From assembly GCA_016906335.1 (NCBI GenBank), contig JADEYG010000007.1, positions 1 to 64,000 on the forward strand: DNA of 64,000 nucleotides, written 5' to 3'. Under the pieces are notes generated by a model. That model was not told the origin of the DNA, made no database searches, and saw nothing but the letters and a program-made list of their open reading frames with translations. Origin of the DNA: Novakomyces olei (taxonomy: Eukaryota). Below are positions 1 through 64,000 of the stretch, one piece after another; position 1 is the stretch's first letter, and each line of letters starts with the position of its first letter. Position numbers and translations under genes: made by a program.

Positions 1-127
1 CCTAACTAACCCTAACTAACCCTAACTAACCCTAACTAACCCTAACTAACCTAACTAACCCTAACTAACCCTAACCCTAACCCTAACTAACCCTGACTAA
101 CCCTGACTAACCCTGACTAACCCTGAC
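1..127. repeat. Telomeric repeat tract (C-rich strand): CCCTAACTAA distal, two CCCTAA units, CCCTGACTAA proximal
   Basis: Tandem 10-mers from base 1; CCCTAA x2 near 70-80; CCCTGACTAA x3.7 at 91-127. Confidence 0.95.
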
Positions 128-285
128 GCGCTCCAACGCACGGTTGCGGCGCTCGAGGCGAGCGATAGTCGCATCGCGCTGGGCCAGCGCACTCGAAACC
201 GAACCGACGATCGAATTTGTTGACGGAGGACCGTCATCGGCAATTACATGCACCTCGAATGGTGCCTGACGTCTTTCCTCCTGCG

Positions 286-685
286 TGTTACGATTTAATT
301 TATTTCTATATTGTTATTGCGTCTTCGATAGCACCGACGCTATTGAAGCGCTATATTATTATTTGTTTGTTGTCTTTATTTAATATTGAATATTTATTTA
401 AATATTTACTTATTATTTATTATTTATTGACTATTATTGTTCTGACTGCTTTTACTTGTTAGTTTGTTTAATCGTTTAAGTAGTTAGTGTTTCTAGAATA
501 TTCTACGTAGCGAGGATATAAATAGAGGTCCTGCTTCTACTTTTCTCGCTACGTGTAATCGAACTTTGGGGAGACCCAATCTTTTAAACCCAGTTCTATC
601 TCTTAATTTTCTCATAGTCCCAGAGCCGGCGTGAAATCCGGCAATTGGGTTCTCCTTTAGGCTTTCGCCTTCTACAACCATAACA
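286..685 (+). repeat. 5' LTR of element A
   Basis: Identical by eye to 6206-6605; TG...CA ends; TATAAATA at 517-524. Confidence 0.95.
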
Positions 686-687
686 GT

Positions 688-696
688 ATTACACGT
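688..696 (+). promoter_or_regulatory. Self-priming primer-binding site of element A (Tf1-type)
   Basis: ATTACACGT is the reverse complement of LTR 551-559 ACGTGTAAT, which lies about 30 nt downstream of the TATA box. Confidence 0.75.
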
Positions 697-738
697 CCAC
701 GATTCGGGGACTGTGACGTTTTCTTCGAGCTTTTTACG

Positions 739-1650
739 ATGGATTATCAGCAGCTACAATCGTTTCTTGAGCAAACGACGGCTCGCCTCGAGAGACTCGA
801 AACGGAAAACCAGAGCCTTAGTGAGCGACTTCGCGCCGCTAATGGAATCGTGTCCAACACGCGCACCAAGGAGCCTAAGCTTGCTCCTCCGCCGTACTTT
901 TCGGGCGATCGTTCGCAAACGGGGGATTTTCTGACCCATGTCCAGATGGTCATCGCGGGACAACCGGAACGATACAGCACGGATCGGCAGCGTGTTATGT
1001 TTGCAGCCTCCTACCTTAGGGGAGTTGCTTTTAAATGGTTTGAGCCACATGTCCGTAGCGACAATGGCGCCATACTTGACGATTTTAACAATTTTTGCCA
1101 AACCTTGGAGAAAATGTTCGGGGACAGGGACGTCCGCAGAACGGCTGAAAGACAGATCCGCTTATTGAGACAGAAGGGATCCGTGTCGCATTATGCCACA
1201 GAGTTTGAGCGTGTTAAGTCGTGGCTTACGTGGAACAACGATGCGCTCGTTGCGCAGTTCTACGAAGGACTTAAAGAGGATATCAAAGACGAATTGGCTC
1301 GTCGCGATCCGCCAGAAGAGCTTGAGAAGCTCATTGAAGAATGCGTTAAGATTGATACTCGCTTGTTTGAACGAAGCAAGGCTAGAACCAGAACGGTGAA
1401 GAGAATACCGGAGTACCGTGGAGTGGGCTCGGCTGGTTATACACCTATGGAAGTTGACTTTTTGGAGACAAGAGCAAGTTTGAAAGATAGCGTCCGTGCT
1501 AACAGGAACGCTAAACCGAAGCATGTTGGCTTTAAGGTCAAATGTTATCGTTGCAATGAAGAAGGACATGTTTCGAAGTATTGTCCTGCACCATATCCTG
1601 CGAGAGATGTGAGAGCAGAGGATTCGAAGAATTTAAAAGGCCAAGCCTAG
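739..1650 (+). CDS. gag: Gag of element A
   Basis: Retrotransposon gag motifs (AASYLRGVAFKWF, LRQKGSV, TPMEVD) and CCHC knuckle CYRCNEEGHVSKYC. Confidence 0.93.
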   Translation: MDYQQLQSFLEQTTARLERLETENQSLSERLRAANGIVSNTRTKEPKLAPPPYFSGDRSQTGDFLTHVQMVIAGQPERYSTDRQRVMFAASYLRGVAFKWFEPHVRSDNGAILDDFNNFCQTLEKMFGDRDVRRTAERQIRLLRQKGSVSHYATEFERVKSWLTWNNDALVAQFYEGLKEDIKDELARRDPPEELEKLIEECVKIDTRLFERSKARTRTVKRIPEYRGVGSAGYTPMEVDFLETRASLKDSVRANRNAKPKHVGFKVKCYRCNEEGHVSKYCPAPYPARDVRAEDSKNLKGQA

Positions 1651-4600
1651 AGCCGACGGTGGTGTCTCTAGGGGTGATGGCACAGAAAAAGCCACCAGAC
1701 GATAAACCTTATGGGAGGTTTGAGTTGTCGTGTGTTGTAAACGGCAAGAGAATTAAAGTGCTACTAGACAGTGGGTCAGACACTAATTTTATTAATCCAA
1801 GAACTGTTTTGGCACTTAAGGCCGAGACCGAACGTCTGAAAACACCTATATTTGTCAGAGTTGCAAATGGAAAGCATATTGCACGAGGTGGAGTACCCAT
1901 AAAGACGAAGGATCTACATGTCGATGTACAAGGTTTTGTATCTGAAGAATCATTCCTTGTTACCAATATTGGCAAGAACGACGCCATCCTTGGGTTACCA
2001 TGGTTTCAGAAGCACAATCCAGATATTGATTGGATTAATGGAACTATAAAGCCTCGCAATGCAAGTACTCCTACGGTGAAAGACGAAATTTCGAATATAC
2101 AGTTGAGCAGTATTACCACGGATGAAGAGATGGTTACAAATACAATACCACCAGAGTATACTGACTTTAAAGATGTGTTTGAAGAAAAGAACGTGGAAAC
2201 ATTGCCTCCACACAGAAGTTACGATCACGAGATCGAACTAACAAAGGATTCTGTTGTACCTTTCGGGCCAGTCTACAGTGTCAACCCAAAGGAACAGAAG
2301 TATTTATTGGATTATTTGGAAGAGAACTTGGCTAAGGGATTTATACGTCGTTCCAAGTCGCCTGCAGGAGCGCCAGTTCTATTTGTACCAAAGAAAAATG
2401 GAGAATTACGATTGTGTGTCGATTATCGTGGATTGAATTCGATTACTATCAAGAACAAGTACCCAATCCCACGTATCGATGACCTTATTGACAAACTTAC
2501 TGGAGTTAAGATTATGTCAAAAATCGATCTCAGAGGAGCATACAATCTTATCAGGATAAAAGAAGGGGATGAATGGAAGACTGCCTTTCGAACAAGGTAC
2601 GGGCATTTCGAATATTTGGTCATGCCTTTTGGTCTTACCAATGCACCCGCCACGTTCCAAAACTTGATGAATGATGTGTTTCGAGATTTATTAGATTACA
2701 AAGTGTTAATCTATCTGGACGACATTTTGGTATTTTCACGCGATAGGGAATCGCATGTGAACGATGTGAAAGAAGTATTAAGAAGATTGAGAGAGAATAA
2801 TCTTTATGCTAAGGACGAGAAATGCGCATTTCACAAAGAAAGCGTCGAATTTCTTGGTTACAACTTATCGACGAATGGAGTGTCGATGTGCGCAGATAAA
2901 AGGGAACCTATTTTGCAATGGGAGCCACCAAGATCTGTGCACGATGTTCAAGTCTTCCTTGGTTTTTGCAACTACTACAGGAGATTTATAAAAGATTTTG
3001 CGAAGATAGCGTTGCCGATAACACGAACGCTAAAGAAAAATGAAAAGTTTATATGGGAGACAGAGCAGCAGGAAAGCTTTGCTAAATTGAAAAAATGTTT
3101 CGTTAGCGATGTGATGCTACAACACTATGACCCAGATCAACAATGTATTATCGAAACGGATGCGTCTGATTTTGCACTCGGAGCAGTGTTGACGCAAGGG
3201 CCAGAAAAAGGCAGACGACCAGTTGCATTTATAAGCCGAAAGCTTACACCAGCAGAGACTAACTACGACATACATGATAAAGAGTTGTTAGCTATAGTTT
3301 GGGCTTTCAAAGTTTGGAGAACGTATTTGCAAGGTCATGCTATACCAATTATTGTCTACACAGACCATCGCAACTTACAGACATTTACAACGACGAAACA
3401 GCTCTCTAGAAGACAGGCGAGATGGGCCGAAGTCTTATCAGAGTATAATTTTGTGATCACGTACCGAAAGGGATCAGCAAATGGAGGTACTGATGCTCTA
3501 AGTCGACGTACCGAGTTAAATGAATTAAAGAAAAGCAATTATATGGACAACCAACAGCGCATATTGCTAGCACCAGAATTGTTTGCAAATGCTATTACAA
3601 CTGATCAAACCACAGGAGATTCTCAAGAGCAGGCAGAAACAGCAATCGCTATGCCAACTAAATTATTTGTCGATGAGAAGGATCGAATTAAAGTATTGTC
3701 ACAGGCTCATGACCATCCCCTAGCAGGTCATTTTGGGACAGCAAAAACAATCGCACTGCTGAAGAGACATTTTACATGGCCAGGCCTTACAAAGGATGCT
3801 ACAGATTATGTTCAAGCTTGTACAACATGTATGAGAAACAAGACAACGCGCCACAAAAGAACGGGATTACTAAATCCACTACCAAGTCCGACCAGACCAT
3901 GGAAATCTATATCTATGGATTTTATTGTTAAATTACCACAAGCGGGAGGATTTGACTCTATATGGGTTGTGGTGGACAGATTTTCTAAAATGGTGCATTT
4001 TATTCCGATTAAAGAAGCTGTCACAGCTCAAGAGTTAGCGACAAAGTTTATTTCAGAGATTGTACGCTTACATGGGCTTCCTGACGAAATCATTTCAGAC
4101 AGAGATCCTAAATTCGTGAGTAATTTTGGACCTGTTTAGCGAAACAATTGGGAATTACGTTGAATAAGTCGACCAGTCATCATCCACAGACTGATGGTCA
4201 GACTGAGAAGATGAATCAAACATTGGAGCAATACTTGAGATGCTATGTGAACTATTACCAGACGAACTGGATAACTTTGCTACCGTTTGCAGAGATTGCT
4301 ATGAATAACTCAGTTAGCAGCGCTACACAGCAATCGCCTTATTTTATTTGTTATGGATATCACCCGAGATTATCTTTAAATGGACAGGAAACAGAAAATC
4401 CTACGGCAAATGAGACTGCCACGAATTGGAGTCATCATTTTGAGAAAATCAATGAATTATTGAATGACAACGCCACGCGAATGAAGAGGTTTTACGACAG
4501 AAAAGTACGACCAGGACCGGTTTATGAACCAGGAGACCTTGTCTGGATTCGTAAAACGCATATACGAAGTGAAAGACCAAGTGAAAAATTTGATCACATA

Positions 4601-4977
4601 CACATCGGACCCTTCAAAGTTATTGAACGAATTGGGAGGAGTGCTTATCGAGTGGAACTACCAGCACATATAAAAGTACATGATGTATTTAACGAAACAA
4701 TGTTGGAACCACACAAGCCAGACCGTTTTAATCGAGACCCGACAGATCTTGTTGTACCGGATATATTGGAAGAAACAATGAATATGAAGTGGATCATATT
4801 GTGCAACACAAAGGGCGCGGTCGCGGAATACGATATTTAGTGCACTGGAAAGGGTATGGACCAGACGATTGCACTTGGGAGCCATACAGCAATTTAAGTC
4901 ATGCACAAGAGGCTGTTGCCGAATATCATACTAAAAGGAAGAATTTAGCGTCTTCACTTTCTCTTACGCTATATTGA
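1581..4977 (+). CDS. pol: Pol of element A (protease, RT, RNase H, integrase, chromodomain); -1 frame to gag; two apparent 1-bp frameshifts near 4127 and 4778
   Basis: LLDSGS, YLDD, TDASD, HHCC zinc finger, D-D-E core, chromodomain VHWKGYG..TWEP; pieces 1581-4139, 4148-4840 and 4789-4977 are collinear with element B pol. Confidence 0.92.
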
Positions 4978-5167
4978 ATTACTTGAGTTAGCGTGCGTGC
5001 TAACACTGACGCTATATATAAAGTCAGCATTGATATTTTATTTTGATTATTACCTGCAATATTATTATTGTCGGTTACTTATATATTGGATTACTTACCA
5101 ATAATTTATTTTTATTTAAGGACGAGGAAAATTATTTCACTCTTAGCGGAAACGAAGCACAGCCGCA

Positions 5168-6205
5168 ATGTCAAACGCCTCGTCCCCAACACAATATTTT
5201 GACGCCTCGGAGACCTCACCAGTTCAGGGGGGAGGTAAGCGACGACGCAAAGGCATGGGACCGATCCCCTGCGATCTTTGCGACGCACGATTTTATCGCG
5301 CCAGCGAACTTTCGAGACATGAGCACACGCACAACAAGGTGCTAAAAGAAAGTTTACAGTTATGGAAAAATAATGCAGAAAATGCCACAAACTACGACTT
5401 GGGCATCTCGATACTGCAAAGGGCTACCCAAAAGAAGCCACAGATATGCCAACCAGAGACGCATGATAACGAACAGTTTGCCGAAAACGTTATCAAAGAT
5501 CTTCTACACGGAAGCTCGTGCAGCTTTGCAAAGACGAACGTTCGCGAATTGGACAACGAAGTCCATGTGTCTAACTTTGTACTACAATTCTTTACATCAA
5601 AGACCGATGGAGTTGCGGCGTACAACATTGTCCCGAGTGGGGATACGATGAGGCTGCTCACGCCTTTAAAACAGCATCAGAATCTAGCTTCTCTTTGGCT
5701 GTCTGCTGCATCGCCAGCGCCTCTTATAACCGATGTTCATGCCGACAACATTCTCTTGGCCAACACAATTATGTGTCTCTCTGGCAAGAAACTTGTTTTT
5801 ACCTGGCCCCCGACGGATGAGAACTTACGTCTGTTTGGACCCAGACACCGTCGCCACGGGGATCTATTCTTACCACTAGCGATTCGCTCTCTGTGCGGCC
5901 TCAAGTTAACATTCTTGACAGCCGGGAAAGCAATGACAATGGAACCGGGGACGTTACATGCGGTAATGACCCTCGAGAACTCTATTATCACTGGGTACTC
6001 GTTTGCATACACCCATTCGCGTCTCAAGCGTCTAGCCATGTGGGATGCTGAGAGTGCAAAAGGAACGGATTTGGAACTTCAAGTTGAGAACGAGCACCAG
6101 GAAGCAATTGAAGTTTACCGAGCCACTCTTCCTGCTTATTACAACGCGAAAAAGAAGTTTATTTATTCGGGCTTACAGGTGTTACGCCTCGGGAGGGGAG
6201 AGTAG
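5168..6205 (+). CDS. Element A ORF3: C2H2 zinc finger plus JmjC-domain 2OG/Fe(II) dioxygenase (KDM2/Epe1-like)
   Basis: Cx2Cx12Hx3H finger, basic KRRRK, TDVHAD (HxD), SGKK..WPPT.ENL, PGTLHAVMT...GYSF distal His; intact 345-aa ORF inside the LTRs. Confidence 0.82.
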   Translation: MSNASSPTQYFDASETSPVQGGGKRRRKGMGPIPCDLCDARFYRASELSRHEHTHNKVLKESLQLWKNNAENATNYDLGISILQRATQKKPQICQPETHDNEQFAENVIKDLLHGSSCSFAKTNVRELDNEVHVSNFVLQFFTSKTDGVAAYNIVPSGDTMRLLTPLKQHQNLASLWLSAASPAPLITDVHADNILLANTIMCLSGKKLVFTWPPTDENLRLFGPRHRRHGDLFLPLAIRSLCGLKLTFLTAGKAMTMEPGTLHAVMTLENSIITGYSFAYTHSRLKRLAMWDAESAKGTDLELQVENEHQEAIEVYRATLPAYYNAKKKFIYSGLQVLRLGRGE

Positions 6206-6605
6206 TGTTACGATTTAATTTATTTCTATATTGTTATTGCGTCTTCGATAGCACCGACGCTATTGAAGCGCTATATTATTATTTGTTTGTTGTCTTTATT
6301 TAATATTGAATATTTATTTAAATATTTACTTATTATTTATTATTTATTGACTATTATTGTTCTGACTGCTTTTACTTGTTAGTTTGTTTAATCGTTTAAG
6401 TAGTTAGTGTTTCTAGAATATTCTACGTAGCGAGGATATAAATAGAGGTCCTGCTTCTACTTTTCTCGCTACGTGTAATCGAACTTTGGGGAGACCCAAT
6501 CTTTTAAACCCAGTTCTATCTCTTAATTTTCTCATAGTCCCAGAGCCGGCGTGAAATCCGGCAATTGGGTTCTCCTTTAGGCTTTCGCCTTCTACAACCA
6601 TAACA
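6206..6605 (+). repeat. 3' LTR of element A
   Basis: Copy of 286-685, preceded by PPT GGGAGGGGAGAG. Confidence 0.95.
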
Positions 6606-6622
6606 ACTATCTACTAAAGTAC

Positions 6623-9202
6623 TTGGAAGAAAACTTGCAATCAGGATTTATTCGAAAATCTAAAAGTCCAGCTGCATCACCTGTACTATTTGCACCGAAG
6701 AAAGACGGTGACCTTAGACTCTGTGTCGACTACAGAGCTTTAAACAAAGTTACAGTGAAGAACCGTTATCCTTTGCCGCGCATTGATGGACTTATTGATA
6801 AGTTAGCGCAGGCCATCTACTTCACTAAACTAGATTTGCGAGGTGCATACAACCTCATCAGAATTAAGAAAGGAGACGAATGGAAAACAGCATTTCGTAC
6901 TCGCTATGGATTATTTGAATATCGCGTAATGCCATTTGGACTTACAAATGCACCAGCGACGTTTCAAAATTTAATGAATGACATATTTCGAGATATATTA
7001 GATGTCAAAGTTTTGGTTTATCTAGACGACATTCTAGTATATAGCAAGACCCTTGAGCAACACCTTCAGGATGTTCGCGAAGTACTTTATCGCTTACGAC
7101 AACACACTTTATATGTGAAACTAGAAAAATGTGAATTTCACAAAGCTACTGTTGAATTTCTAGGATATATCATATCAAAAGATGGACTGTCAATGGCAAA
7201 ATCGAAAACAGAGCCAATACAAAACTGGCCACAGCCAAAGAATGTCAAAGACGTGCAAATTCTTTTAGGTTTCTGCAACTACTATCGCCGCTTTATCCCG
7301 AATTTCTCGAAAATTGTATTACCAATAACTGAGTTACTCAAGCAAAAAACCGCATTCGCTTGGACCGCCGCTCAGAGCGACGCTTTTAGCGACTTGAAGA
7401 AATCATTTCTAAAAAATGTTATGCTTGATCATATTGATAACAATTTGCAATGTGTCATTGAAACAGACGCTTCAGACTTTGCTTTAGGCGCCTGTCTACG
7501 ACAACAAAGCAAAGACAAACGACCTATCGCCTTCATTAGTAGAAAGCTACTACCAGCAGAGCTAAATTACGACATTTACGACAAAGAACTTTTGTGTATC
7601 GTGTGGAGTTTACGCACATGGCGTCATTATTTACATGGCTCACCACATCCTATACTGATCTACAGTGATCACCAAAACCTACAAACGTTTACAACATCGA
7701 AAATACTCACCAGACGACAAGCCAGATGGGCTGAGATCTTAGCTGAGTTCGATTTTAACATTATTTATCGAAGAGGTCAATTAAACATACCTGCTGACGC
7801 ATTGAGCCGCCGCTCCGACTTAGCAGATACTACGGATATTGAATATCAAAAGATACAATTGAAACCACTGCTTAAACAATCGCAGTTTATCGCAGTAAAC
7901 ACCGTTGAAGAAGGCAAAACATTTGTGCCACCCGAGAATCGACAAGAGATTCTAGCAGCGTGTCATGATCACCCGCTATCTGGTCATTTAGGAATCAATA
8001 AAACCATTGAACTTGTCACCAGAAATTACTTTTGGCAGGGAATTCACCGCGACGTAAAGAAATACGTACAAGGCTGCACTACTTGCACCCGAAACAAGGT
8101 CCCCAGACATCGCCCTTATGGACTGCTAGTACCACTCTACGTTCCCGACCGCCCTTGGAAGTCTATTTCTATTGACTTTATTGTTAAACTGCCTATTTCT
8201 AAATCCTTTGATTCAATTTTTGTTGTGATAGACCGATTTTCAAAGATGGCTCACTTTATACCAACAGTCGAAACAATTACATCTTTCGATCTCACACACA
8301 TTTTTATCAAGGAAATTATCCGCCTACATGGAATCCCAGAAGACATCGTATCGGATCGCGATACACGATTTGTTAGCAAATTTTGGAATTCACTAACGCA
8401 ACAACTTGGCGTTACACTACGAAAGTCAACCAGCCACCATCCCCAAACAGATGGCCAAACGGAACGACTAAATCAAACTTTGGAACAGTACATACGCTGT
8501 TATTCTAATTACCAACAAGACAATTGGTCTGATTTGCTCCCTTTTGCCGAATTCGCTTACAACAATACTATAAGCGCGAGCACCAAACAAAGCCCATTTT
8601 TTACTTGCTACGGTTATCACCCAAGAAGCGCTTTTACACCACTGCAGACGCCGAATGAATCTGCTAACAAACTTGCTATGGATTGGAAAAACCACTTTAA
8701 TTCTACACAATCTATACTCAAACAATCAATTCAAAGAATGAAAGATTTTTATGATCGCAAACGACTGGAAGCACCCAAATTTAACATTGGCGACTTAGTT
8801 TGGATACGACGAGAACACATTTTATCATCAAGACCAAGCCCAAAGCTCGATCATGTTTTTCTCGGACCTTTTCCCATTATAGCTACAGTTGGCCCAGCCG
8901 CTTATCGCATTGAATTACCAGATCATATTAAAATCCACAATGTTTTTCATGAAACACTGCTCTCAAGACACAAACCTGACCGATTTAATCGTGAATCGAC
9001 AGAACAAATTGTGCCCGATATACTCAAAGACACAGAAGAATATGAAGTTGATCATATCGTCAGTCATCGTGGACGTGGAAAGAACCGCCAATATTACGTC
9101 CATTGGAAAAACTATGGACCAGAAGACCGTACCTGGGAACCATACGAAAACTTGGTTAATGCACAAGACGCTTTACGCGAATATCACAATCGCAACCTTT
9201 GA
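6623..9202 (+). pseudogene. pol: 5'-truncated Pol of element B (RT, RNase H, integrase, chromodomain)
   Basis: LRLCVDYRALN, YLDD, TDASD, HHCC, DDE, chromodomain YEVDHI..VHWKNYG..TWEP; lacks protease and gag. Confidence 0.9.
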
Positions 9203-9407
9203 AACTACCAATTATTCTCTAATTATGCTTTTTATCACTTATTGATTTTAATTCAGGGATAAAAACTTCTATTACACCAACATTTTTATTGTTTTACTAC
9301 GAAATGGGACACTGATTCAACTCCGGTACCCTTGTTATTGTATGCCTCAACCTCATACAGCTTGATTTTTATATTGATTCTTTATTATCTATTCGAATCT
9401 ATCTTGC

Positions 9408-10038
9408 TGTCATGATCCTCGCCTTGGCGAGTCCCTGACAACCGCGTTGGGAAGCGAGGGGCGACGCCTGTAGTCGGACTTGGGATGTCCGCGCGTCGCG
9501 AGCTTCGCCAACGCGGCCCAAGACCAGTCGGCGCGTAATGCGATGGTCTTGGGACGTAGAAGTTGTCTTAGTGCGCATGTAGGTACGCGCACTAAGCCAG
9601 CTTGGCCCACGGGAGCGAGGGGCTCCATGCACAATGTGCACGGACCTCGCTTCCCGTTCTCATTCTCGCACGCTAGCGAGTGCGACCCTTCGCACTCCGC
9701 TAGCGCGAGAACATTCATAGTTATTTCCATAGTCTAGTTTAGGTTGAGAGCTTCCCGCTCTAACTTGCGCGACCTTCGCTCAAGTTAGTTTGGGAAGAGT
9801 AGTTTAGAGTGCGAAGGAGCATCCGCTCCTCCGCAGCTTAGTTTAGTTTATAGTTGCCCGTGAAGGCCTCTTGCCCTTCACGGGTTGATTATCTCAAAGT
9901 GGGAGTAATACATTATATTACTCCTGGTAAGCTTTACAGTAATCGCTTTCTGCTTTCCTGGTCTTTCTTATTCCTTTACTTTATTTAAACTATACACGGC
10001 CGGCCTCCAGCGATTGTAGCTGTAAGGACCGCCTTACA
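9408..10038 (+). repeat. 5' LTR of element C
   Basis: TGTCA...TTACA; matches 15736-16366. Confidence 0.95.
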
Positions 10039-10040
10039 CT

Positions 10041-10053
10041 ATAATCAACCCGT
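10041..10053 (+). promoter_or_regulatory. Self-priming primer-binding site of element C
   Basis: ATAATCAACCCGT is the exact 13-nt reverse complement of LTR 9880-9892. Confidence 0.85.
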
Positions 10054-10374
10054 CCCGGTCGTTGAAGTTTGAAGTTTTTTGGAATTGTTTGTGTTTTATT
10101 TCCTTCGGATTCGAGAGAGTTTCGGACGTCGAGTCAAAGACGCGGTTCGGTACTTATTTTTACGGATTTTTACGGAAGTTAAAACGGTTAAAGCGTCGAG
10201 TGAAGGACGTGGATTCGAGTTTGAGAATTTTGAGTTATCGAGTGTTCCGGTGAAACACAGTTATTTTGAGTTATTGAGTATCGGCTTGGATAGTCGACGA
10301 TTGAGTGAACAATTTACGAAGAACGGTTCTGGAAGAACGATTACGATTACGAGTTTTGCGGTACGAGGGACAAG

Positions 10375-11307
10375 ATGTCGCAAGAGGAGCTTAACACCTT
10401 TTTGCAATCCCTGCAAGCTCAGATTGCCGAGTTGAAGGCAGAGAACGAGAAAGGGCGATCGCACATTGCGCATCTGACCCAGGAGATCGGTTCGCGAGCT
10501 AAGAGAGCTCCGACGAGTGACGGACCAGCGGTGATGAAGCCCGACGCGTTTCGTGGGGACCGCAGAATGGTCGAGAATTTTTTGGCGCAGCTTCGCCTTT
10601 ACATCATGTTGAAACCGCACGAGTTTCGCGACGAGCGTTCGAAGGTTTTGTTCGCAGCTTCGTATTTGCGGGACGCCGCATTTGCGTGGTTCGAACCACA
10701 CCTTCGCAACAACGACTTCGCTTCGGTAGTACCTACTTTTGAAGCCTTTTGCGAAGCGTTGGCCGCGAATTTCGGCAAAGTCGACAGGGTGAGTCAGGCG
10801 CAAAGAGAGTTAGCCGCCTTGAGACAACGTGGATCAGCAGCATCTTATGCGAGCATTTTTCAAAGAATTGCTTCGTATTTGGATTTCAATGACAGTGCGC
10901 TGACGTTCATGTATTATCAGGGGCTGAAGGATCGCATCAAGGATGAGCTTTCCAGGATGGACAGACCCCGCACTTTGAATGAAATGATTGAGATTTCAGT
11001 TCGCGTGGATGGAAGAATATCCGACAGGCACATCGAGAGTGCAAGCCGCGGTTCCGTGAAATATTCCAACAACCGCCCGGCTGCAAACGCGAGTACAAGT
11101 TTTACTCCTATGGATGTGGACGCGATTAGTTTGGAAAAGGAGGATAACAACCATCGCAAAAGCAACATCAAATGCTTTAACTGTGGACGCGTGGGTCATC
11201 GAGCAAGAGAATGCAAGCAGAAGAAGAAGACGTACAATCAGCAACACGTCGCTGCATTCACGCACGAATTTTCCGATTTGGGAAAAGCGAACGCCCAGGT
11301 CCAATGA
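10375..11307 (+). CDS. gag: Gag of element C
   Basis: AASYLRDAAFAWF, LRQRGS, TPMDVD, CCHC knuckle CFNCGRVGHRAREC. Confidence 0.94.
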   Translation: MSQEELNTFLQSLQAQIAELKAENEKGRSHIAHLTQEIGSRAKRAPTSDGPAVMKPDAFRGDRRMVENFLAQLRLYIMLKPHEFRDERSKVLFAASYLRDAAFAWFEPHLRNNDFASVVPTFEAFCEALAANFGKVDRVSQAQRELAALRQRGSAASYASIFQRIASYLDFNDSALTFMYYQGLKDRIKDELSRMDRPRTLNEMIEISVRVDGRISDRHIESASRGSVKYSNNRPAANASTSFTPMDVDAISLEKEDNNHRKSNIKCFNCGRVGHRARECKQKKKTYNQQHVAAFTHEFSDLGKANAQVQ

Positions 11308-14300
11308 AAAGGCCTGATCTGGGCAAACAACAATTTAGGCCACCAGAAGTTATGACAGTTTTTACGGAACCGGACAAAGCAAAGCATCTGACTGTCGTCG
11401 TGAAAGTCAAGACAGAGGATGGAGAGTTGAACGCGAGAGCCCTGATTGACTCAGGAGCTACCTCTAATTTTATCAGCGAGAAACTCGCATCGCATGCTTT
11501 TATTAAGCTTACGGAGAAGAGCGAGACCGAGCCCATCAGAGTCGTTGATGGAAGGACAATCAAGTCAGGAGGTATTCGCTTTCACACCAGCGAGATGGAT
11601 ATATCAATTGGCGAACATCGAGAAAGGATGACCTTCAATGTCATACCTCTTCGTGGATACGATGCTATCTTGGGCAAGCCATGGTTGGACAAGCATGAGC
11701 CTACGATCGGATGGAGTCGCGCAAACGTCGAGTTTAAGTCGAACTACTGTTTGGCGAACTGTTTGAAGTGCAGTACATTATCCGAATCCATGCAAGTCAG
11801 CGCAACCGAATTTGCAAGATTGGCTCGTAATGGAGAATCAGGTATTTTATGTGTGTACGCAACGGACGAGCAAGATATCAAGCCTCGCGTTACATTGCCT
11901 GGGTTCTACGAGGGATATCGCGACCTATTTGAGAAGAAGAACGCGGACGTTTTGCCGAAACATCAACCTTGGGATCATGCGATACCCTTGGCCGAAAATG
12001 CAAAGCCGCCTTTTGGTCCGATCTACCCGCTCGCCGAACGCGAATTGCAAACGCTGAGAGATTATATCAAGGAAAACCTCGCTAAAGGTTTTATACGACC
12101 GTCGTCGTCGCCCGCGGGGGCGCCGATCTTATTTGTCAAAAAGAAAGATGGATCGCTTAGATTATGCGTTGACTATCGCGGTCTGAACGCAATCACTGTC
12201 AAAAACAGATATGCATTACCGCTTATATCCGAACTTCTAGATCGCATTCGCCAAGCAACTATTTTTACGCGATTGGATCTTCGCGGTGCATATAATTTGG
12301 TTAGGATACGAAAAGGCGACGAATGGAAAACGGCCTTTCGTACGAGGTACGGCCACTACGAGTACCAAGTCATGCCGTTTGGGCTTACGAATGCCCCGGC
12401 TTCGTTTCAAGCACTCGCCAACGACACTTTGCGAGATTGCCTGGATCGATATGTTGTCGTTTACTTGGACGATATACTGATTTACTCAAATACAGAGGAA
12501 GAACACGTGGAGCACGTGCGCGGAGTATTGGAGAGACTTCGCAAGGCAAATTTATTTGTCAAATTGGAGAAATGCGAATTCCATACCGACACAACGGAGT
12601 TTCTTGGCTTCGTGATTTCAACGAAAGGTGTGTCGATGGAAAATACGAAGGTCAAATCGATTGAAACATGGCCCGAGCCAAAGAATGTTAAGGAGGTTAT
12701 GTCGTTCCTGGGACTGGCGAACTATTACCGAAGATTCATCGCCAACTACAGCAAGATTACGGTACCTCTTACCCGGCTTTTAAAGAAGGATACAAAGTTC
12801 GTGTTTAGCGACGAATGCAGGGAGTCATTCAATGCGTTGAAGGATGCATTCTTAGGCGCACCTATTCTTGTGCACTTTGATCCACAAAAGCCGAGCTTCT
12901 TGGAAACGGACGCCTCAGATTTTGCGATAGGCGGGATCCTTTCGCAAAAGGATGAAAACGGCGACACGAGACCAATCGCATTTTACTCGCGCAAGATGAC
13001 AAGCGCAGAGACGAACTACGACATTCACGACAAGGAGCTATTAGCTATTGTTGTATGTCTTCGGGAATGGAGGGTATACTTGGAGAGTCCCCTTCACAAA
13101 ACCACGATATACACGGATCATCGCAATCTTGTGTACTTTTGGACCGCGCGTGTCCTGAATAGACGGCAAATGCGCTGGTCGCAGTTACTTGCGTCTTACG
13201 ATTTTGTGATCGTGTATCGTGCGGGAAAGTTTAACCACAAGGCTGACTCCTTATCGCGAAGAAGCGATTACGTTAGCAGCGAAGAGGAGGAAAAGCCAGA
13301 ACGAACAATGGTGCTTTTGGACAAATCGCAATTTGTGTTTGCGATTGAGGACAACAAAACGCTGGCACAGGATATTAAGAAATGCTACGAGAAGGACAGC
13401 ATTTGCAAAAATATTATTGAGGAGTTAAAGAGCAAGCCTCGTGCTGCTCATTTGGAGAACTATACAATAGACAAGGAAGGTCTGTTAATGTTCTCGGGTT
13501 TGATTTACATACCCAGAGACAACGATTTGCGATTATCAATCATGCAAGAATGTCATGATTCGCAGACTTCAGGTCACCCCGGACAGGCCAAGACGCTAGA
13601 GCTTGTGACACGAAATTACTACTGGCCTAGGATGCGGAAGGACGTATTTAACTATGTGGACTCATGCGACACTTGCGCACGAAGTAAACCATCGCGTCAT
13701 GCTCCTTATGGTCTACTACATTCGTTGCGAGTGCCTACAAAGCCTTGGGAAAGCATTGCTATGGACTTCATTGTGAAGCTCCCGGTGTCAAGAGATGTCA
13801 TCACAGGCAAAGACTACGACTCAATTTGGGTTATAGTATGTCGCTTTACGAAGATAGGCATCTTTGTACCAATATGCGAGACCATGAGCGCGAAAGAACT
13901 AGCATTGCTATACGCTCACAGAGTATTTGCTAACTTTGGACTGCCAGAAGAAATTATCTCAGATCGTGGATCAGTTTTCGTATCACATTTTACAAAGCAT
14001 TTACTCGCACATTGTGATATCAAGCAAAGGTTATCAACTGCGTACCATCCCCAGAGCGATGGACAAACGGAAAGGCTTAATCAGAGCCTCGAGCAATATT
14101 TGAGAATTTACAGCAATTACCAACAAACGAATTGGGTAAACTTGCTACCTTTTGCACAGTTCGCATATAACAATACTGAGCAATCATCAATAAAAGCGAC
14201 CCCTAGTTACGCTTTATATGGGTATCACCCCAAATGCCGTTTTACGATAGCAACAGCACGGCAGTGTCCATCGGCGGACAATCGGATTGATTTCTTGCGA

Positions 14301-14828
14301 ACGCTACATCGCCTTTTACAGATCGAAATCAAGCACGCCATTAGCGATCAAGCACGGTTTGCTAATACGCACCGTGTCGACAAGAATTTTGAAGTCGGTC
14401 AGAAAGTATGGCTAGTGAGAAAGAACATCAGTACCACTAGGCCAAGCGACAAGTTGGATTACAGGAAGATTGGACCCTTTGCAATCTTGGAACGTATCGG
14501 TTTACGTGCATACAAGTTGGATTTACCGAACACGATGAGAATACACCCAGTATTCCATGCTTCTTTATTGGAATCGTACAAGTCTACGTCTACGATTGTG
14601 CGACAGCAGACAGCACCACCACCACCAATAATAATTGAGAATACACCAGAGTGGGAGGTAGAGGAAGTGTTGGACTCAAGGAAGCGAAGAAACAAATTGG
14701 AATACTTCGTACACTGGAAGAGATACGATAGTGCTAATCGCACTTGGGAGCCGGCAGGCAATTTGACAAATTGCGACGATTTAGTGAAAGAATTTCACAG
14801 ATTACACCCGGCTAAGCCGAAGCTATGA
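11211..14828 (+). CDS. pol: Pol of element C (PR-RT-RH-IN-chromodomain), expressed by -1 frameshift
   Basis: LIDSGA, YLDD, TDASD, HHCC, DDE, GPF, chromodomain WEVEEV..VHWKRY..TWEP; slippery G GGA AAA at 11280-11286. Confidence 0.95.
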   Translation: MQAEEEDVQSATRRCIHARIFRFGKSERPGPMKRPDLGKQQFRPPEVMTVFTEPDKAKHLTVVVKVKTEDGELNARALIDSGATSNFISEKLASHAFIKLTEKSETEPIRVVDGRTIKSGGIRFHTSEMDISIGEHRERMTFNVIPLRGYDAILGKPWLDKHEPTIGWSRANVEFKSNYCLANCLKCSTLSESMQVSATEFARLARNGESGILCVYATDEQDIKPRVTLPGFYEGYRDLFEKKNADVLPKHQPWDHAIPLAENAKPPFGPIYPLAERELQTLRDYIKENLAKGFIRPSSSPAGAPILFVKKKDGSLRLCVDYRGLNAITVKNRYALPLISELLDRIRQATIFTRLDLRGAYNLVRIRKGDEWKTAFRTRYGHYEYQVMPFGLTNAPASFQALANDTLRDCLDRYVVVYLDDILIYSNTEEEHVEHVRGVLERLRKANLFVKLEKCEFHTDTTEFLGFVISTKGVSMENTKVKSIETWPEPKNVKEVMSFLGLANYYRRFIANYSKITVPLTRLLKKDTKFVFSDECRESFNALKDAFLGAPILVHFDPQKPSFLETDASDFAIGGILSQKDENGDTRPIAFYSRKMTSAETNYDIHDKELLAIVVCLREWRVYLESPLHKTTIYTDHRNLVYFWTARVLNRRQMRWSQLLASYDFVIVYRAGKFNHKADSLSRRSDYVSSEEEEKPERTMVLLDKSQFVFAIEDNKTLAQDIKKCYEKDSICKNIIEELKSKPRAAHLENYTIDKEGLLMFSGLIYIPRDNDLRLSIMQECHDSQTSGHPGQAKTLELVTRNYYWPRMRKDVFNYVDSCDTCARSKPSRHAPYGLLHSLRVPTKPWESIAMDFIVKLPVSRDVITGKDYDSIWVIVCRFTKIGIFVPICETMSAKELALLYAHRVFANFGLPEEIISDRGSVFVSHFTKHLLAHCDIKQRLSTAYHPQSDGQTERLNQSLEQYLRIYSNYQQTNWVNLLPFAQFAYNNTEQSSIKATPSYALYGYHPKCRFTIATARQCPSADNRIDFLRTLHRLLQIEIKHAISDQARFANTHRVDKNFEVGQKVWLVRKNISTTRPSDKLDYRKIGPFAILERIGLRAYKLDLPNTMRIHPVFHASLLESYKSTSTIVRQQTAPPPPIIIENTPEWEVEEVLDSRKRRNKLEYFVHWKRYDSANRTWEPAGNLTNCDDLVKEFHRLHPAKPKL

Positions 14829-15040
14829 TGTTTACGTTAATCGCGATACAGGTTACGTCATTCAACTCACGTAATCTTACGCAATCGCGAGACTCAACTC
14901 TTGATTTTTGTTTACGACTGCGATATAATACACAATTCGCACTAGTTATTTATCGCTATTTGGAAATATTTTTTTGAAAATGTATAAAAAATTATTAAAA
15001 TCAAAACAAGATGTATCGCATATTTGAAGAATTTTGGCGC

Positions 15041-15472
15041 TCATTCCAAGCCGCGCAAAGCCGAAATTTCCGCTTTCAGCTCTAGGACCTGCTGACGGAG
15101 CGAATCGATTTCGCGATCTTTAGCGGCCAATGCTCTTTCAACAGCAACCCCGAGGCCCTCAGACGAATCGGTTGCCGCGCATTGGGCGACTTCTACAACG
15201 GGCGTCGCAACGCGAGGAACAGTGGAGGCCAACTTTGCCTTACGAGCGTTATCATACTTACGATACTCGCGCTCGACGATCGACCCGCGTATGCGCGAAT
15301 TCAACAGGGTCGGCGACATAAACATCGCGCCCTCGCACTTGGTTTTACGCGCCGCACACGCTAAGCAGCGACGGACGCGAGGGATGGCTGTCATGAAGAA
15401 CTCACAGCGCCTCCCCTGCGAAACACAATAGTCGCACGGCTTCTCGGACACAGTCACACGTGCAAGCGACAT
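15041..15472 (-). CDS. Element C antisense ORF3: Zn(II)2Cys6-like domain plus C-terminal coiled coil
   Basis: CDYC-x6-C-x12-CLAC-x6-C fits the Gal4 spacing; heptad tail DSLRQQVLELKAEISALRGL; AT-rich flanks. Confidence 0.7.
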   Translation of the reverse strand: MSLARVTVSEKPCDYCVSQGRRCEFFMTAIPRVRRCLACAARKTKCEGAMFMSPTLLNSRIRGSIVEREYRKYDNARKAKLASTVPRVATPVVEVAQCAATDSSEGLGVAVERALAAKDREIDSLRQQVLELKAEISALRGLE

Positions 15473-15735
15473 CGCGTTCAGAACTGTCTTTGCGAACGCG
15501 ACTGGATACTATTTATCTTCGCGTTTTGCCTCTTTACCCCTCTGCAACAAAACGCGAACACCCCTTTTATTTTCCCATGCTATTCTATATGTTTATTTAC
15601 GCGTTTACTGAGGAGAAAATATTATTGTGACACGCGGCAATTGAAATTAGCGTTTATTTTGTTCGCCTTTCTATTTTTATGGAATATTTTATGTTTTGCG
15701 GGCGCGGGGACCTCGCCCAAGGGAGGGGGGGATAC

Positions 15736-16366
15736 TGTCATGATCCTCGCCTTGGCGAGTCCCTGACAACCGCGTTGGGAAGCGAGGGGCGACGCCTGTA
15801 GTCGGACTTGGGATGTCCGCGCGTCGCGAGCTTCGCCAACGCGGCCCAAGACCAGTCGGCGCGTAATGCGATGGTCTTGGGACGTAGAAGTTGTCTTAGT
15901 GCGCATGTAGGTACGCGCACTAAGCCAGCTTGGCCCACGGGAGCGAGGGGCTCCATGCACAATGTGCACGGACCTCGCTTCCCGTTCTCATTCTCGCACG
16001 CTAGCGAGTGCGACCCTTCGCACTCCGCTAGCGCGAGAACATTCATAGTTATTTCCATAGTCTAGTTTAGGTTGAGAGCTTCCCGCTCTAACTTGCGCGA
16101 CCTTCGCTCAAGTTAGTTTGGGAAGAGTAGTTTAGAGTGCGAAGGAGCATCCGCTCCTCCGCAGCTTAGTTTAGTTTATAGTTGCCCGTGAAGGCCTCTT
16201 GCCCTTCACGGGTTGATTATCTCAAAGTGGGAGTAATACATTATATTACTCCTGGTAAGCTTTACAGTAATCGCTTTCTGCTTTCCTGGTCTTTCTTATT
16301 CCTTTACTTTATTTAAACTATACACGGCCGGCCTCCAGCGATTGTAGCTGTAAGGACCGCCTTACA
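15736..16366 (+). repeat. 3' LTR of element C
   Basis: Copy of 9408-10038 after the PPT. Confidence 0.95.
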
Positions 16367-16498
16367 CTTGCCCAAATAACTATTTTCTGAACTAATTATT
16401 GATTCTATTTATTTATTATTTTTCTATTAAGGAACCCACCTATTATTGAAGGGGGAGTAATGCTCTGCAATATTTGTGCTATGTATCACGTATACACG

Positions 16499-16646
16499 CT
16501 TATTATCGCACTTTATTATTTATTTCATACGACGCTAAATATGGCGCCCAGAGCGGGCAACTTAGCGACCGTTTATTATCGCAAAAGATTATTTATTGTG
16601 ACGCTAAATATGACGCCCAGAGCGGACAACTTAGCGACCTTATTAT
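16499..16646 (+). repeat. About 70-bp tandem duplication in the element B 3' region
   Basis: GACGCTAAATATGRCGCCCAGAGCGGRCAACTTAGCGACC at 16531 and 16600. Confidence 0.85.
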
Positions 16647-16845
16647 CCACACATAATATTATTATATGTGTTGTTATTATATTGGTTACTTATATTATTA
16701 TATATACCGTTATATATATATTACCGGTACGACTTATTATATACGGACGATTACTTAAGATTGATAACCGTTCTATATAAATTAACTGGCCTGAAAATAT
16801 TTTCAGCAAACGCAACTCTACCAGCCCTCAGCAGTGAACTTAGCG

Positions 16846-17836
16846 ATGCCTCGAGAAAAAAGCACCAGACGCCCCAGAAACCAAGGACCGCTAGAATGTT
16901 TAGATTGTGGAACAAGGTTCTACGAACAATATGACAGGAAACGGCATCAGATTGCAGTCCATGACAAAAGAATGTCTGCGTGCATCAAGGAGTTTTATCG
17001 TTGCGGGGGAAAATCGACAAATTACGAAAGTGTGCTGACGTGTTTGCGCACGCTAAGCACTCGCCAAACAGCTCTCCATGAAGCAGCCTACGATACGGTC
17101 GACATCGAGTGTGAAGATCTCCTCAAGGATCTAACGTCCCGTTCACCATGTCAGATTATTGACAACGCATCGAACCAAATCGTTCTCAAGGCCACTAGTG
17201 TTATCTCATTTCTTGCAGCGTGGATGGATCGGGGCGCAAACCCATACGCGGTGTACAATTTAAAACCTAGCCGATTGGGGCTCCGCCAAAAAGCTACGTC
17301 CTCTTGACGAGCATGCGGATAACACGACAAACTGGACGTCGGTCCTTACACCAGCAGGGACTGTAACAGACGTGCACATTGATCCCATCATGTTCGGGAC
17401 AGTTGTCTACGGTGTTTTCGGAACAAAAATGATTCTAACATGGCCGCCCACACCAGAGAATCTTTCCTGGTTTGGACCAAGGCATCGACAAAATCATCAG
17501 TTTGCATTGCGCGATGCCATCATCTACTTGCGCGGCCTGAAGTATTATATTCTCTCGGAGAATAGGTCAATCACGTTTCCACCAGGCACTCTCCACGGTG
17601 TTATCGCAATCACCGACTCTGCGCTGATGGGATACAACTTTGCCGTACTCGACAAGGACATTACGAGACTTATCGAGTGGGACGCAAACTTCGCAAAGGG
17701 TAAGGCTGAATTGACACGCGATGCGGTTGAAGAACATCGTGTTTGTCTTCGGCATTACGAAAAGGTTTTTAAGTCTTCTTTCTCTTCTTTTTCTTTTGAT
17801 TTCAACAAAGGACTTCGACTTTTGAGAGGGGAGTAA
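16846..17836 (+). pseudogene. Element B ORF3: C2H2 plus JmjC protein with one frameshift near 17290
   Basis: CLDC-x12-H-x4-H, TDVHID, GTK..WPPTPENL..FGPRHR, PPGTLHGV...GYNF; removing one A from CAAAAAG restores a frame collinear with A ORF3. Confidence 0.8.
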
Positions 17837-18187
17837 TGTTAGGGAGTCGCTATTTAGGCCGCTATGAACGGTTGATATAGCGACGAGTCTTATTCAACTT
17901 TCCAGTTTATTACTTTAATTTCTTTTAGTTATTTGTTTAATGTGGCTTAGATAGTTCTAGAATAGTTTTCTCATAGTTTAACCACAAGGGTCAAGCTTAT
18001 AAATAGAGGCTTGTCTTCTACTTGTCCCTTGTGTGAAATCAATTTGGGTTACGCCTATACTTCGCGACTGTAGGCTCCTCAGTCTCCTTGTTGCAATAGT
18101 CACCGACAGTACTCTGGTTCGTCCCATCTTCCTGCCTCCGCCCGCGCGATATCGGGCTAGTCCATCACCCAGGGTCACCCCCTAACA
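17837..18187 (+). repeat. 3' LTR of element B
   Basis: TGTTAGGG...CCCTAACA terminal inverted repeat, follows PPT GAGAGGGGAG; shares TTCTAGAATA and TATAAATAGAGG..CTTCTACTT blocks with LTR A. Confidence 0.88.
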
Positions 18188-18288
18188 TATGATCACAACT
18201 TTCATAACTACAATGAAGCTTCAACAAATAACTGTCGTTGTTGATCGAAGATGTGACAACATCAAACAAATACTTGGACTTGCTCGCA

Positions 18289-18747
18289 TTAGGCTTTTCT
18301 GCATGAGTACAGAACGCAAATGGTGCAGCAGGAATTCGCTTCTCTGAAAAAGACATCTATGCCGATTTGGCAGCTGCCCAGCGACGTATAATACGTTAGG
18401 TCACGCAAAACTTCACCGGACACAGTAGCCACAGGAGACCAGACAAATTGCTGCAAGTGGTGTTGTACTTTGTCGCGCATGCAGAGTAACACAAGCTTTT
18501 CTAAGAGCAGATGAGCTGTATAGATAACCAACCCAAGTTCACCATTTATGTTCCCCACCCTTAAGCTGTCAGACACTAAATTCTTATCGCTGCTATCTTG
18601 CCCTGAAGATGGACTTTGGGGGAGTAATTTACTTGTTATCGTAATATAACAGCGTGGTCGATAGGTTAAATTAAAAGATAATGCAATTTGTTCATAAAGC
18701 TCTTGCCTTTTTCGAAACGCAATTTGTTTCCAAGACTGTCTTGTCAT
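18289..18747 (-). pseudogene. Possible degraded amidase N-terminal fragment
   Basis: SWKQIAFRKR start and LLEKL / DVFFREA resemble fungal amidase N-termini; no catalytic motifs seen. Confidence 0.25.
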
Positions 18748-19143
18748 TTAAATATAGCATATAATAACCATTGTTCATATTTATTTATACCAGATCCATA
18801 GGGGGTTGGTCAATGGCCGTCTCAAGCCGTCCGTCTTCGATAATGCGAAGCAATGATGATAAGATTGATAAGGAAACAAGGAATAATAGTTTCACAATGT
18901 CCCACAAGTGGAACACAATCTAAACAGATTTTGGATTTTGCAATGTTAGACAACATGATTTATTTTCAAAAGCACTGGGAAGCAAAATCTACCTGGCTAT
19001 CATGAGACTGTTCAACATTCATACCTTAGCATCCCACTCAAACTCTTATGTGGCCTAGCCAGACTATATATCTAAATAGAGCAGGTAGAAAATAATCAAC
19101 ATAGTTCAACAATTATCATACTATAAATTATTATACTATACAT

Positions 19144-19245
19144 TAAATGGTGGCTAGACGCAACAGCTCAAGTCGACCTGTGTTCGCAAGCAACTAAATG
19201 GTGGCTAGACGCAACAGCTCAAGTCGACCTGTGTTCGCAAGCAAC
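19144..19245. repeat. 51-bp perfect tandem duplication
   Basis: TAAATGGTGGCTAGACGC...GCAAGCAAC twice. Confidence 0.9.
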
Positions 19246-19410
19246 ACTGCCAGCGCAACCGTATCGGGCTTTGGAGCAGGAAGGCGTCATCGGATGCTTG
19301 ATGACGGACACAAGAAACCTAAAACGTTGTTAAGCTTGTTTTGTAGACGGGTTGTACAAATGGTTTCATCTGTTAAAATGCTATTTAAATGCGCATGCTT
19401 AAGCTATAGT

Positions 19411-21828
19411 TCATGCTTTTCCCTTCTTTCTGTCTACTCTGTCGCCTTCTGAACCTTGACTCGGAGAAAACTCGAGCTCCGCAATGCTTTCCTTAATGAT
19501 TTTTCCCATTTCGTCGTATAGCTCTTGTCCTTTTCCCTCAAGATATGTAGAAGGCACGTATAACCTTTTGTTCTCAAAATGAGAGCCAAATATGGCTTCA
19601 CGGAGTTTCTCCACACAGGGTATCAGCGGCCTGTACCCTTTGTGAAAACGTTCTTCCGTGACAGATTCAAACCTCTTTAGATTAAAAATAAGCCCTGCCT
19701 TGAAATCCGTGAGCTCCCGCATAGACACTGCATTCCATTTGTCAAACTCTGTTACCGTCCAGCCATCGCCTCCGGGCTCATAGTGCACGCATACCCAATA
19801 AAGAACCCAGAAAAACGACTCCAGATCGTGTAGAAAGCTATGATCTTGACCGTCCAGCAATGCGATCGACATGAAAGCTTTCGTGCCAGTTTTTGCTTTC
19901 GCCCCACACGCTTCTGTTCGATCTGTACGTATCGCCATATCCAGATCGATGATAAATGCCTCCACCTCTCCATCTTTTTCATTCATCATCAGATTTCCTG
20001 TCGAAATATCCCGGTGAAGAATTCCATTATCCAGCAATGACTTGTGTCCCCTGATACATTGCAGAATTGCTTCCAACAAAGCCTTCGGACTGCTTGCATT
20101 CGATATTCTCTTTCCAAAGTCGCGCAAGACCACGCGACGATGCTCGCGGTTTTCAGTTGTGCTTGCATCTGTACTCCTTTCGTTAGTCATCGACACACCA
20201 AGTCTTTGCCTTTTCGATTCAGGCTCGCTGGTGTTTGAGCGCTCACTGAAGCGAGTTTTGCTACTGCCTCCGAGACTGGTTGCTTTCCCAGCAAGCCGTA
20301 TCAAGCCTGAGCGTAACCGAGGTCGGATGAATGTCCTTTCGCCCTGTTCCGTCTCTGATTCCGAACTCTGCCAGTCTCGAATTTGTTTCGTGGTGTCAGC
20401 CACCCCTCTAATCATTACCGTCTCATGATGATAGTATCTTGCAACATTTGTAACATCTCTGGTTGATAAATATTTCAAGTACTGCCCTTCTTCTGGTCTT
20501 TTCGGATTCTGCCATGAGTCTTTGACTACAAGGGTTTGATCGGCGTTGTGTTCCACGTGTCCTCTCCAGATTTTTGTTCCTCGGCAGGCTATCCCGTAAG
20601 AATGATTTGCCACCTCTTCATCAAGAATAATAGTCTCATCTTTTCCTTCACGCTCTATGTTGATGTACTGCACCCCGTCACTCTGTCTTATCTTGATCGA
20701 AGGATCAAATCCTAAAGCCTCGTCGTCCATCACCATGAATCCAAGCATTATGCGCACTAGCTTTTCACGTTCCTTGTGTATACTAAACCCGGCTGAAGCA
20801 ACTGCCCCCGACCTATCAAACTCGAATATCCTCATCATTGTTCCACACAATGTAAACGCGAGCACAAATCGACGATTCTGGTGGCCCATGGCCTCCCTAG
20901 CGTATGTTGCTATGTCCACGCAGACTTGAACTGTTTTGTCGTCTTTAACGTTGCGTTTTAGTTCTCCAGGCACGACCAAATCTTTCATGTGCAGGCTGCC
21001 CTCGTTTGATGTGAGCCGTCCCACTCCGACGTCTAATTTTCGGATTTTCGGCAAGCCACTCATGCCTCTGTTGGGCTGCGACACCAATTTGCGCTGCACA
21101 GGCACCCCTTCGAAGAGGGCTGTCTCTGCAAGCTCCTTCACAAACGTTTTAAGCCACTCCAAGACATCATTTTGGTTTGCCTCCTTCGGCCAGCCCTTCC
21201 ACACGCCGCTACGGGCTGAATCTGCCCATAGCCTGCCAAAGACTCTCTGCGACAGTGTCTCCAGACTCATTCCATTTTCCCACACTACGCCTGAAAAGTG
21301 CCTTTCAAACAGATGCTTGTCAATGTAGATATCACCTATCTCTCGGCGGAGGAGCTCATCTATGGCAGAACGAGACTCACTGCAATTTGCGGTGCCGCTT
21401 GTGCTATTTGACTTGTAAGAATTGCCTTTCACCAGGGGAGCATTGCGTGCTTCAGGCGTGCTACTCCTTCCATCTGACCTGACAGCGTCCCGCAGACCCA
21501 GCCAAATCTCCGTGTCATCTTGCTGTTCTCCTACTGCCTTTAACAGACGCTCTGTGGGCTTGAGCCCATAGTCATTCCTCGAGAATTGAGCTTCCGCCAC
21601 CTCTTTGAGGCTCTCGCCATCAAACATGAGCTTCGATATCGCCGGGTGCTCTTTTAGCTTGCCATATATGCTACCGACTATTGTCCTCATCTCGACAATT
21701 CTGGCTGGCAAATTAGGCACTTGGTGTAAGTATGATAAAGCTAGATTAGCAATTCCCCTATAACCGACGAGTGTATCACCAAGAGGATGCTCTTGCACAA
21801 TGCGAGGCTGCTCCTCGTCCAGCAGCAT
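19411..21828 (-). CDS. Fungal-specific FunK1 family protein kinase (Pkinase_fungal)
   Basis: FDRSG, CRGT, VVKDSW, HRDISTGN, IDLD, GTKAFMSI, HDLESFFWVL; intronless 805 aa. Confidence 0.88.
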   Translation of the reverse strand: MLLDEEQPRIVQEHPLGDTLVGYRGIANLALSYLHQVPNLPARIVEMRTIVGSIYGKLKEHPAISKLMFDGESLKEVAEAQFSRNDYGLKPTERLLKAVGEQQDDTEIWLGLRDAVRSDGRSSTPEARNAPLVKGNSYKSNSTSGTANCSESRSAIDELLRREIGDIYIDKHLFERHFSGVVWENGMSLETLSQRVFGRLWADSARSGVWKGWPKEANQNDVLEWLKTFVKELAETALFEGVPVQRKLVSQPNRGMSGLPKIRKLDVGVGRLTSNEGSLHMKDLVVPGELKRNVKDDKTVQVCVDIATYAREAMGHQNRRFVLAFTLCGTMMRIFEFDRSGAVASAGFSIHKEREKLVRIMLGFMVMDDEALGFDPSIKIRQSDGVQYINIEREGKDETIILDEEVANHSYGIACRGTKIWRGHVEHNADQTLVVKDSWQNPKRPEEGQYLKYLSTRDVTNVARYYHHETVMIRGVADTTKQIRDWQSSESETEQGERTFIRPRLRSGLIRLAGKATSLGGSSKTRFSERSNTSEPESKRQRLGVSMTNERSTDASTTENREHRRVVLRDFGKRISNASSPKALLEAILQCIRGHKSLLDNGILHRDISTGNLMMNEKDGEVEAFIIDLDMAIRTDRTEACGAKAKTGTKAFMSIALLDGQDHSFLHDLESFFWVLYWVCVHYEPGGDGWTVTEFDKWNAVSMRELTDFKAGLIFNLKRFESVTEERFHKGYRPLIPCVEKLREAIFGSHFENKRLYVPSTYLEGKGQELYDEMGKIIKESIAELEFSPSQGSEGDRVDRKKGKA

Positions 21829-22217
21829 CTCAGTCCAATTCTACTGCGCTCTGCGACATTTTTTTGTTTATCGCGTCGCTCGTACGCGCTTCTATGGCAG
21901 TTTATTATATGACTGATTATTATTGTACATTATTGTATGACTGAATATTATGGTAGATTGTATAGTAGAGTAATGTGTAGCTCGATAATGTATAGCAGAA
22001 TAATGTGTGGTATATTGAAGATAGGGAATTCTTTAGATTATAGTTAGCTTTTCTAGTTCACTGCATTCGTGATTACACCAGACCAATAGTACACCACGAA
22101 CATGGCACAAAAAAGGCTCAAAGTGGGCGGGCAAGCTCACAGAGCCCGTAAACGAGCAAGTCGATCTGCAGAGATATAAATGGAAACGATAAAGCGCAAT
22201 TCAAGGGACTCATCTAC

Positions 22218-23840
22218 GTGGCATTCGATGAATGCGGCGCGATGGAAGACGCGAATCGTAAAAACAGCTTCTCTGCCGGGTTTGAAAATGTGCTGGAAGT
22301 ATGGAAGGCATTTTCCGACATGGCATTCTGCGCGTCTGGAGCAGTCGGTCATATATGTCCATGGCTACTGTCTCTAGACACGAATGTAAAATTGAGTTAT
22401 TTGAATAAAAAGATTCCGTTGCATTCTCCCTGGACGCGTTTCCCATTAGACCTAATGGTCAATTCGAAATCTCATCTGGTGGTGGTTGAGGACGCACTAA
22501 AGTTTTCAGAGCTTTCACTTTATGGACGCCCAGTGTGGGCTTTGTGCAGGCCGGAACATTTAGCTGAGTTTGCTGAGATTAAGCTGCGAGGCGTGGGCCA
22601 AAAAGAAACAGATCTAAATAACATTTGTACTGCGCTAAACGTTTTATCAGTACGGACGCTAGTTGAGCTGATGCCTACTCTTTACTCTGACCCCAGGCTC
22701 AAATTGATAGAAGAAGAAAGTGTCGAAAAAAACATGCGCTATGTTACCGGCTATGAACGTGGAGTTGTCTACACGTGTGCGCCTTCGGAGCCGGCATTAG
22801 CAATTGCATCGCGCAACATGCTGGTTCGAGAATATTCAGCACGCACTGGATGGTGCTTGGCAATTGAGGCGTTGCGTAAGGTGCTGATTCCAAATCTGAA
22901 TTGCGCCAAGGGTGGAATTGGCGAGTTCATAGCGCGAATAATAATGCTCATTGCGGTGGACTCTTGTCTTTCTACAGAAAGTCTATCAAGTACAAGCTTG
23001 ACTACGGTGACGATTAGGACCTTCCTTAATAGCTTAATAGGGCAGGACATCATGGGTCCACTTTCAAAGGACATGACTTGGATCCCACTAGACGACGGAC
23101 ACATCAACTTGACTCATTTTGCGTTCAGTGGGTCCGAAATTGTGGAAATGTCGTCGGCATTTCTATGGTCGTGCTGGAAACGAGGCGCAGGAGTACAGAC
23201 GAGAGACTTACAGACTGGAATCGATGGTATTATTCCTGTTTTTATTGGGAAATCTGGATGGATGAAGATGGCAGTCGGAGATGGCGACAGCGATGAAGAA
23301 GAGGAAGAAGGGCTGGCGTGCAAGTCGATGGCATACATTGCTTGGCAAGTAAAATTTAGAAAAAGCCCTGCTGAGCGAAAATGCGAAGCCGGACCTTGGA
23401 TCTCCGATATTGCAGAGGGCGAGGAGCCGGGCCCGCGAGCTCTGTTTACTCTGCACTATGACTTGGGGCTGGATACAAGTTCCCGACACCCGCGTCCCGA
23501 ATGGGAGGAGTATGATTGTTGTGAATCGCACAAAGAAGGCATTTTGAAGATTCGAGGTTTTTCGCAAAAGACTTTTCCGTGTCTTGCTCAAATGAAAGTC
23601 CCTACTAGTTTGGATTGCTTTAATTCCGAATTAGCTCGGACAGATAAATTGCTGGATGGCGAGGAGTACATACCCGTCAATCGGGCATGGCCAAGACCAG
23701 AACATAAGGTAACAAAGCCACCAAAGATACGTATTTTCCGTCGGAGCCCTTATCCAAGACCAGAAGGTAAGGGAAAAAAGCTAGGCTTGTTCCGTCGGAG
23801 CCCTCGCCTCAAGCAAATAAGAAAACGCAAGCGACAGTGA
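22218..23840 (+). CDS. Crinkler/RHS-like NTPase remnant plus PD-(D/E)xK nuclease-like protein, N-terminally incomplete
   Basis: In-frame LIYVAFDE (Walker B-like), GRPVW, SEPALA, GEFIARIIM, THF, GIDGIIP...QVK; basic C-terminal tail; in-frame stop at 22149 upstream. Confidence 0.55.
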   Translation: MAFDECGAMEDANRKNSFSAGFENVLEVWKAFSDMAFCASGAVGHICPWLLSLDTNVKLSYLNKKIPLHSPWTRFPLDLMVNSKSHLVVVEDALKFSELSLYGRPVWALCRPEHLAEFAEIKLRGVGQKETDLNNICTALNVLSVRTLVELMPTLYSDPRLKLIEEESVEKNMRYVTGYERGVVYTCAPSEPALAIASRNMLVREYSARTGWCLAIEALRKVLIPNLNCAKGGIGEFIARIIMLIAVDSCLSTESLSSTSLTTVTIRTFLNSLIGQDIMGPLSKDMTWIPLDDGHINLTHFAFSGSEIVEMSSAFLWSCWKRGAGVQTRDLQTGIDGIIPVFIGKSGWMKMAVGDGDSDEEEEEGLACKSMAYIAWQVKFRKSPAERKCEAGPWISDIAEGEEPGPRALFTLHYDLGLDTSSRHPRPEWEEYDCCESHKEGILKIRGFSQKTFPCLAQMKVPTSLDCFNSELARTDKLLDGEEYIPVNRAWPRPEHKVTKPPKIRIFRRSPYPRPEGKGKKLGLFRRSPRLKQIRKRKRQ

Positions 23841-24239
23841 ATAATGGAAGGATAAAAGACTACTCGGTGGGCAGAGTTTTGATGCCCTGCATATCATAAG
23901 AGTGCGAGCATTTTAATTCAAGGGTCTATCGTATGTATATATCGCATTTTGCTGTTGGGAGCGTTAATAGGGTTATCGAAAATACTGGTTTGACTAATTT
24001 TAGTAATTTTTCATGTATCATACTTAGAAAAAAGTACCGCGACCATCTGAATAGTAAGCTACGTCTCTCTTTTAACCTTCGTTTCCACACGGCGTGCAAA
24101 CGGCCATATTGATCTCGTCAAAACCTCCACGTTCTACCAAATCCAGTCTTGATCAAGCTACAAATAATCACAAATCACTCGCGCATGGAACATAAAACTT
24201 TATAAAAACACCACAATCTAACCTGAATGTTGAACCTCT

Positions 24240-25825
24240 CTATACATCGTGGAGCAAACGCGTTAAAATATCAGGGCACTCTCCTTCACTTGCAGCTATG
24301 GCATCAGCAAGCAATTGAGCAGCGTGCAAAACTTTTGCGTCCTCACTTTGCCGCAAGCGCTTTAGTGTCTCGAGCAGACGGTCGCGCTTATCTAAGTGAA
24401 AAGTTGATTCTGACAGCGATAGCCAGTCGTCACTTGTCTGTTCAGCAACTTTAGGTTTACTTTCTTTGGTACCTTTTCCCTTGTTCAAGCCAGTAACCGT
24501 CATTGTCCTATCTAAAGCGTCGGTAGCTTTTGGCTGCTCGGTGCCCGCAGGCTTGATTGTGTTATTCTCGGAAATTATTAGGTGTTGCAGCACTGTAGGA
24601 TCCAACTCATCATCAAGTTCAAGGGCAGGTGTAGGCTTTACGGGACTTTGTGCAGTGTTTCCATTACGCACTGTACCAAAATCCCATAAATCATCTGCTA
24701 TCTAGGGATCAAAACTGTCCTCTTTAACCTGCCTTTCACCCGCTTTTGGCTCCTTTTTCGCTATTTGTGACCGTACACGGCCATAGCGACTACGCCAGTC
24801 CAAAATCGACTGTACTAGTTCAGCCAAATTTGCAGACTTTCTCACTCGTGAGACAAACTTGTGCTTTAAAAGCTGTGCAGCAGATGGACGGTACCTTGGG
24901 TCGCGAGCCAGGCACTGAGCGACAAAATCCTGAAAGCTGGATGAGAAGTTTTGAGGCAGCCGAGGAGGCGGCTGCTTGGGAATTAAAAACAGTGCCTTCA
25001 TAGGATGCTTGTCTGAGTGCGGAGGAGCACCCAGTGCCAGCTCAATTGCTGTGATCCCAAGCGACCAGATATCGGCTTTTTCATCGTGGCCCGATTGGCG
25101 AATAACCTCGGGAGCCATCCAGAACGGAGTGCCAACAAACGTGTTTTTCTTGTCAAAAGTCGCAGACAATTGGCCAGAAACACCAAAATCAGCCAATTTC
25201 GCTGTTCCTTGCTCCGTTAATAAAATATTTGCCGCTGTTATTAGTACCACGATTTGGAAAAAGACCCACCTTTTATGTCGCGGTGCAGTTTCCCCTCACT
25301 GTGTAGATACTGTAGGCCCAATCGCACGTCTCGCATTATAGTAGCAATGTCCTCTTCCGCAATGGCAGAAAAGGCCTTTAGCTATCGGTCAGCCACGAAA
25401 CTTACAAGGCACATACGATATCGAGGCAGGATCCCCCGCGACAAAATTCCATGACAATCTTTAGTTAGTTTTTATCCAATACAATACACAAACCCATAGT
25501 TCTGTGCCTTTTATAAAACTGCCATAGTATCTAATGTTAGTTTAAGGGATAAAGCCATGTTACCTTGTAAAGTTCACGGCAGACAGCTGAGCAAGCATTT
25601 GCACCTCCAATGCAATCTCTTCCACTTCATCTTCTGCTGCCTCAAATCAATTATCTTTATGGCTACAGCTGTGTTCGTCTGACGGTCAATGCTAAACAAA
25701 GTTAGGTATAGGGAAAAGTTTAGCATGCAAATACTACCTCACCCTCTGTAGACGGCGCCAAAGCTGCCATAGCCAAGCAGCTCTTTTTTTTCTATTCAAA
25801 GCTCCGGGTCAGTCGTGCTGTTCAT
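24240..25825 (-). pseudogene. STE20/GCK-family kinase pseudogene (MST3/Ppk11-like), spliced
   Basis: [43 protein letters not shown]; in-frame TGA at codon 10, frameshift after IIDL, stop at 24702 before WDFGTVR. Confidence 0.82.
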
Positions 25826-25954
25826 TGTCGAAATAATGCGCTTTCGTTTTATCAGCGAATCAACGATGCAATATAGAAGACAGCTTGTCTATATATTAAT
25901 TCGCGTTTTGAATTTGTAGATTATGAGATTGTACGTGGTCACGTGACGGGCATC

Positions 25955-26137
25955 TTTTTAAGTGTTAATTGTTTTAATTAACCCCATACAATAAACCCCC
26001 CATATATTAAAGTTTATGTTAAATATTTTCCAAAGTACCGAATAACCCTGACATAACTAACCCTTTTTAGGTGTTAATTGTTTTAATTAAACCCCATACA
26101 ATAAACCCCACATACATTATTATTTCCCAAAGTACCG
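25955..26137. repeat. About 110-bp AT-rich direct repeat with telomere-like seeds between copies
   Basis: GTGTTAATTGTTTTAATTAACCCCATACAATAAACCC twice; TAACCCTGAC and AACTAACCCT at 26043-26064. Confidence 0.7.
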
Positions 26138-26695
26138 CATTATTCGGTCTGGAATATGTATAGGGCTTCTTTTTGACCTGCCCATATAATAATTTAACAG
26201 AAATGTAAGCATGTTCCTAAAAGGGAAGTTTCTAGTTATTCATATAGCAGAAATAATAAAATTATAATTAAATCTGTTAGTATTCTTATTAGCCCAATTT
26301 TAGATTCCGCGAAAAGTCACGTGGTACAAAGTCATGTGCGTGTCTAAATTTTGCGCCATACGAAACAGCAGTGCAATAGTGCATTTGAGGCCTTTAAGAT
26401 GAAACTTCCATGGGCGCCAAATAAAAGCTGCTCATTTTCTGATTTAGAAAAGGATGAAATAAAACCACTCTTTCCACCGAATTACGAGTCGCACGGCTTT
26501 GGGATTGGTACATCTGCTATTAATACATTTATTGATCTATACTAAACATCAAAGATTGCTTTATGCCGGAGCAGGAAGACACGGGAGGCCAGAAATCCCT
26601 ATTGCGTAAGTATTGCCATCGACATCTAAAATTGGTTTTAACTGTTCGCAGAACGCTTTCAAGATTTCGGTCGGCCTATCGTATTTGGTACTGCA

Positions 26696-27388
26696 TTGGT
26701 TTTGGCAATAGTGAACGTCATTTTGGCAGTTTTGCTAAGAAATAACATACTGTCCCTGTGCCTTAGGCAGCTTATGGCCATCTTTTTTTCAATCTTCGCG
26801 TCTGCGCTGCTTACGGACCAGATTCGCCGGCCGCGAATCGTCGAAACGGTTGTGAGTTCTGTATTCGGAGGGCTGTTCGTGTCAGCAATTGCGGCCTATA
26901 CGGGACACAGCGTGCACTTGAATTTGGGAGGATCGTTTTCAGGCACTTTAATTTATGTCGACCTAGTGTTGCTTTCGCTGACAAGATGCCATACATCGAC
27001 TTCTTGGGTTAGGAACGGAATTAGGCGTACTATAGCGGCCTTATCGCATGCTATAGGGGCCTATTTTCAGGCTATAGGGGCCTATTTTCAGGCTATAGGG
27101 GCCTATTTTCGGGACATAGTTTCAAGAGATACAGAAATTAATGCTCTATTTGAGCAAGGCTTGCCAGTAAACAATAATAATGAGGCTACGGGGTCTTCTT
27201 TGGGATCGGCAAACGCCCATGAGTTACAGGAAATGGGACAGGGATCTTCGACTCGAATTGAAACGAATCTGTCACATCACGAGCCACCGGATTCAGGATC
27301 CGAATATCTGGATGGAAGCGAGAGTCATGCTGTAGTTGAATTGCCAAGTACACGGCGCTCTCAAAGAATTGCCGCCCAATCAAACTAG
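26696..27388 (+). CDS. Hypothetical membrane protein (3' exon; upstream exons probably from about 26399)
   Basis: Several hydrophobic segments, AIGAYF repeated three times (21-bp repeat near 27050-27110), polar tail. Confidence 0.45.
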   Translation: MVLAIVNVILAVLLRNNILSLCLRQLMAIFFSIFASALLTDQIRRPRIVETVVSSVFGGLFVSAIAAYTGHSVHLNLGGSFSGTLIYVDLVLLSLTRCHTSTSWVRNGIRRTIAALSHAIGAYFQAIGAYFQAIGAYFRDIVSRDTEINALFEQGLPVNNNNEATGSSLGSANAHELQEMGQGSSTRIETNLSHHEPPDSGSEYLDGSESHAVVELPSTRRSQRIAAQSN

Positions 27389-28187
27389 CGAAGCTTTAGG
27401 ACCTACACTGGCTTCGTTTAGCAAGCAGCTGATTTCTATTATTTATAATTATTTTCTGGTCGGCTTGGATAGGTTCCAGGAGTGAGGGCTATTTCGCATT
27501 TCTACCATGGACACTATTTCGTTTTCCAATAAGCGTTGCTTTATTTAGTTTACAGCATTTTAGTTCCAGGGGAGTTTTTGGTATCATATATCTGCTTTAA
27601 TTGAACTTTCAAGTTGACATTCTCTATTAAATTTTAAAGGTATTTTCCATTGCAATTGTAAATTTCCTTTTTGTCAGGGGCCCAATTATACATTTTATAT
27701 CGGAAATACAGCTTCGATTAATTTTAGTAGTTTTTCATCTTTCATCTTTTAGAATTACCACAATCAACTATATACTAAGCTATGCGCCTCCGCTACCGCT
27801 ATCGCATATGCTCGCATGTGCTGGGGTTGCTAGCACATGCGCCGAATGCACCCGCACCGATGTTGCCATCGATTGTTTCAATTTTCCCGCGTCTCCCGGA
27901 AGAATCTTTGTTTTTTAGAAATCATGGACTTCCAACCTCAATTCGAAATTAGATTACACAATGTGATACAATGGCATTTGCAACAGAGAAGCATCTTTTG
28001 CTTCGATCCTGAATCAATTAAAATACTTAGTGAACATAAGGAGTTCAAAACGAAAACCTCGAGTAATATGCATTTGAACAAAATATGCTTCTCCGTTTTA
28101 CTGAAAATAGTTGCGGAACCCTTAAAGCAACCGACTATTAATTACATGTAACGGGAGTTTAGGAAGGTGACGAATTAAAAGTAAAAC

Positions 28188-29780
28188 TTATCTTAAATGT
28201 GCATGATCCTCATGACCCTCTATTCCTTCTTTTTCATCAAAATCTGCCCAAGGCTCCCATTCATCTTCAAAAAGCTTTTCCAACCGCTCTTGTTTTTTTT
28301 CATCGGAAATTTTCATATTGTCTAGCACTCGATCAAAGGCTTTCATTTCACTCTTTGTCAGCAAACATTTATCAAATGCCTCCTTAAGACCCTGATTCTG
28401 CAAATTTTCTGCGATCATAACAATTTCTTGACGACGATCATCATATTTGCCTTTATAATCGTTTTTGATAGAGTCAACAACATCTGGGTTATCCGGCCAA
28501 TCTTCGGGTTTTAATTCACAAAACCATTTATTGCCACCGGAAACTGTAAGTATTCCACCAGCTTGAGATAGTTCACCGTAATGACTGTTCCTGGTTGCTA
28601 GCCATATGTAGCCTTTACTGCGCAAAAGTCCAGAAAATATTGGCGAAGCTTTTTTGTTAGCAAGACGCTGTGCTGCCTTTTCTTGATCGAGCCGTTCATC
28701 TTCTGAGTCGATGCTTGAATTAGTTGGCGAATTCAAAGACATGCAGTCACTATCTATATCCGATGTTCCTTCTTCAACCTCGATTCCGAGATCTTGGGAA
28801 GTCTGAACAATGACAAAAAAAAGGCTTAGAAGATCCCAGAGTCTCCGTGGATGAAATGGACGTCTTGATGTATACACAAAACTGCTAATTCCATATTCTT
28901 CTGTCTCCGGTTTAGGTACATTTCGCATTACGCCGTTTATTTCGCGCTGTGATGACTCAAAAAGGCTATGAAGCCAGCCAGCACCCATTGAAGCTGTTTC
29001 AAAGTCAAAGCGCTTAGTGTTCAAAATCTCCGTAGGGTCAATATCGCAATAGCTAGTGCAAATTACTTTGGCAGTTGGATTCAATTTTTGTGCCAATCCA
29101 TGAATCCGCTCACGTATTTTCGGTGCAACTGAATCACATTTGTTGATTAAAATGACATTTGCAAATTCAAGCTGATCCACCATAAGATCTGTAATATTTC
29201 GCTCGTCCTGTTGATCAACATCTTGAAAACGGTCAGAAAGATAATCGGCTGTCTCAAAGTTGCTGAAAAAATTGAATGCATCTACGACTGTGACACAGGT
29301 GTCTAATCGTGTAATTTTGTTTAATCCACCTTTATCGAATATCTCTTGGAGAAGCGAATTTGCTTTAGGGGAAGTGCCATTTTCAGGGCTCAACATATCT
29401 TCCATAACTGCCTTTGAGAATTCAAAGCTAAACGTTTCTGCAACTTGCATTGGCTCTGAAATACCACTAGACTCAATAAGCAAATAGTTTATGGCTTTCT
29501 GTTTTGTTATAGCAATGATTTCTTCGAGTAAGTCTTCGCGCAATGTGCAGCATATACATCCGTTTTGCATCTCAATAATTTTCTCCTCCTTCTGTACCAT
29601 CTTGTGACCCTTAATTAAATTTGCGTCTACATTTATGGCACCCATATCGTTCACAATGATGGCACATTTCAACGATGAGTTACGATTGTTCAATATGCGT
29701 TCTAGCAATGTAGTTTTCCCACTGCCAAGGAAGCCTGATAATATTGTGACTGGTAATCGCGAGTCGGGTTCGGTCACCAT
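28188..29780 (-). CDS. CobW/COG0523 (ZNG1-type) zinc metallochaperone GTPase
   Basis: GFLGSGKT, NGCICC, ESSG, NKCD, RPFHP, RSKG, RRQEIV; His-rich end. Confidence 0.92.
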   Translation of the reverse strand: MVTEPDSRLPVTILSGFLGSGKTTLLERILNNRNSSLKCAIIVNDMGAINVDANLIKGHKMVQKEEKIIEMQNGCICCTLREDLLEEIIAITKQKAINYLLIESSGISEPMQVAETFSFEFSKAVMEDMLSPENGTSPKANSLLQEIFDKGGLNKITRLDTCVTVVDAFNFFSNFETADYLSDRFQDVDQQDERNITDLMVDQLEFANVILINKCDSVAPKIRERIHGLAQKLNPTAKVICTSYCDIDPTEILNTKRFDFETASMGAGWLHSLFESSQREINGVMRNVPKPETEEYGISSFVYTSRRPFHPRRLWDLLSLFFVIVQTSQDLGIEVEEGTSDIDSDCMSLNSPTNSSIDSEDERLDQEKAAQRLANKKASPIFSGLLRSKGYIWLATRNSHYGELSQAGGILTVSGGNKWFCELKPEDWPDNPDVVDSIKNDYKGKYDDRRQEIVMIAENLQNQGLKEAFDKCLLTKSEMKAFDRVLDNMKISDEKKQERLEKLFEDEWEPWADFDEKEGIEGHEDHAHLR

Positions 29781-31516
29781 GATTTTGGTTTATAGGCAAA
29801 CTTAATATGCCCCCTCTCAATGGGAAGAGTATGATCGATATATATATACGTTCGTCTAGCTCAAGCCACGCTCGTTGCACGCAAACATGCCGCCCTCACA
29901 AACATACGCTGTAGGCTTTTCTCTCCAAAAATTACCTGATTTGGAAGTTCATAATCTTTCAATCGACCTTGGCGGTAGTCTTATTAGCGATAAGCTAATT
30001 TGATTTGTGGTCAGCTCTATATGCGCACAGATTATTGCGCCTCTAATTGGCCGAACAACTCTACACGCGTATTTGTCTTTAATTCACTGAAATGCTTGAT
30101 CCGACCGTTTCTTATTGGCTGCAGCAGCTTTTTCCATTTGTTCACTTTTTATTGTATGTAGCTTCACCTTTCTAGTGCTTTTGTTATACCACCTGTCGCA
30201 ATTGTTGTCGAGATCTATTTTGGCGAAAATATTCGCCGCCCTTTTTTTACGTGAAATACAGGATTTCGGCCATTTTAAAAATATAGTAAATAAGCGCAAT
30301 TACTCGGTATATGTAATATAAAATTCATAGTAAGCCAAACAAATTTAGGAAAAACAGAGCCTTTGCATCTTGCGCTAAGACGTAGTTTGAACATTCCTTT
30401 TGCCCCCATCTCTACTGTTTACAAGAGGCAGCTGGGCTGGCTAGAATTAACATTTGTACTGAGAGAAATAAATAACAGGGACTATGCCCTGCTTATTGTG
30501 GTTCAAGAAAAATCACGTATCCAAGCTTCCAGGAAAAACTCAAGAAATTAATCGATCTGAAGAAAAGAATGTTGTCACACCTAATTAATCCTGGTTACGC
30601 CTGCTTCCGGTCAAGATTTGCATAATAAAACTTGAAATTGATATATAAACTCAAAAACGATTCAAGGCAAATGCAGCTTGATCTGCTCTTTTAGCTCTTT
30701 TCCTCCGCATGTACTTCAATTGCATAGTTGTTCAACAAGCTCGGTCGTTGGGCCTCAATTTGCATCTTGCCCGAAAACTCATCAGTAAGACCCTGCCAAA
30801 TAGACAAAATGCTGTAGCGGCTATCGTAAATGGAATAAATAGTAACACAATCAAAACGTATAAATAGCCAGATAACACTAAAATCAAGCCAACTCATTAA
30901 ACATGATCTAGGAAATGCATAGAGCGAGTCGCATATAGCGGCGCATTTCACATAACCCAGTAACAAGAAGGCAAATACTAAGGCTAAGATTTCGGCGTTT
31001 CTGCTTTAACTAGCTTGAGCTCATCATCTTCAGAAATCTCAGTCTCGTAATATTCTTTGTGAATATCGGCATTATTTGCGAAATTTCTGGTCATTCTCAA
31101 TCCCTTCGTTTAATTCTGGCCATTTCATCTTGTTCTCGCCCCATATGGGCGTGCAGACAGTCATTACCGGAAAGGGCGTCAAAATGGTTGTGATACAGCC
31201 AGCTAAAGCTGACCAATGCTCATCTATCGAGGTTAGTCCACAGCATGGGGCTTCTGATTACACCACTCTCTGGGCGAGAGCGTCTTTGCTTCTCTCTCTA
31301 CTCCCTGCTCTCTCTCCCCTTTCGTCTCGGGGAAGCTCCGTGCTTAGAGCACTAATGCGTAATGCTGTATGCTATCTACCCCCCAATCGAAGAAGGTGCA
31401 AAATATATTGATCTGTTACAACCCGCAGCTTTTACCGGTTCTGAGTGAGAGCTCGTTAAGAGACCGGATAGCGGAGCTGTCTTGGAGCACATTACAACAT
31501 CCTTCCATTGTCCTCG

Positions 31517-32542
31517 ATGACTGCTGCTACCGTGGACAAGGCGCAGGAGATATTTGCGTCGCCCGCAGAGGCGGCCAACAAAAAGTACGGGTCGTGCAGT
31601 CTGCAGAAAGCGCTGGAAGCATTGTCTCAGGATGGGTTTGCTGTACTGAAGGGTGTTGTTGATGTGGCACACGTGGACGCGATCAACAAGGCTATGGCCG
31701 CTGAGACTCCCGAGCTCCTGGGCAGGCAGAACATCAGTTTCAACCACAAGGTCAAAAGTAGGACTTGCTTATCTCTCGCTCGTAACTAATAATACTAGCC
31801 AATATCTTACAGACAGCCCCGACTTACCGCGAAGACTTGCAGTTTGAGGACGTGTATTTTAACCCGTTTGTGATCCAAGTGATGAATGCGTAAGTAACAA
31901 GGGGATGTATGTAGCTGACTACGGAGATATCTCGGGTCAAAGGTCAAATGGAACTTTATGACAGGCAACAATGCTCTGAAGAACACGGCGGAGCGGCAGC
32001 CTGTGCACAAGGATGTCCGCTTCAATCATCCACAGTGTCCCTTTTTCGTGATTGCGAACGTCCCGCTCGTCGACTTTAGCAAGGAAAACGGCTCGACTGA
32101 GTTTTGGCTGGGCTCTAACGTACATGCTGCCGGCTCTGAGCAATTTAGTGCCACCGAGGCAGATGCCGCGGCAGACCCGAGCAAGAAGCAGCGTGCTGGA
32201 GACCCCATGTGTCCCGTCAGACCGGAGGTGGTGGAAGCGCGGCGGGCCATCCGACCCCCCGTCCAGCCGGTCTGTCAGCGTGGAGACATCATGCTGCGTG
32301 ACCTGAGGACATGGCACGCCGGAATGCCGAATGAGTCTGACAGTGACCGTATCATGATCGCTCTGGGTTACCAGGCTCCCTGGTACCCCAACTATGGTAT
32401 CAGACTGAATCTCCTGGCGGAGTCAGCAAACTTTTTTATGGCCGATCGTGGTGTAGAGGTCGTCGCTCAGCTGTGGAACTCACTGGATGAGCTCAAAAGC
32501 CATCTGCATCAAGACAATTTCGACTTTCGGCCCACAGTGTGA
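31517..32542 (+). CDS. Phytanoyl-CoA dioxygenase (PhyH) family 2OG/Fe(II) dioxygenase, 2 introns
   Basis: DGFAVL, QPVHKD (HxD), NGSTEFWLGS, RTWHAGMPN.SD..RIM; introns about 31759-31799 and 31890-31927. Confidence 0.85.
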
Positions 32543-32685
32543 GAGGAAATTGCTCGGTTTAGCCTGGCGTGCATTGTCCGAATTCTACTAGATCTATTAA
32601 TGGTTAGATAACCTCTGCTGTAATTTATAAGTGTGACATTAAGTAGCTCTTGTTCAAGCCTCGGCGGCAGCGGCGCAAGCCCGGC

Positions 32686-33030
32686 CTACAAGAGGCATAA
32701 TGTCCAGAATAGAAAACGCGAGTCCATATACACCACGTCAGGTGCCCGAGTAAGATCCACTAAGGGCATGTAGTCATGAACGCGAGTATCATATAGGGAG
32801 AAGAGTTTGTTTATCTCAGCAGAGCTTAGTTCCGGCTCTAGTAGTTGCTCAGTGTAGGCATTCCTCACATCGGTAGCAATTGTACTGAGCGGGATAGGCT
32901 CAGGCACAAGCACATATTGCCGTGCGAGTCTTGCGCAGCGAGTACACGACTGTCGGCCAGGTCTACGATCGCAACGCAGCTTTGAGTGACGGCACAAGAC
33001 ACACAACCCGAACCGATTTTGACTTGGCAT
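32686..33030 (-). pseudogene. Truncated Zn2Cys6 transcription factor
   Basis: CVLCRHSKLRCD...CTRCARL with the sixth Cys replaced by Tyr; stops after 114 aa at the start of the middle homology region. Confidence 0.6.
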
Positions 33031-35156
33031 GCTGCTCTTCCTAGTGCTTGTCTACATAATATTTATGCACGACTAATTTGGCTAATTTGGTCTGATTGCA
33101 CGCGTCTTTACACTTCACAGCTTTGTTGAAAATTCGTAATCTAACTATGAATTAAGATGATAGTTAGTAATTCTCATGCCTCAATTATTTTTGAGCAGCT
33201 CTTTCTCTATCCACCCTACTTTGCTCGTACACTAGTGTGATGGAGTACACAGATCGTATACTGCATATGTGGGAACTTCAATTAGCATTTCAAGGGTCGG
33301 TTTCGCCCACTACGATGGTGATCGCGGCAAAATCGCAAAATCGCAAAGTCGTAAAATCGCAAAATTTTTTAAGTTCTATAGATCCAACCCATCATAGGAA
33401 GCCTTATATTCTTGCACTAGAGTAGAGGGGCACCACTAGAGGATTTGTATGATGTGAAAATAATAAACACATCTGTACGCCTTTAGAAGGCAATATCGGA
33501 CCTCAGCGGACCGGCCGAAACTTATCGGAGATGGCACACAACGCCTGGTGCTGAACACTCCACCCCATTCTTTTCTCCGATGTTCATGAGCATTGGGCCC
33601 GAAAATCTTCGGCTCTGCCCATAATTGATGGATTAGTTTACGTCATGGCGTCTTATCGCCGAAATACGACGTATCTTTTCGAAGTCCATAAGAATACACA
33701 CGCGGAATTTATTTGTTCTTCGCTTAATTTACTTTAAAGTAATAATCTGTCAGAATTTTACAAATATCGATTAATCCTACACAGCTACAATCTGATTATG
33801 TCAGAGACAGTCAAAGTCAGCATCCCAAATATTGCGTGGAAGACCGCAGCCGATATCCACTTTCCACCCAATTTTGACGAATTAGAAACTCTCGATTGCT
33901 TTAGCTGAATCCCCCAAGTGATATGAGGGTTCGCTTGAGGTATATATATGTAGCTATGTATTTCTGAGTGAGGTTCTGCTAAGCTAAAAGTCAAACAACT
34001 GACACTCATGGTAAAGTTGTCTTAGCCGGCCAGTGAGTCGGCGAGTGTATTATTATAAGGGAATAATAGATCCATATTTCAACACTTTAAAATACCATAC
34101 ATTATTATATAAAGTTTACGTTGATTATTGTTGAGAAGTTGACTCTTAACTTATATTTAACTCTATTATTTGAAATAAATCACTTTACATGAATAATTCT
34201 GTCTCTACTTTATTTACTGGAGTCTCCTCTAATTTTTACATTCTGTCTTTACCAGACCTATTATTGAATAATATACATATATCCCTGGCAGCGCCTCTGA
34301 GCCTTGGGGGACCTTTAACATTCTTTTCTGCAGTCAGATAGTTAATATCAACCGTTCGAACTTCAATATAACTTTAAATAATTCAACAGTATATATATAT
34401 ATTGCACACATGCCCTCATGCACACGCACACATATGTATATACGTATTTTTATGCACACACACACATATATATGCATGCATATTAATATACACACGTATA
34501 TTAATATGCGTGTATTATATACACTCGTATATACACGCGTATAAAACAGGCGTATTAAGCACATAAGTTTAAATGCACCTACCGTTACTGTCAGACAGGA
34601 TATGGCCAGAGCACATTACCAATTGCACTGTAATCTCGCGGGGCTTGGGCAGCAATTACACGCTCCCACAGACAGTGCTTTGTCATCATGGATTATCTAT
34701 CAGATTGTACAACTGCCGCACCGCAGCGCCGGAGCCGCTAAACAGTTATTACGTGGCAGTCATTATTACCCGTTTAGGAAGGTGTCCAGCCCTTTGTATA
34801 TTAGACGCGTCGATAAGGCGCGTTAGCGCGTCAAAGGGACGGTAATTCGTTATCGCCGCTGGGAACAGGGCGCGGGCACGCGCAGAATGACCAGCCGACG
34901 CGCTAAATTTCCGGCTGTCCAAAATGAGTATATAAAAGATGGCCGAACGCGCCTGACACTGCTATCTTTATTCTCAGTGTCGCTGACAAAATTTTGGACT
35001 AATTTCGCGCACTTTGTTTGTTCATTGATTCCTTCTCTGTACTTCTTTATTGTCGCCTTTATATTCTGACGTGATTGTTGTTTGACGCGGACTTTGGCCG
35101 CTCAGGTTATTGTCTACTTAATTGTCTCTCCTTATTTTCTCTTATTCGCTAGAACA

Positions 35157-36710
35157 ATGCTGTTGCTGCTCCTACTTCTCTCCCTCGTCAGTTCGGCAAT
35201 AAAGGCAGAAATGCTTCGCGGAGTCAATATCGGGGGATGGCTCGTGCTGGAAAAATGGATGACTCCCTCCCTATTCTCCCAGTTTGGCACGTCTAACGTT
35301 CCCGACGAATGGTCTTTTTGCTCGGCTCTCGGACCAGACGGAGCCAAATCACAACTACAGTCACATTGGGCGTCGTTTTTCACGGAGGCCGATGTTGTCA
35401 GCCTTAAAGCCACGGGCATAAACACTCTGCGAATCCCGATTGGCTACTGGGCCTTCAAGACTTATGACAACGAGCCTTACGTGTCGGGAGCTGCCGACTA
35501 CCTGGACCAAGCACTACAGTGGTGCCGGACCCACGGGCTCCAAGTTTGGGTCGATCTGCATGGCGCGCCAGGGTCACAAAACGGATTCGACAATTCTGGG
35601 CAAGAAGGAGATGTGCAGTGGCAGACTGCAGACAATCTGGGCCGTACGTACGAAGTACTGTTGCTTATGGCTCAGCGTTACGGAGGCAGTGACCTGGCTG
35701 ATGTCGTCATCGGCTTTGAGCTGGTCAACGAACCTATTTCGTGGGGCAACAACGACATTAGCGTCACTAGGCAATTCTACACGAACGCGGGAGCGGCCGT
35801 CCGCTCCGCTTTTGGCAACAAGAATCTGCAAGTAGTGCTGCACGACTCCTTTATCGGACCCGACCAGTTTACGAACTATGCGCGTGGCGATAGGGCCGTG
35901 GGCGTGGACGCACATATTTACCAGCTGTATACGGACAGCGATAACGCCCTTGACCAGTCTGGGCATATCTCCAAGGTATGTGGGATGGCACCCATGCTGT
36001 CACAAACGAATGCTCAACTGCCGGTTTATGTGGGCGAGTGGACAGCCTCGACTAACGTCTGTGGCGACGAGTCTGGGAATACTTGGCCGGGCACTTCCTG
36101 CTCAAGTGCCGGCTGCTCTTGCGTCACTGACGATTATTCAAAATGGTCGGGCGCTTTACTGCAGCAGATTAGGCGGTACATGGAAGCCCAGCTGGATGTA
36201 TGGGAGTCCAGTACTTCGGGTTATTTTTATTGGAATTTCAAGACTGAATCTGTCAACCCGTGGAACTTTCTCGAGGGCACAAAGCGCGGGTGGATTCCGA
36301 ATCCGGTCACTGAACGCTTTTATCCTGGACAATGTGGATCAGTTCCTTCTCCCACACAAGCCGGAGATAACTCGGGCGATAACAACGGCAACGCTGAACA
36401 GTCGCCGTCAAGTTCTCAGAGCCAGCCTACTCCACAGGCTCAACAGCCGACTCAACAGCCGACTTCTCAGCCGGCTCCTCAACCGGAACAATCGGCACAA
36501 CCGGCAGATTCACAATCTTATTCTCTCACGATCAATCTCACCTCCCCTACTGCCGTTGCCACGGACGCTTACACTGTTACTACTATGGAAACGGTATACC
36601 GACGACAGGCAGTGGAAACTTCCGGCAGTGGTTCGGCGCCTGCAAGTTTTGCTACGGCGGCGCCCACGTTAGCCCCGCGCCGTGTGAAACGTGGCCAGCT
36701 TGGCCGTTAA
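35157..36710 (+). CDS. Secreted GH5 exo-beta-1,3-glucanase (EXG1-like) with S/T/Q/P-rich tail
   Basis: Signal peptide, RGVNIGGWLVLE, RIPIGYW, DLHGAPGSQNGFDNSG, NEP, GEW. Confidence 0.92.
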   Translation: MLLLLLLLSLVSSAIKAEMLRGVNIGGWLVLEKWMTPSLFSQFGTSNVPDEWSFCSALGPDGAKSQLQSHWASFFTEADVVSLKATGINTLRIPIGYWAFKTYDNEPYVSGAADYLDQALQWCRTHGLQVWVDLHGAPGSQNGFDNSGQEGDVQWQTADNLGRTYEVLLLMAQRYGGSDLADVVIGFELVNEPISWGNNDISVTRQFYTNAGAAVRSAFGNKNLQVVLHDSFIGPDQFTNYARGDRAVGVDAHIYQLYTDSDNALDQSGHISKVCGMAPMLSQTNAQLPVYVGEWTASTNVCGDESGNTWPGTSCSSAGCSCVTDDYSKWSGALLQQIRRYMEAQLDVWESSTSGYFYWNFKTESVNPWNFLEGTKRGWIPNPVTERFYPGQCGSVPSPTQAGDNSGDNNGNAEQSPSSSQSQPTPQAQQPTQQPTSQPAPQPEQSAQPADSQSYSLTINLTSPTAVATDAYTVTTMETVYRRQAVETSGSGSAPASFATAAPTLAPRRVKRGQLGR

Positions 36711-36990
36711 ATGCATATACATATACATATACATATAATACCCCCTTTTGTTTGAATTTTGGAGATACGCGTGTGGGATGTTTGCATAAAATCAGAATTG
36801 CACAGAAATGAATTTGTTTTCATAACATATCTACAAAACAATAGACTTTAGTAATCGTTTCTTCTTTCGAATTTTGACAAATCTAAATACAAATTATGAT
36901 GAAAAATATTGACAATTGTATGCTCCACAGGCGCACTTTTCCATATTATAATCTAATAATACCAATGTCAATCAATTAATTTAAGTTCTC

Positions 36991-38520
36991 TCAGCCTTCT
37001 AGCAGTTTCAGAGCCAATGCCTCTTAATCTGCAATTGAATCCAGTTTGGGGACTTGCAGCACTCTAGAATCATCTTGCACAGGTTCCGTTTCAAACCATT
37101 TTTGAGCTCTTTTCTGAGGCCGATTTGTTTCCCGTTCTTCATCGTCCTTATCGGTACTTTTCTCAGAATTGTGACCTACTAGGTCAACAGAATCTCCCTG
37201 CTCATGTTAATCATCAGAATTTCGGGTAGGAAGAGCTTCCAATCGCCTTTGACGCTTGTCTTTTCGTTTGGCTTTAGCCTCAGACTTGTCAAGCAAGTCT
37301 TGAGAGGCCAATGCTTCTCGTTCACTCTCCACAAAGTTACGAATTTGCTAAGCCTTATCGCCTTCCTGACCAAAACTGGCCTCGTCTTTAAGCTCGTACA
37401 CAGAGCGTGGATTTCTTTGCCCATCAAAGACGAATTTCTCCGGCCGCAACCCATGCCGAAGCGATTTTTTCTCGGATACTGCTTCCGTCTGCTTCGTTTT
37501 GATAGCTTATCCAATGGAACTCCAGAGAAAGTTTCTGCCTCGTCTCATTCGTTGTTCTTTAATTCATGATCAGTTCGATTGAGCTTTATAAAGTCTTCTT
37601 CTTCATCAGCCCCGTCTTCGCTCCCGCCCGCAAGTCAGATCTATGCATAAGTGAACGCTGCAACAGACTTTCCCTATGATCAGAATAAATATCATTGTTT
37701 TGTCTGGCCGTCAGTTTGTCAAATCCAGTCTTTGCGCAGTCTCTAGTCTTCTCGACTTTGTCTTGGCCAAAACATCGGTAGAATCTTGCAGCCGCCCGTC
37801 TTCATTTCGCTTGATTCCTCCAAGTCTTGATTAGCTCGAACTTTAAGGGGAGCAGTTTTAGATTTGCCCAATTTAACGGAGGGCGCAATGGGAAGACTTA
37901 AAGATTTTGCAAAATCGTCCAATGGAAGCTCATCAAATTTTAATACTCCTTTATCTGGCTGTACACCCATAGAGCGGGCATAAGAGATGAAAGCCTAGTG
38001 ATTCCATAGCAAGTATATAGAAGAATATAAAATACATTGAGATATCTGCAGAAAATATAAATGAATAAAGACAATAATAAAAAATAAAATAAATTTATAT
38101 ATAAAATCGAAAAAATTGATTATGCAAAATTAAACACATAAATGATAATTCATGCGTATTTAAATGTGCATTTAAACCAACAAAAAAATAACTTTTGTCT
38201 AATAAACTTCAGCTCTGGGTCCTTGAAGCTCAAGCGCTGCAGCTGAGCCTTGATACTTTGCTGCTTGGACGGCTCTACTACCAGTTTATCAATGGGTACT
38301 CTCTTTGACTCTAATTTTCCATAAACTCCGATTCTGAAGGCAACAAAAGCAGTAGAGCCTTGCCGGCACGATCAGACTGTGCAGTGCGACCCACATGGTG
38401 AATGTAGGTGTCCGCATCTTCCGAAGTATCTACCTGTAAAACCTCATCATAATTGCAAAAGTCCAGTCCTCTTGCAGCCACGTCTGTACAAAAAAGAAAA
38501 GCATCCTTTGACCGTACTAA
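36991..38520 (-). pseudogene. DBP4: 5'-truncated DEAD-box helicase DBP4 pseudogene
   Basis: [36 protein letters not shown], terminal EALALKLL; multiple stops/frameshifts and an AT-rich interruption. Confidence 0.72.
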
Positions 38521-38695
38521 TCGCACAAGAGATAATGAGAATAATAATAAAATAAATAAAATGAAAATTTTGATTCGACAGCTCAACCTGCACCTGTTTG
38601 CTACAGTGCTCTCAACAGTGCTGGCTTCCGTCTTATGATATTGGGGCCGACTCACCTATCCCACGAGTCTTCAAGTCTGGGTTCAGCGGGAGTGG

Positions 38696-38928
38696 TTATA
38701 GAACTCAAACTTATATTAGGTTTAGGGTTTTCTAGGGTTTGCTAGGGTTAGTTTGGTAAACCTGGATTGGTTGAAGCAAGAATACACATATATAACCTAC
38801 ATAGCCTATCTATTGTTTAGTCGGATTCATTCTTTTCTTGTAGGCTATGTAGGCTATATATGTGTATACTAACTAACCCTAACAAACCCTAGCAAACCCT
38901 AAGCCTAGTCTAAGTTTGGGTTCTATAA
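38696..38928. mobile_element. MITE-like foldback element with telomere-like repeats in its arms
   Basis: TTATAGAACTCAAACTTA...TAGGGTTAGTT is mirrored by AACTAACCCTA...TAAGTTTGGGTTCTATAA; a second inner inverted repeat is present; TA at the ends. Confidence 0.72.
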
Positions 38929-39216
38929 TATACTATCCGAGTTAACAAATCCAACGTTTCGTCGAAATGTCGCTAGGCGTAATTGAGAATTCCTATACTC
39001 AGATTCATGATTATAATAATTCATTGCTAAGATACTTTGCTATGCTATATAGAGCAAGTTCAGCTCCCATTCCGTACTTCCGTTATCTATTTTCTTGAAA
39101 TTTTCGACATAGATAGGCTTCGATTTACCGTAATGTTGAACCGGCTGAAGGCTGAGAGTGCGATAACAGTTAGTTTAATATTCAATAGAACACGGCGTTT
39201 CAAGCCACAGCCATAC

Positions 39217-40059
39217 TTAGTGACCGGTAGCTAATTCTGAGAAAAACTGATGCAACGATCTCGGTTCGCGGCAAAGGATTGCGCGTAGCGTCAGCGAATT
39301 GCCAAGCAGGCCGACGTCATCATAATGAGCGAACATCTTTTTAATTGGTAGAGGGACTTCGCCGATTCCATTTGGATCGACCTTTTCGGCTTTTATTTTA
39401 CGTCCGGCAACTTGCCCAATAATTTCGGCTACATCGTAACGATTTAGCCACCCATCAGCAGCAAGCTCAAATGTGCCGTTTAATAAACGATTTTCAGTGA
39501 GCGCAATTGCCGCAATCTCGGCCACATCGCGATAATCAACGCGGCTGAAGCGAGTCTTGTTCGACCATGGTTCAGCTAGCACGCCGGTACTGACAACTTT
39601 ATCCCATGATGCCGAGTAGTTCTGATAGTAGAGAGCAGGATGAAGAAAAGTGTATTCAATGCCAGTATTAAGTATAGCCTCCTCAACCGTGGCCTTGGCA
39701 GCGTGATTGGCCAACCCGGTGATTATGGGATGAATTACCGATGAGAAAACGATACGTTTGACACCAGCTTTCACAGCAGTTTCGACAAATTCGACACCAA
39801 TGTCGGCTTCATTGGGAATAAAAGCCGGTGCAATGTAAAACACACGCTCGATCCCCTTTAAGGCCTGAGCTACGCTCGAGATATCCGTCAAGTCCCCGAC
39901 AACGGCTTCTGCACCGAGCTGCTTGACCTTTTGCACTTCTGCAAAATCGCGTACAAGACCACACACGAGCGCACCACGTTCTACGAGGTACGGAACGACA
40001 AAATGAGCTACTTTTCCAGCCGCGCCAACAACCAGCACTTTCGGACTTGTGGTGGCCAT
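39217..40059 (-). CDS. NmrA-like NAD(P)-binding protein (atypical SDR)
   Basis: VLVVGAAGKVA, GDL, AGVKRIVFSSV, H..K..VE, VDYRDVAEIAA; intronless. Confidence 0.88.
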   Translation of the reverse strand: MATTSPKVLVVGAAGKVAHFVVPYLVERGALVCGLVRDFAEVQKVKQLGAEAVVGDLTDISSVAQALKGIERVFYIAPAFIPNEADIGVEFVETAVKAGVKRIVFSSVIHPIITGLANHAAKATVEEAILNTGIEYTFLHPALYYQNYSASWDKVVSTGVLAEPWSNKTRFSRVDYRDVAEIAAIALTENRLLNGTFELAADGWLNRYDVAEIIGQVAGRKIKAEKVDPNGIGEVPLPIKKMFAHYDDVGLLGNSLTLRAILCREPRSLHQFFSELATGH

Positions 40060-40625
40060 AATTTCAAGTTGATGTCATGTTTTTTGACAAGGAGATCACT
40101 CAAATGCTCTCATGAATATCGGAGACCGGAGCTCCGAAGCTTGCATAAGAATTTAAAATCTCGGACTTATAATTCCGCTGATCGCCGATCCGAGCCCTGC
40201 CTACTATCTAATCATTCGTCGGTTCTCCCTATTATCACCTATCCTATCTTGTTTGATACGAAATTTAGTCTCACCTATGTCATTTGTTAAAATTATTAAT
40301 GTAAATATATCATTGAATAGATTGTTCGAACGGTTAGCCTTCTGACGTCTTTTTCGTTTGTATTTAGCTGTAATTCCCGAATCCTTCTAATCCTTATACC
40401 TCTCCCATACATTAACTTTTCGTATTTAGTTGTAATTTCTAATTTTGCAGCTAAATTCGGGACGAGATATTACTTAGAAGTTCCAATGTATTATCATTCT
40501 TGTACACCAGGCTTTCATATTACGGCGCAAATTCCTATCTTTAGGGTTTAAGACTTAATCTCCAATCTCCAGACAAATCGCAATATAAACGTACAGACTT
40601 GCCATGAGTTATCTTTTTTGGCGCC

Positions 40626-41471
40626 ATGAATTTAGCACGAGGCGATTATCTGCGGTCGCCTCAAAGGCTGCAGGAGCCTAAAGAGTCGGAGTACGATTTG
40701 TCTGCAACGTCCTGGCCGTCTGAAGGCTCTGCAAAATTATTTTCAAAAGACAGCATGTTTCTCGCAAGAGTACCTATCGATTTTGCTGATCGTGGGGGCG
40801 TCGATGCTTCTTATTTATACGCGGTTGCTCGATTTCTGATTGTCAATTTCCCTCCAAGTGCGCAAGATGGTGGACTTATCTTTTTAACGGATGGCTCTAC
40901 CCTACAAATGGATGGGCCTCTGGTCAAGGGCAGCTATTCGATAAGCATTTTGTATAGCGATATTGTGCATCGTGCAGGTCCGCAGGGCAAATCAAGGAGC
41001 AAGAACTTCAATGAAAGTTCTTCTTTATCGACAGTGAGCAGATCTTCAAGATCTTCCGCGAGACAGTCAAAGTTTCGCGAGCAACTACTTCTTCGGGACC
41101 ATGGGTGCATTTTGACAAAGAGTGTGGTGAGCACTGCGATCTTAGCTTGTCATATTGTACCCTATAGCCTCGGTCAAGACTATCTTGATTCTCTCAGTGA
41201 TGGTGCAGTGGGCCTATTCACTCCATCCAATGGTCTGACACTAGAACGAACTCTACATGTCGAATTCGATCGGTACGATATCGGATTTTATCTCATTGGC
41301 AAAAATAAATATGTTGTTCATGTATTTGGCCTCGCTTTCCATGAACTGCATGGGCGCAAAATTGACTTCAACAGTAGTGTGGCAGATATATTACCTCCTC
41401 CTAATGAGGATTTAATGCGTTGGCATTATTGCCAATGTGTGCTCGCTCGCATGCGTGGTTTCGCAGTTTGA
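40626..41471 (+). CDS. HNH endonuclease-domain protein (HNH_2)
   Basis: FREQLLLRD.GCILT...ACHIVP...NGLTL...H..FD, P..DLMRWHY. Confidence 0.82.
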   Translation: MNLARGDYLRSPQRLQEPKESEYDLSATSWPSEGSAKLFSKDSMFLARVPIDFADRGGVDASYLYAVARFLIVNFPPSAQDGGLIFLTDGSTLQMDGPLVKGSYSISILYSDIVHRAGPQGKSRSKNFNESSSLSTVSRSSRSSARQSKFREQLLLRDHGCILTKSVVSTAILACHIVPYSLGQDYLDSLSDGAVGLFTPSNGLTLERTLHVEFDRYDIGFYLIGKNKYVVHVFGLAFHELHGRKIDFNSSVADILPPPNEDLMRWHYCQCVLARMRGFAV

Positions 41472-42346
41472 AACTTTCATAATGTGGTCTAAAGTTGCGC
41501 ATATCTCACCGCGTTCAAGGTATTTTACAAAAGGGGAACTCGCAATTTTGTGTAAAGCTTCTCGTACGATTTACTTAGCTAGCTGGCAAATGATGGCCAA
41601 TAGTGCAACATATACCCTCGACGAGGATAAGTTCGATGATGCAACGTTCTACCCGACAAGGCCGATTGAAACTATGGCAGTCACAGGCTAGCACTTTTGC
41701 TAATGAGCTGCTATTTATAAATAGGCACTTTAAACTATTTTATCCAAACAAACATGTGATCCTTAATGGACTCTGTTTTTTGGACGAAGTGTTCCTAAAC
41801 ATATAGAAGGCATAAAGTACGTCAGGTCCGTCACATAGAAAAAAACGATTGATATGATCAACGGATTCAATAAAGTTGTATTCTACAGTTCCGTAGACAC
41901 AAGCACGGTGTAAATCTAGCCGCCAAGTCATTCCAAATTGATTTGGTCCTCACCAATAAGCCTAAATTAATGTGTACCTCCACAATTTTCAGTCCATGTC
42001 AAGAGGTGGCAGCTGGTCCGAGACCTTGCAAGGGAAACTACAATAAACGTCACAAATACTCATACGAGACAGTCGCCTTCCCTCATTTATGAGCATCGAC
42101 CGAGCGCAAAATTAGCCCTGGACCATCAACCTAGGTTGCTCCCCTGCAGTGGAGACAGGGGTAAGCAAAGAGGAGGTTTTTCCGGTTCTTGGAATCATAA
42201 GAGATGAGGTTTCAAGAGAGCGAAGCGCCCTTGCTTTACACCCTGGTATATGGTTATCATATATTTTCCAATGGCTCTAAAGTTAAAAAAAGTTTTCAAG
42301 ATTATTGAAAGTTAGTCTTACTTTTGGCTACGATTATCCTCGTAAT

Positions 42347-43146
42347 TCACACCACAAACCGCCGAAAACGGGCCATTAGACACTGTGAATAATGCCATGC
42401 CAACAGATGTTCGCTAGGAGGTATGTATGGATCACCAGGCTGAACGCTGAAATCCACGACTTTTCCGTGAAATTGACGAAGAAACAGCCCAAAGCAATGA
42501 AGCATATACATGTGTGACGCGATTCGATAATACCCCAAGAGATATCTGTCATAATTAAAATGCGCATCTCTGCACATGAGCAATCCGTTAGACGGAGAAT
42601 ATAGTCCAGAATATTGCTGGCTTCCCATAATTTGGTCAAGATAATCGTCCCCCAAGCTGTATGGTACAATATGACAAGCGACAACAGAATTACGTCTTTT
42701 AGCTCCAGTCACAACACAATGATTATCAAGTAAAAGTAGGTCTTCGCGAAAATGTGTTTGCATTGTAGATGAGCGAGAAGATCTGCTCACTGTGGATGTA
42801 GAATCAGAATCGCAGTATAGTTTATGAACGGATTTGCCCTGGGGACCGGGAAGATGTTTAATTTCGTCGAACTGCATTTCGATCATATACATCCCTGGAG
42901 CGATGGTTTTGTCTGGGTTTGAGGCTTGGCCATCCCTATAAATGATATCTGTTTCACCAAAATTAGCGACCAAAAGGCGGACGACATGGCATCGTAGAGA
43001 TACGACACTGTATTCACAGGACGAGCACCTGCAGTTGTGAACGCAATTGGAACTGCTGCGAGAGCCTCTCCATCTTTTGCTGTAATCTGTGCAACGCCTT
43101 CCACCACCCAGTTTGTCGCACTAGGCTCGTTCGTGTTGCTCTTCAT
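42347..43146 (-). pseudogene. Paralogous HNH endonuclease protein with frameshift near 42990
   Basis: ORFs 42883-43146 and 42347-42973 together align with 40626-41471 (GPQGKS, STVSRSSRSS, ACHIVPYSLG, SNGL, WHY.QC). Confidence 0.78.
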
Positions 43147-43932
43147 GGCACAGCGAAATGAGTGCGCGCAAAGTGGAAAAGGCCCTCAAACCCATCGAAT
43201 GTGTTTAACCAACTATGCTCATATGATCTTCATTATACTGCTACTTAATAGCATAGCATTACTTGATTATTAAACTATATTGAAGAAAAGCAAACTTATC
43301 TTACCAAAAGCCATAAAATTGTTGAATAATTTTTGTATGAGATATTGATTTAGGTTCTCGGCGTACGGCGAGCAAAAAGTCTCCAATACTAAAAAATCAG
43401 CATAAACAGATTTGAATCACAGTTGTAGTCGTCGCCTTGAATTGTATAAGCTAATTTCTATTTGAGCGTTGTCTCCCCAAGGTAATTAATTCTAATTTAA
43501 TCAGCGGGCTGATGTTATTTACTTAAAGAAATAGGTGTCTATGTGCTACATAGTATGGACGACAGTTTTTAAAAAGACTTGTCTCAGCAGGGCCGACTGC
43601 TAAAGTCATAGAGCTGTCTAAGCTGGTGTTTTCTTCACACTAGCTGGCTATGTAAACGATTATATGGTCAGTCGGTTGCTGTAAATGTGCTCAAAAGATC
43701 ATGAAAATAGACCAAGTGCAATGAGGCTGGATACATGAAATTCATTCATTTTAGCATGATTAATGTTTTGAAGCAGCCATGTAGCCTCTTTACATCGCAG
43801 AATATCGCAAAAATAATTAAAATAAAAATAAAAAATAAAAAAGAGGAGAAAGTTTGTCCCTTCCATTCTTGCATACTAGTTTGAATATGTAAAACATATA
43901 TATTTATATATTTATTAATATATACTATGCAC

Positions 43933-45495
43933 TCATACAGAACGAGCTTTTGTAGGCTCGAATGGCATCAAAAGTGCAAAAAAGGCCAAGCATCCAATCA
44001 AGGCACCGCAAACCCAGATGGGTACGGCAGAACCAGATTGCGCTCCATAAAAGTAAACAACTGGGGCAAATGCACCGGAAATTCTGCATACTACAAGGGC
44101 CACAGCCACGCCTGTACCTCTGGCCTGAGAAGGAAGAACTTCAGGAGTATACGCGTAGAGGCAGCCATAATAAACGTTGACAAAGAAATAGGTTGCAGCA
44201 CCAAATCCAGCATCTCCAGCGGGTGTTCTCACCGTAGTATATCCAAATAAAATTGCCATGGCTGAGAGCGCACCGATACCCATTGCCCCTCGTCTTCCAA
44301 CTTTCGGAATAAAAATGAGAGCTGCAGCCAAAACCGGGCCAAAAATCCCAACAAAATTGGCAATACTAGCATTTCTATACACAAAGTAATTTGAAGAACC
44401 CGTGTCACCGCCTCTGTTGGCAATATAGATGTACAAAAAGTTGTAAAAAGTTGAGTAGGAAATACCAATAAACAGCCACGACATCAACACTAGAAAAGTA
44501 GACCAACCGACGATTCTGCTTTGGAAAAGAATCTTGAGATTCCGTTTTGTCACTCGCAAAATCTTCTTGTAGTCAAACCCGTTCTCTTTTGCGCTGTAAT
44601 ACTCTTGAGTTAGTTCGCCGCAATCCTTGAGCATTTCAACCGTCAGGGAGCATTTTCTGTTGTATTTCCTGGCAATAGCTTGGATGTTTGCCACGGCTTC
44701 CTCGTCCCTGCCTACAGAAACCAAAAATTTCGGAGTTTCGTCTAGTTTCAAGACAAATAGTCGCATTAAAGCCGCGCCCATCACTATACCCGAGTTAATA
44801 TACCAGGCATATCTCCATCCGCGATTTTCGTGAGATGGACAATTGTCAGCAGAGCCACAAGAGTTATTGGGGATAACGGCCCAGGAAATCAGATTGGCAA
44901 TAGTTTGACCAACACCCCACCATAAAGCCATAGCGGTGTTCATATATTGGTATTTGCTGGGCAAATATTCTAGGAAAACAGCCACATCCATGCAAATATT
45001 ACCCCCAGCACAAAAAGTAGACATAAACATAAAAATACAGTACGTGGCAAACGAGCCCATGCCGCCGGTAAAGAACCCCAGCGCAGCGCAAAGAAGTAGC
45101 GAAGTATTGAAAGCAATCTTCCTGCCAATCAGGTCTCCCGAAAACCCCCAAAAGACGGAGCCAGTGATAAGAGCAAAATAAAAAATTTCCGTGGCCCAAG
45201 GGTACGTCATACCAAACTGGTAGTTGATGTGCGTGTTGACAGATCCCTGAATCATTTCCATCTGCGAGTCGACCGAGTAGCCAAATCCAGCGATGCAAAA
45301 CAGCTTCAAGTGGTACCACGTGAACCCCACCTCGTCCAAGGCGTCGTTTATGAGACTCATTTTGCTAGAAAGAACTGGGTCCGACTCGACTTGAACCAAG
45401 TCATTGCCTTTGGATACGACGATGCCTTCTTCGATCAAGTTGGTGCGGTCAATAGACGACGTCAGCGCCGGATCAGCCTTCTCTTGTGCAGCCAT
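43933..45495 (-). CDS. MFS transporter (SV2/sugar-porter-like)
   Basis: About 12 TM segments, GDLIGRK, ETPKFL, KVGRR, YTPEVLP..ARGTG; intronless. Confidence 0.92.
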   Translation of the reverse strand: MAAQEKADPALTSSIDRTNLIEEGIVVSKGNDLVQVESDPVLSSKMSLINDALDEVGFTWYHLKLFCIAGFGYSVDSQMEMIQGSVNTHINYQFGMTYPWATEIFYFALITGSVFWGFSGDLIGRKIAFNTSLLLCAALGFFTGGMGSFATYCIFMFMSTFCAGGNICMDVAVFLEYLPSKYQYMNTAMALWWGVGQTIANLISWAVIPNNSCGSADNCPSHENRGWRYAWYINSGIVMGAALMRLFVLKLDETPKFLVSVGRDEEAVANIQAIARKYNRKCSLTVEMLKDCGELTQEYYSAKENGFDYKKILRVTKRNLKILFQSRIVGWSTFLVLMSWLFIGISYSTFYNFLYIYIANRGGDTGSSNYFVYRNASIANFVGIFGPVLAAALIFIPKVGRRGAMGIGALSAMAILFGYTTVRTPAGDAGFGAATYFFVNVYYGCLYAYTPEVLPSQARGTGVAVALVVCRISGAFAPVVYFYGAQSGSAVPIWVCGALIGCLAFFALLMPFEPTKARSV

Positions 45496-45885
45496 AGTGT
45501 CGCGTGCTCTTGCGGCAGCTGCGAAACGTTCCCTTATTTATAGTCGCCTGGAGACTCTGGCCCCCATTTGCCCTCCTTCTAGCGCGGGATAGGCGCGCGA
45601 TAAGAAATCAGAGGGCATCGAGACCCTTACTTGTGCTACCGCCTGACTTGGCGGTTCCCCAGCCAATAAGAACTCGAGCTGCTTATCGACGCGTGTAATT
45701 AACAGTGGTGCGATCGCCAATTTTGGTTTCCACACATTCTGTTTACGGCTAATTTACTATATTCAGCACCAACCTTTTCGGGTGACACATTGCCAAGTTT
45801 AATCCAAGTTTATTTTTAAATTTATTTCTAAAGTTATTTCAAATTTATAATTTGCCTTCGAGGATAGTTTGACAACACCGGCGGC

Positions 45886-47955
45886 ATGGCTTTCAATATT
45901 CGGGGAACAGAGGCGACACGGATCATCGACCCCGCGACGCTTCCGTATGAATGTGTAAAACTGGAAAATGTAGAGATCCCTATGCCAGACGGCGTCCGCT
46001 TGTTTGCGCACATATGGATGCCGCAAGATGTATTGGCGGGTAAGCAGCGCCCTGCAGGGTCATTGGTGGAGTATATACCCTACAGAAAGAATGACAGCAC
46101 GGCAATGAGGGACGCCATTCGGCATCCGTGGTACGCGGGTAACGGCCTGTGCTCAATCCGAGTCGATATGAGAGGCTGTGGAGACTCGGGGGGTCTCTTG
46201 TACGACGAGTACCTGCAGCAGGAGCAGGACGATGCATTAAGCGTGTTCGACTGGATCATTGCCCAGCCTTGGTCTAATGGCCGCATCGGCATGTTTGGCA
46301 AATCCTGGGGCGGATTCAATTCCCTGCAAGTGGCAGCGCGGCAGCACCCCGCGCTCAAGACATGCATCTCCCTTATGTCCACGGATAACAGGTACACTGA
46401 CGATGTGCACTACCGCGGCGGGTGCCTGCTCGCGTCGGACATGCTGTGGTGGGGGTCGACAATGCTTACGTACGCACCCAGGCCGCCAGATCCAGCTGTG
46501 GTGGGGGACGAATGGAGAACGGAGTGGACGAGACGGTTGAACGTTTCGCCAATGCTGCGCAACTGGGTCGAGCACCAGACGTACGATGCTTACTGGAAGC
46601 ACGGGTCTATCTGTGAAGATTACTCCAAAGTCCAAATCCCGATTCTCTGTGTGGGCGGCTGGCGGGACGGTTACACAAGCGCCGTATTCCGCATGGCACA
46701 GCACCTGCCTAACCCTGAATCAAAGGGTCTCATTGGTCCCTGGGTGCATGAGTACCCAGAGATGGCTGAGCCGGCACCAAAAATTGGGTATCAGCAGCTT
46801 TCGCTTGCCTGGTTTAAAGAGTACCTAGATCCAGATTCTGAAACGAGCCTGGATCTGCCAAAGTTTACTGCCTACATCCAGGAGCCGTGCTCAATTGCAG
46901 AATCGTATGTGCGGAGAGAGGGCAGATGGGTTTCCCTTCGTGATTGCGTGCCTTCAAAGAATCTTGTTCTTTATTTAGACATGGATAATAAGCTCGCCGC
47001 TGCACCGCCAAAGGAGAGTATTCTATACGAGTTTTCGGGCGTTCTTTCACATGGGCTTTTCCGTGGAACCTACTGCCCATTTGGGTTTAAAGGCGATTTC
47101 CCTGCCGATCAAAGGTTTGAGGATTCTAAATGCTTGACTTTTACGACGGAAAGCTTCGAAGAGGATGTGCACATGTTGGGTGAGCCACTGGTGAAACTGA
47201 TGGTTTCGTCAGACAAGAGACTCGCCAATTGCTCCGCAAGGCTGGTCGATATATATCCGAATAACGGAGAACACGTTCTCATCTCGTGGGGCCAATTAAA
47301 TCTGACGCACAGAGATTCGCACGAAACCCCCGAGTACTTGGAGCCAGGGAAGGTATATGACGTTACGATACCGCTTGATGTGCTGGGCATTAAGCTTGAA
47401 ATGGGGCACAAGATTGAGCTAGCACTTTCCACCGTTGATTGGCCATCTAGCTGGCCGTCACCGGAAACTCCAACACTGACGCTACATAAAGGAGAAATTC
47501 AATTGCCCTTGGTAGACACGTCCAAGGAAGTTAGCACCTATGAATTTGCCGGACCGACGAGAATGCCAGAGATCGACACTAAAATCATTAAAAATTTTGG
47601 CCGCACAAAGGACGTTACTTATGACTATGAGACTGATTCGTGGACGCTTACAGATGTGCAAGACTCTGGGGAACTGGAACTACCTGATTTGGGCTCAATT
47701 TCTGGAATTAAAGTGGGAAACTGCAACACTAATATCTGGAAAGTTAGTGGAAGCGATCCCCAAAGCGCCTTCAATGAATGCTCTTGGACATACACAATGG
47801 GCAGAGGCGTTTGGCAAATATCAATGGATGCTTGTTCAAGAATGACTGCGGATTCTGAACATTTTTACCTTACAAACACCCTCAAAGCTTGGGACCATGA
47901 CGAAAGTGTATTTCACAAAACATGGACTGATAAAATCAAGAGGCAATACATTTAA
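45886..47955 (+). CDS. CocE/NonD family hydrolase (peptidase S15 plus PepX C-terminal domain)
   Basis: IPMPDGVRL, PYRK, VDMRGCGDSGG, GKSWGG nucleophile, GGWRD, IGPWVH; intronless. Confidence 0.92.
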   Translation: MAFNIRGTEATRIIDPATLPYECVKLENVEIPMPDGVRLFAHIWMPQDVLAGKQRPAGSLVEYIPYRKNDSTAMRDAIRHPWYAGNGLCSIRVDMRGCGDSGGLLYDEYLQQEQDDALSVFDWIIAQPWSNGRIGMFGKSWGGFNSLQVAARQHPALKTCISLMSTDNRYTDDVHYRGGCLLASDMLWWGSTMLTYAPRPPDPAVVGDEWRTEWTRRLNVSPMLRNWVEHQTYDAYWKHGSICEDYSKVQIPILCVGGWRDGYTSAVFRMAQHLPNPESKGLIGPWVHEYPEMAEPAPKIGYQQLSLAWFKEYLDPDSETSLDLPKFTAYIQEPCSIAESYVRREGRWVSLRDCVPSKNLVLYLDMDNKLAAAPPKESILYEFSGVLSHGLFRGTYCPFGFKGDFPADQRFEDSKCLTFTTESFEEDVHMLGEPLVKLMVSSDKRLANCSARLVDIYPNNGEHVLISWGQLNLTHRDSHETPEYLEPGKVYDVTIPLDVLGIKLEMGHKIELALSTVDWPSSWPSPETPTLTLHKGEIQLPLVDTSKEVSTYEFAGPTRMPEIDTKIIKNFGRTKDVTYDYETDSWTLTDVQDSGELELPDLGSISGIKVGNCNTNIWKVSGSDPQSAFNECSWTYTMGRGVWQISMDACSRMTADSEHFYLTNTLKAWDHDESVFHKTWTDKIKRQYI

Positions 47956-49139
47956 GGCTTGTCTACCGTCTGTATCTGGACTGTGTTGTTTTAGATAGAA
48001 TAGACCTTAAGTACAAATTGTGATAGATTTTCATTCAAGTTGACTGTGTAAAAGTCTGTCAAATAGTACAGTGCTGTAAGGGAAAAGGGCACGTATATGG
48101 TATAAAAATATAAATGTATCGTTTTAGGCCGAAAGTCTCGTACAATGTGATACCTACTAGACTCGTTCGTCGATCAAATACGCGCGGAATTCTGAAGGTA
48201 TATTGTTGCGAGATTCTGCGTCTCATATTGGACTCTGATTGGTCAATCAGTTCCGATGTATTTCTTGGCATTTGACGGCATTACCCGACAAAGAATCATC
48301 TTGTATGTTCATTTTCAAAGACCAAAGTTAATCGTATTGATTGGACCGCAAATTGTTTCTTTTTAGCATTTACTTTCTAGACCCTGGCAGTCCAAGTACG
48401 ACGACACTAGCAAAAGCAGCAAGTGAAACTTATTTTCAAGCAAGTTCATTTTTTGCGTATGCAAGATTCGCTAGCAGGGATATGTCTAAAAATTTTCTGC
48501 TTATCTTATTACTTTACTCGAAGAGGGAAAATGGTCACGTCAAACATCTACTTTGTCTCACTTAGATTGCAATTTGTATTTTATTTTCACTCATGAATTC
48601 AATGGTCTGCTTCGATTTCCAACTTTGGTACAAGGCTGGCCAGGGTCTACAACTCGAATTTGTGAAGGCAGTTCCCAAGTAATTATTACTAGCAAAATAA
48701 ATACGCTCAGGGCGAAACGTAATCAATATTAGTGCTTGTTTTAGTTGTTCGCTATCTGACACATTTTAGTCAGCATTACTTGCTGGAAGGCAAAAGACAG
48801 AGATCGTATCACGTCAAGAATTAACTGCCGAGCATTTTAAATTATTGAATGCTTCTCAATTCTACCTTGACAATAACATTCCGAATCATGTATATAGCCT
48901 TTTACGACACTAATCATGACAAGCTTTGAGTTGAGGAATAATATCAAGTTTTTGATGTTTCATGCTCTTCACTGAAATCTAAACGATTTGATGATTTGAC
49001 CGATTTTCAATTTCCTGTTTTATCATAATTCTCATTGAGCAATGTTTTATACTTGTTTTACTGGAATGAGAGCTATAAACAAAGTCTGATATAAATGAAT
49101 GAATTACAAAATACATATGTTCCTTCAGGAAACTCGACA

Positions 49140-52100
49140 CTAAATCGGTTTTAAGAGTACAATGCAGTCTCCTTCTGCTACAGAATCTGATTCTTGGGCC
49201 AGCACTTTGGTTACCTTGAATCTACTGCTAGCAGGTGCTTTTAAATGGATTTCCATTTTCATAGACTCTAGGACGGTGACGAGTGATCCTGGCTCAATTT
49301 CCTGGCCTGAATTGACCTCCATTTTCCACACTGTTGCGCTTACGGAAGACCTTACTGCTACTAAAGAGCTATCTTCAACTTAGAGAGTTAGCTTAATATG
49401 CGCAAGACCATTTTGAAACTTACCATCGCCTTTGTACATAGTCTTTGCGTTTGCACGCCGAGCCTTCTCTTCGTTCCACTCTTTCAGTAATTTCGCCTCC
49501 AATTTGAGCTCAATCTGTTCGCACTTGGCTTGACGCCGTCTGAGATCGACAATTTGGTCATGGTGACTAAGCTTAAATGAATCATATTCATTCAAATCGA
49601 ATACACAAGTTTCATGCGGAATTTTGTATATACCCAGCGAGAAATCTTTTACTACTTGCTCATATTTCTCTTCTGTGACAGCATGATAAACAATCTGATC
49701 AAAAGGCTCCAGAAGCCAAGGCTTTTCCGGACTGAAATTGGGCTTCTCACCAAATGTGTCCCAGGTACAGCCGGGAAGTGTCATTCCCCATAATCTAGAC
49801 AGGTTAAGACAACTATTGCACGGAAGAATGAAAACGTATCAAAATCAAAAGTAGTGAAATTAAACAGAAAGCTTCTCTTGTATTGAAAAGCCAGACTTAC
49901 ACGTAGCCACCGGGTCTATACATCAAAGTTAGCATACCAGACTTTCTCAAAGACTTTTTATTGTAAAAAGACTTACGCATCATTGGGGTAAATCGATGAC
50001 GTCTCTCCGCCAGTGCCGACTGCACCTGCCGGAGTATAAGTGCGAGAAGGATTATACTTTGGAGTGCAAAGCCTTTTTGTTGGATCAATCGGAAGGTACG
50101 TTGGCAGACCCATCATCCAACCAACGGCGTTGATCATAAAAGGCGTTTCAGTAACAAAGCTCTTCAACTCATTCTTAGAGCTGAGACCGTTTACACGTCG
50201 AATAAAATCGGTATTATCCGGAAGATAAGCAGCAGTTGGCCTTTGTACCTTTCTGTACCGCTCAATACAGTCACGCAAGTGCTTAGCATCGAACAAAAGA
50301 GGTAAATGATAACGGATAGTAGTGAATTTTGTAATATTCTCCAGCCCTGATTCCATTCGAATTAGCAGCTGGAGCACAGAGTCCTGGTTAATTGCAGATG
50401 GATCAAACCGAACGAGAATCGACGTGTTCTCCGCTACAGTGGCATCCGAATAAATCCCCTTGTAAGAGCTATTTTTCAATTTTTGTGCCCACGAATGGAT
50501 TCGGGCCCGGACGTGCATATCAAAGGATTGATGACCATATTCGCATAGAACCGCTCCAAGTCCGGATTGACGAATCGTCAGAGTTGTACTTTCGATACCG
50601 GGTATTTTATGGTGATGGCCAATATAAAGGTCACCGCTGGTATTTTTAAAATATTTTATTTTATCCACATTCTGGTCAAGCTCAGCCACTGTCTCTGAGT
50701 CGTGCCCATCGACTAAAAATTGCTCAATTGCGTTGATCAAGTCTTCAACATTTCGGGTCAGTTGCAATGCAGATTGCCAGTCGACAGCTTTGAACGAAAA
50801 CGCTTCTCCCGGCCGGACTTGTGAAAGGCGCCAAAGGTCAGCTTCCACTACTGTATGAGTGGTAATGAAGCCGGTTTGATTCGGTGCATCCATACCGAAA
50901 ACAACAGCAGAGTTACCCGTAAAACTTACACCACCAATGACGCATCCGTAACCCAGAGTATTGCTGGGATGGCTTCCGCCTTCTCCCCCTGTTGACCTGG
51001 ACCATTCAGGCGGCGACTCAATGTCTACTCTAAACGACGAACGATTCGAATTTGCTGAAATTTTCCATACTGACTCAAACAAATGCTTTTGCCCTTCACC
51101 GGAAACAAAATCGTGTGAAAAATAGGGGCCTGGTAATGCATAGATTGATGGATTGGTGTCAAGCCTTGGAATCAAATGATCAGGCAGATTGATATATTCG
51201 TAATCCTGACTAGAAATAGCGCTTGTTTCTAGGAAATCACCGGCTCGCAAGATTCGTCCCTGATACCCTCCCCAGTTCAAGCTCGGCGTACTGCCTTTGG
51301 AACCATATAGCTCGCCAATACCTGGAAGCCCACCTCGCACAGCCAGATATGCACGGTAGCCTACGGCGCTTTCACCGATTGTCAACACTGAGCCTTTTCT
51401 GATCAAGAGGCGAGACCAAAGTGGTTTCACTACACCATCAACCTTTAAATCAAATTCGCCTCCGCAAACACTAATGATTGCATCACAGTGAAAGAGCAAT
51501 TTAGGCCCGCTCAACGTAATTTCAAGGCCTTCAGTGCCAATAGGATTTCCCGCCAGTAGATTAGCTACCCGAAAGGATAAACTGTCCATGGGGCCCGACT
51601 GAGGGATGCCGTGTGACAATTTTTGCCTCCCCGGGAAATCCTGGACAGTTGTATATGAACCTGGATCAAGAACCTCAATGGCATTGGGCGAGAATATGTA
51701 ATGATCGAGAAACGTCGTCAATGTATGACCAGAAGTGATTTCTTTAGAGTGCAAATGGTTAGCTCACTGAATAAATATCAAAACTTGTTTTGATTTTCTT
51801 ACCCTTTGATTGTACAATGTGCTTCAAGAATTGTAAATTTGTTACAAACCCTGTATACACTATTAGTATGCAGAACAGACAATAAAGTCTATATACCTTG
51901 AATTACAGTATCTGAAAGTACTCGCTGGAGATTCTGAATTGCCGAATCACGATCGGGGCCGTGGACCATGACCTTTGCCAAGAGCGGGTCTTTGTTATTA
52001 GCAATAATATACATACGGATGCTCATACCAAAAAAAGATGTAATCTTGGTCCCAGTTTTTATCCATGTATCAACGCGGACGGCAATATCATTACTAGCAT

Positions 52101-53708
52101 TTGAAAATTCAGGAAAATAAACTTGTTGAAGCAGACCTGATGACGGCATGAAGTTACGAGCTGGATTTTCAGCATAGACTCTGACCTCAATAGCATGGCC
52201 GTGCGGTCCGTCTTTTGCGTACCGCATTAACTGCTCGCGACTGATACCTGAATTCCCAGATACCTCTTCCCTTGCTTGGATAAGCATCAACTCTACAATA
52301 TCCGTATCATAGCAAAGCTCCGAAATCCCATGCTCCACTTGAAGTCTTGTATTCATTTCAAGGAAATAAAAGCTGCCTATATTCGATTAGGGTTGCTCAA
52401 AGTATAGACTCATTAGTTTAATCAGTATATTTTCGTCGTCATTACCTGTATCATCGTCAACCAAGTACTCGATTGTTCCAGCAGACTTGTACTTGATAGT
52501 ACTAGCCAGATTTGTAGAGCAGATTTTCAGTTTCTTCCGCAGAGCTGGGTTTTTGAGAACAAAATGGCTCGGCGTTTCTTCTAAAACTTTCTGGTGCCTT
52601 CTCTGTACCGAACACTCCCGTTCCCCGATAAATAGAATATCTCCAAGCCCATTGCCAAATATTTGCGTCTCGATATGTCGGCTGTTTTTCACATACTTTT
52701 CGATGAAAAACCCTGAATTTTTAAACAGAGTAGAGCCACGACTAGCGACTGCTTTTGCAAATTCTAACGTTTCTCGATCATTGTTGCATATTTGCAGGCC
52801 CATTCCTCCACCTCCGGCTGTAGCCTTCAAGATTACCTGGAATATTATTAGCCAAAAGCCATGTTTTTAATGGCCAACTTACGGGATAACCAATTTCATT
52901 TGATGCTAAAACTGCTTCTTCGGCAGTGGAAATGAGGCCAGTTCCAGACACAACAGGTAGACCTGAACTGACTGCTGCCTCTCTTGCCTCATGTTTTGAT
53001 CCAAACCGTTGAATCACATCCGCAGTCGGGCCCACAAACAACACATCGGCATCCTCGAGGTCCCTCGCAAAATCGTAATTTTCGCTCAAAAAACCTGTCG
53101 CGTATGTAAGAAGCTGCCCAAGGTGATACAAGACGGAGACGATTTTGGGATCAAGTCCAAAATTAAATAATCATTGAACAAGAACAAATCAAAAGTGGCC
53201 AAGTTAATGGCGCTGCTTACCATATCCAGGTAGTACGGCTTGAATATCCCTATCTTTGCAAATAGAGATTATAATTTTGCTGTTCAAATATCCTTTACTG
53301 CCGTTTTCAGGGAGCAGATAGGCTTCGTCCGCCAGAATTTTGTGCGGCGCGAATGCTAGACATCAGTGTTAGAAAAAACTGAAAGAAATGCGCCGCTTGC
53401 TATACCATCTTCTTCCGTAAACACCGCTACTGCGGTAAGACCGAGCTGAAATGCATTAGATAAACATTAATGTTGACAAGTCAAGGGAGCAAGCAGATAT
53501 AGCAATAATAACTAAACAAATGTTTTTATAATATAAGAAGCAAGCGTATGAAATCTATTCAGCCATGTCCATATATAGCGCTTCATATAAAATGTCTATG
53601 CACGGCTTGTATGTTTGAGTGTACCTTCTTGCAGCCTTTAATAAGCCGAACAGCAATTTCACCACGATTCGCAATAAGGACGCGGGACAGGTTTCTTTCC
53701 GACTTCAT
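49140..53708 (-). CDS. Urea carboxylase/LamA-like biotin enzyme (biotin carboxylase, AHS2, AHS1, BCCP), multi-exon
   Basis: VLIANRGEIAVR, PGYGFLSEN, KATAGGGG, RECSVQRRHQK, EMNTRLQVEH, TTVQDFPGR, PKYNPSRTYTP, ESMKM; no amidase domain. Confidence 0.9.
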
Positions 53709-54106
53709 CTTTAATTTCCCTGCCTCTAAACCTTTGCAGCTGCGCGTCGCTAATAGGCTTATATAAATGATTCTATGCTTTATGAAATTAATCGCACGGA
53801 GTATATTCTTACGCGGGGAGGACCCTTAAATCTCTGATAAGCAGCGATTCTTATTATGGCCAGTGTAACGCCTTCCCAAAAAGGTAGTTGTTCCGAATTG
53901 TTAAGAAAAGGGCAACTGACGCGAGGCATAATGTGAGAGATACGCCCACGTACAAATGTGCCGGGCCGATGAGATTAGAAATCAAGGCCCACGTAGGTTT
54001 TATAATTAAAGCGTTGCCACGGTTTCCTGTCTTCTGCCTCTGCAACTTTTAGGCTGGGCAGCTTATTTGACTTTTTGAAGCTTTAAACTGCTATCATCTG
54101 GACAAC

Positions 54107-55215
54107 ATGTCGCAAACAGCAACTATCACTAAGCCCAATATCACCGGTATTGCGTTTGGTGGTACCGGGTCCCGCAAAAACGACAATGCTACAGAAGCAA
54201 TCCCACATTTTGCCAACAAGTACGAAGAGCGCCAGTACGTCAAGGAGCATCTTGCTGGCGCATTTCGAGTGTTTGCAAAATTGGGCTATGCCGATGGGGC
54301 ATCAGGGCACGTTACCGTCCGTGATCCAGTAGACCCAAAGCTGTTTTGGATTAGTAAGTTGCAAAAAGCATAGGCATTTTTTGTTCATATAAAAGATGTT
54401 ATTAGAAAAAATGGAATCATTTGCCATTTTTCGCTGTACACAATCTAACACCTCTTTAGACCCTTTTGGAATGCACTATTCCATGATCACAGCATCTGAC
54501 CTCATTCTGTGCAATGAACATGGCGAAGTAATGCAGGAAACTGAGCATCAAATGAACGCGGCTGGGTTTGTTATTCACTCTACTTTGCATCGTGCTCGTC
54601 CGGACATTAATGTTGTTGCCCATATGCATTCTCCCTATGGTCGTGCCTGGTCTGTTTTTGGACGACCGCTAGAAATGATAACTCAAGGTTAGAAGACATA
54701 CTCAATAAAGCCAGTCTATACAAAAGTTCTAACATCTAAGATTCCTGCTACTTTTACAACGATATTGCTGTTTACGGCGGTTTCGGAGGTGTCGTCTTAG
54801 CAAGCGATGAAGGGGCCCGCCTCGCTGAAGCTTTGGGACAGACCAAAAAACATCTTATTCTACAAAATCATGGGTGAGAAAGATAAGCGAGTAATAAGGC
54901 TCAACACGAAAGCTGCAAGTCACAACAGGGCTCTATGAAATAAAAAATCAAATTTATATACTAATTTGTAGCATTCTGACATGCGGTCAAACGGTCGGAG
55001 AATGCGCAGGCTACTTTATTGCGCTCGAGCGCGCCTGCCAGACCCAACTTCTTGTAGAAGCAGCAGCAGCTAACGGTGTACCGAAAAGATACATTGGCGA
55101 CAAGGAAGCAGCCTACACAAAGAATTGGCTTGGTAAGCCAGAGGTCCTGCACACGGCTTTCCTGCCTGAATTTAGATTGATCGATAAGGAGACCAATGGC
55201 GAATTCCGGAAATAG
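54107..55215 (+). CDS. Class II aldolase/adducin family protein (Mug14-like), 3 introns
   Basis: LAGAFRVF..G..GHVTVRDP, IHSTLH..RPD...HMHS, LQNHG across GT-AG introns. Confidence 0.88.
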
Positions 55216-55317
55216 TTGCTCTGTTTATTGATTATATAATTTTTTCATTTATTTAGTTGCAATTAATTGAAGACGTTATTGAGGTTGTGAACAAAAATTA
55301 TCTCTCCCTTGTATTAA

Positions 55318-57127
55318 CTATACCACAATTATTTGCTCGGCCCTCTCTTTCTGCTCAATTTCGTATTCCACGTAGTCGCGTACTGCTCTGGCTGGTTCCC
55401 TGTGCTGATCGAATATTTTATACATATGCTCAATTGACTCCATAATTTTCATTTGCGAATAATTTCGGTGCATCTCAAAGCTCTCTCTATGCCGTTTCCG
55501 CACCCAGGCTCTATCTGAATCATCAAGAATTTCACGTGCCAGTAAAGAGAACATTAACGATATGGATCTGTCTGCGCTAGACCCAACCGGAACCTGATCA
55601 ACAAGCCGGATCATCATGCGTACATTATGCTGGACACGGTTTGATACGCGCGTATCTTGGAATACTCGTCTTTGTAGTAAAAGCAATGCGCCATATCCAA
55701 ATATTTTCGCCAGTAGTTGCAACTGAGACGATTCGGGTGTAACACAAGCTTCTGCCTTTTCTGTTTTTAGGAAAGCTTTGAGCTCGTATTCGAGCTCTTC
55801 TGCTTGCAAAAAATATGTTTCGTCCCGTGGATTTTCCTTGACGTTCATAGCGAGGCACAGTATAGAATGCAGAAGATGTAGCACTTTGATGGGGAATCCA
55901 GTTGTTTCCGTACAAATAGATATATTTTCATCTTTATAAATGTTTGAATCATTGAAAGCCCAAAATTCTGTTCCAATTAAAGGTCTCCTATGCCGGTAAG
56001 CAGCGCATGCAATATCAATGATCAAGAATTTAAAAGTTATGAAGGCAGTAAGAGAAGAAGGTGGGCGCTGGTTTATAGCATTCAGGCATTGCAAATAATA
56101 CTTGGTTTGCTCTAAATATTTGTCGCTGATAGAACTCCCACTAAATATTGCATTTTCAATTTGAAGCAATAAAGAGATTGTAGCTGCTTGCTTGGAATCA
56201 AAGTTTTCTTTTGAAACCAGACCACTTTTGTCTTCCGGCATACTTTCAAAAGCTGCTAGCGAAGACCTGATGCTTTCGAGACATCGAAATCTTCGAGAAC
56301 AGGCAATTTCCGAAGAAACTCGGCCATGTCCATGCATATATTCCGTACCCAATGCTACTAGCGTATGCATCAATACTGGATGATACAACGCATGCTCAGC
56401 GAGTCGGCGATACGGATTATTAACCCCATCGCAGGTAGACAAAAGACCTGACAAGAAATTGCAGTCTATTTGTTAATAACTGCCTTAAAAAAATTTAATA
56501 TCCTACAAATCATGAACGGTATCTTATCCGCTCCGTCTACAAAACTGTAACTTAAAGACCGAGGAAGCTTGAGATTTTCGAATACGAGAATTTCTCCGTC
56601 ACCCTGCTCAGATTTCCGTGGGCTCGTCGCCTCATCCAAACCAAAAGAAGTTGATAAATCCAAGATTGCATTCGATTCAAACCGGAAATCAAGCTGAGTT
56701 TGATTTTGTCCAAGACTCACCGAATCATCAAACATGAACATCGATTCTTCATCAAATGTGTCGAAAGGGTATGCCGTACAATTGCGACTGTTCAACTCAT
56801 TGGACGGGCGCTCTTCTGTCGATTTTGCATCTTTGGATTTCCGTGCCAGAGTATCTCCAATAACCCATTTGACTTGAAGATCATAAACACAATCAACTTT
56901 TCGTTTTTCACAAGAAGAGCATTTTGGCCTTCGTTCGTCGCATTTTCGATGTCTGCCTTTGCATACTTTGCAGCCTGAAACTTGTTAGTCGAACAGGTCC
57001 CTGTAAAATGATTTGTTGTGGTTTTGTGGAGCATAAAACAAAGTGGAATGAAAAGTAACTAGAACGGAGGTATATAATAGCATATCCTACCCTGTCTTGA
57101 CCGCCTGTCTGCCAATTTGGCACTCAT
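55318..57127 (-). CDS. Zn2Cys6 transcription factor with C-terminal fungal TF domain
   Basis: Spliced RSRQG|CKVCKGRHRKCDERRPKCSSCEKRKVDC; downstream exons 56466-56795 and 55318-56454. Confidence 0.82.
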
Positions 57128-57620
57128 ACTTGGCCTTTTTGTACAACAAAACTAAATTCTGAATGATCTTTGACGTGCTTTGTCTCGTAAAACGTGAGCA
57201 GGTCTTCAATCCGCAGTCTGGTTTTAATTATAAATATTTTATTTCAATTTTAATAGACAACGTATCCAACAAGGTACCGTCCACTACCTGCGAAATAATA
57301 GGAGTTCTCGACCTGATAAGGCTGTATGCTAGATAACAATTGAACTGATAAAAGTAATGCTGCAAGTTGTTTGATTGGCAGATAATAATTGTAAATTATC
57401 ATTACACTTATTGGATATATATAACCTTGATGCATGCGGTGTGTGCAATTTAAAGTAGCCTTATTAGCATGCGTGCAATGGAGGGGGATAATGACATGTC
57501 TCTGGCGTTTGGTCTTTCGCAAAGTAATCTAGTTATAATTATGAAATCCTTTAGATCCTAAACCTCCTGTTTGTACAACACGTTATTGAATATGCACCTA
57601 TCTAAATGAAATATTTACGC

Positions 57621-58500
57621 TCAAACACAAGCGGAAGAGATGGCGGTACGTACTGCACACAAAGTCTCATATGCATCTATTCGATTAGCCAAAGAAAATA
57701 GAGTGGGTCAGATGCTTACGCGGAAGGTCACTGTGAATACAGCAGCTAAAGTCTCGATCGTGAAAGCCAAGAGGAACTTTTGTGCCGTCTGCAGAAATGA
57801 CCGAGTCGCCAGTGATTGCCAGTTCGACTTTGGCCTGTACATCTTCCAAAGCAACGCGTTCTCCAGTTCTATTGAATTAGTAAGCTTGTAAATGATCGAA
57901 AACATACTTGATTGAGCGAAGTTTTGCTTCATTATCGTACCGAATGTCGGGATAAAATTCAGGAACAAAATCCAGCTGCATCTCCTGTGCCATTTTCTCC
58001 ATCCGAGTATTGGCAATAATAAGTGCGGGGACATCAAAAACTTTAATTGCGTTCATAACCGCTCTACAGTGCTTCTCACTGGCTTCGCACATTCGCCACA
58101 CGTACCCGTGTGTTTTAATATAATTCAACTTTACCCCTTCTGCGGCAGCCAGAGCAGAAACGGCCCCAACTTGGTATACAATAGCATCGAATAGCTCAGG
58201 CGGAGTAAGATCAATATGCCTCCGTCCAAATCCCTCACGGTCCGGTAGAGATGGATGAGCTCCGACCAAAACTCCGTATTTCTTTGCCAATTTAATTGTT
58301 TCGTGAATAATCTTTGGATCTCCTCCATGAAATCCACACGCTATGTTGGCAATATCAATATGCTGCATAAGCTGTTCTTCATTGTCACACTATATTTTAA
58401 AGTCAGTTTCGATTCAAGCATTTTCCTTTTGTACCATCTTCCAAGCGCCATAGCCCTCGCCCATATCACAATTAATGGTGACCCGTTTTGACGCGGTCAT
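57621..58500 (-). CDS. LamB/YcsF (PxpA) family protein, multi-exon
   Basis: INCDMGEGYG, ANIACGFHGGDP, GAHPSLPDREGFGRR, YQVGA, CIHSD. Confidence 0.92.
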
Positions 58501-59004
58501 TATGCCAATACGTATTGCAAAGGTCTTTGAGGCAACTTAAAAACAAATCTTGAAAAAACGGCAAATAAAGCAAGCGAGCACGAGGAACGCTTGCAGTAGA
58601 ATTATATGAATGTCCAATTAAATCATTCAAAAGGTGGACTTCTCGCCTTGCTCCTTATCATACCCAAATAGGCAAGTGAACCGCGGTTGTTATCATAGTA
58701 AGCGAAAAGACGATAAAGGTATGCTTATCGGATATTCGCGTTTATCGACATTTGGCATGTTTTCCGCGCGCTATCTCGACGCAACTTTCACTTTAAGCAA
58801 TCAATTATGTTCGTGCATTTATCACGGCTTCACTGTTGAAAAGTAAGATATCATTTCGCAGATCTGGGGCTGACTTGAAACTTTTGTTACTTGTATCGAA
58901 TCCTACTTGGACATTGTATCTTTTTAGCTGTGATTTACGTTCTTTATAATCGCAAAAATAAACAAGTTTACCAGAACAATTAGATTAATAAAGCACTATT
59001 AATA

Positions 59005-60420
59005 TCAGATACACGAGAGCTCTGTAAGGCTCTCTTGCAGAGCCTGCACGCCTGCAGCCAAGTCGGTCTCGCTTATAACGAGTGGAGGAGCAATGCGGAT
59101 ACGATTTTTGGCCGCGTGTGTCAGAACACCCTTTTTCAGCATAAGATTTGCAACATTAGTAGCCGTAACGTGTTCCGTCTCAGCAAGGGATACAGCATAA
59201 AATAAACCGCGACCAGAAATTTTAGCAATGTATGGGGATTTAATAGCACGTATAAATGTGCCTAGTTTTTCCCCCATTACTTTGGATCGTTTCGAAAGAT
59301 CTTCTTCTATGATGACGTCAACTGCTGCTATTGCCACAGCACATGCAAGCGGATTCCCGGAGAACGTGGAGCTGTGCCTGTATTTGTGATCAATAAATAG
59401 AAACTAAAATAAAATTTAATTCGCATGCGTTAGATAAACAACTAAAACACTTACTGGCCTCCTTGAGATAGTACCTGCAGGATTTCTTGCTTTCCAAGAA
59501 CCATTGAAACTGGATAAATGCCGCCCGAAAGTGCCTTACCGACAACAACAACATCGGGAGTGATGTCCTCCTGCTGGTAAGCCATAAATGAGCCTGTGCG
59601 ACCGAACCCCGACTGAATTTCGTCTGCAATGAGAAGAACATTGTATTCCTTGCACAATTGTGCTACTTGCTGAAGATATCCTTCAGAAGGTTCAATACAT
59701 CCCCCGTAGCCCTGAACTGGCTCTATTAAAAATGCAGCGATCTTATCGCCTTCAGATTCAAACACTCTGCGTAAATCTTCAATATTGTTGAACCTTACTG
59801 GACCTTTGGCGCAGCAGTTCGGGCCAAATCCTGGCAAGAAAGGACCAAAATCTGGAAGAAAAAGATAATATGTTAGAATCAATTAAGCATATTGTTCGAA
59901 TTTGTGCATTGCACTTACGTTCTTTTAGATAGTCATTGCATGATGCCGATAGCGGCGACAAAGTTTTGCCGTGGAAGTTGCCCTCACAAGTTACTACAAG
60001 TGCCTCTCCTTCGGGCACGTGCTTTACAGTGTAAGCCCATTTACGAGCGGCCTTAACAGCAGTATCTATTGCATCAGATCCCGTGTTCATTGCGATAGCC
60101 ATATCAAAGCCAAGAATATTGCACATCTTTTCACACAAACCCCCGTAAAGATCATTATAATAAGATCGTGACACAATTGTAGCTTTCTGGCACTGTTTCA
60201 GACTAGCATCAACGATTTTAGGGTGACAATGTCCTTGATTCACTACTGAAAATCCGGAAAGAAAATCGATATATTGTTGGCCCTCAATGTCCCACATATG
60301 AGCACCTTTGGCTCGCGTAATAACCACATCGAGCGAAGGAAGAGCAGTGGTAGAATACTGCTTTTCTTTCGCGATGATGGTTTTGCTCTGATTGCTCAGC
60401 TTCCCCCATGTCAATGTCAT
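59005..60420 (-). CDS. Ornithine aminotransferase-like class III PLP aminotransferase, 2 introns
   Basis: DFLSGFSVVNQGHCHP, AARKW, NFHG, EPVQG, ADEIQSGFGRTG, GKALSGG, IRIAPPL. Confidence 0.9.
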
Positions 60421-60968
60421 TTCTTCTGTGTGCGTTGTAGATTTTGGGTTCTGCGCCGAATTTGTGTATACACAAATATATACTGTTCATCGCTCGAGTT
60501 TAGACTGTATTCTGTTGCGGATAAAGATACCTAATCGAGCTAATCTAGGGTCTACTTACAAGCTGTCAATTCTATCTAGCATAGCGTTACTTATACATTG
60601 CGACTTTATTTTGCTCGTCTTATCTCTGACTCTCAACTTTGGTAGGGAAATAAAATTATTGATGTTCACGTGCCTGACTGCTGCCAAAGCATGATTTTTA
60701 AGTTACACGTTTAAATTTTAAGCATTTAATTTGTTGTCGAATGCTAGCTTTAAAAGTGCTAAGCTGAAGGAGGCCAAATGCTGTTTAAGACCGAGAGTAT
60801 ACTTCACTGTGTGGCGTATCTTTCAGGTTCTCGACCTGGTTATATTTCTAAAAATCAAAATTAATTTTAGTATTACTGCATCTACAACAGGCTAGTAATA
60901 CAAGCAATTTTCACAAACTTTAAAAGAGTATGGTTTCACGAAAGACAATAATATTGCTAAAGCAAATC

Positions 60969-62641
60969 CTATCTAACATAAACAAATCTATCCTGCTCCT
61001 TATCTGTAAGGTCAAAAAACTCCTCGTTCTCCATCGGCGGATTGGGGTTCTTTGCAAGCATTTCCGCCCGTTTTTGATTCAATCGCCCAATGTACACGTA
61101 GTAAGCCATGGGCGCGAGCAGAACGATACAGAAACAAATAAGCATGGTCTTGAAAGCCGTGGGATAAGCAGGAGCCTCGCTTGTCAACACAAATTGCGGC
61201 CCGATAATAAAGCCAGCAGCATAAGCGACAAACATGACAACATTGTTTGTCATTCTCTTTGTATGCCCAGCGGTATTGCTGCTACCCAAAGCCCAAACAA
61301 GTGGCAAACTGGCATTGGTAAAATTCGTAAGATAAAACCCAATCAACCGTCCCGCACGGTTTGAACGCGGGAGACCATATATGAGCCCTGAACCCAAAAC
61401 TGCTGGTACGTTAAATGCCATTTGCAAAAAGCATCGAGTATTAGGGTATTTCTGAGAAATAAGACCAGCAATAATCAATCCGAGATCTTCAGTAAATCCT
61501 AGTGGAGCATTTAAAGCGCTGCTAGCAAACGTGCTAAAGCCAAAGCTTCTGATAACTATAGAACCAAACTAATATGATTAGTGCAAAGTTTTAAGCAATA
61601 CAAATCTTACGTTTGCGACATCGGAGATCGGAATCATCCAAGCAATTGTGTAAAAAAAACTCCACCAGACAAGAGGATCCAAAAGCGCTTCTTTCATTTG
61701 ATACATCTTGAACTTTTTAGATCCAACACCAGTACGATTGTCTCTTAAGCGCTCTATCGCAACAGCGCGCTCCCGTTCATTCAAGAATTTGGCGGTCAAA
61801 GGTGAATCAGGCATGAACGCAAATAAAACAAAACTCCAAACAAACGCTAAAATTCCGAAAATAATAAAGAACCACTTCCACACAGGAATAGCCGACTTGA
61901 TATGAGCAATGCCGTATGAGCTCAGCGATTGGATAATAATGGCCACGCCATTACCCGCCGTCCAAATCATCAATCGAAAGGGAATTTCATCTTTTTTATA
62001 AAACGATGAAGTAATTGTGACATAGGCAGGACCAATTCCACCTTCAGCTAAGCCCAAGAGAAATCGTAAAGCAGCCAGGGACCCGAAATTATGAGCCGCC
62101 GCTGTTATCAAAAGAATTGCTGCCCAGATGATGCAACTGTAGGCGACGAAGCGACCAGGACGAAACTTTGTAATTAAAACCATGACGATAGGTTGCGATA
62201 CAAGGTATCCAAAGTAGAAAATTGATCTAGGTATTTAGTACTTGATTTTAAAACTAATGATTCGGAACTTACGAGCACCAAGAATACTCTTGACCTTTCA
62301 AATTCAAATTTGTGATCAATCCATAGATCGCGGACTGCGACATGACACTTTTGTCCATGTACGTAAACATGTAAGAGATAAACATCTAAAAAGGTTAACA
62401 GTCGGCTTTGGCGATCCAAAGTATTATTTTTTCTTACCGGTGGCATAACATGAAAGTCGATCTTGCGCAAAAGAGCCTTCTCTTCCTCGTTTGTAAAAGA
62501 CACAGATCCAACTTCATGTAGGTACTGGAGCGCTTCATCTGGTGCAGTAAAGGCTGTACCTTTAGTAGCATCAAGAGGTAGAACCTCTCCATTCTCCCTA
62601 TCTGCATCAATCACCTCGGTGATGTTTTCTGCTTTCTCCAT
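60969..62641 (-). CDS. MFS allantoate/Dal5-family permease, multi-exon
   Basis: LLRKID, LRFLLG..E, MPDSP..AKFL, SNTAGHTK, IGPQ, DLTD. Confidence 0.9.
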
Positions 62642-63356
62642 AGTATAGTGTTAATACTAGGGACGATATATAAAGTATAATAGACCCGCAACAAAATGCG
62701 TGTATAAATAATTATCAAGCTAAAAAAGGTGATTGGGGAAAATAGTGACAGGTACAAGTAACTCGAGAGATAGAGCCAAAGTCTTGTGGGTAAATGTGGA
62801 GCAGAACCTTGTGGTTCAAAACTCGAAGACAGCGCTCTTTTATGGACTTAGGAATGGATGCCTCACGACCTTTTAAGCAGATAAAGGGACTTGAAAAAGA
62901 TAAGTTGCGTTTGATTGTCTATAGTCTCTATCAAGCGTGTTATACACCATTGACAACACCTTATTACTGATAAACGTTATCTCAAGTGCGTCGGCTGTAA
63001 AAAGTACGGAATACTTGCCCAAATATGGTTAATAAAGCGACAGTGCGGAAAACTGACCAATTTGAGACGTGCGACACGCAAACTTGCAAAGTCCATATCA
63101 TATCAGTCAGTATCGTTTCACGATTATGTGTAACCACGTAAAGCAGGCAATTGCCGCTGATTACGGAAGAGCGGCTCGCATTGCAATAATCCGACCTTGC
63201 AAACTATTCGAGCATTATAAAGAAGGACAAATTCACTCCAAGTTGCTCTGAATTCTGGCAAGAAAACGGGACGTTTTCTACCAAACAGACACAGGCAGCT
63301 TTGAAATTCGACCGAAAAGCAGACTAGAAACGAGAATCGGAGCATAAAAAGTAAAA

Positions 63357-64000
63357 ATGGCAACAACGGCTATTGTGCAAACACAAGAGAAGGTGGACTC
63401 AAAGAAGCCGCGATGGAACACATCACTGCTCCCGCCCAGAAAAGACTTTGTGCCGCCAAAGACTTTTGTCTTCCCTGCTTTGCTGCAAGAAGTGCCTCTG
63501 AACCCGGATGGGCCCACAGAAGTTCCACAGAAAACAGTTCGTGATTATTCCAAAGAATACGTAAGTCCGGAAACAAGAAAGGAAAAATTGAAAATGCAAT
63601 TAAAGCAATTAAAAAGCATCTAGCTGACATTTATGTAGTACAAGTACAAGCATTTCCTGCCACACAATACCATCACTTCTGAGCCTGCACTAACGCCTTA
63701 CGATCATGTGGATCCGGCTTCGCGAGCTGATCCTGAAAAGAAGGCTTTGTTTGCAGCCATGAAGAAAAGACGTGACGTTACGCCTGTGATTGGTACAGAA
63801 GTGGATGGTGTTCAGCTTACGGAATTGACGAATGAGCAAAAGGACGAGCTTGCTTTGTATGTTGCGGAGCGTGGAGTTGTTGTTTTCCGTAATCAAAATT
63901 TCAAAGATCTCAGTCCAGAGGAACTCAAGGAATACGGATCTTACTTTGGCCGCTTACATGTACATCAATGGGGTACTCATGTGAGAGACCACCCTGAACT
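63357..64000 (+). CDS. TauD/JLP1-like alpha-ketoglutarate-dependent dioxygenase (partial, runs off window)
   Basis: HVDPASRAD, VTPVIGTEVDGVQL, ELALYVAERGVVVFRNQ, FGRLHVH; intron about 63561-63638. Confidence 0.88.

Follow-up and report, generated by a model that had tools for sequence, protein, structure and literature searches.

LTR retrotransposons are generally held to rely on host factors for their transcription. In the retrovirus HTLV-1, the bZIP protein HBZ represses transcription from the 5′ LTR. HTLV-1 has an antisense promoter in its 3′ LTR, according to a passage of PMC7264820. Plant elements (excerpts of PMC7264820) and the Boty element of Botrytis (excerpts of PMC8365987) have antisense ORFs in the interval from pol to the 3′ LTR. 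The plant ORFs, termed aORF-3R, include Grande gene23, RIRE2, Retand and PvRetro13. In the passages of PMC7264820 that treat them, the copies of an element share these ORFs, a separate promoter precedes the antisense ORF in Grande, and some of the products are nuclear, with a regulatory role proposed and the function unknown; the review states that clear similarity to known proteins has been described for none of the products. The fungal case is brtn, the antisense gene of the Boty-like (BcGypsy1) retrotransposons of Botrytis cinerea (Zhao et al. 2011, Virology 417:248; as cited in excerpts of PMC8365987, PMC4227169, PMC7264820 and PMC5987419), and a BRTN-like sequence has been found in a Monilinia transcript (excerpt of PMC5987419).

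Here we describe an antisense ORF encoding a protein, P0001, in an LTR retrotransposon (element C) that lies in the 64-kb stretch of DNA analysed as a whole (the window). P0001 shares its location with the plant ORFs: its frame follows the pol stop, precedes the PPT and 3′ LTR, and is read from the strand that does not encode gag-pol (compare the aORF-3R excerpts of PMC7264820). In these excerpts the plant ORFs reside in non-chromovirus lineages and their products are without described clear similarity to known proteins, whereas P0001 resides in a fungal chromovirus and has a recognisable DNA-binding signature (PMC7264820). The setting of brtn, as given in the citing passages, is also similar: both genes belong to fungal Ty3/gypsy chromoviruses with identical LTRs, and both run antisense between pol and the 3′ LTR. 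However, brtn has its host among the Leotiomycetes and P0001 in a budding-yeast-like fungus, and the passages that cite brtn mention no zinc-cluster motif, unlike what we find in P0001. Homology between P0001 and BRTN appears unlikely, as judged from database search alone, because we found no relative of P0001 in protein databases, including that of NCBI. HBZ, like P0001, is encoded by an antisense retroelement gene next to the 3′ LTR, and it is a small nuclear factor of leucine-zipper type; it is, however, a bZIP protein of a vertebrate retrovirus, whereas P0001 has a cysteine cluster in place of the basic region. By analogy P0001 would work like HBZ, the resemblance being one of gene position and presumed role only. 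Literature searches, judged by titles and abstract openings, gave no report of a retrotransposon-encoded zinc-cluster protein.

Element C, an intact Ty3/gypsy chromovirus, was inserted very recently into the genome of a yeast-like ascomycete. Its 631-bp LTRs, at 9408-10038 (plus strand; delimited by self-BLASTN and by reading the ends) and 15736-16366 (plus strand), begin with TG and end with CA, and are flanked on their outer sides by the 5-bp target-site duplication CTTGC (9403-9407, with the same pentamer read at 16367-16371). The two LTRs are 100% identical in self-BLASTN (9407-10040 versus 15735-16368), in agreement with the claim of an earlier note on this DNA that the element is recent, with matching LTRs and a target-site duplication. 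Between them lie gag, of 310 aa (10375-11307, plus strand; Pfam Ty3_capsid, Retrotrans_gag and zf-CCHC), and pol, of 1205 aa (11211-14828, plus strand), which overlaps gag in the -1 frame and has the order PR-RT-RNaseH-IN-SH3-chromodomain, with Pfam domains RVT_1, RT_RNaseH, Integrase_H2C2, rve, SH3_Tf2-1 and Chromo. The polypurine tract AAGGGAGGGGGGGA (PPT; 15719-15732, plus strand) ends 3 nt from the 3′ LTR. The LTR termini, 5-bp duplication, PPT, gag, domain order of pol and chromodomain are together those of a Ty3/gypsy chromovirus. Homologues of pol found by protein search are at most 68% identical. The pol of elements A and B, which lie in the window as well, is 44-45% identical, so that these two elements belong to families other than that of element C.

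The 143-aa minus-strand ORF that the earlier note had placed between pol and the PPT was confirmed at 15041-15472, running from ATG to TGA; the coordinates of gag/pol (pol stop at 14828), PPT and LTRs establish both its antisense orientation and its position. On the minus strand it is followed by an AT-rich stretch of 212 bp (14829-15040), a candidate 3′ end or terminator, and preceded by a region of 246 bp (15473-15718) with a cluster of ACGCG/CGCGT motifs, a candidate promoter. A second copy of the ORF is absent from the 64-kb window, and elements A and B lack it; since the LTRs are identical and one copy is visible, the intactness of the ORF is no sign of selection. Secondary insertion of the whole cassette was considered and rejected, the flanking repeats being short and at chance level.

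When 14829-15735 was shuffled 2000 times with its dinucleotides preserved, an ORF of at least 143 aa arose in 28 of the shuffles (p ~0.014). The ORF has a GC content of 57%, versus 42-47% in its flanks, and its first codon position is rich in G (55/144). CGCG density is high over 15041-15913, and a CGCG-rich region by itself favours Ala/Arg-rich, stop-poor frames. In a six-frame codon log-odds test, which chose the true frame in all 36 control chunks, the annotated frame was the best of the six, yet its score was low: at -3.0 it was matched or undercut by only two of 48 real-gene chunks (median 15.1); among spurious open frames, 8 of 35 reached or exceeded it. The predicted product is a small basic protein, with 25 Lys and Arg residues against 17 Asp and Glu. 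CTG is decoded as Leu in the source genome, so that L56 and L132 of P0001 stand.

Zn2Cys6 clusters bind two Zn(II) ions and DNA, usually at CGG-containing sites, and a basic residue usually follows the second cysteine. P0001 has a six-cysteine motif, CX2CX6CX12CX2CX6C, at residues 13-46 (15335-15436, minus strand; pattern scan), which takes up six of its seven cysteines (C13, C16, C23, C36, C39 and C46); the residue after C16 is Val. The spacing falls within the Zn2Cys6 consensus CX2CX6CX5-12CX2CX6-8C, the 12-residue loop between the third and fourth cysteines (C3-C4) lying at its upper limit. Across the six frames of the 64-kb window the pattern occurs twice, the other match being a host Zn2Cys6 factor (56889-56972, minus strand), and it occurs in none of 200 shuffled windows. 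Its chance in the P0001 frame is ~1e-5, a rough estimate from the base composition of the ORF. The cysteine pattern of P0001 is thus not a product of chance.

The earlier note had called this motif a Gal4-type Zn2Cys6 cluster; the exact spacing bears this out, the profile score falls short of its cut-off, and the fold models disagree with one another. The profile search that it proposed as a check left P0001 below the curated 21-bit gathering cut-off of Pfam Zn_clus (PF00172): the whole protein scored 15.5 bits and residues 1-60 scored 18.9. Among the seven Pfam families at E≤10 for the whole protein, which do not include bZIP, Zn_clus ranks first (E 0.019), and it is the only family at E≤1 for residues 1-60 (E 0.0016); the best stretch, residues 36-48, covers profile positions 3-15 only. 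As a positive control, the host factor (56700-56984, minus strand) scored 39.3 bits. In a BLASTP alignment of P0001 with this factor (E 0.57), each of the six cysteines is paired with its counterpart, and a single gap of 6 residues falls within the C3-C4 loop. We regard P0001 as a putative member of the Zn_clus family.

AlphaFold2 predicted a short helix at each CX2C pair, at residues 14-19 and 37-42 in the whole protein and at residues 11-18 and 32-41 when residues 1-60 were modelled separately, in both cases with low-confidence pLDDT (~50-64) over the cluster. Foldseek returned 26 matches (E≤10) for the whole model, and zinc-cluster domains make up 19 of the best 21, all at E≥0.22: 18 of those listed are DNA-binding domains of Pho7, Leu3, Gal4, Hap1, AlcR, Put3 or Ppr1, one is 1cld, and two are unrelated. 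Much of this signal may be the cysteine pattern itself, picked up again by the amino-acid component of the score. The model of residues 1-60 gave no Zn2Cys6 match, with one irrelevant match at E 9, and a protein-language search of the ESM Atlas gave no Zn_clus cluster for either the whole protein or residues 1-60 (best scores 0.77 and 0.83). A DUF3716-bearing cluster in the ESM Atlas scored 0.76 against P0001.

The leucine-zipper-like C-terminus described earlier is also present. AlphaFold2 predicts a single helix over residues 104-142 (15047-15163, minus strand) with pLDDT of 89-97, and heptads read from the sequence place V111, K118, L125, L132 and L139 at a positions and L115, I122, V129 and I136 at d positions, describing an amphipathic helix of four to five heptads that is a candidate coiled coil. 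This helix does not adjoin the cysteine cluster but starts ~58 residues past it. A homodimer model of P0001 with four Zn scored 0.41, and one unrelated control scored 0.57, a comparison that we count neither for nor against dimerisation. The earlier observation that P0001 has no obvious activation domain holds, in that Pfam shows no Fungal_trans or other domain in the protein. Overall, P0001 resembles Gal4-type Zn2Cys6 factors in its six-cysteine spacing, the predicted helix at each CX2C, the later heptad helix and the fungal host. It differs from them in its sub-cut-off Pfam score, its 12-residue C3-C4 loop, the distance to its helix, the lack of a middle-homology or activation region, its encoding by a mobile element, and the lack of a detectable orthologue.

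Upstream of the ORF, the interval 15473-15735 contains seven ACGCG/CGCGT motifs, at -5, -28, -52, -84, -131/-132 and -164 from the ATG. This amounts to 26.6 motifs per kb (over 263 bp) versus 1.5 per kb in host DNA, and none of 2000 dinucleotide shuffles reached seven. Elsewhere in the window a single site, directly upstream of a host ORF of the GH5 family (glucanase), has seven motifs within 263 bp. The U3 side of the 3′ LTR contains five more ACGCG/CGCGT motifs, between -303 and -445 relative to the antisense ATG; the AT-rich stretch at 14829-15040 contains no ACGCG motif and two CGCG. The upstream region also contains a perfect 11-nt inverted repeat (15518-15528 and 15548-15558), and a canonical TATA[AT]A box is absent from the 288 bp that precede the ATG.

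Searches for relatives of P0001 returned nothing that we consider homologous. A word-indexed protein search yielded 37 word-sharing candidates, none at E≤0.01, and phmmer against 1.84 billion representatives yielded no true homologue and a single match, P0002, which we rejected as spurious: a stretch of 61 residues at 26% identity is matched five times over in a repetitive protein, with no Cys-Cys pairing. Against the PDB, phmmer found nothing relevant (one RRM protein at E 1.4), and by exact look-up P0001 and nine other ORFs of the window were all absent from the protein collection. A contig scan gave 331 pattern matches, of which none was confirmed; covering only bacteria and archaea, it is uninformative for fungi. 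The host lineage is itself thinly sampled, the best match of a conserved enzyme being 64% identical.

The earlier note had further claimed that all three nested elements carry chromatin- or DNA-directed accessory genes. This was borne out in part: elements A and B do have an extra ORF between pol and the 3′ LTR (5168-6205; 16846-17307 plus 17390-17836; sense strand), containing a C2H2-type finger, but the finger scores 18.8 and 16.5 bits and is below cut-off. The extra ORF also has a conserved C-terminal domain and is common to elements A and B at 36-37% identity; because two elements share a homologous ORF, its conservation at the family level is established. Like P0001, it is an accessory frame of a yeast chromovirus, placed after pol and before the 3′ LTR, and has a zinc-finger-type motif. 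It differs in being on the sense strand and of C2H2 type, where P0001 is antisense with six cysteines, and the two sequences are unrelated.

The reading we favour, at a probability of roughly 45%, is that P0001 is the product of an element-borne antisense accessory gene, a small basic zinc-cluster DNA-binding protein without an activation domain, and that this gene is a variant of the antisense ORFs described at that position in other elements. The earlier note had inferred a dimeric DNA-binding regulator encoded by the element (an LTR trans-activator, a repressor or a copy-number control), an interpretation that our results support in part. The ACGCG-rich (MCB-core-like) upstream region, GC-rich ORF and AT-rich downstream region would form an opposite-strand cassette between pol and PPT. 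Its antisense placement would allow a separate promoter and separate 3′ end signals while the genomic RNA is not truncated. P0001 would be translated from its own antisense transcript, then enter the nucleus and bind DNA through a zinc-loaded cluster, probably as an oligomer held together by the C-terminal helix. Candidate targets of the form CGG-Nx-CCG number 26 across element C, three of them in each LTR, and include CGG-N11-CCG at 9475 and CGG-N10-CCG at 9641 in the 5′ LTR, with these two spacings present in each LTR. Because it has no activation or middle-homology domain, P0001 would not activate transcription but would occupy DNA sites or titrate away a zinc-cluster factor of the host. 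Its role may be that of a repressor, a competitor or a brake on the copy number of element C, or that of a modulator of host promoters.

An alternative that we judge unlikely, while giving it real weight, is that element C recently picked up part of a host gene for a Zn2Cys6 transcription factor (promoter, cluster, dimerisation helix and stop), which would be confined to this copy or to a small subfamily and would have no role in the life cycle of the element. Fungal zinc-cluster factors have an N-terminal DNA-binding cluster followed by a dimerisation part, and the arrangement of P0001, with its cluster at residues 13-46, its helices and its stop at 143 aa, resembles the N-terminal part of such a factor; the upstream ACGCG cluster likewise resembles a host promoter in the same window. 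Capture also fits the single visible copy, as transduced extra ORFs typically occur in one or few copies (according to an excerpt of PMC7264820), and because the host lineage is poorly sampled a parent gene could have escaped the protein searches. However, no parent gene lies within the window, and the codon usage of the ORF is unlike that of host genes. The ratio of observed to expected CpG agrees with element C and not with host DNA, being 1.52 in the ORF and 1.54 in the upstream region against 1.34 in element C and 0.98 in the host. Moreover, capture of an antisense promoter requires an event at the DNA level rather than simple read-through, and element C is otherwise compact and intact.

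Considerably less probable is that the functional product is an RNA: an antisense promoter and transcript would control the element through antisense pairing or dsRNA, with the ORF incidental. Retrotransposon antisense transcripts may act by dsRNA-mediated silencing (as stated in an excerpt of PMC7264820), and such a reading would account both for the significant cluster of promoter-like motifs that precedes the antisense frame and for the weak codon usage within this frame. It nonetheless leaves the six-cysteine pattern and the 143-codon frame unexplained, and the transcript would have no overlap with gag-pol coding sequence unless it extended more than 212 bp beyond the ORF. A structured RNA was considered and rejected: the fold z-score was -0.85 for the sense strand and +0.17 for the antisense strand, and Rfam gave nothing at E≤1. 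Finally, we think it very unlikely that there is no gene here and that a CGCG-rich regulatory or compositional island beside the 3′ LTR happens to hold one open frame with coincidental cysteine spacing: the high CGCG density, the 49 Ala, Arg and Val residues among 143 (as expected for GC-rich open frames), the sub-cut-off Zn_clus score, and the lack of homologues in protein searches and of any family from the language-model search all suit such an island, but the rarity of the pattern among shuffled windows and for this frame, the length of the ORF, and the predicted helices at both CX2C pairs with the heptad helix next in the same frame do not.

Returning to an accessory gene encoding a zinc-cluster protein, a stronger form of this reading can be put forward, though we consider it rather improbable: a chromovirus of budding-yeast type would encode its own antisense Zn2Cys6 factor without an activation domain, possibly gated by the cell cycle through the MCB-like promoter, which would bind zinc-cluster sites in the LTR or the host and thereby set transcription or copy number, as a fungal counterpart of HTLV-1 HBZ. 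A jumping gene that brings its own regulator would, if this is true, be unusual. An antisense ORF with a readable DNA-binding signature would give its class a first testable biochemical hypothesis, comprising zinc, a DNA target and an effect on the LTR, and the tests are simple because the ORF is short, the host is yeast-like and the element is apparently active. If the hypothesis is true, fungal elements can carry a regulator of host type.

We found element C, the Ty3/gypsy chromovirus that holds the antisense ORF of interest, to be intact and without LTR divergence. Self-comparison of the window returned two 100% identical repeats (9407-10040 and 15735-16368), within which the 5′ LTR (9408-10038) and the 3′ LTR (15736-16366) each span 631 bp and read TG...CA. 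Read from the ends, the element is flanked by a 5-bp target duplication, CTTGC (9403-9407 and 16367-16371), bearing out the matching LTRs and target-site duplication of the earlier note. The assignment as intact follows from the presence of these features together with a polypurine tract (AAGGGAGGGGGGGA; 15719-15732), gag (10375-11307) and pol (11211-14828); gag and pol jointly encode capsid, zinc knuckle, protease, reverse transcriptase, RNase H, integrase, SH3 and chromodomain. The bases after the 5′ LTR (10039-10060) read CTATAATCAACCCGTCCCGG, with no TGG-type primer-binding site.

The nested neighbors, element A (285-6605; identical 401-bp LTRs) and element B (pol fragment, 6929-9202), belong to other families, with pol 44-45% identical to that of element C. 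Each carries an extra sense-strand ORF between pol and the 3′ LTR; that of element A is intact (5168-6205, +; 345 aa), and that of element B is broken into two pieces (16846-17307 and 17390-17836, +). The two are homologous, with C-terminal parts 36-37% identical (E 1e-28 / 2.9e-38). That both of these diverged elements conserve the ORF suggests an authentic accessory gene. Their C2H2-type finger scores 18.8 and 16.5 bits, under the Pfam cut-off of 25.2, and the C-terminal part gives a weak hint of Cupin_2 (13.2 bits). In view of this ORF, the proposal of an accessory gene in each of the three elements is broadly right; the description of those genes as chromatin- or DNA-directed is unproven in every case. 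Adjoining the nest is an 805-aa intron-free “fungal protein kinase” (19411-21828, -; PF17667, E 5.5e-119). Short tandem repeats with ~10-bp offsets and 90% identity lie at 1-124, and a perfect 51-bp tandem duplication lies at 19144-19245.

The antisense ORF at 15041-15472 (-) has 143 codons, begins with ATG and ends at TGA. Its site, strand and length are those first reported, and it sits centrally in the 890 bp that separate the pol stop from the polypurine tract. Its protein, P0001, has cysteines at positions 13, 16, 23, 36, 39 and 46, reproducing the described CX2CX6CX12CX2CX6C spacing exactly; C98 is the only other cysteine. The zipper-like C-terminus was likewise recovered: the sequence shows regular heptads with V111, K118, L125, L132 and L139 at a positions and L115, I122, V129 and I136 at d positions, and AlphaFold2, run without an alignment, predicts a single helix over residues 104-142 (pLDDT 89-97). 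Two leucines of P0001, L56 and heptad L132, are encoded by CTG. We read both as leucine, since CTG pairs with leucine in homologs about as often as other leucine codons do (63% versus 70% in a hydrolase of the window; 62% versus 68% in pol). P0001 is basic, with 25 K+R against 17 D+E. We propose, with a probability of roughly 0.45, that this ORF is an element-borne antisense accessory gene for a small zinc-cluster DNA binder that has a C-terminal oligomerization helix and lacks both activation and middle-homology domains.

The evidence for a Zn2Cys6 domain is suggestive and falls short of family membership. Zn_clus ranks first for whole P0001 in Pfam (15.5 bits, E 0.019) and is the sole family at E<=1 for residues 1-60 (18.9 bits, E 0.0016). 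Both scores are below the curated cut-off of 21 bits, and the alignment spans just residues 36-48, against profile positions 3-15. A Zn_clus exon from a host Zn2Cys6 factor in the same window scored 39.3 bits as a positive control, and in BLASTP against it every one of the six cysteines finds its partner across a single 6-residue gap, albeit at E 0.57. AlphaFold2 places short helices at both CX2C motifs, at 14-19/37-42 in one model and 11-18/32-41 in the other, with low pLDDT (about 50-64). Foldseek with the whole-protein model against 350,542 PDB chains gave 26 matches at E<=10, none at E<=0.001. Among the best 21 of these 26, 18 are DNA-binding domains of Pho7, Leu3, Gal4, Hap1, AlcR, Put3 or Ppr1, one is 1cld, which we take to be LAC9, and two are unrelated. 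This enrichment probably reflects the cysteine pattern a second time, since the score has an amino-acid component. The model of residues 1-60 returned no zinc-cluster match in Foldseek, and protein-language searches with the whole protein and with residues 1-60 returned no zinc-cluster family (best scores 0.77 and 0.83).

The host factor (55318-56984, -) comprises the Zn_clus exon (56889-56972) and a Fungal_trans_2 ORF (55318-56370). The exon has an in-frame stop ahead of it and no ATG, and other short frames intervene before the Fungal_trans_2 ORF, so this gene is either spliced or decayed. P0001 might itself be an N-terminal fragment captured from a host factor and devoid of function, an explanation that we consider unlikely and that fares best among the alternatives. 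The observed/expected CpG ratio (ORF, 1.52; its upstream region, 1.54) resembles that of the whole of element C (1.34) and not that of host DNA (0.98), which argues that the cassette has resided in the element for some time and is not fresh from the host.

Searches for relatives found none. A word-indexed protein search yielded 0 of 37 candidates at E<=0.01, and no relevant match was found among PDB sequences, no relative in a bacterial and archaeal DNA collection, and no second copy within the window at protein or DNA level. Exhaustive phmmer against 1.84 billion representatives gave a single match, P0002 (E 2.5e-8). We rejected it as spurious: the protein has internal repeats, and one 61-residue, 26%-identity match recurs in it five times, pairing no cysteine with another cysteine. 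The missing homologs are weaker evidence than they appear, because sampling around the host is thin. A conserved hydrolase of the window is nearest to Candida boidinii (64% identity), then to C. arabinofermentans and Ogataea, and the protein collection contained none of nine other window ORFs. Best matches are Pichiales-type yeasts. Pfam families on the long intron-free host ORFs include Pkinase_fungal and Fungal_trans_2. A CocE/NonD (peptidase S15) ORF (45886-47955, +) has yeast top matches at 49-64% identity, directly followed by many Bacillaceae proteins (47-50% over full length), and may be an old bacterial acquisition common to several yeasts.

The ORF forms a 57% GC block (GC3 62%), followed on the 3′ side by 212 bp of AT-rich sequence and preceded on the 5′ side by sequence of 43% GC. 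The 263 bp from its ATG to the LTR hold seven ACGCG/CGCGT pentamers (-5, -28, -52, -84, -131/-132, -164), including one ACGCGT palindrome. This is a density of 26.6 per kb versus 1.5 per kb in host DNA, and seven were reached in 0 of 2000 dinucleotide shuffles. A perfect 11-nt inverted repeat (15518-15528 / 15548-15558) contains two of the seven, and the adjoining U3 adds five more (-303 to -445). Since the MluI cell-cycle box found in yeast G1/S promoters has ACGCG as its core, the region looks like a host-type promoter pointed at the antisense ORF; it has no canonical TATA box. It could hardly serve element C's own 5′ LTR from 5.5 kb downstream in a yeast. A sliding 263-bp window found seven motifs at one other place only, 34571-35134, immediately 5′ of a host GH5-family ORF (35157-36710, +). 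The region upstream of that ORF (34535-35090) has ten ACGCG/CGCGT matches from -622 to -72, two ACGCGT palindromes being counted twice, and looks like an MCB-type promoter. We give little credence to an antisense RNA as the real product of the cassette in element C. No structured RNA is obvious in the cassette region (fold z-scores -0.85 and +0.17; no Rfam match).

Coding statistics for the P0001 frame are mixed. It has the highest codon log-odds of all six frames with each of three training sets, in a test that picked the true frame in 36/36 control chunks. Its absolute score is -3.0, a value that low being found in 2/48 real-gene chunks (median 15.1), and 8/35 spurious open frames score as high. 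Alanine, arginine and valine make up 49 of the 143 residues, as expected from CGCG-rich sequence in any open frame. Length is suggestive only: when 14829-15735 was dinucleotide-shuffled 2000 times, 28 of the shuffles contained an ORF of 143 aa or longer. The cysteine pattern is a strong signal against chance: across six frames of the 64-kb window it matches twice, in P0001 and in the host factor (56889-56972, -), and it occurs in 0 of 200 shuffled windows. That there is no gene at all we consider quite improbable.

What the analysis establishes is the anatomy, the motif and the statistics; beyond these, as an accessory gene product, P0001 would be translated, bind metal and DNA, and oligomerize through its C-terminal helix. 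Its effect would come from sitting on DNA sites or pairing with a host factor, with no activation, and its regulatory direction might be that of a repressor, competitor or copy-number brake, or of a modulator of host promoters. Each LTR contains CGGACTTGGGATGTCCG, a CGG-N11-CCG with 5-nt palindromic arms (9475-9491 / 15803-15819), and a CGG-N10-CCG (9641-9656 / 15969-15984), the spacing class of Gal4-type sites. These two sites and the ACGCG cluster itself are candidate targets.

Extra ORFs in antisense between pol and the 3′ LTR form an established class, for which a review names maize Grande, rice RIRE2, Silene Retand, Phaseolus PvRetro13 and, in fungi, Boty of Botrytis and Sclerotinia; according to the review, the products of these antisense ORFs resemble no known protein and have no known function (PMC7264820). 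Further papers describe brtn in BcGypsy1 (PMC8365987) and in a Boty-like element whose LTRs are identical (PMC4227169), a BRTN-like transcript in Monilinia (PMC5987419), and fungal chromoviruses drawn with extra ORFs of unknown function (PMC2864245). The P0001 ORF, antisense and between pol and the 3′ LTR, fits this class by position. We found no report of a retrotransposon-encoded zinc-cluster protein at the level of titles and abstract openings. In its presumed working, P0001 would resemble HBZ of HTLV-1, the product of an antisense gene beside the 3′ LTR and a zipper-bearing nuclear factor; it differs in not being a bZIP protein by Pfam. The weight of the finding rests on a single copy. What we rate as new is a putative antisense accessory ORF of a fungal element, from a host group new to the class, whose recognizable predicted DNA-binding signature sets it apart from its precedents.
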